Origin: Mytilus edulis
Taxonomy: Eukaryota
NCBI RefSeq assembly: GCF_963676685.1
Contig: NC_092346.1
Coordinates: 21,080,001 to 21,144,000, forward strand
Direction: 5' to 3'
DNA length: 64,000 nucleotides
Numbering within the stretch: position 1 is the first letter of the stretch; the number at the start of each line of letters is the position of its first letter. Made by a program: the position numbers and the translations under genes. Positions 1-64,000 of the stretch are shown one piece after another. The notes under the pieces were generated by a model. The model did not search any database, had not been told where the DNA came from, and was given only the letters and a program-made list of their open reading frames with translations.

Positions 1-1732
1 AAGATGTGCGTAACAGTATCAAGCATTTTATAAAGCTAACTTATTTTAATGAAGAATATTTTGTAGTGCACCTTGGAATTATGATCATGGGTTTAGATAT
101 AAAGTAAGTAGATATAAGAAGATGCGGTATGAGTGCCAATGAGACAACTCTCCATCCAAGTCACAATTCGTAAAAGTATTATAGGTCAAAACAGCAATCT
201 ATAAAGACTAGTGTAAAACCATTCAAACAGGGAAACCAGTGGTCTAATCTATATAAAAAAAACGAGAAATACTTATGATTGAAATCACTTGACTCAATGA
301 AAAGACATATAAACATAAACAAGTGAACATACAATGACAGAAAAAAATTGATCTATAACACAATGTAAATACAAAATCAATAAGATAAGGGGTGAGATGT
401 TGAACAATATCAGAAAGACATTGATATGATCTACATATTTATTTTTTCATGTAAAAATTTCATGCTTTCATCAGAGAAATTATACTGAATTTCAACATAT
501 AATTTTTTTTTTTAAATCCACCAAACAAGATTAATGTTTTAGCAACTTGTATGCATTAGAGATTATACAAGTTCTTATTGTCTATTATCAAATGGCAAAA
601 CCAAAAGCTCAAACACATCAACCGAATAGACAACAACTGTCATCTTCCTGACTTGGTACAGGCGATTCCTCATGTAGAAAATAGTAGATTAAACCTGATT
701 TTATAGCTAGTTAAACCTCTCATTTGTATGACAGTTGCATAAAATTCCATTATATTACATGCTAGATAATCTGTTGAATCTTTGAAAAATCTAGCACAAA
801 ATAACATCTTATTAAGCAAAAGTTTCTGACACTATTGTTTACCTTCTTTGTTATTTACACATGATAGGTATAAATAAGAATGCATTCTTTTTATTTTAGA
901 TGTCATATTTGCAAGAAAGAGATAAAGACAATACCTGCACTAAAAACTCATATTCAGCAGCATAGTTACAAAACAACAGATACATAACCTTAATTGCTTG
1001 TGTAAATATAATATATGAGAAAATTTAGTGTAATTGAAATACAGTATCTCCAAAAATGGGAATTGTGTAAAGTATTACTTTCTTTAGTTTACAACTGTGC
1101 TGATCCTAGATGTGGCTGTATCATACTTTGTTTTTTTAAATCAGAAATGAAGACATTTGTTTATATCAGGACTGTCAGCCAAGCTTGTATTTGCATGTAC
1201 TTAAAGAAGGAAAACCATAATTGCTGTGATCTCAATGTTAAAAATTGTTCCATAGAATTTACTCAGAAATGTGAAATAAGTTACGGACAATATTTTATAA
1301 GAAAGCTTTATATTCTACAACAATAACGTAGGAAATAAATATAAAAAATGTACCATATTTATTGATTTTTTTTAGTAAATAAAGAAAATAATAAATGTAA
1401 CTTGATTATTGTTCTTATTGGTACATTAAGCAAGAAGATTAATAGGAAATCATAAATTTTGAAAGTCAACACTATATATGTGACCCACTTTCTGCTATGA
1501 TATCTGCACATTCTTCCATCATACTATAACATATATTCCAGTGCCTGGAGACATGACTTCAATATCTGTGTCTTCTGTAAAACTGATATTAAACAGTTAA
1601 TTGTATTATTTCTGATCTGATGTTTAGAGAAGGAACCATAAATTGATATAACCATCCACATACGAATATATCTGTCCCAAATCTAAAATCTTACTAGTGT
1701 TGATGCCAGTTCATTGGTGTTCTGTATTCAAT

Positions 1733-2455
1733 GAAATTGAGAATGGAAATGAGGAATGTGTCAAAGAGACAACAAACCGACCATAGAGCAGACAACACCG
1801 AAGACCACCATTGGGTCTTCAATGCAATGAGAACCTCCCACACTCGGAGGAGTCCTTCAGCTGTCCCCTTAACAAATATTTATACTAGTTCAGTGATAAT
1901 GGACGTCACATTAAACTGAATTACACACAAGAAACTAAAATTAAAAATCATACAAAACTAACAAAGGTCAGAGGCTCCTGACTTGGGACAAGTGCAAAAC
2001 ATTGATGGGGTTAAACATGTTTTTTGATATATTAACTCTCCCCCATACCTCTAGCCGATGTAGAAAAACACACAACAATACGCCCAGTTAAACTCAGTTT
2101 AAGAGAAGTCTTAGTCTGATGTCATAATAGGTAACAAAAGAAACTAAACAAAATGACTAATACATGAAAAAAAGGGCTACTAGCAGTTACTGACATGTCA
2201 GCTCCAGACCACAATTAAACTGATTGAAAGATTGTCTTCATCATATGAAAAACAAACACAATCTCTTCCGTTAGGGGTATAGTATTATACAATCATAACA
2301 TATATGAGACGAACATAACCCGTGCATGCCAACAACTGGTTTAAGAATAAATGTATCTTATTCCAATGCAAAGACCCTATAAGTTAATCAATATTAAAGC
2401 CAAAATATGCAATCTTTAATGACCTGACAAAAGTATCGTAGCTATATCCCTTTTT
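1733..2455 (+). repeat. Abundant interspersed repeat (copy 1), probably a non-autonomous Helitron/Helentron-like element
   Basis: AAATTGAGAATGGAAATG.GGAATGTG.CAAAGAGACAAC... is shared with 23089-23415 and 26304-26778. Confidence 0.6.
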
Positions 2456-2964
2456 CATCTTGTTTTTGTTAGCTTTTGATTTGAATATTGACATTTTTCT
2501 GCTTTGTAAATTTCCATATAAGATTGGATCTGAAATGCAGGTACCTGAACGTATGAGATGTCTAAGTATTCAAACTCTTTGCTATTTAAAGTTTATGTAT
2601 GGTATATACTCTGGTCTTTTGTAGATGGCATTATGTTATTCCCTAGATGTATAAGTTTGCTCATGTTGCTCTTTTATTAACCTCAACAATTCTTATATTT
2701 ATTGATAAAATTGTTTTTTTTTATTTCCCGCTATTATTTTCATATCTAAGAAGCCTACACAAAGATATTTTTTAGTCTATGTTTATCCTTCAAAAGTTTA
2801 TCATTTACGGGTGATATTTACTGTTAAAGTTTGTTTATTGATTGCTGCTTTTTTCTTTTTTTCTTTAATTATCTGCAATGTAAGTTATAGAAATTGAGCC
2901 ACAATCTGGCAGCATTGCATACCATATATCTCACAGTGTAGAATACCTTGAATACAAATGCTTA

Positions 2965-3605
2965 CTAAATGACCTTATTTTCATGGTTTAATGACTGCTC
3001 GAAAAAAAAAATTTGTCATGTGAATATCTCACTTGTTATGAATAATAGATCATTGGTCATCAAGATTAAAGTTGCATAATTACGTCAACTACATATGTAT
3101 ATCGTACATGGAATGATTGAATGGTGTACATATCAGTAAAAGCAGGTTTGACCTGACCTTGACCCCATGGTCATGATTTATTGGTCAATGTTAAGGTCTG
3201 GTGTTTTTGTCTGCATATTATGCCATAAGCAGTTATATGTCAACTATATTTGATGCATGGAATGATGTAAAGTTTACCAGTAAAGTTTAAATTTATCCTT
3301 CACCTTATTTTCATGGTATATTGGTTAATGTTAAGTTTCAGTAGTTTGGTTCTCTTCTTTAAAGTCCACTATTAATAGGTGTTTTAAATGATTTCACGTT
3401 GATCTAGGTTGTCTGGCAGGATTCATCTGACCTTGACCTCATTGTGTGGTTCATTGGTCAATATTTTCGTGGTTTGGTCTGTTTCTTGTTCACTAAATGT
3501 TTATATAAGCAACAGATTAACTATATTTGGTGTCTAGAATGATTGTCAGTAGTACATGTCTATCTGTCAGGTATTATTTATTTTCATGATTCATTGGTCA
3601 TTGTT
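2965..3605. repeat. Degenerate tandem array (GACCTTGACC/ATTTTCATGGTTCATTGGTCAA motifs)
   Basis: Motifs recur at ~2970, ~3150, ~3300, ~3430 and ~3580. Confidence 0.5.
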
Positions 3606-4202
3606 GATCATTGTTTAATTTAAAGTGGTTATATTTTGCCAGATCGTATTATTAGCTCAGTAGTCTGTGCTTTGACACTGACATGCTTTTTAACACACCT
3701 TTCTTAATTATCTGTTGATATATTTGGAAATAAGAAAAACACATTTTTTCTAGCTTTCTTTTCCTGTAGACCAAGTTTTAGTTCCTTTTATATGAATGAG
3801 ATACGCTGGTAACCTCGATGTCAGTCTGCAAAAAAATATGCAATTCAACAATCAGATCTTACTATGTCAATAACAATATTGTGGAAATGGAAATGCATGG
3901 GAAAATGTAGGAATGTGAAAGTCGTCTATAGTTGCAGTAAAAACATTTTAGAGGAAAAATCAATGACACTTAAACTCTGCAAACACAATACAACAGAACG
4001 ACATTGAAACAGAATGTATCACTGTTGTGATGGGATACTTTTACAAAACTACACTTCTAAAATGCTTGATATATATATATGCTACTTTTACAAACAAAAT
4101 ATGCGGACGATACTTAGGGGAACATTACAAACTCAGAAGTCGACAGAAACTGGCAACGCCACGAAACAGAAGATAAGAAAACGGAAAAAAAACCATCAAG
4201 TT

Positions 4203-5281
4203 CCCTTATGGAATTGAATTATTTGCCGCAGACTTGCTGCAAGCTTGCGGCAAACAAAAAGTTTACAGGAACACAGAAAATAATGTTTGCAGATATTTGC
4301 CGCTAGCTGCAAACTTCTGGCAATTTTGCAGCTTTTTGCTGCAAGCTTGCGGCAAGTTTACAGAAACATCAATGTTTGCAGTAAGATTGCAGAATAAAGA
4401 ATGTTTGCTACAAGATTGCAGAAAACTTTGACAATTCGATATGTTTGACGCAATATTGCAGAAAACTTTGGCCATTATAAATGCTTGCCAGAACATTGCA
4501 ATTCACGATATTGACTGGGCATGCCTAGTTGGCACTTCCTGGAAGCTAACAATTTGAAATTCTGGCCCTAGGTCATGTTGGTTGTGTTTGGAAAATGCAA
4601 TTATAAGAGATCAAGGAGGCATTTTGGTTCAATATTATAGGATATTCAGTATTTTGTAAGTACAAATAATTCATAGAACTGCATGTTTAATAAAACAATT
4701 CATGTCATCATCATACATAACTATGTAAGCAACTATATATACATGTATGTGTGTTTGAAAAACTTTAGCTATTATAAGATTGAATTTTGTAACTGATGTT
4801 ACTGTATTGTGTTTATCAAAATTAAGTTAAATACTGTAATGCAATTATTACTTAGATTTATACTCAATACAAATTTGAGATTTATCCTTTTTCATTTCTT
4901 AACACAGGTATATAATGCTATTTGAGAATGACCCTTGCCCCTTTTTCAAAACTCAAATGCATGTATGTATTTCCTTAAATTCCAAAGTCAAGAATTCTTT
5001 CAATGACTGTTTTTATACAGGCAGAAATTGACTATTTAAAAATGTTTATGTGTAATTTGAAAGAGATAAATTGAATGTGTCTATACACATGACATTGGTA
5101 TATGTGTAGTTCCTGCAAGTTTGCAACAAACAATTGCCGCAAGCTTGCGGCAAATCTATTTTGCATAATTACGTTTGCTGCAAGCTTGCCGCAACCTTTA
5201 TTTGCATGGTAAAATGGTTGCGGCAAGTTTGCAGCAAACTTACGGCAAATGTTTGCAGCAGGACTTATTTTTCCGTAAGGG
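4203..5281. mobile_element. Non-autonomous TIR DNA transposon (EnSpm/CACTA-like, CCC termini)
   Basis: Termini CCCTTATGGAA ... TTCCGTAAGGG, flanked by TT on both sides; many subterminal TTGCTGCAAGCTTGCGGCAA-type repeats at both ends. Confidence 0.65.
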
Positions 5282-5574
5282 TTAACAAAATAATTCATAG
5301 AAAATAACGACTGTGCAAAACGAACCACACCTTGGAAATCAACTTTGAATTGGCTTTAGTCAACGGTAACTTGAAATGAAAGCATAAGAGTTAGTTTATT
5401 TTTTAAACCATTTGGAATCAAACATATTTAAGGAAGAGACTCCTCTATTCCTTAACTAGGAACAGATTTTTCTCTTCTCTGACTCAGTGTAGGTTAATAA
5501 GTGCCTATAATTTTAATATGTGTAAAAAGCAAAACAAGTACTTTAATAATATAATTTTAATTTGTTGTATCCGT

Positions 5575-8500
5575 CTATCCATCTGTGTTCTGCAGGTTTG
5601 TTAGTAGATCTGCAATTGATATACTCAATTAGAATTTTTTTAAATATGAAACATAATTTGCTTCGTAAATACGGTCACTATACAAAATACGTAAACTATA
5701 ATTGCCTTTTACCATCTGATTCTCTTTATAAGTTCTTCTGTTGAAATTCCGAATTACCTGAGCGAGATAAGATTTTATAAGTTTTCCTTTTTCATAGATC
5801 AATTATGTTCTCTTAAGCCAATCTATTAACATTAATACCGTTTAATTCATTTGATTTGCTTTGATACTACTGGAGATCACCTTTGAATCCAAATGAGTGA
5901 TGCATGTTCAGCTGAAGAGTCATTCCTGTATGGTTGATGAGTGGTACATGTTTAGCGGACGGATAATATACATAAAAAAACAGAGTTCTAAGATACCCCG
6001 TGTTGCGTATATTTTTTCTGTTCATGCACAATAACATTAAAAAAGACCACACAATTACTTTTAATTGTCTTTAATCCTTTTTATGAATATTTTCCAGCAA
6101 TAAAGGATTAAAAGTCTACTTGCAATATTGTCATATAATCTATATTTTTATGGATATAAGTCTTTTATAAATAGTTGATCAGCAATTGTTTGAGCTTGTC
6201 CGAGACTTTGCTAGAAGGTATTTCAGTAAAATGTCCAATATGATCAAACTGGTGTAATTGTGTACCCCCTGGTGTACAATTCGTGTCAGATCATGATATG
6301 TATCAATAAGATATGTTAGGTTTATATCAACATAAGGGACATTTCTGAAAGATTTGTTTTTATTTCACTGCATGGTTTTTAAAACAAAAAACAACACTTG
6401 ATTTTATCGCAAATTGTTTGGTTTTATAATGTTCAATGGTTTTCCATTTTGATATGTAAAAACGTTAACAGGTGATTAAGTCCAATTGATTGCAAACACT
6501 TGAACTTTGATTGGCCTTTGACAAGACAGCTTCATAAGTCTTACTTGTTGCTCCGTTGGCTGCTACCTGTGCTCCTTGTTGCAGGGCTTGGTTTAATAAA
6601 TCTGTTCCTTGTTGTGCAGCAGCCTGTCCCACCTGTTTAAAAGTTTCTCCAAATGTTTCACCCAAAGCATGGAGTTGCACCTTCAGTTGTTCCAAGACAC
6701 CTTGGAATGTATCTTTTAGGAACCGTTTGCTGTAAATTTGTACATCAATTCATCTTTAGACGACATTGGAAAAAAGAATATTTTCTTAACAAAAATGTAC
6801 GATATAGATTTCTGGGTGCAATAAACAGAAAAAAAACAAGTTTCAAACTTCACCTGATACTGTAAACATAGAATGGATTAGGAATTGGGAAAACGAAATG
6901 TATTGTTCAGATAACAAATACCAAACTTTGAATGCTACTACATAAGTGACACCCTTAAGTGTTTCCTACGATGACATAAGATAATTTGAAGTCAATGACA
7001 GGGATTCATACCATAGTGCGGATTTGCAATTGTTTGTCTATTATATAAATCTTATATCCAAAGCCTTGTGAAGATAATTTTCCTTATTCATTGATACAAA
7101 TAAAAAATAAGGATATGTAATTTTATTGCCAACGAGACAACATCAGACCAAACAATGAAGTTGCATATTAAAAAAAACATAGACTTTACAATTAAGTCTT
7201 TGTTCATTTTAAGGTATATTCATGTTAGCCAAAACGAACAAATGCATTGTTCACAGTCCCGATGTCGTCATTAATCATTAATTGAAACGAAATTCCTTAA
7301 TAGAATGGTTATACCTAGTTGAAAATTTAAGTGGAAACGATAAAAGTCCAATAAGTATTAAAGACTCAAAAATAGTCAGAATATATAATTTTGCACACTT
7401 TTCCTTAATTGTTATTTTGTACAGATTTCTAATGATGACACCGCCATACGTTTTCGGTAAACAGGAGGTTTATTTGTGTTTTATGGAAAAAGGTCATTAT
7501 ATTTTGCACTCGAATTTCAATTTACGAAAGGATGAAAACATAGACAGATATAAACTGATATAGCCTCGCGAATATAGCACCGGAGCGGAATATAGTTATC
7601 TATGCAATAGTTATGTTATGTTTATAGTTTACCTTGTTCCATCGGGATTTTGGAGATTTGTTAAAAGACCTAAAATAAAAACAAATTCTGATAACATTTT
7701 AATCATTTTAAGTAACATAATATATAAAAGCGATGCTTAAGATTTGTATGATTAAATGTGTTGATGTGTTCTCTCGTAATTTCTAATGATTTAAAACAAT
7801 TGTTCCAAATGTTGCAAGCCAATTCGACATGCTTTCTGTTTTAAGCGATTTTTTTTTCTGCATACCATTCCTATATTCTATTAATGGCGATCGACACGAC
7901 AGTGCAATATATAAGTAACACAAATAAAAATAGATTATACACAACTGTAAAATTCATAATGAAATGGCAATAAAAAACGCAAACAAAAATAGCTTAGAAA
8001 CGGTACCGGGAATACGAATCCTATTTTATCTGCCGTAATGGCTAATTAAAGGATGTGGTTCACTTTCCGCATCATTTGAAAGGTAAATTTGAGAGATGAT
8101 TTCAATAAGAATAGATACTACAACATTAACGAAAGTCTATAATTCTGGCTTGTGAGAGTATCACTTCAATCTCTACGACACAACCTACGTACATTGTAAA
8201 GTTTTAATTACATTTCGTTTTTAAATTTTCGTTTTCTTTTTTTCCATGATAACAATTCCAATTTCTAGGAACGCATGTCGCGTGAACTGAAATCCTTTTA
8301 ATGGATAAGTTGACACTAAAATTTCATAATAAACCGCAGCAGCTGAGATATTGAATAACTCAGTTCGAACCGAGGAATAGTTTTATATCGTTAGCCTACA
8401 ACATACTTTGCATTTTTCTTCGAGTAATGAAAACCTCCGATTTAAACATTAAACTACTAAACATCCTTATTTTTTAAATTCTTCAACAACAAATTTATAG

Positions 8501-11500
8501 ATGTTAACCTGTTGCTCCATTAGCAGCAAGCTGTGCTCCTTGTTGTAGAGCTTGATTCAAAAGATCTGTTCCTTGTTGTGCAGCAGCCTGTCCCACCTGT
8601 TTAAAAGTTTCTCCAAATGTTTCACCCAAAGCATGGAGTTGCACCTTCAGTTGATCCAAGACACCTTGGAATGTATCTTTTAGGAACCGTTTGCTGTAAA
8701 TTTGTACATCAATTCATCTTTAGACGACATTGGAAAAAAGAATATTTTCTTAACAAAAATGTACGATATAGATTTCTGGGTGCAATAAACAGAAAAAAAC
8801 CAAGTTTCAAACTTCACCTGATACTGTAAACATAGAATGGATTAGGAATTGGGAAAACGAAATGTATTGTTCAGATAACAAATACCAAACTTTGAATGCT
8901 ACCACATAAGTGACACCCTTAAGTGTTTCCTACGATGACATAAGATAATTTGAAGTCAATGACAGGGATTCATACCATAGTGCGGTTTTGCAATTGTTTG
9001 CCTATTATATAAATCTTATATCCAAAGCCTTGTGAAGATAATTTTCCTTATTCATTGATACAAATAAATATAAGGATATGTAATTTTATTGCAACGAGAC
9101 AACATCAGACCAAACAATGAAGTTGCATATTAAAAAAAACATAGACTTTACAATTAAGTCTTTGTTCATTTTAAGGTATATTCATGTTAGCCAAAACGAA
9201 CAAATGCATTGTTCACAGTCCCGATGTCGTCATTAATCATTAATTGAAACGAAATTCCTTAATAGAATGGTTATACCTAGTTGAAAATTTAAGTGGACAC
9301 GATAAAAGTCCAATAAGTATTAAAGACTCAAAAATAGTCAGAATATATAATTTTGCACACTTTTCCTTAATTGTTATTTTGTACAGATTTCTAATGATGA
9401 CACCGCCATACGTTTTCGGTAAACAGGAGGTTTATTTGTGTTTTATGGAAAAAGGTCATTATATTTTGCACTCGAATTTCAATTTACGAAAGGATGAAAA
9501 CATAGACAGATATAAACTGATATAGCCTCGAGAATATAGCACCGGAGCGGAATATAGTTATCTATGCAATAGTTATGTTATGTTTATAATTTACCTTGTT
9601 CCATCGGGATTTTGGAGATTTGTTAAAAGACCTAAAATAAAAACAAATTCTGATAACATTTTAATCATTTTAAGTAACATAATATATAAAAGCGATGCTT
9701 AAGATTTGTATGATTAAATGTGTTGATGTGTTCTCTCGTAATTTCTAATGATTTAAAACAATTGTTCCAAATGTTGCAAGCCAATTCGACATGCTTTCTG
9801 TTTTAAGCGATTTATATTTTTTTTCTGTATACCATTCCTATATTCTATTAATGGCGATCGACACGACAGTGCAATATATAAGTAACACAAATAAAAATAG
9901 ATTATACACAACTGTAAAATTCATAATGAAATGGCAATAAAAACGCAAACAAAAATAGCTTAGAAACGGTACCGGGAATACGGATCCTATTTTATCTGCC
10001 GTAATGGCTAATTAAAGGATGTGGTTCACTTTCCGCATCATTTGAAAGGTAAATTTGAGAGATGATTTCAATAAGAATAGATACTACAACATTAACGGAA
10101 GTCTATAATTCTGGCTTGTGAGAGTATCACTTCAATCTCTACGACACAATCTACGTACATTGTAAAGTTTTAATTACATTTCGTTTTTAAATTTTCGTTT
10201 TTTTTTCCATGATAACAATTCCAATTTCTAGGAACGCATGTCGCGTGAACTGAAATCCTTTTAATGGATAAGTTGACACTAAAATTTCATAATAAACCGC
10301 AGCAGCTGAGATATTGAATAACTCAGTTCGAACCGAGGAATAGTTTTATATCGTTAGCCTACAACATACTTTGCATTTTTCTTCGAGTAATGAAAACCTC
10401 CGATTTAAACATTAAACTACTAAACATCCTTATTTTTTAAATTCTTCAACAACAAATTTATAGATGTTAACCTGTTGCTCCATTAGCAGCAAGCTGTGCT
10501 CCTTGTTGTAGAGCTTGATTCAAAAGATCTGTTCCTTGTTGAGCAGCAACTTGTCCTACTTGCTTGAATGTTTCTTTAAAGGTTTGCCCGAGAGCGTTCA
10601 GCTGTTCATTAAGTTTATCAAGAACTCCCTGAAATGTGTCCTTCAAGAATCTTTTCCTTTAGTAAGAAAAAAAGAAACTTTTATGTTTAATTATGTATTT
10701 CGGCCAAAGACACATGCATGGCCGGAGTGAGAAAATCAAATCCACATAGACCTGTGGGCATTATAATTTATATAAATAGTTACTTTTGATGCAGAGCTGT
10801 CTCATTGGCACTCATACCACATCTTCCTATATCTATATATAACTAAAAATTAGAGTTCATAATAAAAAACCAGAATATCGTGGATATAACAAAGGGGCCA
10901 TAAAACTTGACTCATTGCATAGCTAAAAAAATCATGTTTGAAACATGAAATCCAGTATTTTGAGTATTTGAATTTAAAGTATCGAGTACAATGAACTGAC
11001 TCGATTGTTCTATAACCGATAGGCTGCTAACAAAATTCTATTTTTTAACTCATAATTCCACACAGTTGTAATGTACAAATAAATAAATTATTTATGTATT
11101 TCTTTGTGCTGTGTGTTCATACATTTGTTTGTACTGTATTCCTGTCCCGGAGTGTTGTCATTTTGTCGGCATTTTTAACTTTGCCAAAAAAGTGGGAGGT
11201 TTGGTTAGCCATAACACGGGTTCAACCTACTATTTTCCTTTAAGATGTCTTGTACCAAGTCAGGAATATGGCAGTTGTGATCTACAATCCGTTTATATGT
11301 ATGTTGTTGTTGTTCAGTGTTTCTGTTGTTCCGTTGTTTTCCTCTTATAGTTGATGTGTTCAGATGTGTTTTAGTTTCTCACCAGGATTTGTTTTTGCTT
11401 AATCAAACTATGACTATTGGTCAGCGATATACTACTGTTGCCTTTATTTACTGCGTTAATTTCATTACAATATAAGTGGGTTTTTTACCTTGCATCATCA

Positions 11501-14500
11501 GGATTTTGAAGATTTGTTACCAGATCTGAAATAAGAAATTGTGGTGTTTCAACATTTGAATATTTTTTTCGAAAGGGAAACGTGAGCTGGAAGTCAGATT
11601 GTTATTAGTTTTCGAACTCCTTTAACAACTCAATACCATGTCATAAAAGGTCAATCAAAATTTGAAGGACATTCGATTTTAAGTCATACATTATCATTGT
11701 TAATATGCTTACTCTTTCATCCAATTTGGCTTTCTACCCTTTGTAAGACATTTTTTTAAATTAGATACGTTTCCAATTCTGAATGAATTGAAAATACTGG
11801 AATGCAATTGACACAATGTTCGATGATTTTGAATTTCACATGTAATATATAATATAAGTAAAGCTATAACAAACACAAATCAACGGCTCCAATAATGCAA
11901 AGATGTTGAATACATTTAGATTTTCTTGTTTGTTAGATTTTTTGTTTGGAACGTGTGGTTTTCTCACAAAATAAAAAAAATTATCCTTTTTCTATTATAA
12001 GATTCTTACATGTACGACAAAAAATACCAACTCCAAGGTAAATCAAGGAAGTTGTTAATCTTTTTTTTTGGGGGGGGGGGTGTTTGTTTTTTGTTGGTGT
12101 TTTCTTAGATTATTCTTATTAACTTCTACACTATCATTGAGTTGTTAATCTTTTGTAATCTATAAATTCGTAAATAAAATCATTCAAAGAAGAGTGTAAC
12201 TGAGCTTCAGTTGCATCTTAATTCAGGTGATGAACTTTTGATTTGAAATAAAACTACGAATTCTTTTCATATGATACTACAACATATGAACAAATACTTA
12301 CTTGTAGCTCCATTAGCAGCAAGCTGTGCTCCTTGTTGTAAAGCTTGGTTTAAAAGATCTGTTCCTTGTTGAGCAGCAACTTGTCCTACTTGTTTAAAGG
12401 TTTCTGTAAATGTGTTTCCGAGAGCTTTTAGCTGTTCATTAAGTTTATCAAGAACTCCTTGGAATGTGTCTTTTAAAAATCTTTTCCTGCAGTAATAAAA
12501 TGAAACGTTATATTACAGTAGATATGTGTTATGGACGAAAATATACTGAATTTTTAAAGTTTAGATGTTAGACATTATCAGCCGATTAATACAGAAAAAA
12601 ATACTAATTTACCAAAAAAAAACAACAGGAAAAAGTAATGAGGCAGAAAACTTAATATCACAGTGGCGAATACAACAATTTATAGTATTACAGTTATCCT
12701 TAGAAAGTCACATAATTTCCACCTACCACTTGAAGAAGGAGTGAATGCACATTGTATCGAGGTATATAAACGGATTAGGTCAGCATAGGTCCTATTGCAA
12801 TTTTACAAAAGTTGCTTACAAATATAATTTTTCTAAAAACATAGTATCTGTATGTGTTTAGAATATATTAACTATTTATTATTTAGCATGTAATGCATAC
12901 TATAATACTAGACAATGAAACCAGCTTTTGATGATTTTAGAATTCCTGAGCTTCGGAACCTGATTTAATTTTTTTTTAAATCAATATTTACACTAGATAT
13001 TCAATTTTCAAGAACTACTATGTTTTAAATTATTTCATTGAGAAAATTCGCATAATTTCAGAATGCCGAAAGTAAACTCGATTAGTTGTATTATTTCTAT
13101 GGCAAAGAGTGAAAAACAGTCGTAGTAGTACTGCCATTCATTTTAGTGCAATTTTTCAGTATATAATACTTAATCAAGTTCTCTATAATTTTATAATTAA
13201 CGAAAACATATAATAAACAATTCAACAATTTCATTAAAAAAAAAAGATTGAAAACAGGAAAATGTTTTATTAAAGGGACATCTCTCTTCTAAACATCGAA
13301 ACCACGCCACATCTGTCATTAACAGAGAAACCACGCCCCAACGGTCGTTATCAGACGGAAACCACGCCCATCCGGTCATTATCATGTAAAATTTGTTAAC
13401 GATCGGTTTATGGTACGTTTTGTTCTGTTAATGACTGATTGAGTTTATTACTGAAGAATAAAGAATGTCATGTGGCCCCTTTTTATCCAATAATAGAAGA
13501 TAATAGAAGCGTATTCTTCACCGATATGAAATAATCAACACTGGTTCTATACATTATGATATATTAAAATATTCGTTAAATCGTATGATAGTAAAATGAC
13601 GATTTAAGTATAAAAAGAACAAACGAAGACTAAATAATATAGACAGCAACCAACGACCACAACGGAATTTCATGCTCTTGGCACATTACAACAAATTTGG
13701 CGTAGTTTATGATCTTTGTAAACATTGAACCTCCTCTGAGATGAGACAATAGTGCGACTGCACAAGACAAGAACAAACCATAAATTTTAAAATCATTAAA
13801 ATCTTTACCAAATAGATTGGAACTACACACAAAAAAAATCCATGACAAATTAACGGACTAAACCACAGCGCACCGATTTAAGAGTACTCATAGATGTTTC
13901 AACTTACTCACAGCTAATGATTTAATTACTATGTACGTACTTGCAAAACCAAATATGTTCTCTTATGTACATTTAATGCATCGTTCTAATAAAATACAGC
14001 TAGCCTTTATGATAAAGGACGAACAGCCGCATGACTATGGATGAAATGATGCGAATCAATAATGATAAAAAGTCACCTCCCTTTACTTGTTCACAATGCC
14101 AGATATTTAAAATATCCTTCCTTACAAAATAAACTTTGCAGTATCTATACAATACTGACAAAATTTTATGTTTACCTTGTTCCATCAGGATTTTGGAGAT
14201 TTGTTAGGAGATCTGAAAAAAACAATTTCAGCTGATTAAACACTTTTAAATGTGGACCACAAGAAAGCTATTAAACCAAGAGTTCCAAATGGTGAATGGG
14301 AAATCATCCCTTCGTAAATTTTACGGGCCTCATCACGAACTGGTTGACCGTTATGGAATAACCGTTTCAAAGATGATATCGGATATGTTTCTTATGTCGG
14401 ATCTTTCACCATGAATATGACCTACCGAATAAGACTATTTACCGAGCTCGTAATAACATGAGCAACACAACGGATGTCACGTGTGGAGACCCTTCCGAAG

Positions 14501-17500
14501 CACCTGCGATCACCCAAGGTTTTGGTGGGGTTCGTGTTACTTAGTCTTTAGTTTTCTTTGTTGTATCTTGTATACTATTATTTGTATGTTTGTCTTTTTA
14601 GCCATGGCGTTATCCGTTTATTTTCGATCTATGAGTTTGACTGTCCTTCTGGTATCTTTCGCCCCTCTTTAAAGTAACTTGTTTCGTTGAAAGAGTGAAC
14701 GGCGATGGAGGATTAGGAAATTTAATTTTTGTGTACTTTTTTGTGTATTTCTTTAAATATGATCAAATGTAACAACTTATAATTTAATTAATTGATTTTT
14801 CTTACTTTTGAAAATTGAATAATTTTTTTTAAAACGACAATAATAATAAAATGTTTCCAACAGAAAATTTCTACCAGTTAAGTAAAACAAAGCGGAGAAA
14901 ATAAGCCCATTTTCATATTGTAAGATGCAACTTGAATTGAATAACATTATCAATCAAACATTCCTACTAAGTTGTTTAGGTTTAAAGTGTTAGATGTTAA
15001 TAGTAGCTGAAAGCTGCATGGAATCTCTTATAAATGCATTAGAAACTCTACGTTTTCTTGAAGATAATATAAATGCACAATATGCTTCTGCTTATTGCCC
15101 ATGTTTCAAGCATCAAGATAAGTTTATGAAAATTCCTGGAACAGATATTTGAACAAATTATTAAAGGGTTATATGTTATCCTAAACATATCGATTGTATG
15201 AAACATTGCAATATCCCAAGTTGTTATTAGATCCTGAATATTTCTCTGGTATTGAACTTCTTATCAAATAAGATATTTACTTGTAGCTCCATTAGCAGCA
15301 AGCTGTGCTCCTTGTTGTAAAGCTTGGTTTAACAGATCGGTTCCTGATTGTGCAGCAACTTGTCCAACTTGTTTAAATGTTTCTTTAAATGTTTGTCCAA
15401 GAGCATTTAGTTGTTCATTAAGCTTGTCTAAAACGCCTTGGAAAGTGTCTTTTAAAAATCTTTTCCTGTTGAGAAAATACAAATGTTCTTAAAGCCATGA
15501 TTAACATCTGTATCGGCGAACAATATTTTGCATTCGAGCGTGAAGATATAGCCAACCAATAAGCAGTTATATCAATGGAGATACTCTTTCAATAAAAAGA
15601 TTTTTAAAAATCATCACTGATAGTTCACCCATTCAAAATAAAAATGCCAGCTCACTTACTTGAGCGTAATGATATAGCCAACCAATTAGCAGTTATATCA
15701 ATGAAGATACTTTTTTAATTAAAATAATTTAAAAAAATCATCACTGATAGTTCACCAATTCAAAATATAAATGCCAACAATCTTACTTAACATGATTGGC
15801 TGTGTACTTCACTTGACAATGGAATTGGTCGAGAATTGACAAAATAATGATTTTTTTTTTTTTAGCAACTTTATTGTATACAAAATTAACTCTTTTGTAA
15901 CGTGAGAACTACCTTGTTCCGTCTGTGACTGCTGCATGTTGAAGGTTAGTAAGAAGATCTGGAAGGAATAATTTTAAAATTAAAATTATGTCATCTGATT
16001 ATGTTCATGATGTGAACAAGCCCTATGTAACCATCCTATATCATCTTATAATGTTTTTTCAAGTACAAGAGGTATGTGAATATCTTTCAGACAAAAACAT
16101 ATTTGTTATATATAGCAGTAGCTTATAAAACGAACGAAACTAGCTGTTCAGTCCTGTGAATTAATGTTAATTTTGAATCCAGGAAATTTTAGTTCGTTTC
16201 ACGTGATGTTTTTTGTTGTTGATTATTTCGAAAATTCATTATAGATTTTCATCTTTATTTTATGAGTTGAGTTTCAATTAGCATGATATATTGAACTTCT
16301 GTTTGGTTTTTTTAATCAAAAATATACATCAGAGGATTTTAATGTCCGGACATATCAATCTCGAAGAGATTAAGTGTACCAAGTCAGGAATGTAATAGTT
16401 GTCCATTTGTTTGATATGTTTGAGCTTTTAATGTTGCAATTTGTAGGGACTTTCCGTTTTGAATTTTCCTCGGATTTCAATATTTTTGTGATTTTACTTT
16501 TTGCAAGATTATATTTTTAAATGAACGTATTTTTTCTTATCATTTGTATCTTAAAGTGCTGATTCACGACAAATTGCAAACTGTAATCTACATTATATGA
16601 TTGTACTTAGTTTAACTTTTGTTTGCTTCTTAAAGTTTGAGAATTGCATTATATTTAATCGTTTGTACATTTGAGAAAAAGTTTTACTTGTTGCTCCATT
16701 AGCTGCTAACTGTGTTCCTTGTGTCAGGGCTTGGTTTAATAAGTCTGTTCCTTGTTGTGCAGCAGCCTGTCCCACCTGCTTAAAAGTTTCTCCAAAAGTT
16801 TCACCCAAAGCATGGAGTTGTACCTTCAGTTGATCCAAGACACCTTGAAATGTATCTTTCAAGAACCTTTTTCTGTAATTTTTAAAAAAACAATTTATCT
16901 TAAGAATACATTTGCAAAACAAAACTGCACAATATAGATTTGTGTGTGCACTTTACATATTTCTTGTTTACTGTAAAATAAATCGGAACAGAAAAAATAA
17001 ACTTCAATGGTGATTACAAAAACAAATGTTGAATGCTACTCCACGAGTGTCACCCATAATGTATTTCATACAGTAAAATAAGATAGGTTAATGTCAATAA
17101 TAAGGATTCATACCACAGCGCAGAATAAGAATTGTTTGTCTATTATAAATCTGATATCAAAACCCTCCTTAAGAAAATGCACCTAATGCATTCAAAACAA
17201 TATGAAATGGGGACATATGTTTTGATAACCATTTAAGAAGATGTACGTTTCAAAAATGAAGAAATAGACATAATCTTGTTCCGTGAAATATACATTACCT
17301 TGTTCCGTCGGGATTTTGAAGGTTAGTCAGAAGATCTAAATGGCGAAAAAAGAAATTGGTAATTACATCTTTTAAAATATTTTATATTGCCATTTTTATA
17401 TCGGATTCGTAATGTAAGTAAATAAAATATTATTAAAATTTATTTGAAATGCTTTGGTTAAAAAACTTCACAACGTCATAGATCGAAATTAAGCAAGATT

Positions 17501-20500
17501 TTTTATATTGACCGTCAGAGTACATTTTTAAAAATAGAAACATGTAGCGTCAATATACTTCAAAATAAAACAAGGCTTTGGATACATGAAATAAACTTTG
17601 AAACACGTGATCGTAATGACCAAAGAAAAAAGTAGAATGCTACACCATATGTAATATTGTTTCATATCATTTCATAGATAGACTTTTTAGTTATGTTATA
17701 TGAATGTTTAAACGTTTTCTTATGATGTCAACTGTACGAGTCATTTTGATAACACAATTTAATGCTGACGCTTACTTGTTGCCCCATTAGCGGCTACTTG
17801 TGCTCCTTGTTGTAAAGCTTGGTTCAACAGATCTGTTCCTTGTTGGGCAGCAACTTGTCCTACTTGTTTGAATGTTTCTTTGAATGTTTGTCCAAGAGCA
17901 GTGAGTTGTTCATTAAGCTTGTCCAAAACGCCTTGGAATGTGTCTTTCAAGAATCTTTTGCTGGAAAAAGTAATCCATAATCTTTAGTGTATAGCATAGT
18001 AAATGAAATACCAAGTAGCATCATTGGATAGAAAACGATACAAAGGACAATATAAAAGTATAGATCAATTCAACAAATTCGTTTATAATAACTGTTTTTA
18101 TCCGTGATCTGTTTAATTTGTTATGTGGAATAAAAATTATGTTCTTGAAGATCCTAAATGAACTACCATAGATGTTTAAAGCTTTAAATTACCTCATTTT
18201 CCGAACAAAATATTTACAATTCACGTTTGCGTAAGGATATCTTAATTTTATTCTACAATATGAAAATAAGGAGATGTGGTTTGATTGCAAATGAGACAAT
18301 TGCCCACCACAGTTCGAATGTAAGCAATTATATCCAACCGTACGGCCTTCATTGATAAGAAAACGTCTTTCTTATAATTTCATATAATTAAACCCTAATT
18401 TGATTCCTGTCATATTTTAAAACATTGAAAAAAGTTTCCCGTATATCAAATAAGTCACACTTATAAAACATTGAGAGACCAAACAATCTGTTTTAAAATA
18501 AGTCTTTTCGTGAAAAACACAAAGACGGCCTTATATAATTTAGATTTTTTTTTAAAGTTACTACATTATGTTGTCATAAAGGCGAAATATACTAGTATTG
18601 AGGATAAAAGGAGAGTATTACCTTGCTGTTGTGCCATCAGGGTGGGCAAGATTAGTCAACAAATCTGAAAAAGAATATACGTCTGCTAATAGAAATATGT
18701 AATGGTAATAATGAATAAAAAAATGACATTTCAATAATACGTAATAAAAAAAAATGCACAAGCTAACCAGCAAGAAAAGGAAACACAAAACAATAAACTG
18801 GAACACAATTACAAAATTACAACATGGTACACACTTTCGAGTAAAAATATAAATATATAAGTTTTATACTATACATAAATTTCAACTTATGTGACAATCA
18901 ATCATTGTTAAGTTGGAATAACAGAGCATATAAGGTCTGTCAAAGCGATTCCAATGATAATGCTCAAAGGAAAGTGGGATATACAATTCACTAATAGACG
19001 AACTTAAGTTTTGGTTCCGTTCACCCAAAGTAGATTCAAAACAAAACAGGTTCTTTTTTTAAGAAATAAAGTAGCGGTCGCTCTAGGAATATGTTCCTTG
19101 TGGAGCAGCAAGTTGTCCTACTTGTTTCTTCTTTTTTCAGTGTACCGTCAAATTTTCAAACGTTTTTGTATTTCACTATGTTCAGCAGTTATAGTTTCTA
19201 TTTCAAGCATTTTTAGATTTAAAATAATTTGTCCGAAGATTTGTATAATTGCCATCTTGGTTTTTTTTTATTTCGTCGCCCGTGAACTATGGAACAACAA
19301 ATTCGAAAATATATTGTTTGGCCTTTTTATGTTTAGTTCATGTCTAACAGAACGTTAATCTCACATCTCATTTTACTCATGTCTATAACTAAAGAGAGTA
19401 AATTATTAACAGTGTTTCAAAATGATTTCTTTTTCATAAAATAACCACGGTAATGTCAGGATATTGCAGAAAAAGAATGATTATCTTCATAGCATTATTT
19501 TGTAAAAGAAAATTGTGTTCTTTGGCTACAAGAGAGATTATATAAGATATCCTGTAGTCGAAGTTCTTTCCTAGATTTAACTTCATGAAATCAGGCAATG
19601 CACTTCACATAACATACGCCCTATTCTTGGCGGCAAAATCTTTAAATATTTGTTCACGTTATGTGTTCTCGTTATTTGTTTTAAATACTCATCTCAACCT
19701 ACAAACATATGTGGTATGCAATAAAACCAGATTTCTTTGTTGTTTCAGAACACATGATCAACTCAACTCGATCTCTGCTTACTGATCATTGCATTCATTT
19801 TTAAAGTTGTATGAATTTTAAATAGGCATTTGGAAATTTAATGACAAAGTAATAGATTGTGAGTTGCAATAAAAGTTCACTACTTTCTGTAACTCAGAAA
19901 CCTTATTCGTACGGATTGGATCGTAAAATAGACAATTTGTTTATATTTAAACATGCGAACAATGAAAAACCAAACGTTATCAAACACACATACTAAAAGC
20001 TCCTTTCACTGCAAGATTTGTTCCTTGTTGTAAAGCTTGGTGTAACAAATCTGTTCCTTGCTGTGCAGCAGCTTGTCCAACTTGTTTGAAGGTTTCATTG
20101 AATGTTCCACCTAATGCATTCAACTGAAGTTTCAATTGTGCCAATATGTGCTGTACGTCATCCTTCAGAAATCTCTTGCTAAAGAACATAGTTTCAGATT
20201 AAGTATAAACAACTTCTTTCGACAATATAGATACAACAATATTCAAAGTTGCATGTCTGACCATTAATGTTAATTTGTAAATTTTATCTATGAAAAGATT
20301 TACCGAGATAATTGGCAACAAATGTCGTTTTACTTTTACTTTGGAGTAACCAAATATGATAAAGCAGTATTTTTCAAGAAAAAAGAAACAAAGGATTCAA
20401 AACCAATATCTAATAAATAGGCCTTTGAAACATTTGTTTACCAAACATTAAAACAATAATGCAAAATATTGCTATTTGCAACGCATGATAGCATGAACAA

Positions 20501-21384
20501 AATGAAACAGTAGAAAATCTAAAACACATTATTTATTACCTTGGATCTGGTTCTGAGGTGTGTTGAAGATTTGTTAGAAGATCTGAAAAAACGAAATGTG
20601 TTTAAAAAATATATTATTGCAAGGCGTCAATGCATTAATCTATGCAAATAAGTCTTTTCCAAGAACACAGATAAGAAGCACCGATATAGAAAAACCAACA
20701 ATATTGGCACTGGCTTTGTTTTAATCACTTACTTGTAGCCCCAGCTGCAGCAAGTTGTGTTGCTTGTTGTAAAGCCTGACTCAGTAAATCTGATCCAGAC
20801 TGTGCAGCAGCTTGTCCAACTTGTTTAAATGTATCTGTAAATGTGCCTCCCAAGGCATGGAGTTGAACCTTCAGTTGATCTAATACACCCTGGAGTGTGT
20901 CTTTCAGGAATCTCTCCCTGAATAAGAATTACAGGTAAGGTAAATCTGTTCACTCATGACATGAAAGGGGAAGGGTTGTTGGAGAAGATAGTAGATTAAT
21001 TAAAAACAAATCTGAATGGAAAGAATAAAATAAGTTAACAACGTTTTAGGGGATCTTCAACGTCATCGGTTTTTCACAATCTTCCCAAGTAAATAGCCTC
21101 GTCTATTATCTATTCTTATGTATTGATTTTGATAGGCCTTGTATGGATTTGGGCCGAGTTAAAGCATTACACTTTGCATAGATACTTATATAGTCTTGAC
21201 GATTGTTGAAGATCGTATCTAGACCTCGAGATGTCTTTAGGTTTTAAATTTAATTATGATTAATAATGCAAATGTCTTATGAACAAAAGAAGAATGTATA
21301 TATCGTTGTAAACACTTACTCCTTTGTCGGTCTGGCATCAGCTGCCACCAGAAGGCAAGCCGTTAACAAGACTAGGATCTTCAT
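5575..21384 (-). CDS. Secreted tandem-repeat polyprotein precursor (693 aa): signal peptide + 9 KR-delimited amphipathic-helix modules; 19 coding exons
   Basis: Coding exons on the minus strand, all internal junctions GT-AG: 21384-21320 (MKILVLLTACLLVAADARPTK); 185-nt repeat exons 20917-20733, 20178-19994, 17960-17776, 16872-16688, 15465-15281, 12486-12302, 10656-10472, 8693-8509, 6729-6545; linker exons 20582-20540, 18664-18622, 17335-17299, 15958-15913, 14212-14176, 11525-11489, 9631-9595, 7669-7633; terminal exon 5609-5575 (NLLTNLQNTDG-stop). Intron phases alternate 2/1 throughout. Total 2082 nt, in frame with no internal stop. Candidate AATAAA at 5400-5395. Confidence 0.92.
6600..10541. 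repeat. Recent ~1963-bp tandem duplication of one repeat-exon/linker-exon module with its introns
   Basis: 6600-8563 and 8564-10526 are nearly identical, including intron sequence (ORF pairs 6653/8617 and 7282/9244). Junctions fall in the shared 15-mer ATCTGTTCCTTGTTG at 6600, 8564 and 10527. Confidence 0.95.
14259..14670 (+). mobile_element. 3' fragment of a retroelement (Penelope-like RT C-terminus plus UTR) in a polyprotein intron
   Basis: Translates as TRKLLNQEFQMVNGKSSLRKFYGPHHELVDRYGI, resembling the C-terminal motif of PLE-type RT elements common in molluscs. Class assignment is from recall. Confidence 0.45.
19089..19127 (-). pseudogene. Decayed fragment of a repeat exon (pseudo-exon) in a polyprotein intron
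   Basis: 36/39 nt match to the KQVGQVAAQQGTD-coding part of exon 12486-12302; flanking exon sequence and splice sites are lost. Confidence 0.7.
21320..21384 (-). CDS. First coding exon of the polyprotein: signal peptide (predicted cleavage ADA|RP after residue 17)
   Basis: ATG at 21384 just after an AG acceptor; MK, hydrophobic core ILVLLTACLLV, then A-x-A; donor GTAAGT, phase 2, joins in frame to 20917 (KEER|FLKD). Confidence 0.88.
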
Positions 21385-22142
21385 TCTATAGTTGAAACAT
21401 AAAGTCAGTACATTACTATACAGTCAATATGTGTGAAAACATTTGACTTTAGCTATTTATGATAGTTTGTTTAAATGATTTCCCCTTTGATAATGATTAA
21501 TAGATTTTAGATAAAAGACAATTGCGAAGAACTACTTAATCTTGTCTACTTTATGGGTTATTCTTTGTGTGTTTTTTCCTTCCTGACTTGCTCGTAGGTA
21601 TTTGAAATTTGAATTGTCCCAAAACGACTGACAAATTCAGAAGAGGTAACATGTATAAAAAGAGTATAAGGTGGTTTGATTTCCAATAATAAAACAGAAA
21701 CCAAGTGACGTTGAGTGAAGAAACTATAATATACCATCGTACAGCATAAAAAAAGCTTGAAACCCATTTCGTATAGTAAACTTTTAAAGATCCCGAAATG
21801 ACAAAATGTAAAACAATTCAAAAGAGAAACCAACAGCCTTATTCATGTAAACAACAATAAACGAAAAACAAATATAATACTCAACGACCTACAACAATCA
21901 CTGAATTACAGGCTGCTGACGTGAGACATATAATCATAATGCTTATATGTCTCACGTCCGGGCCGCATACAAACAATCCCATTAACCTGGGACACTGGTT
22001 CAACAGCGCAAAATACTAGTAAGAACAAACGTAATCGTGATTCAACCATTTTCCAAACTTGTGTTCTTGTTCTTGTTACGCGTTTACCTAACAACATCAA
22101 CTCACAACATTTGGTAAAGTTCAACTCACAACATTTGGTAAA

Positions 22143-22862
22143 GTAATATGTATATACGAATCTAAATTGAAAACTACGTTCAAACCTATGATTGCGTTGG
22201 ATAAAAACCGCAATTTTTATACGTGTGCATGTAAAACAAATTTCGTTGTAGAAGGGTCTAAAAACAGCACAAACAACATTTTCCAAACGACCAAAAAAGT
22301 AAAAAAGTATATTTAAACAAAACGCATTTGACTAACAGGTCGAACAACTGATGTTATTTAACCCTGCTGACTGCCATTGGCGATTGCCAAATAAAATTGA
22401 TCACAAGATGTAACAAAATGGATCTTAATATAAATTTAATACTAAACAGAAAAAAAAATTAACTTGTGGCCACGATGTTATGCCACAAACATACGGTGTC
22501 AATATTTTTTTAGCACACTGGATCCGGATTTCGACAATCAATGTCTCTTCAGTGATGTTAGGGATCGAAACGGTATTTGGAAGGCCATATAAAAAGTACC
22601 CTCATTTTTAGATAAACTCTTGAATTTTAAGAGTCAATATAGGATGAACGGATCATATAAACCGGAGGGAAAATATGATACAAGCCCAAACGAAAATTAT
22701 AAACGAGTCCAAATTGAAAACTACGTTCAAACCTATGATTGCGTTGGATAAAAACCGCGATTTTTCTAAGTTTGCATGTAAAACAAATTTCGTTGTAGAA
22801 GGGTCTAAAAATAGCACAAACAACATTTTCCAAAAGACCAAAAAGTGAAAAAGTATATTTAA
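22143..22862 (-). mobile_element. Second retrozyme-like repeat with a degenerate hammerhead motif (~22514-22558)
   Basis: Direct repeat 22165-22315 / 22711-22862. Minus strand reads acatca-CTGAAGA-gaca ttgat tgtc-GAAA-tccgga-TC: intact core and palindromic helix III, with helix I mispaired. Confidence 0.55.
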
Positions 22863-22874
22863 ATATAAGTCTAG

Positions 22875-23010
22875 CGGGACGGCTGCAGTGCAGGCGATTT
22901 GGTGTCACGATATCACAGTAGCATGGGTTCGAATCCCGACGGGAATAACCAAAAATTTGCGAAAGCAAATTTACAGATCTAACATTGTTGGGTTGATGTT
23001 TAGACGAGTT
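22875..23010 (+). mobile_element. tRNA-derived SINE fragment
   Basis: Pol III B-box GGGTTCGAATCCC at ~22925-22937, followed by a short body and a (TA)n run at ~23022-23046; no complete cloverleaf. Confidence 0.5.
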
Positions 23011-23019
23011 TTAAATATA

Positions 23020-23050
<31 letters not shown>

Positions 23051-23088
23051 TTGTCATTATATCCTAAACGGAACGGTACAAGTATAAT

Positions 23089-23415
23089 AAAATTGAGAAA
23101 GGAAATGGGGAATGTGTCAAAGCGACAACAACCCGACCATAGAACAGACAACAGCCGAAGGCCACCAATGGGTCTTCAATGTAGCGAGAAACTCCCGCAC
23201 CCGTAGGTGTCCTTCAGCTGGTTCCTTAAAAAATATGTATACTAGTACAGTGATAATGGACGTCATACTAAACTCCGAATTATACACAAGAAACTAAAAT
23301 TAAAAATCATACAAGACTAACAAAGGCCAGAGGCTCCTGACTTGGGACAGGCGCAAAATTGCGGCGGGGTTAAACATGTTTATGAGATCTCAACCCTCCC
23401 CCTATAACTCTAACC
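23089..23415 (+). repeat. Interspersed repeat, copy 2 of the 1733 family
   Basis: Direct similarity to 1733-2055 and 26304-26630. Confidence 0.65.
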
Positions 23416-23798
23416 ATTTCTGCCATATGAAAGTTTCACCAACTGGCAATGGTGGACCATATATAAATTCTTTGAACATTTATTTGTAAGCGATTTTGAC
23501 AACGAATGCAAAGGGAATGGATTGTTTATTTCCAGAAATATGTAATTTTACGATTGATGACTTTGACAACATGTATCTTCTTCATGACAGAAAATAAAAG
23601 CATGCACTCAATAAAGCAGGGCCATAGTCTGATAGTCTATATTGAGTTTCAAATTCTTAATATCCAAATAAAATATCTTGAAATTCTGTATGCTTGTTAT
23701 TTGTTTCACAATATCTTTTTATCAGTTTTATATAAAGATTTGCATTGAAATGATACAAAGTGCATTATTTGTGAAAACGTAATCTTCTCTGTACTTAC

Positions 23799-23850
23799 CT
23801 TCTTTGCAGTAGTTAGCGAAGAAATGAAATGACATGAATGTTAGGTATAT
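23799..23850 (-). other. Candidate 5'UTR exon of the polyprotein gene (upstream boundary unknown)
   Basis: Strong donor AAG|GTAAGTAC ending at 23799. The ATG exon has an acceptor 1 nt before the ATG, so an upstream non-coding exon is expected. Confidence 0.35.
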
Positions 23851-24544
23851 CAGAAAAGTCGTGAGAACTTCACAGATGTGCATTACTAACATCACGCCGT
23901 ACCAGTATAAGGATTATGTATGTCGAAGTGTAGAACGTTATAACGTGTCTAATGTTCTGATGCTTCCTGATCATGGTATGATATTAGGGACCTTTCAGTT
24001 AGACCTTAGACATCAGTACATGTCTACCTTACATTACAAAAAACTTTTTTTTTCTGTTGTATTTAATTACAAGGACTCTGCGTAAAGATGAATGCAGAAG
24101 TTTTGTAACTTAATTGTCACTTTCTTTGTTGACTATCATTTATTTGCCGAGGACATATAAATACAAAATTTCAGTCGACCTAACATAATTTCAATCTTTC
24201 TGTTGGATAGAAAACAACGATAAATTACCTACAAGATTTTAAAACGCATTTGGAAATTCGAACAATAATGGGTTTTTCTCTCGTAGAAAACGTGTTGTAT
24301 ATCTAAATTATAGAATTCTACAAATAGATCTATGTGCTATTTTTTTGTATTGGCTGTTTTTTGTTGTTGTGGGTGTTTTTATTTATTTATTTATTTTATT
24401 TTTATTTATGTATTTACTTTTTTGGAGGCGGGGAGGAGAGCGACAGGTGGGTGGTGATTTGTTTTAGATATATGCAATTGAAAACCTAAGACAAGAAAAA
24501 AGATCAATCGATTTTTCTAATGAAACAAAAATGGACATAAACAT

Positions 24545-24857
24545 TTTTAACCCCGCCACATTATTTATGTATGTGCCTGTCCCAAGTCAGGAGCCTGTAT
24601 ATTCAGTGGTTGTCGTTTGTTTATGTGTTACATATTTGTTTTTCGCTCATTTTTTTACATAAATAAGGCCGTTAGTTTTCTCGTTTGAATTGTTTTACAT
24701 TGTCTTATCGGGGGCTTTTATAGCTGACTATGCGGTATGGGCTTTGCTCATTGTTGAAGGCCGAACGGTGACCTATAGTTGATAATTTCTGTGTCATTTT
24801 GGTCTTTTTTGGATAGTTGTCTCATTGGCAATCATACCACATCTTCTTTTTTATATA
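24545..24857 (-). repeat. Interspersed repeat (GATGTGGTATGATTGCCAATGAGACAAC family)
   Basis: Reverse complement matches the element start at 115-260 and fragments at ~10795-10835 and ~18265-18350. Confidence 0.55.
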
Positions 24858-26303
24858 TAAAATAATAAAAATCAGAAATTATTGGTGAACTAGTAAAAAA
24901 ATAAGGGGGTTTGTATGCAGCATGTTTTAATTACTTGGTCATCTGAGAAAGCCGAAATATAATAGGCAAACCTCAGAGAAATGTTTGTTTTAAACGTTGT
25001 TGTATACGTTCGACAACACCTAAGTTGCATCGATTGAAACCAAGTACCTTTCGTTTAATAACAGAGGTTTTTTTATCACCTGAATATTAACAACCAAAAG
25101 CAAGTAACTACCAAACCATTACTAAATCCTTTTATACAAAATGTTCTAAACATAGAAATATTGATAACAGAAAAGTACAAACACGGTGACACATGGCCCC
25201 TAACACTGTTTCGTGTTCACAATTTGTAAGGTCTGTTTAGGTCAAAAGGGTTCTGTGAGGTATTTCCATTTCAGGGAAAATTTTAATATAGATTTTGCAG
25301 TAATTTTTTTCATATGTTTTATTTTTATAATGTAACCTTTCGCAGATTTTGTATTATTCAATTCACCAAGTGATCACGAATTACAGTCGGAATGCAAGTA
25401 CAAAATATTTCAGACGACTTCGGTAAACATAGGAATTTCTCGGAAACCTTCGGAAAAGGCACGTAATTGGTACATATCAGCAAAGATGTGTATGTTGATA
25501 CTATAAAAATCATTGATATCAGCAATTAAACTTTGTATTCATCAGCTTGGTTTAGTCAGGAACATATATGATAGGATGTCCTCGTTAGATCAATTTGAAA
25601 TTTAGGCTTCATTGGATTTTTATTATATATGTTAACGAATTTCTTGTCATCTTGGTATCTTCCTAAGAAAATTATCACTTCCTTGGTTCGTGAAATATAT
25701 GTTATACATTAAAGATTGAACAGGTAGTAAAAGTTTCTTAATCTTAAAGGAATGCGGAATACACAGTACACGAATCACGACAAATGATTTTCTGATACAT
25801 TTGTAATGGATCAGATAACACCACTGAAATGAAAGGAACACAATAATGGCATGTTAAAACGCAGATTCTATAATTCCCTGAAGGAATTCCTGAACCAAAT
25901 AAGAAACGTGACAAGTTAATCTTGGTGAAACCACTGACTATAGTTTTCTGTTTCCAGGCGTACATATTGTAGGCTTTATTGTTAATACTGAAGGAGGTCA
26001 TACTTCTGTATGTTACGTATTTATAAGGCCGTTGGGTGTGTACTGTTCTATAGTCTAGACTAGTTGGATTTGTACATGATTTGACATTTGTTTCGAACGT
26101 GCTTCCAAATAACGGTGTCTTCTCTTTCTGATTTGAACTTTGTGTCTTTTGTCTTTTTGTTAGTTTATTTCGTGATCCGTGTCGATCTCACTCAGATGAG
26201 TCGAGCCCTTTCCAACTGTTCACTTTTCCGGTTTGTATGTATATTGTGGTGTTACAACAATGTTAACTTTTTTCTGTACAATCCGATAAATTTCATAGAC
26301 TAT

Positions 26304-26778
26304 AAAATTGAGAATGGAAATGGGGAATGTGCCAAAGAGACAACAACCCGACCATAGAAAAAAACCCAGCAGAAGGTCACCAACAGGTCTTCAATGTAGC
26401 GAGAAATTCCCGCACCCGGAGGCGTCCTTCAACTGGCCCCTAAACAAATATATACTAGTTCAGTGATAATGAACGCCATACTAATTTCCAAATTGTACAC
26501 AAGAAACTAAAATTAAAATAATACAAGACTAACAAAGGCAAGAGGCTCCTGACTTGGGACAGGAGCAAAAATGCGGCGGGGTTAAACATGTTTGTGAGAT
26601 CTCAATCATCCCCCTATACCTCTAGCCAATGTAGAAAAGTAGACGCATAACAATACGCACATTAAAATTCAGTTCAAGAGAAGTCCGAGTCTGATGTCAG
26701 AAGATGTAACCAAAGAAAATAAACAAAATGACAATAATACATAAATAACAACAGACTACTAGCAGTTAACTGACATGT
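26304..26778 (+). repeat. Interspersed repeat, copy 3 of the 1733 family
   Basis: Direct similarity to 1733-2200. Confidence 0.65.
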
Positions 26779-27360
26779 TTACTCTAGCATGACTGTTTAC
26801 TCTAGTATGAAACATAGGTCACGTTGTTTGGTTGAAATATCCAAGTACAACTACTCTTTTTTTTGTTCCTTCCATGCCTACAAACCATGTTCTGTCGAAG
26901 TTTATACGTCTGCTTGTACAGTGATTTCTTTCTCTACATTCTGTCGGTACTCTTTCCAAAATAATTTCCTTCTTTGAGGATCATTTAAAAACGAATGGAC
27001 TTCTTAGTAGAATTGCATTAATTGTGAACTTCAATTCCCCGTATTTTCACACAGGATCATGCGTACCCTTATTTTGATTTCTAATTTCTAATTTGAAAAA
27101 CAAAATTTCATCGACAAACGGCGTGCACCATTCATAAGAATGTATTGTAAAAAAAAAACAGAATAAAAATCTCAGTCTGTTATGCACGAGAACACGTATA
27201 GATAAATCTTGCAAACGCTTACAGATCATTCAAAATATATTTAAATGAGAAGAAAACGGGAGTAAGAAGACGAAACCATCAATGTCAAATAATGTACTTC
27301 ATCAAGTCCCTCATCATTCTGTATCTTTTCGAAGTTACTATCAATTTATTTAATGAAAAT

Positions 27361-27505
27361 GCCACTGCTTGTGAACGTTTCGTCCCCGAGGGTATGACCA
27401 GCCCAGTATTCAGCACTTTAGTGTTGACGTCATGGATATCAATTATATCGTCCTTTTTTATATAAACTAACTGTTTTCAAAAGAATGAATTATTCGAAAT
27501 ACTAA
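27361..27505 (+). repeat. Left part of a ~355-bp retrozyme-family array interrupted by the Academ element
   Basis: GCCACTGCTTGTGAACGTTTCGTCCCCGAGGG... matches the 39361 unit and resumes at 31381 after the TSD. Confidence 0.8.
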
Positions 27506-28369
27506 TAGTGGAGCGGCGGAAAGGACAATTTTAGAAATTTTAATTACCTAAATACCTCATGGGATTTTAATAGCTCATTGGAAAGCTGAAATGGTGTAGT
27601 TTTTGAAAATATGTGTCGTAAATATAAAATCTGGTACAATTATACCTAAAATCAAGGTCAAAGGTCATCACTTAAAAACATCCTATTTTCATCTCGAGAA
27701 ACAATACCATTGATATTTTTCAAAATTAATAATCTATATAATAAATTATTTGAGTAGTTTTATGCAGAAATGCATTAGTTCATACACAATCTTTTTCATA
27801 TTTGCACATGACGTCAGAACAACGTTTTATTTAACTATTTTGAAGGTAGTCCGTCCGTGGTATACAAATTATAAAGCCTAATAAAAAAACAGTAACAGAA
27901 TAACCTTGACTTTTCACCTCGACAAATATCATTTCTTGAATACTTTATGATAAAAGTTTTCCAAAGAGTATCCGAAATGCAAAGTTGATAAATCAAACAA
28001 AATGTGCAGCCATGTTAAATATACTTTCAGTTTTCAAGGATTCGACATGTCACTGAGTTTTCTTAAAATGAATTGCAACTATCTCAATACAAGATACCTT
28101 TTCATATAATATAGTAATTGGAGTGATATATTACTCAAAGTAAGTGGAAGCGTGTTGAAGAACAAATTCAAAAATTGCGACATGACATTTTGGTATCTAT
28201 GATGAGTTTATTTTCATACAAAATGAAACATCGAAAAAAATAAATCAAATCAAAATAAAGTTACCAAATATTACAAAGAGAACTATGTTCATGTTATTTT
28301 ATCTGTGTCATCAGCTATGTCGGCTTATTCTGCCTGGACATTGTTACAATTACCTAAATTTTGATCAAA

Positions 28370-30070
28370 ACATAAATCAGTGCAAGGAAGACACTGGTCC
28401 TTGCAAACACATGCTGTCCCTGCTGCCTGGTACGCCTTTTTCCCCATTACAAGAACGAATTAGATCTTGTAGAACGTCTGTTGCCATTTGTCACTCAAAG
28501 AAAACTGACTATAACTTGCGCAGTTTTCCAACCAAAAGCACATGGGGAGCCATTATTATTTTGGGTTGGTTAAATTTGTCAAAATGGAGCAAGTTGTATG
28601 GTACAATTACTAGACAATTCAAGTGACAAGACATATCCCTCTCTGCATATCATTCTACGAATTGCCCACAACATATCTGGAGTCTGGCCGATTGGATTCT
28701 CTGCAAGTGTTTAAAAGTTCAAGTGCAATTTGACATCGCGACGGTTCGCCTTTTATTTTTGGTTTTGTAATGGATAAGCACTGCATCAGCGAGGATACTT
28801 TTTCCGGCGTCATAGAGTAATGATTTGTTCGGTTTCCGTTCAAACCGTTGTCTGATACTAAATCCGAGTGTTCCATGTAGAACTGAATTTTGGAATATAG
28901 CACGCGCCATCGAGTGAAATGGTTTTTTTTTTTACCGTCAATCGTTTCGGCATTAATGTCAATGTTGTCAACACCTTCTTGGAATAAGGAACCACAATTA
29001 GCTATACCGAATTGGACATAACAACCACCTTGTATTTTTGTTATTTCAGCATTCGCTACACTAGTCAAAAACCTCCGAACCTCGTCATACTTGACATAGA
29101 AACCATGTGCATTAAAATAGTCAATCACAGACTTCGATCCGAGCTCCTGCAGGAGCGGATTCAGCCATTTTAAAAAGGGGGTTCCTTTACTTATTTAAAA
29201 ATTTATCATTTTTTATCTTAATATTGAGGCTGCTTCATAAAGTACATGCATATCGGTCTGTTCATTGGTTTTGATGGAGCTACATGGACTTAAGTAGGCT
29301 TTTATCTCAAGCATTTCTAATTATGCTTACATGTTATTTGCTGCTTTAACAGCGACTTCAATGGAAATATCGCTAGCAAATACAATGCTAGATTTACCTT
29401 GTCCTTGTTGAGCAAAAAATCCAATGGCATTCCCGTAGTGCTTCTCAAGTTGATCTTATGTCTTACTTACTTTATCAGGTAAAAAAGACTGGTACAATGT
29501 CAAAAGTAATGACAATACCAGAGAGTTTTTGTCACAAATAAGGTCTCTGTTTATAATTTCACTTACTCTTTCAAATGCCAAATCATACGCAGATTTATCA
29601 GTGGAGTTTGGTCTATATGCCAAGTATGTGGTCAGACATGCTGCGTGATACATTGCATTATTGATCAAATTATCTTGCTCTATTCGATGAATTATTCCAG
29701 CGTCGCATGTTCTAACAGCAGCATCTTTAAGATTGAATAACCTTTCAGCGTATGAAATTGTATGTAAAGTGTTCACCCTTTTATGAGACATTTTTTTGCA
29801 AATAATACACTTTGATGTATTGTGATCAATATTTTCAGGCACCAAAGAATAAGTTACATCAGAATTTATATCTGGTGTTTCCTTTTCAGCTAAAAAACAT
29901 GATACTGATTTTAAATTCTGCTTACTTGTGTAGCTTTTATAACATGACCTATGATACCTAAATACGGGTAATTCACTTGCTGTTTAAATTCATTGCATAA
30001 TTCATTCAAATACCTGGACAAATAATCACGTATCTTTGCTGCAGCATTTATCACACTTTTTCTTCCAGAT
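28370..30070 (-). pseudogene. Fragmented Academ transposase ORF
   Basis: ORF pieces 29456-29845 and 28655-29128 plus a Cys-rich terminus near 28370-28420, broken by stops, frameshifts and a large deletion. Confidence 0.7.
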
Positions 30071-30084
30071 TCTGTTGGTGTTAA

Positions 30085-30462
30085 TAATTACATTAGATGT
30101 ATGTTTCATTATAATATCTTATTCTGATTGGCTAACTGCACATCACGTGTTATTCCGTAAGCAGTTCACTGTTGCATTGCTCAATACAACTTTTCATTCA
30201 TGATAACACGTGCTCCAACAATAAAGTGCACAGGTGAATTAAATAATAAAATATATAAAATTCGTGTTTTCATGATCATAGCTAAAAAATGTAATTATAA
30301 GTATTGAATGCTTCTTTTTGCAACTTTATAGGGTTATAAAAGCGTTGACCGTGCGTACATTTTTAGAATGAAGCGTTTCCGCGCCCGCGCTTCATACAAA
30401 ATGTACTTCGGTCAACGCTTTTACATCCCAATAAATTTACAAAAAGAAGCATTCAATTCTTA
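30085..30462 (+). mobile_element. Non-autonomous hairpin-ended repeat (TTCTGATTGGC motif; possibly Crypton-like) nested in the Academ relic
   Basis: ~75-bp-arm inverted repeat at 30304-30457; inverted copies at 49135-49503 and 59625-59953. Confidence 0.6.
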
Positions 30463-31377
30463 ATTAAAAAAATTTCAACAACAGAATCTTAGATAATACA
30501 TTTGTCAGCACCAACAACCACTCTTCTTATTTTTTTTTTGCATCTGGCGGGACCATGTGAAACGAGACTGTTAAATTGTCCATTTGATTGAATAAAAAAC
30601 AAATCAAACACACCCGAAAACCAAACAAACCCTACAGTGATATTCACTTTCCCAGTTAAATTGAACTAAAACGAATAAACAACAACACCAAACAACATAG
30701 ATTAATCACAAGGCTTCGGAAATTATAAAATAAACAAGAAATATGCTTGAAAATTACTACGAATGACCTTCGTTAAATCGCTGAATGTGGGACTATAACT
30801 AGAAACCCCAACAACGTCGGTAAATCTGTGACAAATATTCGGACTTGAAATCTGGATAAAAAGCAGATATTTAGCCAAATATCTATCTTATTAGGATTTA
30901 ATTTCAAAAAGTAAATCGGGTCGATTGAAGTATTATAAGGCGGCTTTACTGTTGTTCCTTTAAAATACACATATACTGCACGTGCTAATAATGCTTGGGG
31001 GAAAATGATGATTTTTCAGTGTTATTTTCAACTGTTTTCAGATGCAGTGTGCTTTACATGTAGAACTATTTGGAAATGCCCTTATATTGTATGAAGTTCA
31101 AGAAGAACTGTATTTACCAATTTCGTTCACAAATCATTTTTTTAGAACGGGTTTGTTATGAAATTTGTCTACAGAATCAGTAGTGGGGTATTCGATGCAA
31201 ATTGGGTAACGTCAGTTAAGGCTATTTTTAACATCATTTGTACCACATTTGATATTTACGACAAACATTTTTCTAAAGCTGAATAATCGATAGACCTTAA
31301 AATTCCATGAGGTATTTAGGTAATTTAAAATCATAACGGTTAACTAAGCGACTTTTTCAACTTTCGCCGCTCCATTA

Positions 31378-31944
31378 TAAGGAGTTTTTAATCCCAGGCA
31401 TGGATTACCCTATTAATCGTATTTGGTACAACTTTTTGGAATTTTTGGTCCTCAACGCTCTTCAAATTTATACTTGTATGGCTTTATAGCTATTTTTGAT
31501 CTAAGCGTCACTGATAAATCTTATGAAGACGAAACGCACTTCTGGCGTATCAAATTATTAACCTGGTACCTTTGATAACTATTTACACTATTGGTTCGAT
31601 GTCACTGCTGGTGGACGTTTCGTCCCCAGAGTATTACCAGCCCAGTTGTCAGTACTTGGGTGTTGACATGGATATCAATTATATGGTCCTTTTTATAAAT
31701 CAACTGTCTACAAAAGTATGAATTATTCGAAATACTAAGGTTTTTCTTATCCAGAGCATAGACTACCTGTTCTTAGCCGTATTTGGCACAACTTTTTTGA
31801 ACTTTGGGTCCTCAACTCTCTTCAACTTTATACTTGTTTGACTTTATAGCTATATTTGATCTGAGCATCACTAGTGAGTCTTTTGTAGACGAAAACGCGC
31901 GTCTGACGTATCAAATTATAAGCCTGGTACCTTTGATAACTATT
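31378..31944 (+). repeat. Right part of the degenerate retrozyme array (two mutated hammerheads, ~31505-31548 and ~31865-31909)
   Basis: Same unit as 39361-40406; cores read CTGATAA and CTAGTGA instead of CTGATGA. Confidence 0.75.
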
Positions 31945-33985
31945 TAGTCATTGAAACCATGTATTTACCTAATCAACAGATGACAGTTAGTGTATAGTAA
32001 TACCGAATGGCACGTACATGGTATTTTTGTTAAGCAGATGCGATATATCTGTCGTAAAGTGTAATTAAGAACACGCTTGACTCAAATTGAAATTTTCTTT
32101 CAAAACTTTCGTGGGTGTGTTTCCTGGTTCGTTAAATATATTGTTACGTAGCAAACATTCCGTTTCAAATTGACTAGTTACATTACAATAATTTAAACAA
32201 ATATATGTATTCCGTACTTTTTTCATGACGTATAACAAACTTTTTAAATATTAACCTGTAAGCTTCTACTCCAGTAGATATTATTTTAGAATAAGAATGT
32301 CCTTCCTAGACGTTGCATTGTTCAATAGCTATTCATAATTTGAAACAATGTATCAAAATTGTTGTTTTGATGTCTGTTTTCTGTGTTATATGTTGTGGAC
32401 AGTTGCTACAATGAAGAGACTGTGCATCTGGTGCAGAAAAAATGATACCGTTAATGTTATTGCTTTTCTGTTTTGTATTTTCATGGTTCTTGACTGTCCA
32501 ATTTCTTTAATATGTGTTTTTTCCAAAACTCTTGAAGGTTATGAGATTTATTTTGATAGAAAAGTGTGCTTTTCACTTGATGTCCGAACGATAAGTTTAA
32601 ATTCAGATTTATATTTAATGTTTATGGTCAAATAAATTTTAAACAATATGACAATGATAGAAAGTCAAAACTTTATGATCCTTTGGAAAAAAACCACAAA
32701 GGAGTGTTTGGTCAAGATTCTCAATGGTCGTAAAAATAACGCGTATTTTAAAAAACAAAGTGTTTAAAATTTATTAAATCATTCCGCTTAAACCAGCGCT
32801 AAGGGCTGGTTTAAACTTGTAATTCTGAGTAGAAGGGTTTTGACTTCGAGATCTAGAAAAGAAACATAGAAGCGTTACAAAATAACATAGAAGCTATGTT
32901 TCCTTACATTTGTTTGAGTTTGGTTTCTTGATGATCTTTTGTCATGAAAGGCAAAATCGTGTACACGAGAGAAGCCTCCTTAAATATACCAGGAAAGCGT
33001 TACAAAATATTATATATGTAATTCTTTATTTGCAAAACAGACAAAAACCAATTTTGGTTATGGAAAATACATTGACAAAACAAACATGATCAAACATAAT
33101 GAAAACTCGACAATATTATAAGAGATATATATGATAAAAACAGTTATTGTTCTCCTTTCCTCAGTTCTAATGACTCTTTAATAAAAAAAAAAAAACTGCT
33201 TTTACATCATTTGGTGTTGATGGATTTAGTATAATCACGAGTTTATCAGTAAAATTAAGTGTTTTAAAATTCACATATTTTTGTATTTAATATTTTAGAA
33301 AGATTTCTTTTTTATTTTCATTTATTTTACAGTTAAAGAAAAATGAAATTCATCGTCTAAGATATTACATATTTTACATTTTCTTTCATTTCGTGGTATT
33401 TTGGTATATCGTCCAGTTTCTATTAAGAGACAATGGTATCCTCGAGGCTTTAAATGTAGTAGTTCCATATTTTGAACCCAGATTTTTCTACACTGGGTCA
33501 AACGTAATTTTTAAATCTATAACAAGGTAGTAAAGGTATATTTAAGTTATGACAGATAAATCAAGTCGTGCGGTAATTGGCCTTTTAAAAACCCTATGAA
33601 GGAAAAGGAAATTACAAGTTAAGAAAAAAATAATGAAAATTTTCAACTATATTATTATGAACTATAAAAAATACAACACTTCCTTTATATTATTTAATAT
33701 ATTCATGTTAAATTGTTTTTTTTCTTTAAAAACACTAATAAGGGGAAATAAAGAAAAAATAAAACTACACTTTTCGGTCAATCACATCTACATTGTTCAA
33801 ATAAAAAATGTTTTAATGGAAGTATATATGTATATACGTAGTTAATAGTGAATAAAACGTTTGTGTATACTCTGTATTTATTTCTCAATTATTACAGGAT
33901 TGCTTCCTAAATATATTGTTCAAGATATATTATTAACCAACTAAGTACATTATTGCCAAAAATGACTATTTATTAAAAATTACAT

Positions 33986-34636
33986 ATTTTCTGTAATGGC
34001 CCTGTTTTTCTGTAATGGCCCTGTTTTTTTCTGTAATGGCCCTGTTTTTCTGTAATGGCCCTGTTTTTCTGTAATGGCCCTGTTTTTTTCTGTAATGGCC
34101 CTGTTTTTCTGTAATGACCCTGTATTAATGCCCAGTTGTCTGTTTTAAACCCAGTTAAGGTTTTTAATAAAGTTCATAAAATTAAGTTTTAAAGAGTATA
34201 TTAATATCTTTTTGTATTTTGTTTAATTTAGTAACCAGTAACAAACATTAAAGAGTTATACAGAACCATATAAAGGGATCACTGTTCATCCTGTTTTTCA
34301 ACACATAACTTCTTTCAACTTTATATCTTGGATATTTGGTATATTTTAAGCTTTATCATGGTGAAGTACAAATTATTTTTTTTCAAACTAAACTGGCATT
34401 AAAAGAGTAAGAGAGCACATCAAGTTCGTAGCAACACATATACTTTTGTTCAGTTGGTTAATAAATGTATACAGAAATGGGTGTTTTTATAATGGCCCTG
34501 TTATATGTCCTCAGTCAGTAATAATGGCCTCGGATGTCTGTAATGGACCTCGGCGTTGCCTCGGGCCATTACAGACTTCCTCCACCATTATTACAGACCT
34601 TGGACATATAACAGGGCCATTATAAAAACACCCATT
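33986..34636. repeat. Minisatellite (TTTTTCTGTAATGGCCCTG x~7) plus a ~160-bp terminal hairpin sharing the TAATGGCCCTG motif
   Basis: Tandem units at 33986-34123; inverted repeat AATGGGTGTTTTTATAATGGCCCTGTTATATGTCC ... GGACATATAACAGGGCCATTATAAAAACACCCATT at ~34477-34636. Confidence 0.7.
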
Positions 34637-35563
34637 CATTAATACTATAATATAAACTGTGTCACGTCCTTGAAATGAAAACGAGAAAAACATAATATCT
34701 TAAATACATGTAATGTTAATAATCGTGTGATATTCATTAATACCAAAATTCTTTTTTAAAGTTCCTCTTTGGTTTTTTCGGAGAATAATAATAAATTCGT
34801 CGAATTATTCCTTATTGAGAAAAAAAACATCTGATTAAGGAAGGACATTTAATTTATAAATAAATGTTGAAAATACTTCATAAAGCATTGGGTAAGTGTA
34901 GTTAACTAAAAGGCAAAAGTTAGTTATCAATTTTATGTTAACAGTTATATCATTTCACATCATAATCTGTTGTTTCGTGGGGAAAAAAGGTTAATTGAAT
35001 TATTTAGAAGTTGTAAAAAACGTTAAATTTTAATTTGAGTGACCACAAATTAAAAAGAGATATCATTGTAAGATCAAAGATAAAATTCGATAAGTTGAAT
35101 ATAATTATATGATAATATCATTTAAAATGAAAATAATATATACATTAAGGACAGTATTAAACCATCAAACCAACGATAGAGAGAAAAAGAATAAAAATAA
35201 ACTCAAAACGGTCATGACAATAAAACAATGTTTGCTCAAATACCAGACGGTTTGTATTTAAAAGAAATCTGTATATTCTAATGACCTAAAAATGTTCAGT
35301 GTTTTTTGATATTTTGTTTGAGAAAAAAAGGAGATGTATTTCCTTTTACACTTGTATTGTTCAAGTTGAAAAGATTTCAAGTAAAGACGGATTTCTTTTA
35401 TCAACATTTTCCAAGAAATCAGGTGTATATGATAAAAATAGCTGTACATGTAGTCATGCTTACAACATTCAAAAAGTAGAGCACAAGATGAAATTCTGAA
35501 TTATGTCTAACTAATTAACAATTTCAGTCTTTTTTAAGCAGGTATTCTGAGTAGAATGTTGAA

Positions 35564-35956
35564 ATGGGAAATTGTTTAAAATGCCATCTAGTTCGTGACT
35601 ATTCAGAAGCCAGTTTTCCGACTGAAAACATGCGTTCGGAACTGTTCTTATCGGAGGGAAGTTTGGTGAGCTGTGATTCAAATTGTTCCCAGAGTACTTT
35701 AAATGAACCATCAATGTTTTCTTTTAAAAGTGGGACAAAGACCAATAATGTGTACTTCGAAAATGACGTATGTATCATTTGTTTAGAAACATACGATGAT
35801 CAAGTACACAATCCATTGCTTTTGCCTTGTGGACACATGTTCTGTGCAGTGTGTATTAGAATGATGGCTAAGAAAAGAAGATTCAAATCGATCAGATGTC
35901 CAGTGGATAGAGAGAAACATCATATTACTAAAGATGTTTCTTGCGCAGGTATATAA
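35564..35956 (+). CDS. Small RING-finger protein (130 aa, C3HC3D RING-HC variant), putative E3 ubiquitin ligase with N-terminal MGNC acylation motif
   Basis: CIIC-x15-CGH-x2-CAVC-x14-CPVD; single coding exon preceded by a T-rich acceptor (~35531-35541); AATAAA at 35989-35994. Confidence 0.8.
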   Translation: MGNCLKCHLVRDYSEASFPTENMRSELFLSEGSLVSCDSNCSQSTLNEPSMFSFKSGTKTNNVYFENDVCIICLETYDDQVHNPLLLPCGHMFCAVCIRMMAKKRRFKSIRCPVDREKHHITKDVSCAGI

Positions 35957-36138
35957 TAATGATTTAAAATGAAAAATTTTGACGAAAAAATAAAATGTTT
36001 TATCCATAAATGTAAATGAAAACCTTGTTAAGGACTCTTTTCGTTAGTGAATTTTAAGTTACATGTTTTGATGTTGATAATGTTTTCGGTAATTAGCGAT
36101 GATTTAAGCACTTCTTTCCTGAACTCCAAAGATCCCTT

Positions 36139-36348
36139 TCTAAAGAGCGGCAATTGTTTGACAGTTCAGAATGTATAAATACCTTAACAATTCTTCTTTA
36201 AAGTAGTTTAGTTTTATACCTTGACATATTGTGTGGGCTCCTGTCTAAAGAGCGTCAATTGTTTGACAGTTCAGAATGTATAAATACCTTAACAATTCTT
36301 CTTTAAAGTAGTTTAGTTTTATACCTTGACATATTGTGTGGGCTCCTG
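36139..36348. repeat. 105-bp tandem duplication
   Basis: 36139-36243 and 36244-36348 are nearly identical. Confidence 0.9.
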
Positions 36349-39077
36349 TTGTTGAAGACTCTGTGTTGCCATCTTAATGTCTTTCAGTTATCTGTTTGTG
36401 TAGGGTTGCAGTTTCATTGAATTGTACTACACATTTTATTTTATCAATTTGAAATATTTGCCACTGGGTGTTTAACAATCAATAAAACTGAATGTAAATA
36501 CCAAAATCTATGAAATCGAAACTTCTGAGAAAAATAACGTCTCTTTGCGTTAAAGAATTAAAAGATTGTGTGTCACTTTTATAATTTTAGACAACTCTTT
36601 GCGGACTTTCGATACAGAAGCACAAACATTACAAATGAGTGACATCCTTTCATTGAGTGATATTGGTCCATCTTTAAATGACCAGCAAATACAATGGAAC
36701 CAACATACAATAGAAAACTTGGATTCATGGTATGCGCATGGCTTACAACAATCACTAGAACTATCATCATGGGAACCAAATGCGCCCCATTCTCTGCATA
36801 GTTTTTGGACAAGATGAAAACGCTGAACAACTAGAATATTAGCATATATGTGTAGGATTGGTGTGATTTAGTTATCCAAGAACACTTTCAGTGCTTAAAA
36901 CAAAACACACAAAAATAGTCATTTTACTTATATCTACCTCTATTTTCATGATATTTCCATCATTGTATGAACATGCTTTTTGAGTTTAAAAGAATATAAT
37001 CATTTTTTTCTATGCCTCCTTTACCTCCGAATATCATAGAATAATCCATGTAATATTTTCTATTTATTCTGAGTGACTTTTGTATTTTAGATATGACTTA
37101 ACTCGATTGAGAATGAACCTGCATTTCTTTTCCAAGCGATATCCAACGAGTTACTAAACCTAAATTTTCAGGTGTGGGAGGGAGAGAGGATTTCGGTAAA
37201 GAATATTCTATCTTGCTAAATTCTAAAACAAAATTACTTTGGCCAAAATTCCGTATTCTCCAAATCTTTTTCCCCAGGTGGTCCTAAAAGAACATCTGCA
37301 TTTCTCATTATAATTTTTATTGCAAAAAAACAAAAAAATGTGTTGGTGTTAAATTTGGTGGGGGAAATCTCCGATCCACCACTTTTCAAGAACTCTGCCA
37401 AAACATCATGAACATGTATGTTTAATGTTGCACGCCAAAATGCAGGGAATATGTGTGTAAAAGAGAGAGTCTTGCAAAAAGATGAAAACAAATATTCAGT
37501 CAGACAAAAACTCCGCCTGTCCCCATTTTTCGTGTCACTTATTCTGATAGTCAGTTAGTTATAAGAGGCTTTAGAGTGCTTTCTCATATTCATAATCCCT
37601 CCACACCGTACAGACTTAGAAATCAATTGCAAACTGGGGTTTTTGTTATCTCATAGGGACCTGAGACTACTATAACACTGTGTTATAGTAGTCTCAGTAG
37701 GGACCGATTAAGTTAAAAAGAAAATGTGTGTTTTAGGATGAAAATAAAACAATAAATTTTATTTTATCATTTTGTCGCATATTGATTACATACATTATAC
37801 AATAACATAATAAAAAAGTACATTAAGACAATCAATACTCAGCCATTGAGTTGGCTTATGTGACAAATATTTACAAAACAATTCAGATTTATATGTAATA
37901 ACATATCCTTATATATATATAATATATGTAGATTTATTTTGAAATATGGATGAATACAAATACGAAACAGTAAAGGAGAACAAAGATGCAACACTATATA
38001 AAAACAAAATGGGAGAATTCTTGTTTTGAATTCTCCTTTTCAGCAACAAAAATCTTAAGTCAGTTTAAATACTTTGGTACGATTTATTTTTAAAATCATC
38101 TTGTTGACAGTTAAAACATCATTTGTTATGTTCCATTCTGATATTTAGGGTTGTACTTCTGCTTCGCTACAGTAACTATTTGACCCTTTTGGTTTGCTTC
38201 CCAAACCTTTCTTACCAAATGCAGATCTATGTTGGCTGTATACATTTTACAATCCAAGTCAAATTCTACTTTATAAAATGTTATTGAATACAACACACAA
38301 AGTTGCAGAATATTATATGTTTATATTTCTTTCAAAATCAACTGACATATGTATACCACATTTTACTGGAAGGCATAGTCACAATGATAAGGATACCTCC
38401 ACTAACTGTTTAAGTGCATATCATATATGGTAAACAAGTCTGAGATCAGGAATTTTAAGAAGATATTAATGTTAAAAGGTTAATACCTTCACAGAACTAC
38501 AGTAGACATAAAAATGAAAGTCGGTTATCTTTTGCGGTCAGACAATAAGATGACCAGAGTTCGAAAATTTTAAATTTTACATTTGATACAGTTTTTCGTA
38601 TTGTTTTGTACGTGAAGTTTATATTATGCAAAAAGTGAGTTGTGTTTCACTTGTTTCTTATGAATGGATTTTCAAGATAATCTAACTGAAAATGACAAGA
38701 AAATTGAGTGGTTAAAGTTTTTTTTATTTTTTGGAAATTATGCTCTATAATTCTGTTGGTGGATGTGGCACTTGATCTATTAAATTGAAGTTCACCAAAA
38801 ATGTGTGTGCGCACAAATACAGTCATCTAGATATCAAATGTATATTTACAAAATCATTAAAGACCAAGCTGAGCGTTAAAAACAAATTGTGTGGAAAACA
38901 TTTATCGCATGAACATACTTTAAATAATTTGAACTCTAAAATCTTCTAAACAGTTTAGAAAATATTATAAAATATCCAATAAACTGACTTGTAGGATTAA
39001 GACGACATTTAAGCACCATTGTTCGCTTCAAATATCATAATGGGTGTCATGATTTCTAGATGTGATCTTTTAATATA

Positions 39078-42000
39078 TCAAAATCTGCTGTGTCTACCTA
39101 TTTCACAATTACAGTTCGGACAAACATGTACAACATCCTTGGCACTTTTAATACAAAACGGAACGGCGCAGCATCCTAAGAAAAATCTGAAATATAATAA
39201 AATGAAAATAAAATTAGAATCGGTAAAATTGACGATGGTACAACTGTCAACCAGAATCAAACGACGTGTAGGTAAGCAATTATAATTCACCATATGACCT
39301 TCAACAACGAGAAAGCCCAGACCGTATAGTCTGGGCCACAGAATGTCAAATCGTCGTCCTGCCACTGCTTGTGGACGTTTCGTCCCCGAGGGTATCACCA
39401 GCCCAGTAGTCAACACTTCGGTGTTGACATGAATATCAATAATGTGGTCATTTTTATAAATTTCCTGTTTATAAAACTTTGAATTTTTCGAAAAACTAAG
39501 GATTTTCTTATCCAAGGCATAGATTACCTTAGACGTATTTGGCATAACTTTTTAGAATTTTGGATTTTAAATGCTCTTCAAATTTGTTCTTGTTTGGCTT
39601 TATAAATATTTCGATATGAGCGTCACTGATGAGTCTTATGTAGACGAAACGCGCGTCTGGCGTACTAAATTATAATCCTGGTACCTTTGATAACTATTTA
39701 CACCACTGGGCCGATGCCACTGCTGGTGGACGTTTCGTCCCCGAGGGTATCACCAGCCCAGTAGTCAACACTTCGGTGTTGACATGAATATCAATAATGT
39801 GGTCATTTTTATAAATTTCCTGTTTATAAAACTTTGAATTTTTCGAAAAACTAAGGATTTTCTTATCCCAGGCATAGATTACCTTAGACGTAATGGCACA
39901 ACTTTTTAGAATTTTGGATTTTAAATGCTCTTCAACTTTGTTCTTGTTTGGCTTTATAAATATTTCGATATGAGCGTCACTGATGAGTCTTATGTAGACG
40001 AAACGCGCGTCTGGCGTACTAAATTATAATCCTGGTACCTTTGATAACTATTTACACCACTGGGCCGATGCCACTGCTGGTGGACGTTTCGTCCCCGAGG
40101 GTATCGCCAGCCCAGTAGTCAACACTTCGGTGTTGACATGAATATCAATAATGTGGTCATTTTTATAAATTTCCTGTTTATAAAACTTTGAATTTTTCGA
40201 AAAACTAAGGATTTTCTTATCCCATGCATAGATTACCTTGGACGTATTTGGCACAACTTTTTAGAATTTTGGATTTTAAATGCTCTTCAACTTTGTTCTT
40301 GTTTGGCTTTATAAATATTTCGATATGAGCGTCACTGATGAGTCTTATGTAGACGAAACGTGCGTCTGGCGTACTAAATTATAATCCTGGTACCTTTGAT
40401 AACTATTCTATCGAATGCTGGAGGTCATGAGTCAAATATTGGCCAAGTAAAAAATAAAAAGACTTGAACATTGGTATTTGCTGCTTCTCCAAAGTGTTAA
40501 AAAATATGTATGAATGCACTGAAGCTTCAGTAAAATATAAAGAAAACATATCTGATTCAGTATTTATAGATAGAGGCTTGAAACAGGGTGACAGCCTCAG
40601 CCCAAATCTTTTTAATATTTATATAAATGACCTTCCTGAAATTTTTGATAGTGACTGTAAACCAGTAAATCTCAATAACATGTCATTAAGTTGTCTTATG
40701 TTTGCCGTTGATTTACTTTTATTGTCTGAAAGTGCAGAGGGTTTACAGAAGTCATTAGAGAAATTAAGTAACTATTGTAAAAAATGGCAGTTGTCAATCA
40801 ACATAAATAAAACTAAAGTGATAGTATTTCAACAAAAAAAACATACCATACACTAAAGCAGAGTTTACTTTGGATGGTTATAAATTAGAAAAAGTATTAA
40901 AATATAAATATTTAGGTAATATTATAGAGGCTTCTGGTAAATTCCATACATCACATATGGAACTATCAAAAAAAGGCACAAAAGTTCTATTCAGTTTGTT
41001 TAAATATTTGAATAATATAGAAAATATACCTATAAATATACATAAAAAAATGTTTGAATCTTTAATAAAACCTATTTTAATGTATAACTCAGAAATTTGG
41101 TATATGGACTACTATGAAAAAATATTAAGATCTCAGAGTAGAGCAATAAATAATCATAAAGATTTTGATTTATTAACATCAATTGATAATAGCTTTATTG
41201 AAAAGGTGAATTTAAAATTTTGCAAATTAATTCTAGGTTTAAGTAAAAAAGCAGTAAACATTGCATCAAGGGCAGAGTTAGGACAATATCCAATAGATGT
41301 ATATGTAAAGGTTCAAGCACTAAAATATATGGCAAGAGTATCTAACACAGAAATTAATCCGTTGTTATATGATGCATATTGCACAGCTAAACTGTTGGAT
41401 GAAACAGGAACCTATTCTTGGTATACCTTTGTAAAAAATATAACCCATGAAAATAATTTAAATATATCTGATATACAAAATATTGACTTTATAAAAGAAA
41501 AATATAAAATGAATAAACACATGAAAGAGATTGTGCAAGAAAACTATAAAAAGCTGTTCTTTAAAAAATTAAATTCTTTAACAGAAAATAATAAATTATT
41601 TATCTATAGTAAATTCAAAAAGAAATATGAAACTGAGCCTTATTTACTTAAAGAGAATAACTTTGAAATAAGGAAAAAATTCACTAAATTAAGGGTGAGT
41701 GACCATATTTTGGAAATTGAAAGGGGTAGATACAAAAATATAAAAAGAGAAGAACGTTTATGTCAACATTGTTGTCTAAATGAAATAGACGATGAAGAGC
41801 ATTTTTTATTTACATGTACAAAAAATAAAGATTTGAGATTTGAATTTTTGCAAAAAGTTAAAAATATCTATTCCGATATAGATAATATGGATAATTTGGA
41901 TAAATTGGTTTTATGTCTTTCTTGTCCGTCAATTATGCAGTATGCTGCTTCATTTGTTGAAAAGTCATGGTCACTGAGGAGGGTGGACTCAACAACTGCA

Positions 42001-45000
42001 TAATAGATACATATATGTATATAATGTTTGGTTCTTTTGTTGGTTTTTTTTTGTATGATGTATTGTAAAATTACTATGTTGATTTATGTATGCCTTCAAC
42101 CCATATGGGTACAAATGTGCATTATTTCCGATGTATCTTACCCAAAAGACGCAAGCATGATACAAGCAACCCATGTAAATGGACCAGCTTTATGTTCTGT
42201 GTTGGTTACTACTTTCGTGTGACATTCTGGACAATCTGTTGCAAATGGTATCTCGCTTTCTGCGGCATATTCTGGTGGGTATCCTTTATTTGTTGGTTGA
42301 TTACCTGCAACAATATAGTTAACAAATGTATGTATTTGCCAATAACCTTTTACAGGTTCACTCGCCTCGTTATAGTATTTTGTAGGCGGTTGAAAGCAAA
42401 CACCAATCAACCAATAATTTTACAGGTTTTTTTCAAAGTTATTTTATGCTTCTGGGATAAGACGTAACAGGAAAATGAATTGCATAAATATACACAAATT
42501 TCATAAACATTGTAGATTTTCTTTTTACTTCCTGCTGATTTCTAAGAACATTTTTATTTTTAAAAGGTAGAGAAAACATCACAATATGCTTCCGATTCAG
42601 ATTATCTCAATGGCAGTAATGTATAACATAAATTGAAAAGTCGTCGATCAAATATGAAAGAAGGTATAATAAGGCCACCATTATTGGCACTTTCGACACG
42701 AAAATTAAAAATGTCTTTATTCATATTTTAAAATACTAGCAAACACCAGCGACATCGCGGATTTATGACTAAATTAAAGTACCAACGACTTATGTTAATG
42801 CTGAAATTTTAGTACGCAAAGCGTATAAGACACCGATAACGGTCACCAAATTTTGATATGTTCTCAAACATTTGCGTTTTCTGTGGCAAAATATTGTTTT
42901 AAAGAAGTACATTTATACGTCATTTCACAAATATTTCCGACTTTGTATGGTTACAGAAGAGTAGCGACTAAATGAATATCAAATATTATATATATTTCGT
43001 TTGTTGTTTTGTACATAATTCGTTTCTCTAGTTTTTCTCGTTTGAACTGCTGTTTGAACCAGTTATAATTCTTATATGAGGGCCCTCGTGGGGTTTTTGA
43101 TTATGTGATTACTTGGCCGTTTTTTTAATGATTATTTGATTATTAAGCCAAATATTTCATGATTATTTGATTACCTAGGACTGTATTTTTAGTTTATGAT
43201 TATTTGATTACTAAAGATAAGCAAATATTTAATGATTATGTGATTATATTGGCAAAAAAATGGTGATTATGTGATTACTAGGACCCCCCCCCCCCCCATA
43301 AGGGGCCTCTTATATGATTTGCATATTAGGGAATACGTTGATAGGCTTGGTCGAGAGAACTTCCGGTAGTTGATCTTGACGTTCAGTGGTTATTTTCGAT
43401 AGACGACGTTGACCGAACTTCTTTTCGTAACAAGTGTCAAGGTAAACAAGCAGCGGCGATAATAACACCGACGTCAACAAAATTTATTTTCACTGCACGT
43501 TAATCGTTGACACCTTAGTGAGACCTATATTAACTTATAATTCTGAGATAACATATTTGGACGCATATATAACATATTTCAAAGCTAAAAAAAGAGCTTT
43601 GGTTTCTGGAAAAATTGTGGACCCATTTAATTTTATTGACAAGACTCTAATAGAAAACTTGCATCTTGGTTATTGCAAGTTTACCCTTGGCACTAACAAG
43701 AGTGCCTCAAATTTTGGTACAAGGAACGAATTGGGAAGACTGCCTATTGAATGTCATATAAAAACCCAAACTATTATGTATTTAGCAAGGCTTTTCACCT
43801 CAAATTTGAATCCCTTATTACATGAATCTTTTCAATTAACTAAAACTTTGGATTCTAGTGGCTCCTATTCATGGTTCACTTTTGCAAAAGATATTCTTTC
43901 TGAATCTAACATTGATATAAATAGACTAAAAACCTGTAATAATTTAAAACAATTAAAAAATATTAAAAGCTATATTAAACCCCAAATAAACTCATATTAC
44001 AACAACCTGTTGATGGATAAGTTGAAATCTATTGACGATAAAAGTAAATTAAATTTTTATAAAGGACTTGAGCCAAATCTATTGATCAAACCTTACCTCT
44101 ATAACCCAAACTTTGAATTTAGAAAATTAATTACAAAACTTAGAATCAGTGACCATTCATTACTAATTGAAAAAGGAAGGCATTTTAAAATTCCTCGCGA
44201 AGAGAGACTTTGCAAAAAATGCAAAGTACTAGATGATGAGAAACATTTTTTAATAAATTGTTCTCATAATTCAAATATTAGATTAACATATTTTAATTGC
44301 ATTAACAGAGAAAGTAATTCATTTGCTAATCTCACTGACAATGACAAAGTTATATATATATACTTAACCCATCAACACCAACACAAGTGAATAAACTAGG
44401 ATCCTTTATAAAAAAAAGTCAATGGAACTGAGGACAGGGGACCCTTTAATATTTACCTGAATTTGTGTATATATATTGAGTTACTTAGTTATTGTCTTTA
44501 TTTGTTTTTGTTGTTGTTATATGTCACAAACTGTATAGTTTATATGGCAATAAAATATTGAATTGAAAAATTGAATTGTTAAATAAAATAATACACAAAA
44601 ACATTCGTTTAAGAGTTTTTGCAGTTATAACTTTTTATCAGATAGCAAATTTCATTGAGAACATATTTTTGCGTTGATCAACAAATATATTCATGCGCCA
44701 GACATAAATATACAATTTACGTGTGATATAGGTAACGAGTGTTGAAAATATATATTCCTTATCTCCAATTTTAGAGAATTAAAAGGATTAAACGCCTTTT
44801 TCAAGGAATTTCTTAGTGTATAAACTGGACCAAGTCTATACACCAATAAATTCCTTTAAAAAAGCGTTTTATCCTATAATAAATATAGCCTAATCGGTAA
44901 GCATAAAAACCCGATTTTTTTCATTACGTGAATGACCCAACAAATCTCTCCGTCTTAGCTGTTTTGCGTTTTTATTTGTGTTTGTTGTTATTAGTGTTAT

Positions 45001-45285
45001 CACACTCATTCTTAAACCTGCTATCAGCAGATCAGATACAATAGGTAACACATATACACGATGGCCAAAACAACGTTTCAAACGGCAATCAGGAACATGG
45101 ATCCTACATAGTACCTGCCGTACCGACAGCAGATTCTAGGGGTGTTTATTGTTCGAAATAGTGATATGTCAAAACTGCATATCCATCTTACACAAAAATA
45201 TAACTAAAATTATAAATATATTTGAAATTATGTAAATATAATGCTTACTCAATCCAGTTGATTTTGGTGGTACATTTGAAGCCAT
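39078..45285 (-). CDS. LITAF: LITAF-domain protein, paralogue A (102 aa, 3 coding exons)
   Basis: Exons 45285-45249, 42304-42142 and 39186-39078 (phases 1 and 2) give MASNVPPKSTGLSNQPTNKGYPPEY...CPEC...WVACIMLASFGFFLGCCAVPFC...DVVHVCPNC...RF. CxxC / hydrophobic segment / HxCxxC is the LITAF domain, and there is a PPEY motif. The symbol denotes the family; orthology is not established. Confidence 0.88.
39620..39663 (+). ncRNA. Hammerhead ribozyme (type I, minimal helix III), predicted cleavage after C39657
   Basis: CUGAUGA and GAAA core, GUC triplet; helix I gcgtca/tggcgt; helix II gtct/agac; palindromic ACGCGCGT helix III. Confidence 0.88.
39974..40017 (+). ncRNA. Hammerhead ribozyme copy 2, predicted cleavage after C40011
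   Basis: Identical to 39620-39663. Confidence 0.88.
40329..40372 (+). ncRNA. Hammerhead ribozyme copy 3, predicted cleavage after C40366
   Basis: Intact core; helix III loop is GTGC instead of GCGC. Confidence 0.8.
40488..42090 (+). mobile_element. 5'-truncated non-LTR retrotransposon (RT C-terminal half plus Cys/His tail; RTE-X-like), in an intron of LITAF-A, antisense
   Basis: GLKQGDSLSPNLF, MFAVD (catalytic FADD mutated), KYKYLG, ELGQYP, ERGRY..ERLCQHC..DDEEHFLFTC; frameshift in an A-run near 40840. Confidence 0.85.
43078..43310. mobile_element. Small MITE-like element with internal GATTA repeats
   Basis: Imperfect termini GAGGGCCCTCGTGGGG / CCCCATAAGGGGCCTC; repeated TGATTATGTGATTAC / TGATTATTTGATTAC. 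Confidence 0.5.
43505..44578 (+). mobile_element. 3' fragment of a related non-LTR retrotransposon, in intron 1 of LITAF-A
   Basis: ORF 43518-44390 is similar to 40870-42003 (RPILTYNSEI, ELGRLP, YSWFTF, EKGRH..ERLCKKC..DDEKHFL); ends in AATAAA plus an (ATTGA)n-like tail. Confidence 0.85.
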
Positions 45286-46066
45286 GTTATAATCGTTACA
45301 TAGTTCCAAGAAATATAGCAGCACCTGAAAAAAGTGTGTTCATTTATTAGACTGCACAATAAATACATACGAATACTTTATTGAACCAATTATTGGCCCA
45401 AATAGAGCATGTAACATATAAAGATCACAAATCCATGTAGACATAAGTAAAAATACAAAAAAAAAAGCGATAATAAATACTTACGATAATAGGGATTTAG
45501 CTATAGCATATATTTTCTTATTGTAAAACATTTATATATGTTATAAATATGATAATTTTATATTTATAAATACCTATACCAGAATATGATCTAAAAGAAA
45601 ATGTGGTTTTAATTTTATTGTCATTTAACATTCCGGGTGAAATTATTTTACTGGAATTGAAATTTACTTACCACGATTTTCAAAATTAGGACTTGACCAT
45701 GATCGATTTGGTAAATTGTGTTACTTTTGTTTGTCGTATGCAATTGAATAGAACCACAATTCATTTCGTTGTTTACCTGAATACAAAGATCGTTAATTTG
45801 TTCCTTTAAATATTTTTTGAAGATCCTGTTTTATTTGTAATTAACTTGACAAACTTTGGTTTCAAGTGGTCTTCATGAAATATAAACGATCACATCAATA
45901 AGACAACTGAACTACCCATAAAGACATAAATATAAAGATGTGAACAAATACCGGTCACCATCAACAATGAAAAGACCCCATATCGAAGGCTATAATAGAC
46001 TCCGTTATGGCACAATGTAAAACAATTCAATTGTGAAAAGCAAAGAATTTGTAATGAACGAAGTTT

Positions 46067-46215
46067 GGCGGATCCAGAACTTTTTGTAAGGGAGGGGGCA
46101 CTGACTGACCTAAAAGGGGTCACTCCAGTCAGTCAAGTCCAGTGATTCCCAGTATAATCAACCACACCTTTCCCACAAAAGGGAGGGGTCGACCCCAGGG
46201 CCCCCTGGATCCGCC
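46067..46215. mobile_element. Short TIR element (GGCGGATCCAG...CTGGATCCGCC)
   Basis: Perfect 11-bp inverted termini around a GC-rich core. Confidence 0.55.
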
Positions 46216-47106
46216 TGTAGAAAAACAAATGGCTATCAGCAACCAATGAAGACCACTAGATTTTGGGACAGACATTTAAAAAACGAGACAGACAAGCGCT
46301 TATCCTACTCTAACATTAGACAGTTCGTCTTAAAAATGGAGTAAAATTTTTAACGGTTTAATTTTCGAAGATCACGAAAGTATCAAATCTTGACATTTCA
46401 TATTTACTCATATAGACAGATTGTTGTAATCGTTTACTATATAACATTATCATAAAATATCAGATTCAGCTGTGAACTCGGTGGATGGTCATAGGACTTT
46501 TTCAATTTATCCACAAATACTAGTATGTAGTAAACATTAAGCACCATTGTGTTCTTCCTCTTATGGTACATGTTATTCATGAAATATTGGTATAAAACGC
46601 TAATCAACTTGTTTGCGAATTATACCGTTCTGAACGAATAATACGACTTGATTATTTCGGTGAAATTTTTAAAAAAAGTTTAATTATAGGGGTACGAATG
46701 AATATTGCGACAGGAATTTACTAATTTTAAACTATGCTGACTGATGGAAATTAAATGAGATTTTAAGTAAATGTAAATAAGACAGCAATCCAGCAACACC
46801 AACAATTGTTTAAAGAGACATAATGACATTTAGTGATCTTCGATAATAGTTAAATATGCTAGTGATCATCTTGACTTTTGCGGGTGATGTAAAACTTGTA
46901 TGTTTTGCTTGAAGACTTGCTTGTGTAAGACAGTATTACAAACACCAAACAGAATAATCAGTCTTTAAAGTATAATACAAATATCAAATACAATCAAAAT
47001 ATATGCATATTTCATAAGGGACTATACCATATTCGAATACAACTTTTTGACTGAGCTTTTTCGACCTTGAGACATTTTATAAACACTGGTCTATTGTTGA
47101 AGACCT

Positions 47107-47909
47107 GGGACCGGTTTCACGAAGCTATCATAAGACCTGTCATAAGATATGTCGTAGGAAATGTCTTATGATCCTCTTATGACTATCCTAGGACACATCT
47201 CAGACCTCGTCTCGAAGCTGTCTTATGGTGGTCTCTTAGGATAGTCTCAGCAAAGATATCCTAAACCTGTCGCAAGTTCTTTAACTTATCAAATGGATTT
47301 TATGGATAAACATGGATTTACGGAAAAATTAATGTAAATGTAGTATGGATTTTCCATAAATTACTAAACGTGTTGATTGATATAATTAGACTAATTTGCA
47401 AAATTATTATAAAAAATAAGAGTAATCTATATAAATAATCTAAAAAAAAATACACCAATATGCAACGGAAACTTTAAATACAAAATTGAAAAAAAGAATA
47501 AGATGATGACATATTTTTGTTCAACGGTGAGTTGAATTTTTTGTCAAAGGTAAAAGGATAAAATCGTGCATTTTTTTATATGTCAATACATCGAATGTTC
47601 TTTGTTGACATATCATGATAATCCGTCAACCTTTAAATATTTAGGCTTTACCATGAAAAGGAGAATAGATATTTAAAAATAAGATAATTTGCAAAATTTA
47701 AATAAAAATGAGTGTAATTTGTATAAATAAACTTATAACTATACTAAGACCATCATAAGACACCTCTTGTGTTGTCCTAACTTTATGACCAACTTTAAGA
47801 GATGTCCTAAGTTAGAACCACTTTGTGAAACCCACTTAGGACTAAGATTTGTCGTAAGACCATCCTAAGACATGTCTTAGTCATAAGAAAGCTTCGTGAA
47901 ACTGGCCCC
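47107..47909. mobile_element. MITE (PIF/Harbinger-like)
   Basis: TIR GGGACCGGTTTCACGAAGCT / AGCTTCGTGAAACTGGCCCC; subterminal TAAGAC/CTTAGGA repeats; TSD imperfect. Confidence 0.65.
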
Positions 47910-48435
47910 TCCATTGGATTGCTATTTCATTGACGTGTATCTTCCATTTTCTTTCCTATCCTAACAAATAACTGTTCAAGCGTTGTATTTAAATCAAATA
48001 TCTATTTCAAATTCATATCTATCTCTCTGTCCCTCTAAAATAGGGTTTTTATATTGTTTGAAATGGGTTTTGGTAAGAAATAAATAAAAACTTACTCTGC
48101 GACATCAAAACAGTCTACACATTTAACTTCCTTGACGACATGTATAAAGTTAAATATCTAAATCAATCAGCTGTGAATTTAAAGTTTTTTGTAACTGTTT
48201 AAACCTGTTATCAAATTAGATAACGGTGTTCAATGAAAGAATGCACATGCTTTCAAATATGCAAACAAAGATATATAATTATGTGAGCGTCTGACCCCGT
48301 TCACACTAGGACATTACATTTAAACTACATCCGTTCACCTTAGATCGATTTAAGGGCAAATGTAAACGCTTTTAATTGATCTTCAAACGAACTAAAACAC
48401 CAAAAGAGGTAGTTAAGTTTGAATTGCTGATACGG

Positions 48436-48580
48436 TGCTTTTTGTCCGATAATTTTGCTTTTTGTCCGACACTTTCGTTTTTGTCTGTTGCTTTTTTCCG
48501 TTTTGCTTTTTGTCCGATAATTTTGCTTTTGTCCGACACTTTTGCTTTTTGTCCGTTGCTTTTGTTCGTTTTGCTTTTTT
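48436..48580. repeat. TTTGCTTTTTGTCCG minisatellite
   Basis: Repeated TTTTGCTTTTTGTCCG(A/T) units, which account for ORFs 48340-48680. Confidence 0.7.
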
Positions 48581-49134
48581 AGCTCACCTGACCTACATGT
48601 ATAAGGTAAAAGTCCGCTTTTCCCCGCCATTTTTTGTTTTTATCTCGAACGGAGATATGCATAACCATTCAATATGTTAGTGTATTTTGTTCCTAATCAA
48701 ATGATCTTCAGACTAAGTATCAATTTTAAATTCTAGATTTTTTTAATTTCACAAAAGTACATCCTTAAATTGACATCATCAATAAATAAAGAATAGATTG
48801 GCCTCTGCAAGCTATATCTAATATACTAGTCAACCAAAGAAAGGATTCGATGTCACAGAAGTAAAGGTACGAATCCCTCTGAAGATGAATTTTCCGATCT
48901 ACCATTGTTTGGTTAAACTAGAGAAAACATGTATACATGTATAGACAATAATAGTGCATTGACTTGACATATCGTATATGTCAAGTCAATGCACTATTAT
49001 TGTCTTTATACTGCAATCTAAAAAAATCATTTTCAATTGTTGTCTAATTCGTTAAGGTTATTTATTTGATTTTTAAATATTGGGGGAAATCCCCTTTAAA
49101 AAAGGCCTCATACCATGCTCTGAAATATACTGAA

Positions 49135-49503
49135 GAATTGAATGCTTCTTTTTGTAAATTTATTGGGGTGTAAAAGCGTTGACCGAAGTACATTTTGTAT
49201 GAAGCGCGGAAGCGCTTCATTCTAAAAATGTACGCACGGTCAACGCTTTTACAACCCTATAAAGTTACAAAAAGAAGCATTCGATACTTATAATTACATT
49301 TTTTAGCTTCAGTGATCATGAAAACACGAATTTTATATATTTTATTATTTAATTCACCTGTCCACTTTATTGTTGGAGCACGTGTTATCATGAATGAAAA
49401 GTTGTATTGAGCAATGCAACTGCTTACGGAATAACACGTGATGTGCAGTTAGCCAATCAGAATAAAATATTATATTGAAACATACATCTAATGTAATTAT
49501 TAT
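49135..49503 (-). mobile_element. Copy 2 of the hairpin-ended repeat
   Basis: Reverse complement of 30085-30462. Confidence 0.65.
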
Positions 49504-50504
49504 AACACAATGAAATGTACATTTACCTGTTAATACCCACACTCGAACGAAATCGTTTGAGTATGGACTAAAATATCAACCATCAGCATAAAACATAATG
49601 ATTTATAGGTTGCAAACAAAAAACACATGCACATGCAATATGCAATAAACAAGGTTAAGTCGTTCCACGCATCGTTGTATGCATTGGAAACAAAAACAGG
49701 TTGAAGAGGTCGTATGAATAATTAAATATTATTTCGGCAACTTCTATTTAAATATTCATGAGAAAAAGTAATATCGGGTCAGTGACTGTATATGACAAAG
49801 AAATATACCGTCAACTCATTTTGACTGCTCAAATAGTACGAGTGCAGTATACATATTTATATTACGGTGGTAGGCCTGTATAATCACGACGGAGAATTTC
49901 TGTCGTAAAGTTGTTACATGTTTAGATGTATATGATAAAGTATAATTTAATGTGAAGTTATGGTTATCATTGACTCAAAATTTTATTTTTTTAGACATTT
50001 CTATCCTTTAGACAGACATACATAACTGTTGAGTTTCAAAAGATAGACACAAGCGGCTCTTTGTAAAAACATTTGGAAAATCTTCTCAACATAAATATTC
50101 TCTAAAATTTATTTTCTGAAATAATCTGTTTGTCAAATTTTAATGATTTCAGAGAAAAAAAACCGGCATTATTTACAATTCTTATTAAGAGAGAATCATG
50201 TTGCGGCAGTCGGTTGTCATGGTAACATGTCAATATTTGCATTAGAATATCGACGATTTATTAACGGGCGTACACCATTTCATTATTAAAAAAACACATT
50301 ACGGAATGGTAAATAGGAATTTAAGTTTTATTTCAAATGTAAATACGATATAAGTAGTACAATGAGTAGATTGGTCGATATTTCATACATGGTATACGGC
50401 TGAAATCATTGTTACGTTTTAGTTGCTGACATTCAAGGTTTTGTTTTATTTAATTCGAATTGAATGGTATTTATTCTACACGTTTTTTTTCAATTGTTCA
50501 AATA

Positions 50505-50682
50505 AACTCATCATAGATACTAGGATTACAATTTTATATTTACGTCAGACACGCGTTTCGTCTACAAAAGACTCATCGGTGACGCTCGAATCAAAAGCAG
50601 GTTTAAACGGACAAATAAAGTACGAAGTTGAAGAGCATTGGAGGACCAAAAATTTCTTAAAAGTTTTGCAAAATACAGCTAT
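50505..50682 (-). repeat. Solo degenerate retrozyme fragment
   Basis: Minus strand reads gagcgtca-CCGATGA-gtcttttgtagac-GAAA-cgcgtg-TC-tgacgt at ~50587-50543 (core U->C). Confidence 0.65.
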
Positions 50683-52067
50683 ATATGAACATATCAATGA
50701 AAACTCAAGTCAACACAGACGTGCTGACTACTGCCTTTACTTCGCAAACGGTTCCTAAATCAGTATTTTCTAAAAAAAATCAGGTTTAAAGATTAACCTG
50801 TACAATGTGCTAAAATCTATCAAAATTTCTTCTACGTAGAGCAATAAATGAATCAAGAATCCATTTTATTTTCCAAAATAATGATTATGATGGCTCTATG
50901 AGTGACTATACCACTTTTCTGCTTCAAGCGTTAATCCCATCCATTCAAAGCTCTTTGTTGTTTAAAGAATAACAAAACTTTACAAATACATGAGCATTTA
51001 TTTATAAAATAATGAGTATATCTTATGTAAAACTTGAATGCTTCACTTTGTGCTTTTATTCGGCGTTCAAACGATGATATAACGGAACACTTGTATGAAG
51101 CTCGTCGCTTCATTATTAAAATGCACGCAACACTTTCACAACCCTATAAAACTACAATGGATCTTGCGGTTAAAGAAAACAAAATACAACATGATAAAAA
51201 TGGCATGATTTATATTTTCTGTCAAAATGATACAATCCAAATGGAATATCCGTGTTAACAATTCGTCTCCTTTAAATCCACTTCGAAAACGATATGTTGC
51301 TTTGTTCACCATTGCCTTCAGGATCTTATTATTGAACATTCAATTTACTAGTCAACATATTGAAACATATAACCTAAACTAATACAAGATGCATACAAGT
51401 TAACACCAATAATCTCGCAATGACTTATGAATGCCCAAGTTTCTCTAACGTTTATTCAAAATCAGAATTAACCAATCAAATGATTGAACGGACTTAATAA
51501 GGATGAAAAATTAATCACACAGTACAATTATAACATACACGATAAACACACTCAAACGAAGTAATAACTATATAACCTACACCAAGTCTATAAGACAAAA
51601 ACCCATGAAGGAGTATTTGGATGAAGTGGTTCTCTTCGTGGAGTATATTTTAAAAAGTGGTAAAGAATTACGATCGACATTCAGTATAGATCGGACTTCT
51701 TGCCCTGCGTTTGCCTATTTGATGTTTCAAATGTCAGCCAGGTCCTATTTGATGTTCCAAATTTCAACCAGGAACACGAAAGTTTACACATTTTCGAAAT
51801 GCAGCCATGTAAGCCGGAAAACATGATCATATGGTACATGGGAAATAATATACGACTCTAATTACAGCTACTGAAGTATACGTACACATGAAATGATCTC
51901 TCTTGTGAACTTCTTTTTATGTGTATGAAATAACGCCACTGATTTATATTACTCTATGGTAGTTCCAAGAACATAAAATTTCTAAAAAAGTATCATTTGT
52001 AATCATTTCAGGATATGAAAATGTTCATCGCCTACGTCTTCTCCGATCATCATAAACATGAAGATGA

Positions 52068-55000
52068 TCAACGCCTACGTCCTCTCCTCCTTCGACCACC
52101 ACCAGAGGCATGCACTCTATTTTGTTGTTGTCGGACAAATCTACCACACTCAGCTTTACAACTCGGACAAGTGTGAACCACGTCCTTTGCCATATTCATA
52201 AAGAAAGCCAACCAGCAGCATAAGATAAGTCTACAAAAAATAAGTTAAAAAAGGTTAGAAGAAGAATTTAACAAAATGAAACAAGAATCAATTCTTTATT
52301 GAGTAACTTTGGTCTTCATTTTCTTACTCTTTTTTCTCTGTCGTGTTCTAACGTTTAAATAGATTGTCGAGTGTTTTACAAATACAGTCAACGCATCGTA
52401 GGTATATAATGTCAATGAATAAAAATGCGATATGAGGAATACTACAATTGGACAAAAACATAAAAAAAAAGACATCTAGCTATAAACGCATCTGTTTTGT
52501 ATATGCAGGTTTTCTTTTTGTATTTTGTGTGTTTGTGTGTTTGATGAGAGGATCGAATGACAGATGGATAGATTAAACACTTTTGAACCTGACATGAAAA
52601 CTGTGAAACAATCCCATTTAGAAAAGTTACGACAGAATTAATAACACAATAATTTAGTAAAAAAAACAAATATGACAGACATGAACCAATGACAACCACT
52701 GAACTAAATGCTCCTGACTTGGGACGGGCATTTATAGAATGTGACAGGGTTTAACAGGTTTGAAGGCACCAAATCTCCTTTACATTGGACAATAAAGTAA
52801 CAATAACAAATATAAGAACAAACTATAACAATCAGTGTAAACGAGTTTAAACTCATAAACCAGAAAAAAAAACATAAAAAAATACACAGACCGGACGTGT
52901 TACGGTATTTATACATCTCTCTCAACAAAAAAAAGACACAAAGTACAGATAAGTCAAATAAGTTAACTAATAAAAATCATATATCTGACACTAAAATATC
53001 AATCACTACACATCCAACATCCAATGGGTATCATGTAAAGACGCCATTAACAGTCGGAGAAAAATATTACCTTCTGCAAAGTAAAGATATAGGTGTTGAC
53101 AGATTGTAGAACCGGGAATGTGGTTATATTTATATGTCTTTTAAAACTGATTATACGGTATGGGTTTTACTCATTCTTGAAACATTGAAATACAATTGCT
53201 TAAATCTACGTCATTAGGACTTTGGTGGGTAGAAACTGGTGTCTCAATGTCAAGCATTAATTCTTCATCTCCTTATCATAGTTTTGTATTGAGTTAATTA
53301 TTTTTAGCTTGTGTTTAATTTTATGTTAAAATTTTCATTTTATATTTATATCTCAAATTTAATCACCAATTTTTTAACAATTGCTAAACAATGCTGTTTC
53401 GCATTAAACAAGCGTGTGTTTTAATCTGTTTTTGTGTTTGCAGTTTTCGTTTTGACCTCCAATGCTAAGACTGAAGTCGGTGTGCAATAAATTTGGTGCG
53501 CTTCATTTATTAAACATTTGCAAGCTACAAAAATTATGCTGTAGTCCGGCATTTTCAACACATATGTAATTATTTCAAGCTTGTAAATTATAACGTTTTG
53601 ATAACGTAAATGTTGTTATAAACTTGATAATGAGTATCACTTTTTTATAGATTGTAAACTAAACTCTACTTAAATCGATCTTTTGGATACAAACCAAAAA
53701 CATATTGTATAGCTTAAACAACTTCTAAATCCTGAGTTTGATTTTTTTTTGCCAAAAGTTGGTAATTTCTTAAAGCAATCATCTTTAGAGTTGCAAAAAT
53801 GATGTTCATTAAAAGTTACATTTTATGAATATGTTGTTTTAGTGTTTGTTTTTGTAATCGTTGATTTTTGTGTATGTTTGACCCAAATGGGTGTATTGAT
53901 TTGTAAATGAAGATCAACTATGTTATAAACTCTTTCACTGATATTTTTTTTTACTGCTCAGGGAGGGCGATCCACCGATCTTCTGCTTGCATTTACTTTA
54001 GTTAGCCGATTACATACTATCAAATACGATATTTACAAAGACTGTGTAATTAAGTAAACAGTACACGAACCTTCTATATGAGGTTAAAAAAGCTTACTTT
54101 CACAGGTTTTGGCTAATCGTTATTGTATTTGATTCTTACCCACTTAAAAAGAACAGAATACAGCAGAGATAGGTACAACTACCGACGATGTATGTAGTTT
54201 CTGTTGTTACTTCTTGGTTGCATGACGGACATTTCATGCGAACCGGATGTTCATTTCTAGCTGGATTATTGGGATCTAACATTTGAGCCATATTAGCAAC
54301 CAATGCCGCATGAGCTGGGTCGACTTGCATGGTTATAGTCTGGTTATTCACCGTTAAAGTTTGCATCGGCATCTGTCCATGCATTGGTTGTCCCATTACT
54401 GGAGGAGGATAAGCTGGAGGAGGATAACTTGCAGGTCCAGGGGGAGGATAACTTGCTTGGGGTCCTGGTTGCATTGATGGTCCAAAGGCTGATCCATACT
54501 GTGACGGATCTGCAAATATTCATTATTATAAATATGAATTACACTACTATAAAAGGATAAAGAAATGGTACTCATAGGCATTTTACATTTACTTGTTTAT
54601 AATCCTTTTAAATACTTCAATCAGTAGTTGATTTTTTTTAACAATATGATCGATTAAAATAATAAACATGGAAGTACATTTTTATTTGATAATCAACATT
54701 ATAAAAATGAAGTGTAGTGTATCAAGTTGTCAATATCTGGATCTATTATTGATTGAATTTCTAAACTATAGTAAGCCTAAGGTAGCAAAATATATATCAT
54801 AGTCAGCTTACAGGACATTGGGTTTAATTACAAGTATTTGCAAATCGTAAAACTCTACAGCTATTAAATACCCTGTTCTGGTTAGATAGAAGTTATGATA
54901 CAATCATTTAGGGCATCAAGTATTAATTCTGTCCAGCACAGAGCTACCAGGTTATATATGACTGTTGTCAAACATTTCCCCAATAGATGCAGATGTGGGT

Positions 55001-55962
55001 TGGAGACCTCCAAGTGGCAAGCAGTAAACTTGTAGTTTAGACTTAATTATAGAATATTCAAGTCTTGTCGAAAAATAGTATTGAGAAATTGCATGGTGTT
55101 ATAGAATGAAGACAATTAAAGTGTGAAATTAAATAATGCACAAATAGAAATATTGCCACAAAATGTTGGTAGAAAGTTACGCACGTATTTTTACTTTTTT
55201 ATACAAAAAATTACCTCATTATAAACGATTTGCCAAAGTAGCTACATGGAAGGCGTTATGAAAATAAAGAAGTTAATGAAAAAGTATGATTTTTTTGTAA
55301 AGAAAGAGGACAAAAAAAAACATGATCTAATATGTTATACTAGTATGTATTGGCCAGTAACCACACACACACAATTAACAAAACAACGAGTCTGCACCGA
55401 CTCCGACAAATGCATGGGGACAAACTCTTGCAACGAATGGCTACTGTAGATATATAATTGTTGGAGGGCTCAGAATACTAACTCCAACTTGCCATATCGA
55501 AATGATAAAACAGTTTTTATAACAAAAGAATAATTTAAAATCATAATAGACTTGACAAATAATTCTCTAAAATGAGTGACAAATTCAATTTACGGATTAT
55601 AGAAAAATTAGCACATATATATAACTAATAATTAAATATTTGTATACATTGAACTTAACTTGAAGACTTATGTATCGAAGCAAAAAGATACAATAATACA
55701 ATTTACATGTAAGATGGGAGTAAATGTTATTCTAAGCATTTGCGGATTCAATAGGGGTGGGGGTTACGTTTTTTTTTCAGTCAAAAACAAACATATTAGA
55801 TTAACTAGATCTTCCAAAAAGTATAAAGTACTAACATTCACACAATGTAAATGTGTAAGAAAAATATACACGCATAAACACATTTAAACAGGTATTTAAA
55901 ATAAGATATTAAGAGACGTTGTTTACAAACATACCTGAATATCCGGCGGGAAAGGCAGACAT
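52068..55962 (-). CDS. LITAF: LITAF-domain protein, paralogue B (186 aa, 3 coding exons; proline-rich N-terminus, Arg-rich tail)
   Basis: Exons 55962-55935, 54509-54140 and 52230-52068 (phases 1 and 2) give MSAFPAGYSDPSQYG...YPPPGPASYPPPAYPPP...CPSC...LCCILFFLSGLILCCWLAFF...DVVHTCPSC...GGRRRRGRRR-stop. The symbol denotes the family only. Confidence 0.9.
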
Positions 55963-56017
55963 CTTAAATAAATCACACTTGCTTTAATGGCCTGATTGCG
56001 TTTCTTCCATTTCTGGC

Positions 56018-56023
56018 TATATA
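56018..56023 (-). promoter_or_regulatory. Candidate TATA box of LITAF paralogue B
   Basis: TATATA ~56 nt upstream of the ATG at 55962. Confidence 0.4.
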
Positions 56024-56537
56024 CAGTATAATGACCTATATAGAAAGTTGACGGCATGGTTACAAATTAACATTACAGATTTTGACCTATATTTTGTATT
56101 TCAAAATGACTACTATATTTAAATGTCTACGAAAGGTTAATGTAAAGATTAACAGAATTTTTTTATAAGGTTTTTAAATTGATATTAATCAATATTGATG
56201 TTCGGGATCGCTTGGTCTAAATCGAACCACAGTCATGACCTATTTGTTCGATCCATTTAATAAATTTCAAAATACAACAAATGACGTCAGAGTTGACCAT
56301 CGTCATTCCATATCCACATTATATTACGATCATATCACTATCTAACAAACACAGAAACATATATGTTGCTTTCTAAATGGCAGAACTTTAGGAATTAAAA
56401 TTTACCGTAAACAATGAAATAAAATCTTAAGACGGTGACATACTATTATAAAGATTAGCAGAAAACATTCCGTGATGTATGTTTAAATTATTTTCCGTAA
56501 TAAAATTTAAATTGTTTGGTAGTTTGATTTTGTACGT

Positions 56538-56823
56538 TACCGTCGTGTAACATAATGTCCGACTGTTTCTCCCAACTGTTTATAATACCGTCGTGTAACA
56601 TAATGTCCGACTGTTTCTTCCAACTGTTTATAATACCGTCGTGTAACATAATGTCCGACTGTTTCTTCCAACTGTTTATAATACCGTCGTGTAACATAAT
56701 ATCTGACTGTTTCTTCCAACTGTTTATAATACCGTCGTGTAACATAATGTCTGACTGTTTCTTCCAACTGTTTATAATACCGTCGTGTAACATAATGTCC
56801 GACTGTTTCTTCCAACTGTTTAT
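56538..56823. repeat. 48-bp minisatellite, ~6 copies
   Basis: Unit TACCGTCGTGTAACATAATGTCCGACTGTTTCTTCCAACTGTTTATAA. Confidence 0.95.
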
Positions 56824-56831
56824 AGAATGGG

Positions 56832-58387
56832 TTCTTCTTCTTCTTCTTCCAGGTAAGGAACCGGATTCATTGCTGAATGTTAATGGTTCCGCGCGAAAAC
56901 TTTACGCAGTGTCGGGCAACACAGAAAGATTTCTCTTGGCTATTTACAAATTACATTTAAAACGTTCGCAAAAAAATATACAATTAAAATTATTTACAAC
57001 TGGTTTTCCTACTTCCTTTCAGAGCATGCCTTCAGGGCAGCTCTGAATCCCTCAACGGTGTTGGTCGCTGTAACTGTTGTTGGTAGGTTGTTCCAGTCCC
57101 TGATTGTCCTCGGGAAGAAAGATTGGCCATAGGTGTCTGTACTTGTTCTTTCTTGGAAGAAGCGGTTTTTACCTCTGGTCCGGTTATCATTCGGGGTCAA
57201 ATATTGGTGACGGTCTATATCTATAAGTTCATGCTGGATCTTGAATAGCATGCACAATCTATTTGTTTTCCTCCGTTCTTCGAGGCTTTCCCACTTTAGA
57301 TTTTTAACCATATTTGTGACACAGCCAGGTGTTCGGTCTGTGTAGTTGTTATTCACAAATCGTGCTGCTCTTTTCTGCACCTGTTCAATTGCCTTGATTT
57401 TATTTTGGGCGGTTGGGTCCCATACTGTGCTTGCATATTCCACTGCAGGTCTTACCATGGACACATATGCAGCTGCTTTTACAGGTTTTGTACAGCCTTT
57501 GAGGTTTCTACGTATAAACCCCAACGTTCTGTTTCCCTTGCCTACTGTATTGTCTATGTGTTTATCCCATGTTAGGTTGTTGCTGATGGTTACTCCAAGA
57601 TATTTACTTGCTTCCTCTGTGTCTAGAGTATGACCGTGAAGATGGTACGATGTTTGTATCACTGGTCTATTTTTGGGGGATATTCTAATGACAAGGCATT
57701 TTTTGGCATTAAAACTCATCTGCCATTTGTTTTCCCAGTCTTCCAATGCTGTTAAGTCCTTTTGTAGAAGTTCACTGTCAGCTTGGTTGGTGATGGTACG
57801 AAAGAGAAGGCTGTCATCCGCGAACAATTTGGTCTCTGATGTAGATGCTGTTTCTGGCATGTCATTAATGTAGGCCAGGAACAGTAATGGACCAAGGACT
57901 GTGCCTTGGGGTACACCAGAGAGTACTGGTACTTGTGAAGAGACGGCACCCTCTAATATCACGCTCTGTTTTCTGTTATGTAGGAAGGAGCGAATCCATT
58001 TATTGGTTTTGGGGTTGACGCCGTAGTATTCCAACTTGTGTAGGAGGCGGTGATGTGGTACCTTGTCAAATGCTTTTGCAAAGTCAAGCAGGATGATGTC
58101 TACTTGGCCGCTACTTTTTAATTTCGATGCAATGTCGTTGATGGTTACGATTAGTTGGGATTCGCATGATCGTCTTTTGCGGAATCCGTGTTGTGCATCA
58201 GTTAGTATTTTATTTTTGTCAAAGTGGTCCATGATGTTGCTATGTACAATATGTTCTAAGACCTTACATGTGATGGAAGTTAGAGATACTGGTCTGTAGT
58301 TAGATGCTAGGTGCCTTTCGTCTTTTTTAAAAAGTGGAACTACATTGGCATCTCTCCAATCTTGCGGGACTTCACCAGTGTTCAATG
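56832..58387 (-). mobile_element. 5'-truncated CR1-like LINE with an intact reverse transcriptase domain and (GAA)n 3' tail
   Basis: ORF 58385-57009: NYRPVSLTS, QHGFRKRRSC, LDFAKAFDKV, GVPQGTVLGPLLF, LFADD, KYLGV, SFFPRTIRDWNNLP; GAA repeats at 56849-56832; no endonuclease domain in the retained part. Confidence 0.93.
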
Positions 58388-58504
58388 ATGTTTGATATAT
58401 TTGTTCTCTGTGTTTCTAGAGAGAAAGCAAAAGCCGAACCATACCTTATATATGAGCTAACAGGAAACTTTGTTGGGTTATTATTTGGCGTTACCAAAAG
58501 CAGA

Positions 58505-58645
58505 TCAACAGTGGTCACTCTTTCTGAAATAGGTGGAATCCCTCTGCATTTTGATATTGCAAAGTATATGATCAGATACTGGCACAAGCTTGAAAATGTG
58601 GGATAATCTTTTCCCCTTCTTTAGGCGGCATATTTAGATTCAGCT
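58505..58645 (+). mobile_element. Short decayed LINE fragment
   Basis: TLSEIGGIPLHFDIAKYMIRYWHKL resembles the ELG-x-P region of the elements at 40870 and 43518. Confidence 0.45.
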
Positions 58646-58985
58646 CTGTAACTATAACCTTTTCAAGACAAATTTTGGTCTTGAAAGAGATCTTATTTCA
58701 TTGAGACCCAACCCCCCTTGAGCGGAGGAGAAGTTTTACTCGATTGAGAATTTCCTCACATAAACCTGAATTTGCACAAGGTAGATATCATGGTTTTTTC
58801 TCGACACTGAAAACAAACTATGTCATATGCCTCAAACGAAATTGATGATGATTTTTTTCAACACATGTACATCTTTTACTCGGGGCCGAAACTGCACGTA
58901 CTCATGAACAACTCACTGTGTCCTAACTTCTGATTCCTAGCCCAAAACTAACCTCTTGGCTACTTAATGTAGAGAACATTGATAT

Positions 58986-59465
58986 TTATAGATTATCGTA
59001 GTTGAGATGACCAATGATAATCTGTTTATCGCTATTTTTATTTTACCAATGACGACGTTGTCAATTTAAAATTAGCCACGTGCGTCCTTAATTTCTAGCG
59101 ATAATTTTCACTCTCAAGCGAGAAGCATATGAAAAATTATCACAAAAAAAAAGATCAAAGGAAAAATGCACTAAATAGCGATAAATATAATTATCGCTAT
59201 TTTGTGCATTTTTCCTTTGATCATTTTTTGTGATAATTTTTCATATCATGCTACTCGCTTGAGATGGAAAATTATCGCTAGAAACTAAGCAGACACGTGG
59301 CGTTGCTAGCGAAATTGACATGTGAAATTGACAACGTCGTCATAGGTAAAATAGCGATAAATAGATTATCATTGATCATCTCAACTCGATTGCCTTTCTC
59401 GCTTTCGCCGTCCCGGCTCAAGTGAGAAAATCAATCTCGTTGAGATGATCAACGATAATCTATAA
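58986..59465. repeat. Long compound palindrome (~190-bp arms, plus an overlapping second hairpin)
   Basis: ~58997-59184 is the inverted complement of ~59191-59386 around a 6-nt spacer; GATTATC.TTGATCATCTCAAC (~59364) pairs again with GTTGAGATGATCAACGATAATC (~59439-59460). Confidence 0.8.
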
Positions 59466-59624
59466 ATATATGTTTGTGATCTGATTAATGAAGGCAAAAT
59501 ATGAATCAGCTTCTTTGCATCAGAAACGAGGGTTGCATGGTGGTTACCTAGACTCACCAATGATATAATGTACTGTCATGTATTTATTTTATCATTGACA
59601 ATCAGAACCATTCCAATTTATTTA

Positions 59625-59953
59625 AGAATTGAATGCTCTTTTTTGTAAATTTATTGGGTTGTAAAAGCGTTGACCATGCGCACATTTTTAGTATGAAGCG
59701 CTTCCTACAAAGTTACAAAAAAAAAGCATTCAATACTTAATATAATTACATTTTTACCTATAGGATCATGAAAACACGCCTTTTATCAAGTTTTTATTTC
59801 ATTTACCTGTGCACTTTATTGTGGGACCTCGTGTCATCATGAATGAAAAGTTGCATTGTGTAATGCAATTGATTAAGGAATATCACGAGATTGCTAGTTA
59901 GCCAATCAGAATATAACGTATTATAATGAAACATACATCTAATGTAATTATAT
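59625..59953 (-). mobile_element. Copy 3 of the hairpin-ended repeat, with part of one hairpin arm deleted
   Basis: Matches 49135-49503 but jumps from GAAGCGCTTC to CTACAAAGTTAC. Confidence 0.6.
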
Positions 59954-60130
59954 AACATTTAAGTTTTTATCTATTTCGTAATATTAAAACCTTGTCTTGT
60001 CATTTAGCATCGCCGGGTCATCTTACAATATATACCTTCTGCATCAGGCACGAGGATGGGAAACCTGGTTTGTTCATCTGCTCATAATATCATAACCAAA
60101 TTACATATTTATATCCGCGTATACCATGTT

Positions 60131-61962
60131 CACCGTGTAGAACGCCACATGCGGGGTGTCGGCTATGTTTGACATGGGGTGGCAATTTTGAAGCGACGAA
60201 AAAGTAATAAGGTAAGTTCAAGCATCAAAATTTCTTATTTTTAGAACTCTCAGTACCATATAATGTATTGCACGGAAGGAACCGCAACATAATCTATTTC
60301 CTGAAAGCAGAAGCAGTTGTTTTCAATGCTCAGTTTTCTCAAACACCTCGCCCTAGTTTTCCGTGTTGCCGATTTTGAGGCTTTATTTGCAAATGTGGGT
60401 ATAAAAAACTACTTTACACAGCTACCCTCCGTATCATTTAGATAGGCTTGTAGTCCTCTTATTGACTTATACCAAATACCAGTTTCTTAGTTAAAATTAA
60501 TTGGTTTTAAAACTGTTATTCATCAAAATATAAAGTGTCGCTCGGGGTGTCAGATTTTGCGTCGCAAGGGGTAGAGGCTTGTCATAAAAAAATACATATT
60601 TGCATGTAAATTAGTCTTCATATGATACATTTTATTTCAAACACATCTACTTTACCATGACAAAACAAGGATTTTTCATTTTGCCTGTTTTTGGTCTTAT
60701 AAAATATATGCTTTTGATTTCATTCACATCTACTTTACCATGACAAAATAAGGGTTTTTCATTTTGCCTGTTTTTGGTCTTATAAAACATGTGCTTTTGA
60801 TTTCATTCATAGTAAAAAATTGCCCAAAATATTTAGTTTTCAAGCTGGTAAACGATTTCTTTTCCTTTTCAGTCACTATCATGGTAAAAAAAAGTCAAGG
60901 CTATGGCTCAATAAACCAAAACATCACAAAATAGTCTTCAATATAAGATATCTTCGAAGCCTCCACCAGCCAAAATGCATCATGATAGTTCATCACCAGG
61001 TTCATCTAAAAAGCACTCGTGTACGCCGCAAAAATCCATCACTCTTAAAAGAATTAGAACACTCTCTTCAATGAAACACTCACCGGCATCTTTTTCAGCG
61101 AATGACAACACAACTTCATGTAATCCTGAAGACGATGATACTACAATTGTCAATGAGAAAACAACGAATATACAACGGAACAGGTTTACAAGAAAAAATG
61201 ATTTAAGACAGTTATTTCGTTCAGCCCAGCTAGAACTATCCGTTTTACGTCCATTTGTCAATATTTTTGTATTTCAAAGGTGTAATATAAAACAAACAAC
61301 ATTTCACTTCTATTCATATCCAATTATTTTTCTACTTTGAGGCTTTATTTGCTATGTTTATCAATAAAAATGCACATTACTTAAAAGACTAAATATGAAC
61401 CAAATGACATACCTTAAGTTTGTAATTTGTCATCAAAACAGTGTAGGTGTGTTTGAATTAAAAAGTATCAGATAGAGATCGATTTATAAGAAAATGTATT
61501 CTTTTTTATGACAAGCCTCTTCCCCTTGCGACGCAAAATCTGACACCCCGAGCGACACTTTATATTTTGATGAATAACAGTTTTAAAACCAATTAATTTT
61601 AACTAAGAAACTGGTATATGGTATAAGTCAATGAGAGGAATACAATTCTATATAAATGATACGGAGGGTAGCAGTGTAAAGTAGTTCTTTATACCGAAAT
61701 TTGCATATAAAGCCTCAAAATCTGCAACACGGAAAACTAGGGCGAGGTGTTTGAGAAAACTGAGCACTGAAAACGACTGCTTCTGCTTTCAGGAAATAGA
61801 TTATGTTGCGGTTCCTTCCGTGCAATACATTATATGGTACTGAGAGTTCTAAAAATAAGAAATGTTGATGCTTGAACTTACCTTGTTACTTTTTCGTCGC
61901 TTCAAAATTGACACCCCATGTCAAACATAGCCGACACCCCGCATGTGGCGTTCTACACGGTG
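60131..61962. mobile_element. Non-autonomous foldback DNA transposon, Transib-like (CAC termini, 5-bp TSD, ~465-bp TIRs)
   Basis: Starts CACCGTGTAGAACGCC and ends GGCGTTCTACACGGTG; ATGTT duplicated at 60126-60130 and 61963-61967; arms ~60131-60597 and ~61494-61962; internal ~82-bp tandem duplication at ~60643-60808. Confidence 0.8.
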
Positions 61963-62371
61963 ATGTTCATCTTCCACCTTGCCATCCCTTGGTGGCTTTT
62001 GCAGTTAACTGTCAAACGTACATTTTTAAACATTGCATGAGTGTAGTTTATGATGTTCAAACTACTTTTTCCTTTCTTTATACTACTAGACTGTCTAGTA
62101 CACATCTATCGATTGTTGTTCCTTTTTTTTTTTTTTATTGTTTTTTAAATATAATGTCTCCTTTTGAACACACAAAAATGGGCGAGAGGTCGAAGTTGTT
62201 CAACTACTGTATCACTAGTATATCAATACTGAGGATATGATCATTTCGAACACCCTCGTGGCAGGAATTTATGACAGGTGTGCTCATGTGCAAGGATTGT
62301 CAGTTTTGTTTATCGAATGTCGTTTGTTGTCTCCGTGCATTCCGGCTTCTTCCACAAATATATTATACAAA

Positions 62372-62540
62372 TATAGCCTTTGTATGAGGTCGATACATAG
62401 AGAATAATACATGGCAAAATCCGTATCATATGTCGTATCATCCCGAGACATCAATATCAGCCCAAGGGCCTTTAGGCCCGAGGGATGATATTGGTCGAGG
62501 GTGATACGGCATGTAATACGGATTTTGCCATGTATTATAC
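62372..62540. repeat. Hairpin-forming repeat with an inverted relative at ~63282-63398
   Basis: AATACATGGCAAAATCCGTAT...ATACGGATTTTGCCATGTATT hairpin; TATAGCCTTTGTATGAGGTC at 62372 is inverted at ~63378-63397. Confidence 0.55.
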
Positions 62541-62665
62541 ACTTTATCATATATTTCAACAGAAGAGTATTATATTATATGAACTGTTTTCTGATCCATA
62601 GCACTGGGCTACCTTCAGTTCTACTTTTGTCTTGTTTCAAAGGCCTTAAAATAACTTCTCAATTA

Positions 62666-62964
62666 GGCAGCAACCATTTGATTTTCTGGGGGGGGGGGGG
62701 GGGGGGGGGGCTATGGTTTTTTTTTTCTGGACAAATTTTTTTTTTTCGCCTCCGGCAAAAAACAATCTATTTTTTTCGCGACAAGTCGAAAACAATTTTT
62801 TTCTTTCAATTTTAGCATTACATATAGTGGCAGCTGAGGGTGAAACAAACAATTTTTTTTTCTCAGAATCAAAAACAAATTATTTTTTTCTCCAAAAACT
62901 GGAAACAAACTTTTTTTTCCAAAAAAAACCATAGCCCCCACCAGAAAATCAAATGGTTGCTGCC
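62666..62964. mobile_element. Tourist/PIF-Harbinger-type MITE
   Basis: TIR GGCAGCAACCATTTGATTTTCTGG / CCAGAAAATCAAATGGTTGCTGCC with TTA TSD (62663-62665, 62965-62967). Confidence 0.8.
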
Positions 62965-64000
62965 TTACTTATCCGAAGCACCTGGGTTACCTTGCGTGCT
63001 GTTGTTTTAAAAATATTTTGTTTATTATTGTATTAATTTGTGTGTTTTGTATTTATCATAGTTGCCAAAAAATATGAAAACTTGACGTTCGTGACGTCAC
63101 ATACAATATGAAAACTCGACGTTCGTGACGTCACATACCAAACAATTAATGACGTCATTCAAAAAATTTACCTATTTTGAGGAAAATTTTTCTTAAGCAA
63201 AAAAAAACCAAAACTGACTTTATGTAAAAAAAAAAAGTAGGGGTGTGATAAAGGGTATGCGATAAAGGGTGCGCATCAAAGTTTTGCCATGTATTATTCT
63301 CTATATATTGACATGAAAGAAGTATATTGACTAAGGACGAAGTCGATATACTTCTTTGGGTCGATATATCCTGTATTGACCTCATACAAAGGCTATAGTT
63401 GTTATATTATTAATTTCCGACCATGTTTGTATCAAAATCGTCACTGATTTAGGTTTGTTGGAACTTTATAGATATTACATTGTCTCCTTGACAATAACAA
63501 CATATTAGTTGTTATTTCATTTACTTTTTTTTTGGACATCTTATGTATTTGAAGATTCATTTGTTTCAAAACGTTCAACAATATCCTGAAATTCATTACA
63601 TGACGCCACAAAGTATATCGGTTTTTAGATATTCTAAAAATAACCGTGCAATAGGCTTTTTGCCGGTCAATATGCTTTTTGCTATCCGCCGTTTTCTCTC
63701 TACCTTCGAAAATATAGTTTAACATGTGACTATCCCTAAACGAATCAAATTTGTTAAAATATACAAATTAATAATATTAACTTTTATAAATGGCAACGAT
63801 AATGAATGAAAAGAAAAACCAAAATACTTTCTTGTTTTTAATGCACAATGATAATGTGAAAGTTTTAATAAAATCGATGGTTTAAAATAGATAATCTTAT
63901 CATAGGTTTCAAATAACGGGGAGATATTGATATCAGTTCCTTATCCCTTTTGAAAGTATGGAAAAGTCCAAGTTTTACGAAAAATAAAATAGGAAGTATG

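What the first reader, a model, noticed from the sequence alone, without database searches (positions are those of the whole stretch)
5575..20917. Frame-symmetric two-exon cassette: one peptide = one 185-nt exon + one micro-exon, with the cleavage site built at the splice junction
Seen: all nine repeat exons are exactly 185 nt (phase 2 in, phase 1 out) and the linkers are 37, 43 or 46 nt (phase 1 in, phase 2 out). Each pair is therefore 222, 228 or 231 nt, always a multiple of 3. The P3 codon is split AG|N, so the first base of the next exon decides SKR versus RKR. Length variation is confined to the linker exons (NPDGT, HTSEPDP, HPDGTTA, HAAVTDGT, NPDDA), while helix length is invariant. Inference: modules can be gained, lost or skipped in pairs without frameshift, which permits copy-number and splice-isoform variation in the peptide mix.
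Basis: partly seen in the sequence, partly recalled or inferred. Interest (0 to 1): 0.7.

Follow-up and report, generated by a model that had tools for sequence, protein, structure and literature searches.

The report
Mussel apolipoprotein-like helix polyprotein
This mussel gene strings nine near-identical two-exon units into one protein that is likely secreted and cut into fat-binding helical peptides, probably for the gut; the unit number differs between mussel records, likely through DNA crossovers rather than exon skipping, and the neat reading-frame symmetry is an automatic result of repetition.

Summary
The exon anatomy is real. Nine 185-nt exons (phase 2→1) and eight 37/43/46-nt exons (1→2) form a 693-aa ORF with a signal-like start. 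RNA contigs show 15 of 18 introns exactly. The reading needs correcting. Frame symmetry follows automatically from tandem repetition. KR lies inside the 185-nt exon; only P3 is split. Module 8 arose by a crossover inside a helix exon. Unit number varies between Mytilus records (7, 7, 8, 9), and one DNA run suggests about three copies of the youngest unit. No module skipping was shown; one minor alternative last exon was. The product is the more interesting part. Each unit is an anionic, roughly 65-residue amphipathic helix with apolipoprotein class-A charge placement. It belongs to an unnamed mollusc family that also occurs in scallops, abalone, unionids and pearl oyster, with a paralog in this genome. 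It is abundant in one gut-labelled RNA run and absent from four other RNA runs. Best reading: a convertase-cut polyprotein of lipid-binding digestive peptides; cleavage and function are untested.

The parts
21320..21384 (-). Coding part of the signal exon: signal-peptide-like start plus short pro-piece, phase 2 out; an AG one base before the ATG implies an upstream non-coding exon
   Evidence: joint to H1 in RNA contig
20733..20917 (-). Helix exon H1 (185 nt; site is EER, no KR)
20540..20582 (-). Linker exon L1 (43 nt)
19994..20178 (-). Helix exon H2
19092..19127 (-). Decayed fragment of a helix exon inside the H2-L2 intron (34 of 36 nt match)
18622..18664 (-). Linker exon L2 (43 nt)
17776..17960 (-). 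Helix exon H3
17299..17335 (-). Linker exon L3 (37 nt)
16688..16872 (-). Helix exon H4
15913..15958 (-). Linker exon L4 (46 nt)
15281..15465 (-). Helix exon H5
14176..14212 (-). Linker exon L5 (37 nt)
12302..12486 (-). Helix exon H6
11489..11525 (-). Linker exon L6 (37 nt)
10472..10656 (-). Helix exon H7
9595..9631 (-). Linker exon L7 (37 nt)
8509..8693 (-). Helix exon H8, a chimera: H9-type at 27 of 28 diagnostic sites in nt 1-115, H7-type at 12 of 12 in nt 131-185; crossover interval 8564-8578
7633..7669 (-). Linker exon L8 (37 nt, identical to L7)
6545..6729 (-). Helix exon H9
6543..10661 (.). Recent tandem duplication, unit about 1,963 bp (intron-linker-intron plus a chimeric helix exon); copies differ by 13 substitutions and 5 indels
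   Evidence: DNA depth
5867..5925 (-). Minor alternative last exon (acceptor at 5925; 19-residue tail to stop)
   Evidence: joint 5924/6544 at depth 127.6 in run X5; translation
5575..5609 (-). Main terminal coding piece (35 nt with stop)
   Evidence: run X2 table 5c

Best explanation
The gene encodes a 693-residue tandem polyprotein that is likely secreted and likely cut by a dibasic convertase into nine 7.4-7.8 kDa anionic peptides, each predicted to be one long amphipathic helix that would coat lipid surfaces in or from the digestive system, like a small exchangeable apolipoprotein. Shown: exon structure, splicing, the ORF, KR in front of 8 of 9 units, the helix periodicity and charge pattern, differing unit numbers among records, and a chimeric exon 8. 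Inferred: secretion, cleavage after KR with trimming of the basic residues, lipid binding, and digestive origin. Unit number changes by unequal crossing-over between the helix exons, the only long homologous stretches since introns have diverged; this keeps the frame by itself. The 1/2 intron phases are inherited packaging: the paralog's first helix exon is also followed by a phase-1 intron and a phase 1→2 exon.
For: ORF and sites. Junctions. Amphipathicity: hydrophobic period 96-97 degrees over 65 residues; 0 of 1000 shuffles reach the moment in 4 of 4 units tested; K/R 29 of 32 at the interface and D/E 42 of 43 on the polar centre (the nine units are not independent). Ten segments from more distant relatives and the paralog: 96-98 degrees, 0 of 300 shuffles each, K/R 24 of 30, D/E 34 of 39. 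AlphaFold2 with 17 rows gives one 58-residue helix, pLDDT 91. Pfam Apolipoprotein is the top hit, though weak, for two unionid relatives (E 3e-5). Net charge -1 to -3, no Cys, Trp or Tyr in the units. Depth about 1,050-1,390 in the gut-labelled RNA run X5, and no exon coverage in 4 of 4 raw-read RNA runs of unknown tissue. In Mytilisepta three digestive-gland-specific top transcripts called 'probable apolipoprotein' carry the same two weak Pfam labels as the unionid relatives (PMC5549309). Crossover. The unduplicated state exists in VDI38122. DNA run X15: duplicated-unit contig depth 71 against 21-29 for seven flanking contigs, and that sequence lies nowhere else in the genome.
Against: No peptide, cleavage or lipid-binding data. 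Pfam Apolipoprotein scores (16-24 bits) are far below the 90-bit cut-off, and many unrelated helical families score as well or better on the Mytilus proteins. No apolipoprotein appears in four PDB sequence searches or the Foldseek search. Tissue rests on one run label; the Mytilisepta transcripts could not be compared by sequence. 0 of 9 sites match the furin-type K/R-X-K/R-R motif, and unit 1 has no KR. Contig depth is a rough measure of copy number, and RNA depth ratios are mixed: X5 2.2x, X1 0.8x with rows hidden, X2 1.1-1.6x.
Confidence: 0.5

Rival explanations
1. The released helices are membrane-active defence peptides of the gut mucosa, amplified apidaecin-style.
For: The architecture matches apidaecin: exon-encoded units, haplotypes with 4-11 units (PMC1847501). 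One relative has a weak Pfam 'Frog antimicrobial peptide' hit (E 0.009, below cut-off). The abalone relative has Gly-Lys-Arg after many units, an amidation signal by recalled knowledge.
Against: The peptides are anionic. Units are under purifying selection (pN/pS about 0.2, uncorrected) and nearly invariant between species (unit 2 helix differs at 1 of 59 residues from M. californianus), unlike apidaecin's high variation. There is one locus with this architecture in the genome.
Confidence: 0.2
2. One reading: the two-exon cassette is a working splice switch, and pairs are skipped in transcripts to tune the peptide mix.
For: Pair skipping would keep the frame. RefSeq isoform pairs in scallop and abalone differ by exactly one unit (35 and 72 aa). 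The M. galloprovincialis record is named isoform X3. One X2 joint links an H3-like end to L8.
Against: All other displayed joints are consecutive, and one contig runs H2-H5 unskipped. The X2 joint fits an allele equally well. The 7-unit make-up of XP_076100055 recurs in VDI32509 from another assembly, which points to a genomic haplotype. Gene-model isoforms in near-identical repeats can be mapping artefacts. Skipping one exon alone shifts the frame (185 = 2 mod 3; linkers = 1 mod 3), so two exons would have to be skipped together.
Confidence: 0.15
3. The precursor stays largely uncut, or the pieces self-assemble, and serve as a structural or surfactant component of mucus or the crystalline style rather than as lipid carriers.
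For: No furin-type site; very high expression; Gln/Ala/Gly-rich helices; the single-sequence model shows long helices broken only at the linkers (pLDDT 52).
Against: KR or RR is kept between helical pieces in scallop, abalone, unionids and the paralog. Class-A charge placement is what lipid-surface helices show (recalled).
Confidence: 0.12
4. The ninth unit is an assembly artefact (two haplotypes placed in tandem) and the true number is eight.
For: The two copies are about 99% alike. The X15 contig is a mosaic of letters from both copies, so some differences may be polishing errors.
Against: X15 depth over the unit is 2.8 times the flanks; X5 junction depth for that unit is 2.2 times the preceding junction; the sequence is not a dispersed repeat.
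Confidence: 0.08

Closest known systems
Apidaecin multipeptide precursor of the honey bee (PMC1847501, passages read)
   Same: Conserved N-terminus followed by exon-encoded repeated peptides; unit number and sequence differ between haplotypes (4-11); splice variation was proposed there too.
   Different: One exon per 28-aa proline-rich peptide there; here two exons per 70-74-aa anionic helix, strongly conserved. No sequence relation is claimed.
Nematode polyprotein allergens / tandemly repetitive polyproteins (PMC3079579, Introduction and passages read)
   Same: Tandem near-identical helical units cut at basic sites; made in the intestine; lipid-binding products.
   Different: NPA units fold into seven helices with cavities and are cut at K/R-X-K/R-R. 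[quoted passage not shown] Here each unit is one long helix, sites are plain KR, and every unit carries two introns of 150-1,689 nt.
Exchangeable apolipoproteins (apoA-I, A-II, C-I; Pfam PF01442; class A helix definition recalled)
   Same: Amphipathic helix near 3/11 pitch, Lys at the interface, Asp/Glu at the polar centre; secreted; small apoC-like size.
   Different: Pfam scores are far below cut-off and there is no PDB hit. No Pro-punctuated 22-mers in the Mytilus helix. Made as a convertase-cut polyprotein, which I do not recall for apolipoproteins. Likely convergence.
Mytilisepta virgata 'probable apolipoprotein' digestive-gland transcripts (PMC5549309, passages and supplement rows read)
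   Same: Mussel, no sequence homologues, apolipoprotein-like by HHpred, 6,230-14,067 TPM in digestive gland; same weak Pfam labels (Apolipoprotein, Baculo_PEP_C) as the unionid members of this family.
   Different: No sequences appeared in the supplement rows I saw, so identity is untested. The passages read say nothing of a polyprotein, cleavage or exon structure.
Progranulin (recalled, not checked here) and multi-MgCRP-I (PMC4558851, passages read)
   Same: Progranulin: repeated modules each spread over two exons and released by proteolysis. Multi-MgCRP-I: mussel multi-module precursors.
   Different: Both are cysteine-rich; multi-MgCRP-I modules sit in a single exon.

Membership tests
Tandemly repetitive polyproteins (NPA/filaggrin type) | Large precursor of similar or identical units | tested here: met
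   Nine units, 69-97% identical to H3
Tandemly repetitive polyproteins (NPA/filaggrin type) | Regularly spaced basic cleavage motifs | tested here: met
   KR before 8 of 9 units
Tandemly repetitive polyproteins (NPA/filaggrin type) | Actual cleavage into units | not testable with these tools
   Needs peptidomics; the genome holds subtilase-family genes (11 matches), not typed further
Nematode polyprotein allergens | K/R-X-K/R-R sites; few or no introns in the repeats; seven-helix unit | tested here: not met
   0 of 9 sites; two introns per unit; one helix
Exchangeable apolipoproteins (PF01442) | Class A amphipathic helix with about 3/11 periodicity | tested here: met
Exchangeable apolipoproteins (PF01442) | Sequence homology above the family cut-off | tested here: not met
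   16-24 bits against 90; no PDB apolipoprotein hit
Exchangeable apolipoproteins (PF01442) | Reversible binding to lipid particles | not testable with these tools
   Needs vesicle-clearance or lipoprotein proteomics
Cationic helical antimicrobial peptides | Net positive charge | tested here: not met
   -1 to -3 for 9 of 9 units
Alternatively spliced cassette arrays | Transcripts of one haplotype that skip units | tested here: inconclusive
   No displayed joint requires skipping; rows hidden and contigs only; 4 of 4 raw-read runs lack the transcript

The most novel reading that the evidence does not exclude
Molluscs have an undescribed family of convertase-cut, apolipoprotein-like helices, and Mytilus mass-produces one as a 7-10-unit polyprotein that acts as a protein emulsifier for dietary fat (a peptide stand-in for bile salts). 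The dose per transcript would be set by an intron-containing coding tandem array that expands and contracts by crossover inside exons.
Probability: 0.3. Interest if true: 0.75.

Novelty: new variant of a known kind. Interest (0 to 1): 0.48.

Why it matters
The exon-phase pattern itself is ordinary. The gene is not: it is an unnamed, very highly expressed tandem polyprotein. The paper on nematode polyproteins calls this kind rare and nearly intron-free, yet this one carries two introns per unit. If the units bind lipid, this gives a concrete, synthesisable candidate for how bivalves emulsify or export dietary fat, and possibly fat-soluble algal toxins and pollutants. It also gives an allelic series of 7 to about 10 units for testing why proteins are made as repeats.

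Tried and rejected
Pfam on single exons: nothing above cut-off. On whole precursors many unrelated helical families score through summed repeats; rejected as non-specific. ESM Atlas: no usable hit. Single-sequence AlphaFold2 of P0003: pLDDT 52, not used for a fold search. Foldseek of the single-helix model: 0 matches. PDB sequence searches: best hit FD15 (8ugc) at E 0.004, no apolipoprotein. Four-copy complex prediction: no verdict, score 0.01; not used either way. Papers: 0 hits for six Mytilus accessions, 0 for six scallop and abalone accessions, 0 for three topic searches; two searches listed nothing on this family by title and abstract start. The library lacks most subscription journals, so absence from print is not shown. 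The original apidaecin paper was not held. PMC4203926 lists an 'Unknown, 2,151 bp' top digestive-gland transcript, but its supplement gave no sequences, so no link is claimed. An in-exon AG six bases into 7 of 9 helix exons would delete the dibasic site in frame; it is not used in any displayed joint. Raw-read runs X21-X24 had no exon coverage and could not test skipping. Small-share runs that I did not lay (X3, X4, X6-X14) are no evidence. The module tree has weak support and was used only as a check on the nearest-neighbour table.
Full report
1. Observation. The minus strand carries a signal exon (21384-21320), nine 185-nt exons, eight linker exons of 37, 43 or 46 nt and a 35-nt terminal piece. 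All 18 introns are GT-AG and the join is a 2,082-nt ORF of 693 residues. RNA contigs from three runs give 15 of 18 introns at the exact coordinates. Two more cannot be separated from their duplicates, and the last is seen with two differing letters. One run also shows a minor last exon at 5925, at depth 128 against 1,050-1,390 for the upstream junctions, giving a 19-residue tail. The organism is a Mytilus by inference: the helices of units 1-3 are identical to M. galloprovincialis records.

2. Is the symmetry more than chance? It is not chance, but it is forced. If a repeat unit stays in an ORF and its introns sit at homologous places, the exon lengths in one unit must add to a multiple of three. 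It is therefore no sign of a designed cassette. The phases look inherited. A paralog elsewhere on the same contig (G000:C3:97652827 down) is predicted to have signal plus helix in one exon, then a phase-1 intron, a 79-nt phase 1→2 exon and four more exons. It gives 305 residues with both KR sites inside exons (my exon calls, not RNA-checked). In the window the KR codons are inside the helix exon and only P3 is split. Four sites read SKR, four RKR, and the first unit has EER. At the site after L4 one M. galloprovincialis record has S where the window and another record have R, so P3 looks tolerant, not regulatory.

3. How modules change in number. H8 is a chimera: H9-type at 27 of 28 diagnostic sites in its first 115 nt and H7-type at 12 of 12 in its last 55. 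It is the junction of a 1,963-bp tandem duplication whose copies differ by 13 substitutions and 5 indels. That is an unequal crossover inside the helix exons, which keeps frame whatever the phases. VDI38122 has the unduplicated order and also lacks unit 5. XP_076100055 and VDI32509 share a different ending. M. californianus has eight units. The counts are 7, 7, 8 and 9, with one partial record; all database records are gene models. In DNA run X15 the contig over the duplicated unit has depth 71 against 20.6-28.9 for the seven other listed contigs, about three copies, and the sequence occurs only at these two places in the assembly. The tool warns that depth is no copy number, so this is an indication. 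RNA junction depth for that unit is 2.2 times the preceding junction in X5, 0.8 in X1 (rows hidden) and 1.1 in X2, or 1.6 if a variant contig is added. A decayed helix-exon fragment lies at 19092-19127.

4. Skipping. Every displayed joint with exact window exons is consecutive except one X2 joint (7667-17774), which an allele explains equally well. X2 also holds linker variants absent from the window (table 5c). One X5 contig runs H2 to H5 in order. 43 and 114 joint rows were not displayed, contigs drop rare forms, and the four raw-read runs had no exon coverage. RefSeq isoform pairs in Pecten and Haliotis differ by one whole unit, which keeps skipping possible but may be a modelling artefact. 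Skipping is not shown and not excluded.

5. The product. Cutting after KR and trimming would give nine peptides of 70-74 residues, 7.4-7.8 kDa, net charge -1 to -3, with no Cys, Trp or Tyr. Hydrophobic residues keep a 96-97 degree period over 65 residues, running into the LLTNLQ part of the linker exon. 0 of 1000 shuffles match in the four units tested. K/R sit at the interface (29 of 32) and D/E at the polar centre (42 of 43). Ten segments from more distant relatives and the paralog repeat this (24 of 30; 34 of 39). This is the class A pattern of exchangeable apolipoproteins (definition recalled). AlphaFold2 gives one continuous helix at pLDDT 91. Selection among units is purifying (pN/pS 0.20 helix, 0.15 LLTNLQ part, 0.29 for four short tails; uncorrected; H8 and L8 left out).

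6. The family. A profile search of 1.84 billion representatives found 20 proteins at E up to 0.001. The named ones are all molluscan and uncharacterised or hypothetical: Pecten and Mizuhopecten polyproteins, a Haliotis polyprotein with many Gly-Lys-Arg sites, unionid proteins of about 275 residues in three pieces with consecutive locus tags, and Pinctada. One further partial record labelled Acinetobacter is 80% identical to a unionid protein and is probably a mislabelled host transcript. One unionid entry carries an automatic UniRef name 'Apolipoprotein A-IV'. Pfam Apolipoprotein is the top but sub-threshold hit for two unionid members, and PDB searches find no apolipoprotein. It works like one by helix type; membership is not met.

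7. Where it is made. Depth is high in contigs of three RNA runs, one labelled invertebrate gut metagenome, and nil in four raw-read RNA runs of unstated tissue. PMC5549309 (passages; supplement rows) lists three digestive-gland-specific 'probable apolipoprotein' transcripts in Mytilisepta with weak Pfam labels Apolipoprotein or Baculo_PEP_C. These are the two top labels of the unionid members. That is a lead; no sequences were seen.

8. Mechanism, committed. The precursor enters the secretory path (inferred from the hydrophobic start). A dibasic convertase cuts it and a carboxypeptidase trims the basic residues (inferred; 0 of 9 sites are furin-type). The released helices lie flat on lipid surfaces to emulsify or carry dietary fat (inferred). 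One transcript gives 7-10 copies, with the number set by crossover between helix exons (shown for unit 8). Probability about 0.5 for the whole; defence peptide 0.2; active splice cassette 0.15; uncut or structural 0.12.

9. Known versus new. Apidaecin already shows exon-encoded units with haplotype-variable number and a proposal of splice variation (PMC1847501, passages). Nematode polyprotein allergens show lipid-binding helical units from a tandem precursor, and that paper calls the kind rare and nearly intron-free (PMC3079579, Introduction). Multi-MgCRP-I are mussel multi-module precursors in one exon (PMC4558851, passages). The unnamed mollusc family of convertase-cut class A helices, and its intron-rich polyprotein form, was not found in ten literature searches of this library. 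Subscription journals were not searched, and supplements were read for two papers only; either may hold it. Verdict: new variant of a known kind, interest 0.48.

Noticed in passing
G000:C3:97648761-97652827 (-), loci L010/L021: Paralog with six predicted coding exons, 305 aa, three helical pieces separated by two KR sites; resembles the unionid and Pinctada proteins and may be the ancestral form of the family.
   Followed up: partly
window 5867-5925 (-): Minor alternative terminal exon used in RNA run X5; replaces the end of the last helix with a 19-residue tail.
   Followed up: partly
window, first 6 nt of H1-H7: An AG six bases into 7 of 9 helix exons could act as an in-frame acceptor that removes the dibasic site; not used in displayed joints.
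   Followed up: partly
window 19092-19127 (-): Decayed helix-exon fragment in the H2-L2 intron, a possible lost or aborted module.
   Followed up: partly
P0036/P0111 (Haliotis rufescens LOC124112657): Relative with about ten units, many ending in Gly-Lys-Arg, so its helices may be amidated.
   Followed up: no
window 54139-54519 (-): Pro-rich open stretch ending in a Cys-x-x-Cys motif, resembling a LITAF-domain gene exon (label recalled).
   Followed up: no
window 35555-35953 (+): RING-finger-like open stretch (label recalled).
   Followed up: no
window 40458-44387 (+) and 57012-58415 (-): Fragments resembling LINE reverse transcriptase (label recalled).
   Followed up: no
window 56490-56872; 39185-40548; 33987-34144: Tandem repeats with periods of 48, about 355 and 19-21 nt.
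   Followed up: no
P0124: A partial protein filed as Acinetobacter nosocomialis is 80% identical to a freshwater-mussel family member; probably host contamination.
   Followed up: no

What the first reader, a model, noticed from the sequence alone, without database searches (positions are those of the whole stretch)
6600..10541. Unequal crossover caught in the act: a 1.96-kb duplication created a chimeric module 8
Seen: exon 8693-8509 matches module 9 (6729) in its 5' part and upstream intron, but matches module 7 (10656) in its 3' part and downstream intron, including the weak GTTAAC donor and the GLLTNL linker. The switch lies in a 15-nt stretch identical in all three exons (ATCTGTTCCTTGTTG). 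The two intron copies differ by only scattered SNPs and small indels. Inference: recent exon-mediated unequal recombination between modules 7 and 9 produced a new hybrid peptide, and an 8-module allele probably exists.
Basis: partly seen in the sequence, partly recalled or inferred. Interest (0 to 1): 0.7.

Follow-up and report, generated by a model that had tools for sequence, protein, structure and literature searches.

The report
Shared hybrid-exon duplication in mussel precursor
A 2-kb internal duplication gave a mussel gene of repeated peptide modules one extra, hybrid module; its junction is also in other sequencing runs and in RNA, so it is a real but ordinary shared variant, likely made by a slip between two similar exons, not an event caught in the act.

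Summary
Observation confirmed. The unit 6600-8563 / 8564-10541 is duplicated (13 substitutions, 5 indels in 1,973 bases). Exon 8693-8509 is module-9-like down to 8579 and module-7-like from 8563; the switch lies in a 15-nt run shared by all three exons. It sits in a 19-exon, 693-aa Mytilus gene: a signal-like leader plus nine ~74-aa helical modules, eight preceded by KR. It is not an assembly artefact: pieces covering the junction appear in 4 of 8 laid runs (four studies, two organism labels, one RNA run with the linker spliced), and contig depths fit one hybrid per haploid genome in three DNA runs. Two runs of a third organism label show no junction and the unduplicated module 7-to-9 link, as does a M. 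galloprovincialis protein, so the predicted pre-duplication link exists. 'Caught in the act' is wrong: this is a standing, probably common allele. The parent exons are only 73% alike, so microhomology-guided switching fits better than textbook unequal crossover. The hybrid peptide differs from modules 9 and 4 at only 3 of 66 residues. The event is ordinary (compare haptoglobin HP2, frog peptide genes); the uncharacterised mollusc family is the more open question. Interest 0.3.

The parts
6600..8563 (-). Duplicated unit, copy A (3' part of module 8, intron, linker exon L8, intron, 5' part of module 9)
8564..10541 (-). Duplicated unit, copy B (3' part of module 7, intron, linker exon L7, intron, 5' part of module 8), including the shared 15-nt core at both ends
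8564..8578 (.). Switch interval: 15 nt identical in modules 7, 8 and 9; no inserted bases at the junction
8549..8593 (.). Span of the 15 junction 31-mers that are unique in the window; the same span is a 0-difference contig in runs X1, X5, X7 (8550-8588 in RNA run X17)
8509..8693 (-). Hybrid module-8 exon (185 nt), 5' like module 9, 3' like module 7, GTTAAC donor
10472..10656 (-). Module-7 exon, parent of the 3' part
6545..6729 (-). Module-9 exon, parent of the 5' part
9595..9631 (-). Linker exon L7 (37 nt, GLLTNL...)
   Evidence: this linker sequence is spliced in RNA run X17
7633..7669 (-). Linker exon L8 (37 nt, identical copy of L7)
5575..5609 (-). Last coding exon with stop
   Evidence: matches the C-termini of P0001, P0002, P0004
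21320..21384 (-). First coding exon, signal-peptide-like leader (judged by eye, no predictor run)
   Evidence: identical to the N-terminus of P0001 and P0002
11489..20917 (-). Modules 1-6 (185-nt exons at 20917, 20178, 17960, 16872, 15465, 12486) with their linker exons
   Evidence: all introns GT..AG

Best explanation
This is a real 1.96-kb tandem duplication inside a Mytilus gene of repeated peptide modules, shared with other sequencing runs and spliced into RNA, that likely arose once by a homology-guided strand switch at a 15-nt match between the module-9 and module-7 exons. Shown: the hybrid exon, the in-register junction without inserted bases, junction pieces in 4 of 8 laid runs, the spliced linker in RNA, and the unduplicated link in organism C and in P0004. 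Inferred: that the switch was microhomology-type (replication template switch or homeologous crossover), that X1, X5 and X7 are homozygous (from contig depth), and that the order 7-8-9 holds in those animals. Because every module and linker exon keeps the same intron phases, any in-register switch keeps the frame, so such products would survive. The product is predicted to be a secreted precursor cut at KR sites into ~72-aa amphipathic, slightly acidic helical peptides, likely lipid- or surface-binding; the duplication would add one near-redundant peptide.
For: Anatomy. Polarity: module 9 matches module 4 over its whole exon (169 of 185) with a 74%-alike upstream intron, while module 8 is the mosaic. 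Junction pieces with 0 differences: X1 depth 43.6; X5 depth 9, X7 depth 13.2, RNA run X17 depth 1,428. They coincide with the window-unique junction 31-mers, one of which carries three module-7 and three module-9 letters. Depth fits: 9/9 is best for X5 (residual 3.4 vs 31 and 144), X7 (16 vs 87, 313) and X1 (233 vs 601, 2,080); 8/8 is best for X13 (59 vs 224, 483). In X17 the linker-join contig has about twice the depth of the junction piece (3,084 vs 1,428) and the flanking intron bins are empty. X10 runs through module 9 and module 7 unbranched. Only two copies of the intron and nine modules exist in G000, all in the window. AlphaFold model: one helix, residues 2-57, mean pLDDT 82.9, pTM 0.42; net charge -1 to -3.
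Against: One holder could be the window's own sample. Contig depth is described by the tool as no copy number; the fits use 3 to 6 short pieces per run, X1 fits only loosely, and for X13 one record served two features and the zero was read from a depth bin. X3 and X4 show only branch points; 38 and 19 records were not displayed. A 15-nt run is not rare between these exons (32% of shuffles). Cleavage, secretion and function are untested.
Confidence: 0.88

Rival explanations
1. Assembly artefact: two haplotypes of the module 7-to-9 interval were placed in tandem.
For: The copies differ by 0.66% substitutions, below the 1.73% heterozygosity reported for M. galloprovincialis (PMC7653742, passages). 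No read from the window's own animal was identified.
Against: The junction sequence exists in runs of four studies, including RNA, and intron-adjacent contigs are at twice single-copy depth in X7 (20.3 and 19.7 vs 9-13). A haplotype merge would not create those 31-mers in other animals.
Confidence: 0.03
2. A very recent, private event.
For: Intron copies are 98.5-98.9% identical; runs of organism C lack it.
Against: Same junction in samples S1, S4, S6 and S12 from studies P1, P3, P2, P7, under two organism labels plus a gut RNA run; depth fits homozygosity. It is young against the other modules but has spread through a population.
Confidence: 0.04
3. Classical non-allelic homologous recombination (unequal meiotic crossover between misaligned homologues) rather than a microhomology template switch; the two copies then started out as two different alleles.
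For: Junction is exactly in register between paralogous exons 4 kb apart or less, with no scar. Crossovers in matches under 50 bp are reported for nearby alpha-globin repeats (PMC2583991, passages). Copy differences are of allelic size.
Against: Exons only 135 of 185 identical, longest perfect run 15 nt, against 134-232 bp in mammalian cell tests and 300-500 bp estimated for human meiosis (PMC2583991, passages). The reciprocal module 7/9 deletion hybrid was not seen. Sequence alone cannot separate the two routes; this rival differs from the best explanation only in the enzymology.
Confidence: 0.35
4. The single-copy link in organism C is a later deletion from the duplicated allele, not the ancestral state (as has been argued for HP1 from HP2).
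For: Two 99%-identical 1.96-kb copies are now a good recombination substrate; X10's single copy carries a mix of copy-A and copy-B letters. PMC7426911 (passages) notes this reversal for haptoglobin.
Against: Module 8 is the mosaic, so a module 7-to-9 ancestor must have existed anyway; M. californianus has 8 modules with a G-type linker after module 7 and no such hybrid.
Confidence: 0.12

Closest known systems
Haptoglobin HP2 allele (human)
   Same: A standing 1.7-kb intragenic duplication of an exon pair, polymorphic in copy number, with possible back-deletion (PMC7426911, passages).
   Different: Here the junction lies inside a coding exon and makes a hybrid exon; in HP2 whole exons 3-4 are duplicated. 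No sequence relation.
Pipid frog multi-peptide precursor genes (magainin, CPF, caerulein, hymenochirins)
   Same: Signal peptide plus tandem repeats that arose by duplication of a two-exon unit, with low variation attributed to recent duplication, conversion or unequal crossing-over (PMC3899252, passages).
   Different: Mussel modules are ~72 aa and net negative; no homology found; antimicrobial activity untested. That the frog peptides are short and cationic is recalled.
Yeast CUP1 arrays
   Same: Tandem duplication in natural isolates attributed to unequal non-homologous or microhomology-guided events (PMC4232551, abstract and opening text).
   Different: Whole-gene duplications from a single-copy gene; here an in-exon switch between diverged paralogous modules.
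Mytilus mCRP-I precursors
   Same: Mussel secreted precursors whose module number varies, with in-between-module indels (PMC10138031, passages).
   Different: mCRP-I modules lie in one exon and are cysteine-rich; the authors exclude exon duplication. Here each module is its own exon pair and has no cysteine.
Orthologues LOC143069352 (M. galloprovincialis), LOC127738924 (M. californianus) and scallop, unionid, pearl-oyster and abalone relatives
   Same: Same gene or family; KR-separated helical modules; all named uncharacterised or hypothetical.
   Different: Module counts 8 (P0001), 7 (P0002, P0004, two different sets) against 9 here; none of these carries the hybrid module 8.

Membership tests
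Classical NAHR / unequal crossover product | Junction in register between paralogous repeats, without added bases | tested here: met
Classical NAHR / unequal crossover product | Long near-identical processing segment (over ~100 bp) at the crossover | tested here: not met
   15 nt perfect, exons 135/185 identical; thresholds from PMC2583991 passages, which also note cases under 50 bp
Classical NAHR / unequal crossover product | Reciprocal deletion allele (module 7 5' part joined to module 9 3' part) | tested here: inconclusive
   Not seen among displayed records of 8 runs; contigs drop rare variants and 57 records were not displayed
Microhomology-mediated tandem duplication | Short microhomology at the junction of a head-to-tail duplication | tested here: met
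Microhomology-mediated tandem duplication | Origin in replication or repair rather than meiotic crossover | not testable with these tools
   Needs phased haplotypes or genetics
False duplication from merged haplotypes | Copies differ at allelic level | tested here: met
   0.66% substitutions vs 1.73% heterozygosity
False duplication from merged haplotypes | Junction absent from independent reads; unit at single-copy depth | tested here: not met
   Junction in 4 of 8 runs; unit near twice single-copy depth in X7
Transposon-bounded duplication | Terminal inverted repeats or element at the unit ends | tested here: not met
   17 short inverted pairs, none at the unit ends; intron occurs only twice in G000
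Pipid-type multi-peptide antimicrobial precursor | Signal peptide plus tandem two-exon repeats with basic cleavage sites | tested here: met
   Gene model; KR before modules 2-9, ER before module 1; signal peptide judged by eye
Pipid-type multi-peptide antimicrobial precursor | Cationic mature peptides and sequence homology | tested here: not met
   Net charge -1 to -3; no Pfam family above cut-off for 5 of 5 modules scanned; no solved relative below E 0.55
Pipid-type multi-peptide antimicrobial precursor | Antimicrobial activity of released peptides | not testable with these tools
   Needs synthesis and assay
Myticalins | Three exons, one highly cationic mature peptide, anionic C-terminal extension | tested here: not met
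   Definition from PMC12294457 passages; this gene has 19 coding exons and nine acidic modules

The most novel reading that the evidence does not exclude
The gene is the mussel member of an undescribed, mollusc-wide family of secreted polyproteins that release many acidic amphipathic helices into the gut (lipid carriers, surfactants or mucosal defence), whose module number and mix are actively tuned by in-exon recombination; the nine-module hybrid allele has swept some Mytilus lineages and is absent from another, making it a one-PCR lineage marker and a test case for dosage selection on peptide type.
Probability: 0.2. Interest if true: 0.6.

Novelty: new member of a known kind. Interest (0 to 1): 0.3.

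Why it matters
It is a clean, verified example of how a modular gene grows: a switch inside a conserved exon keeps frame and splice phase and adds a working module. The junction is a simple presence/absence marker that separated organism labels A and B from C in this small sample. The effect on the protein is small. The larger gap is that the host gene belongs to an unnamed mollusc family with no hit in three identifier or motif searches of the paper library.

Tried and rejected
Pfam scan of 5 of the 9 modules: only weak hits under cut-off. PDB sequence search with the module profile: best E 0.55, ignored. ESM Atlas with P0004: best score 0.76, a rotifer cluster, below the lead level; the single-module query gave no result, so no Atlas view of a single module exists. 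No fold search was run: a single long helix would match meaninglessly. Paper searches by accession and by short motifs found 0 papers; two topic searches listed myticalin, CRP-I and other papers, none on this gene by title or abstract start; supplements and subscription journals were not searched and could name it. Earlier scan findings: none by place or sequence. Inverted-repeat scan gave no element ends. Dating from copy divergence rejected: it is within allelic range. Polarising copy differences with X10 was considered and dropped: one outgroup, collapsed bubbles. Absence of the junction in X10 and X13 rests on unbranched contigs and depth, not on lack of cover alone; rare hybrid alleles in those samples are not excluded. 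The JGI label 'arsenate reductase-like' on fragment P0014 is treated as a mis-annotation. An earlier count gave 14-15 SNPs and 6 indels; the counted values are 13 and 5.
Full report
1. Observation. The window holds a head-to-tail repeat whose two copies are 6600-8578 and 8564-10541. They align over 1,973 bases with 13 substitutions and 5 indel events. The exon at 8693-8509 follows module 9 at 37 of 38 informative sites on its 5' side and module 7 at 12 of 12 on its 3' side; between them lie 15 nt (8564-8578) identical in all three exons. There are no inserted bases at the junction.

2. The gene. On the minus strand, 19 coding exons from 21384 to 5575 give a 693-aa frame: a 24-aa leader that looks like a signal peptide, then nine modules of 70-77 aa, each a 185-nt exon plus a 35-46-nt linker exon. 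All introns are GT..AG. KR precedes modules 2-9. G000 (1.37 Gb) holds these nine modules and two copies of the intron, all in the window. The closest named proteins are uncharacterised Mytilus proteins: M. californianus P0001 with 8 modules and M. galloprovincialis P0002 and P0004 with 7 each. P0004 matches window modules 1-4, 6, 7 and 9 (0 differences in the first 66 residues for six modules, 2 for the last) and joins module 7 through the GLLTNL linker directly to module 9. This is the pre-duplication link, although P0004 lacks module 5, by deletion or by gene-model skipping. A profile search found 20 relatives at E up to 0.001; of the 10 looked up, 7 are named mollusc records (three scallops, two unionids, pearl oyster, abalone), all uncharacterised, and 3 are metagenome fragments.

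3. Real or artefact. Of 24 listed runs, 20 hold part of the stretch; I laid 8. The 15 31-mers that span the switch are unique in the window and cover 8549-8593. A contig of exactly that span with 0 differences is present in X1 (organism A, study P1, depth 43.6), X5 (organism B, P3, depth 9) and X7 (organism A, P2, depth 13.2), and 8550-8588 is present in RNA run X17 (P7, depth 1,428). X3 and X4 show contigs starting at 8564, and X4 one ending at 8578, the branch points a hybrid creates, but their junction pieces were not displayed. X10 and X13, both organism C, show none: in X10 one contig runs through module 9 with module-9 letters into its downstream intron and another runs through module 7 unbranched; in X13 the bin 8554-8561 is filled by a module-7-type record alone. 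So 4 of 8 direct, 2 of 8 indirect, 2 of 8 without. Fitting contig depths to copy numbers favours two nine-module alleles in X1, X5 and X7 and none in X13. Limits: these are short-read contigs, the pieces are shorter than the tool's bridging rule, depth is a rough guide, and one run could be the window's own sample. X1 and X5 differ from the window in flanking introns (loose ends), so they likely are other animals or haplotypes.

4. Expression. In X17, an invertebrate-gut metatranscriptome, one contig joins the shared 3' exon end through the 37-nt linker to the next module's 5' part, so the GTTAAC donor is used; the intron bins on both sides have no cover. That join has depth 3,084 against 1,428 for the hybrid junction, the 2:1 ratio expected if the transcript holds two linkers and one hybrid exon. 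Contigs cannot give level or tissue, so 'gut-abundant' is only a hint from one library.

5. Mechanism. Module 9 is a whole-exon paralogue of module 4 (169 of 185 nt; upstream introns 74% alike), and module 7 groups with modules 3, 5 and 6, so module 8 is the derived mosaic. The parents share 135 of 185 nt, and the switch fell in one of their two longest perfect runs (15 nt each). Such a run is not itself unusual (32% of shuffles); the exact register is what shows homology guided the event, with selection for frame as a further filter. Efficient unequal crossover in mammalian tests needs over 100 bp of perfect match, though cases under 50 bp are known for close repeats (PMC2583991, passages). 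I therefore favour a microhomology-type switch (about 2 to 1) over textbook crossover; the sequence cannot decide. The 0.66% copy difference is below mussel heterozygosity of 1.73% (PMC7653742, passages), so it could predate or postdate the event and gives no age. The array shows older rounds: the module 4/9 pair, and a 52-nt identical 3' tract in modules 5 and 6 (max-chi p = 0.026, uncorrected over 36 pairs).

6. Consequence. The hybrid peptide differs in its first 66 residues at 3 positions from module 9, 3 from module 4 and 7 from module 7, because the 3' part is the most conserved. The main change is one more module of the 4/9 type. A module folds in prediction as one helix (residues 2-57, pLDDT 82.9, pTM 0.42), has hydrophobic moments of 0.32-0.63 and net charge -1 to -3. 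My best guess at function, by inference only, is a secreted precursor cut at KR into amphipathic lipid- or surface-binding peptides; an antimicrobial role is less likely given the charge. Resemblance to exchangeable apolipoproteins is recalled, not tested.

7. Comparison and novelty. It works like the haptoglobin HP2 duplication (PMC7426911, passages) and the exon-pair repeats of frog peptide genes (PMC3899252, passages); it is not a member of those families, nor a myticalin (PMC12294457, passages) or mCRP-I (PMC10138031, passages). Searches by accession and motif found no paper on this gene; supplements and subscription journals were not covered. The event is a new instance of a well-known kind.

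8. Verdict. Observation confirmed; interpretation partly supported; real standing variant, confidence 0.88; interest 0.3.

Noticed in passing
window 19089-19127 (minus strand, intron after module 2): A 39-nt orphan piece of a module exon, 3-4 mismatches to modules 6, 3 and 7, covering the same region as the switch core; possibly a remnant or a patch left by an earlier template switch.
   Followed up: partly
window 12302-12353 vs 15281-15332: Modules 5 and 6 share a 52-nt identical 3' tract but differ at 19 sites upstream: an older conversion or in-exon exchange.
   Followed up: partly
window 16679-17216 vs 6536-7116: Module 4 with its upstream intron is a 74%-alike older copy of module 9 with its upstream intron.
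   Followed up: partly
P0002, P0003, P0004 (M. galloprovincialis records): Two different array layouts in one species' records: module 6, S-linker, last module (P0002, P0003) versus module 6, module 7, G-linker, module 9 with module 5 missing (P0004). Could be real array polymorphism or gene-model skipping.
   Followed up: partly
window 10471-10467 and 8508-8504 (minus strand): The GTTAAC donor after modules 7 and 8 puts an in-frame stop right after the exon if the intron is retained; the donor is used in RNA.
   Followed up: partly
window 40458-42000 (+), 43446-44387 (+), 57012-58415 (-): Long stop-free stretches of 132-468 codons that look like LINE reverse-transcriptase fragments (label recalled from motifs, no family scan run).
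   Followed up: no
window 60130-60650 and 61443-61963: 521-bp inverted repeat, 93% identical, around about 0.8 kb; possibly a non-autonomous DNA transposon.
   Followed up: no
window 39360-40407: About three tandem copies of a ~354-bp unit at 98% identity, with 82% relatives at 31378-31946.
   Followed up: no
window 28658-29983 (-): Two stop-free stretches of 175-179 codons beside an element repeated at 49133-49502 and 59615-59957; possibly a decayed DNA transposon.
   Followed up: no
P0018, P0019: Scallop and abalone relatives also carry near-identical terminal or internal repeats, so module expansion appears to recur in this family.
   Followed up: no
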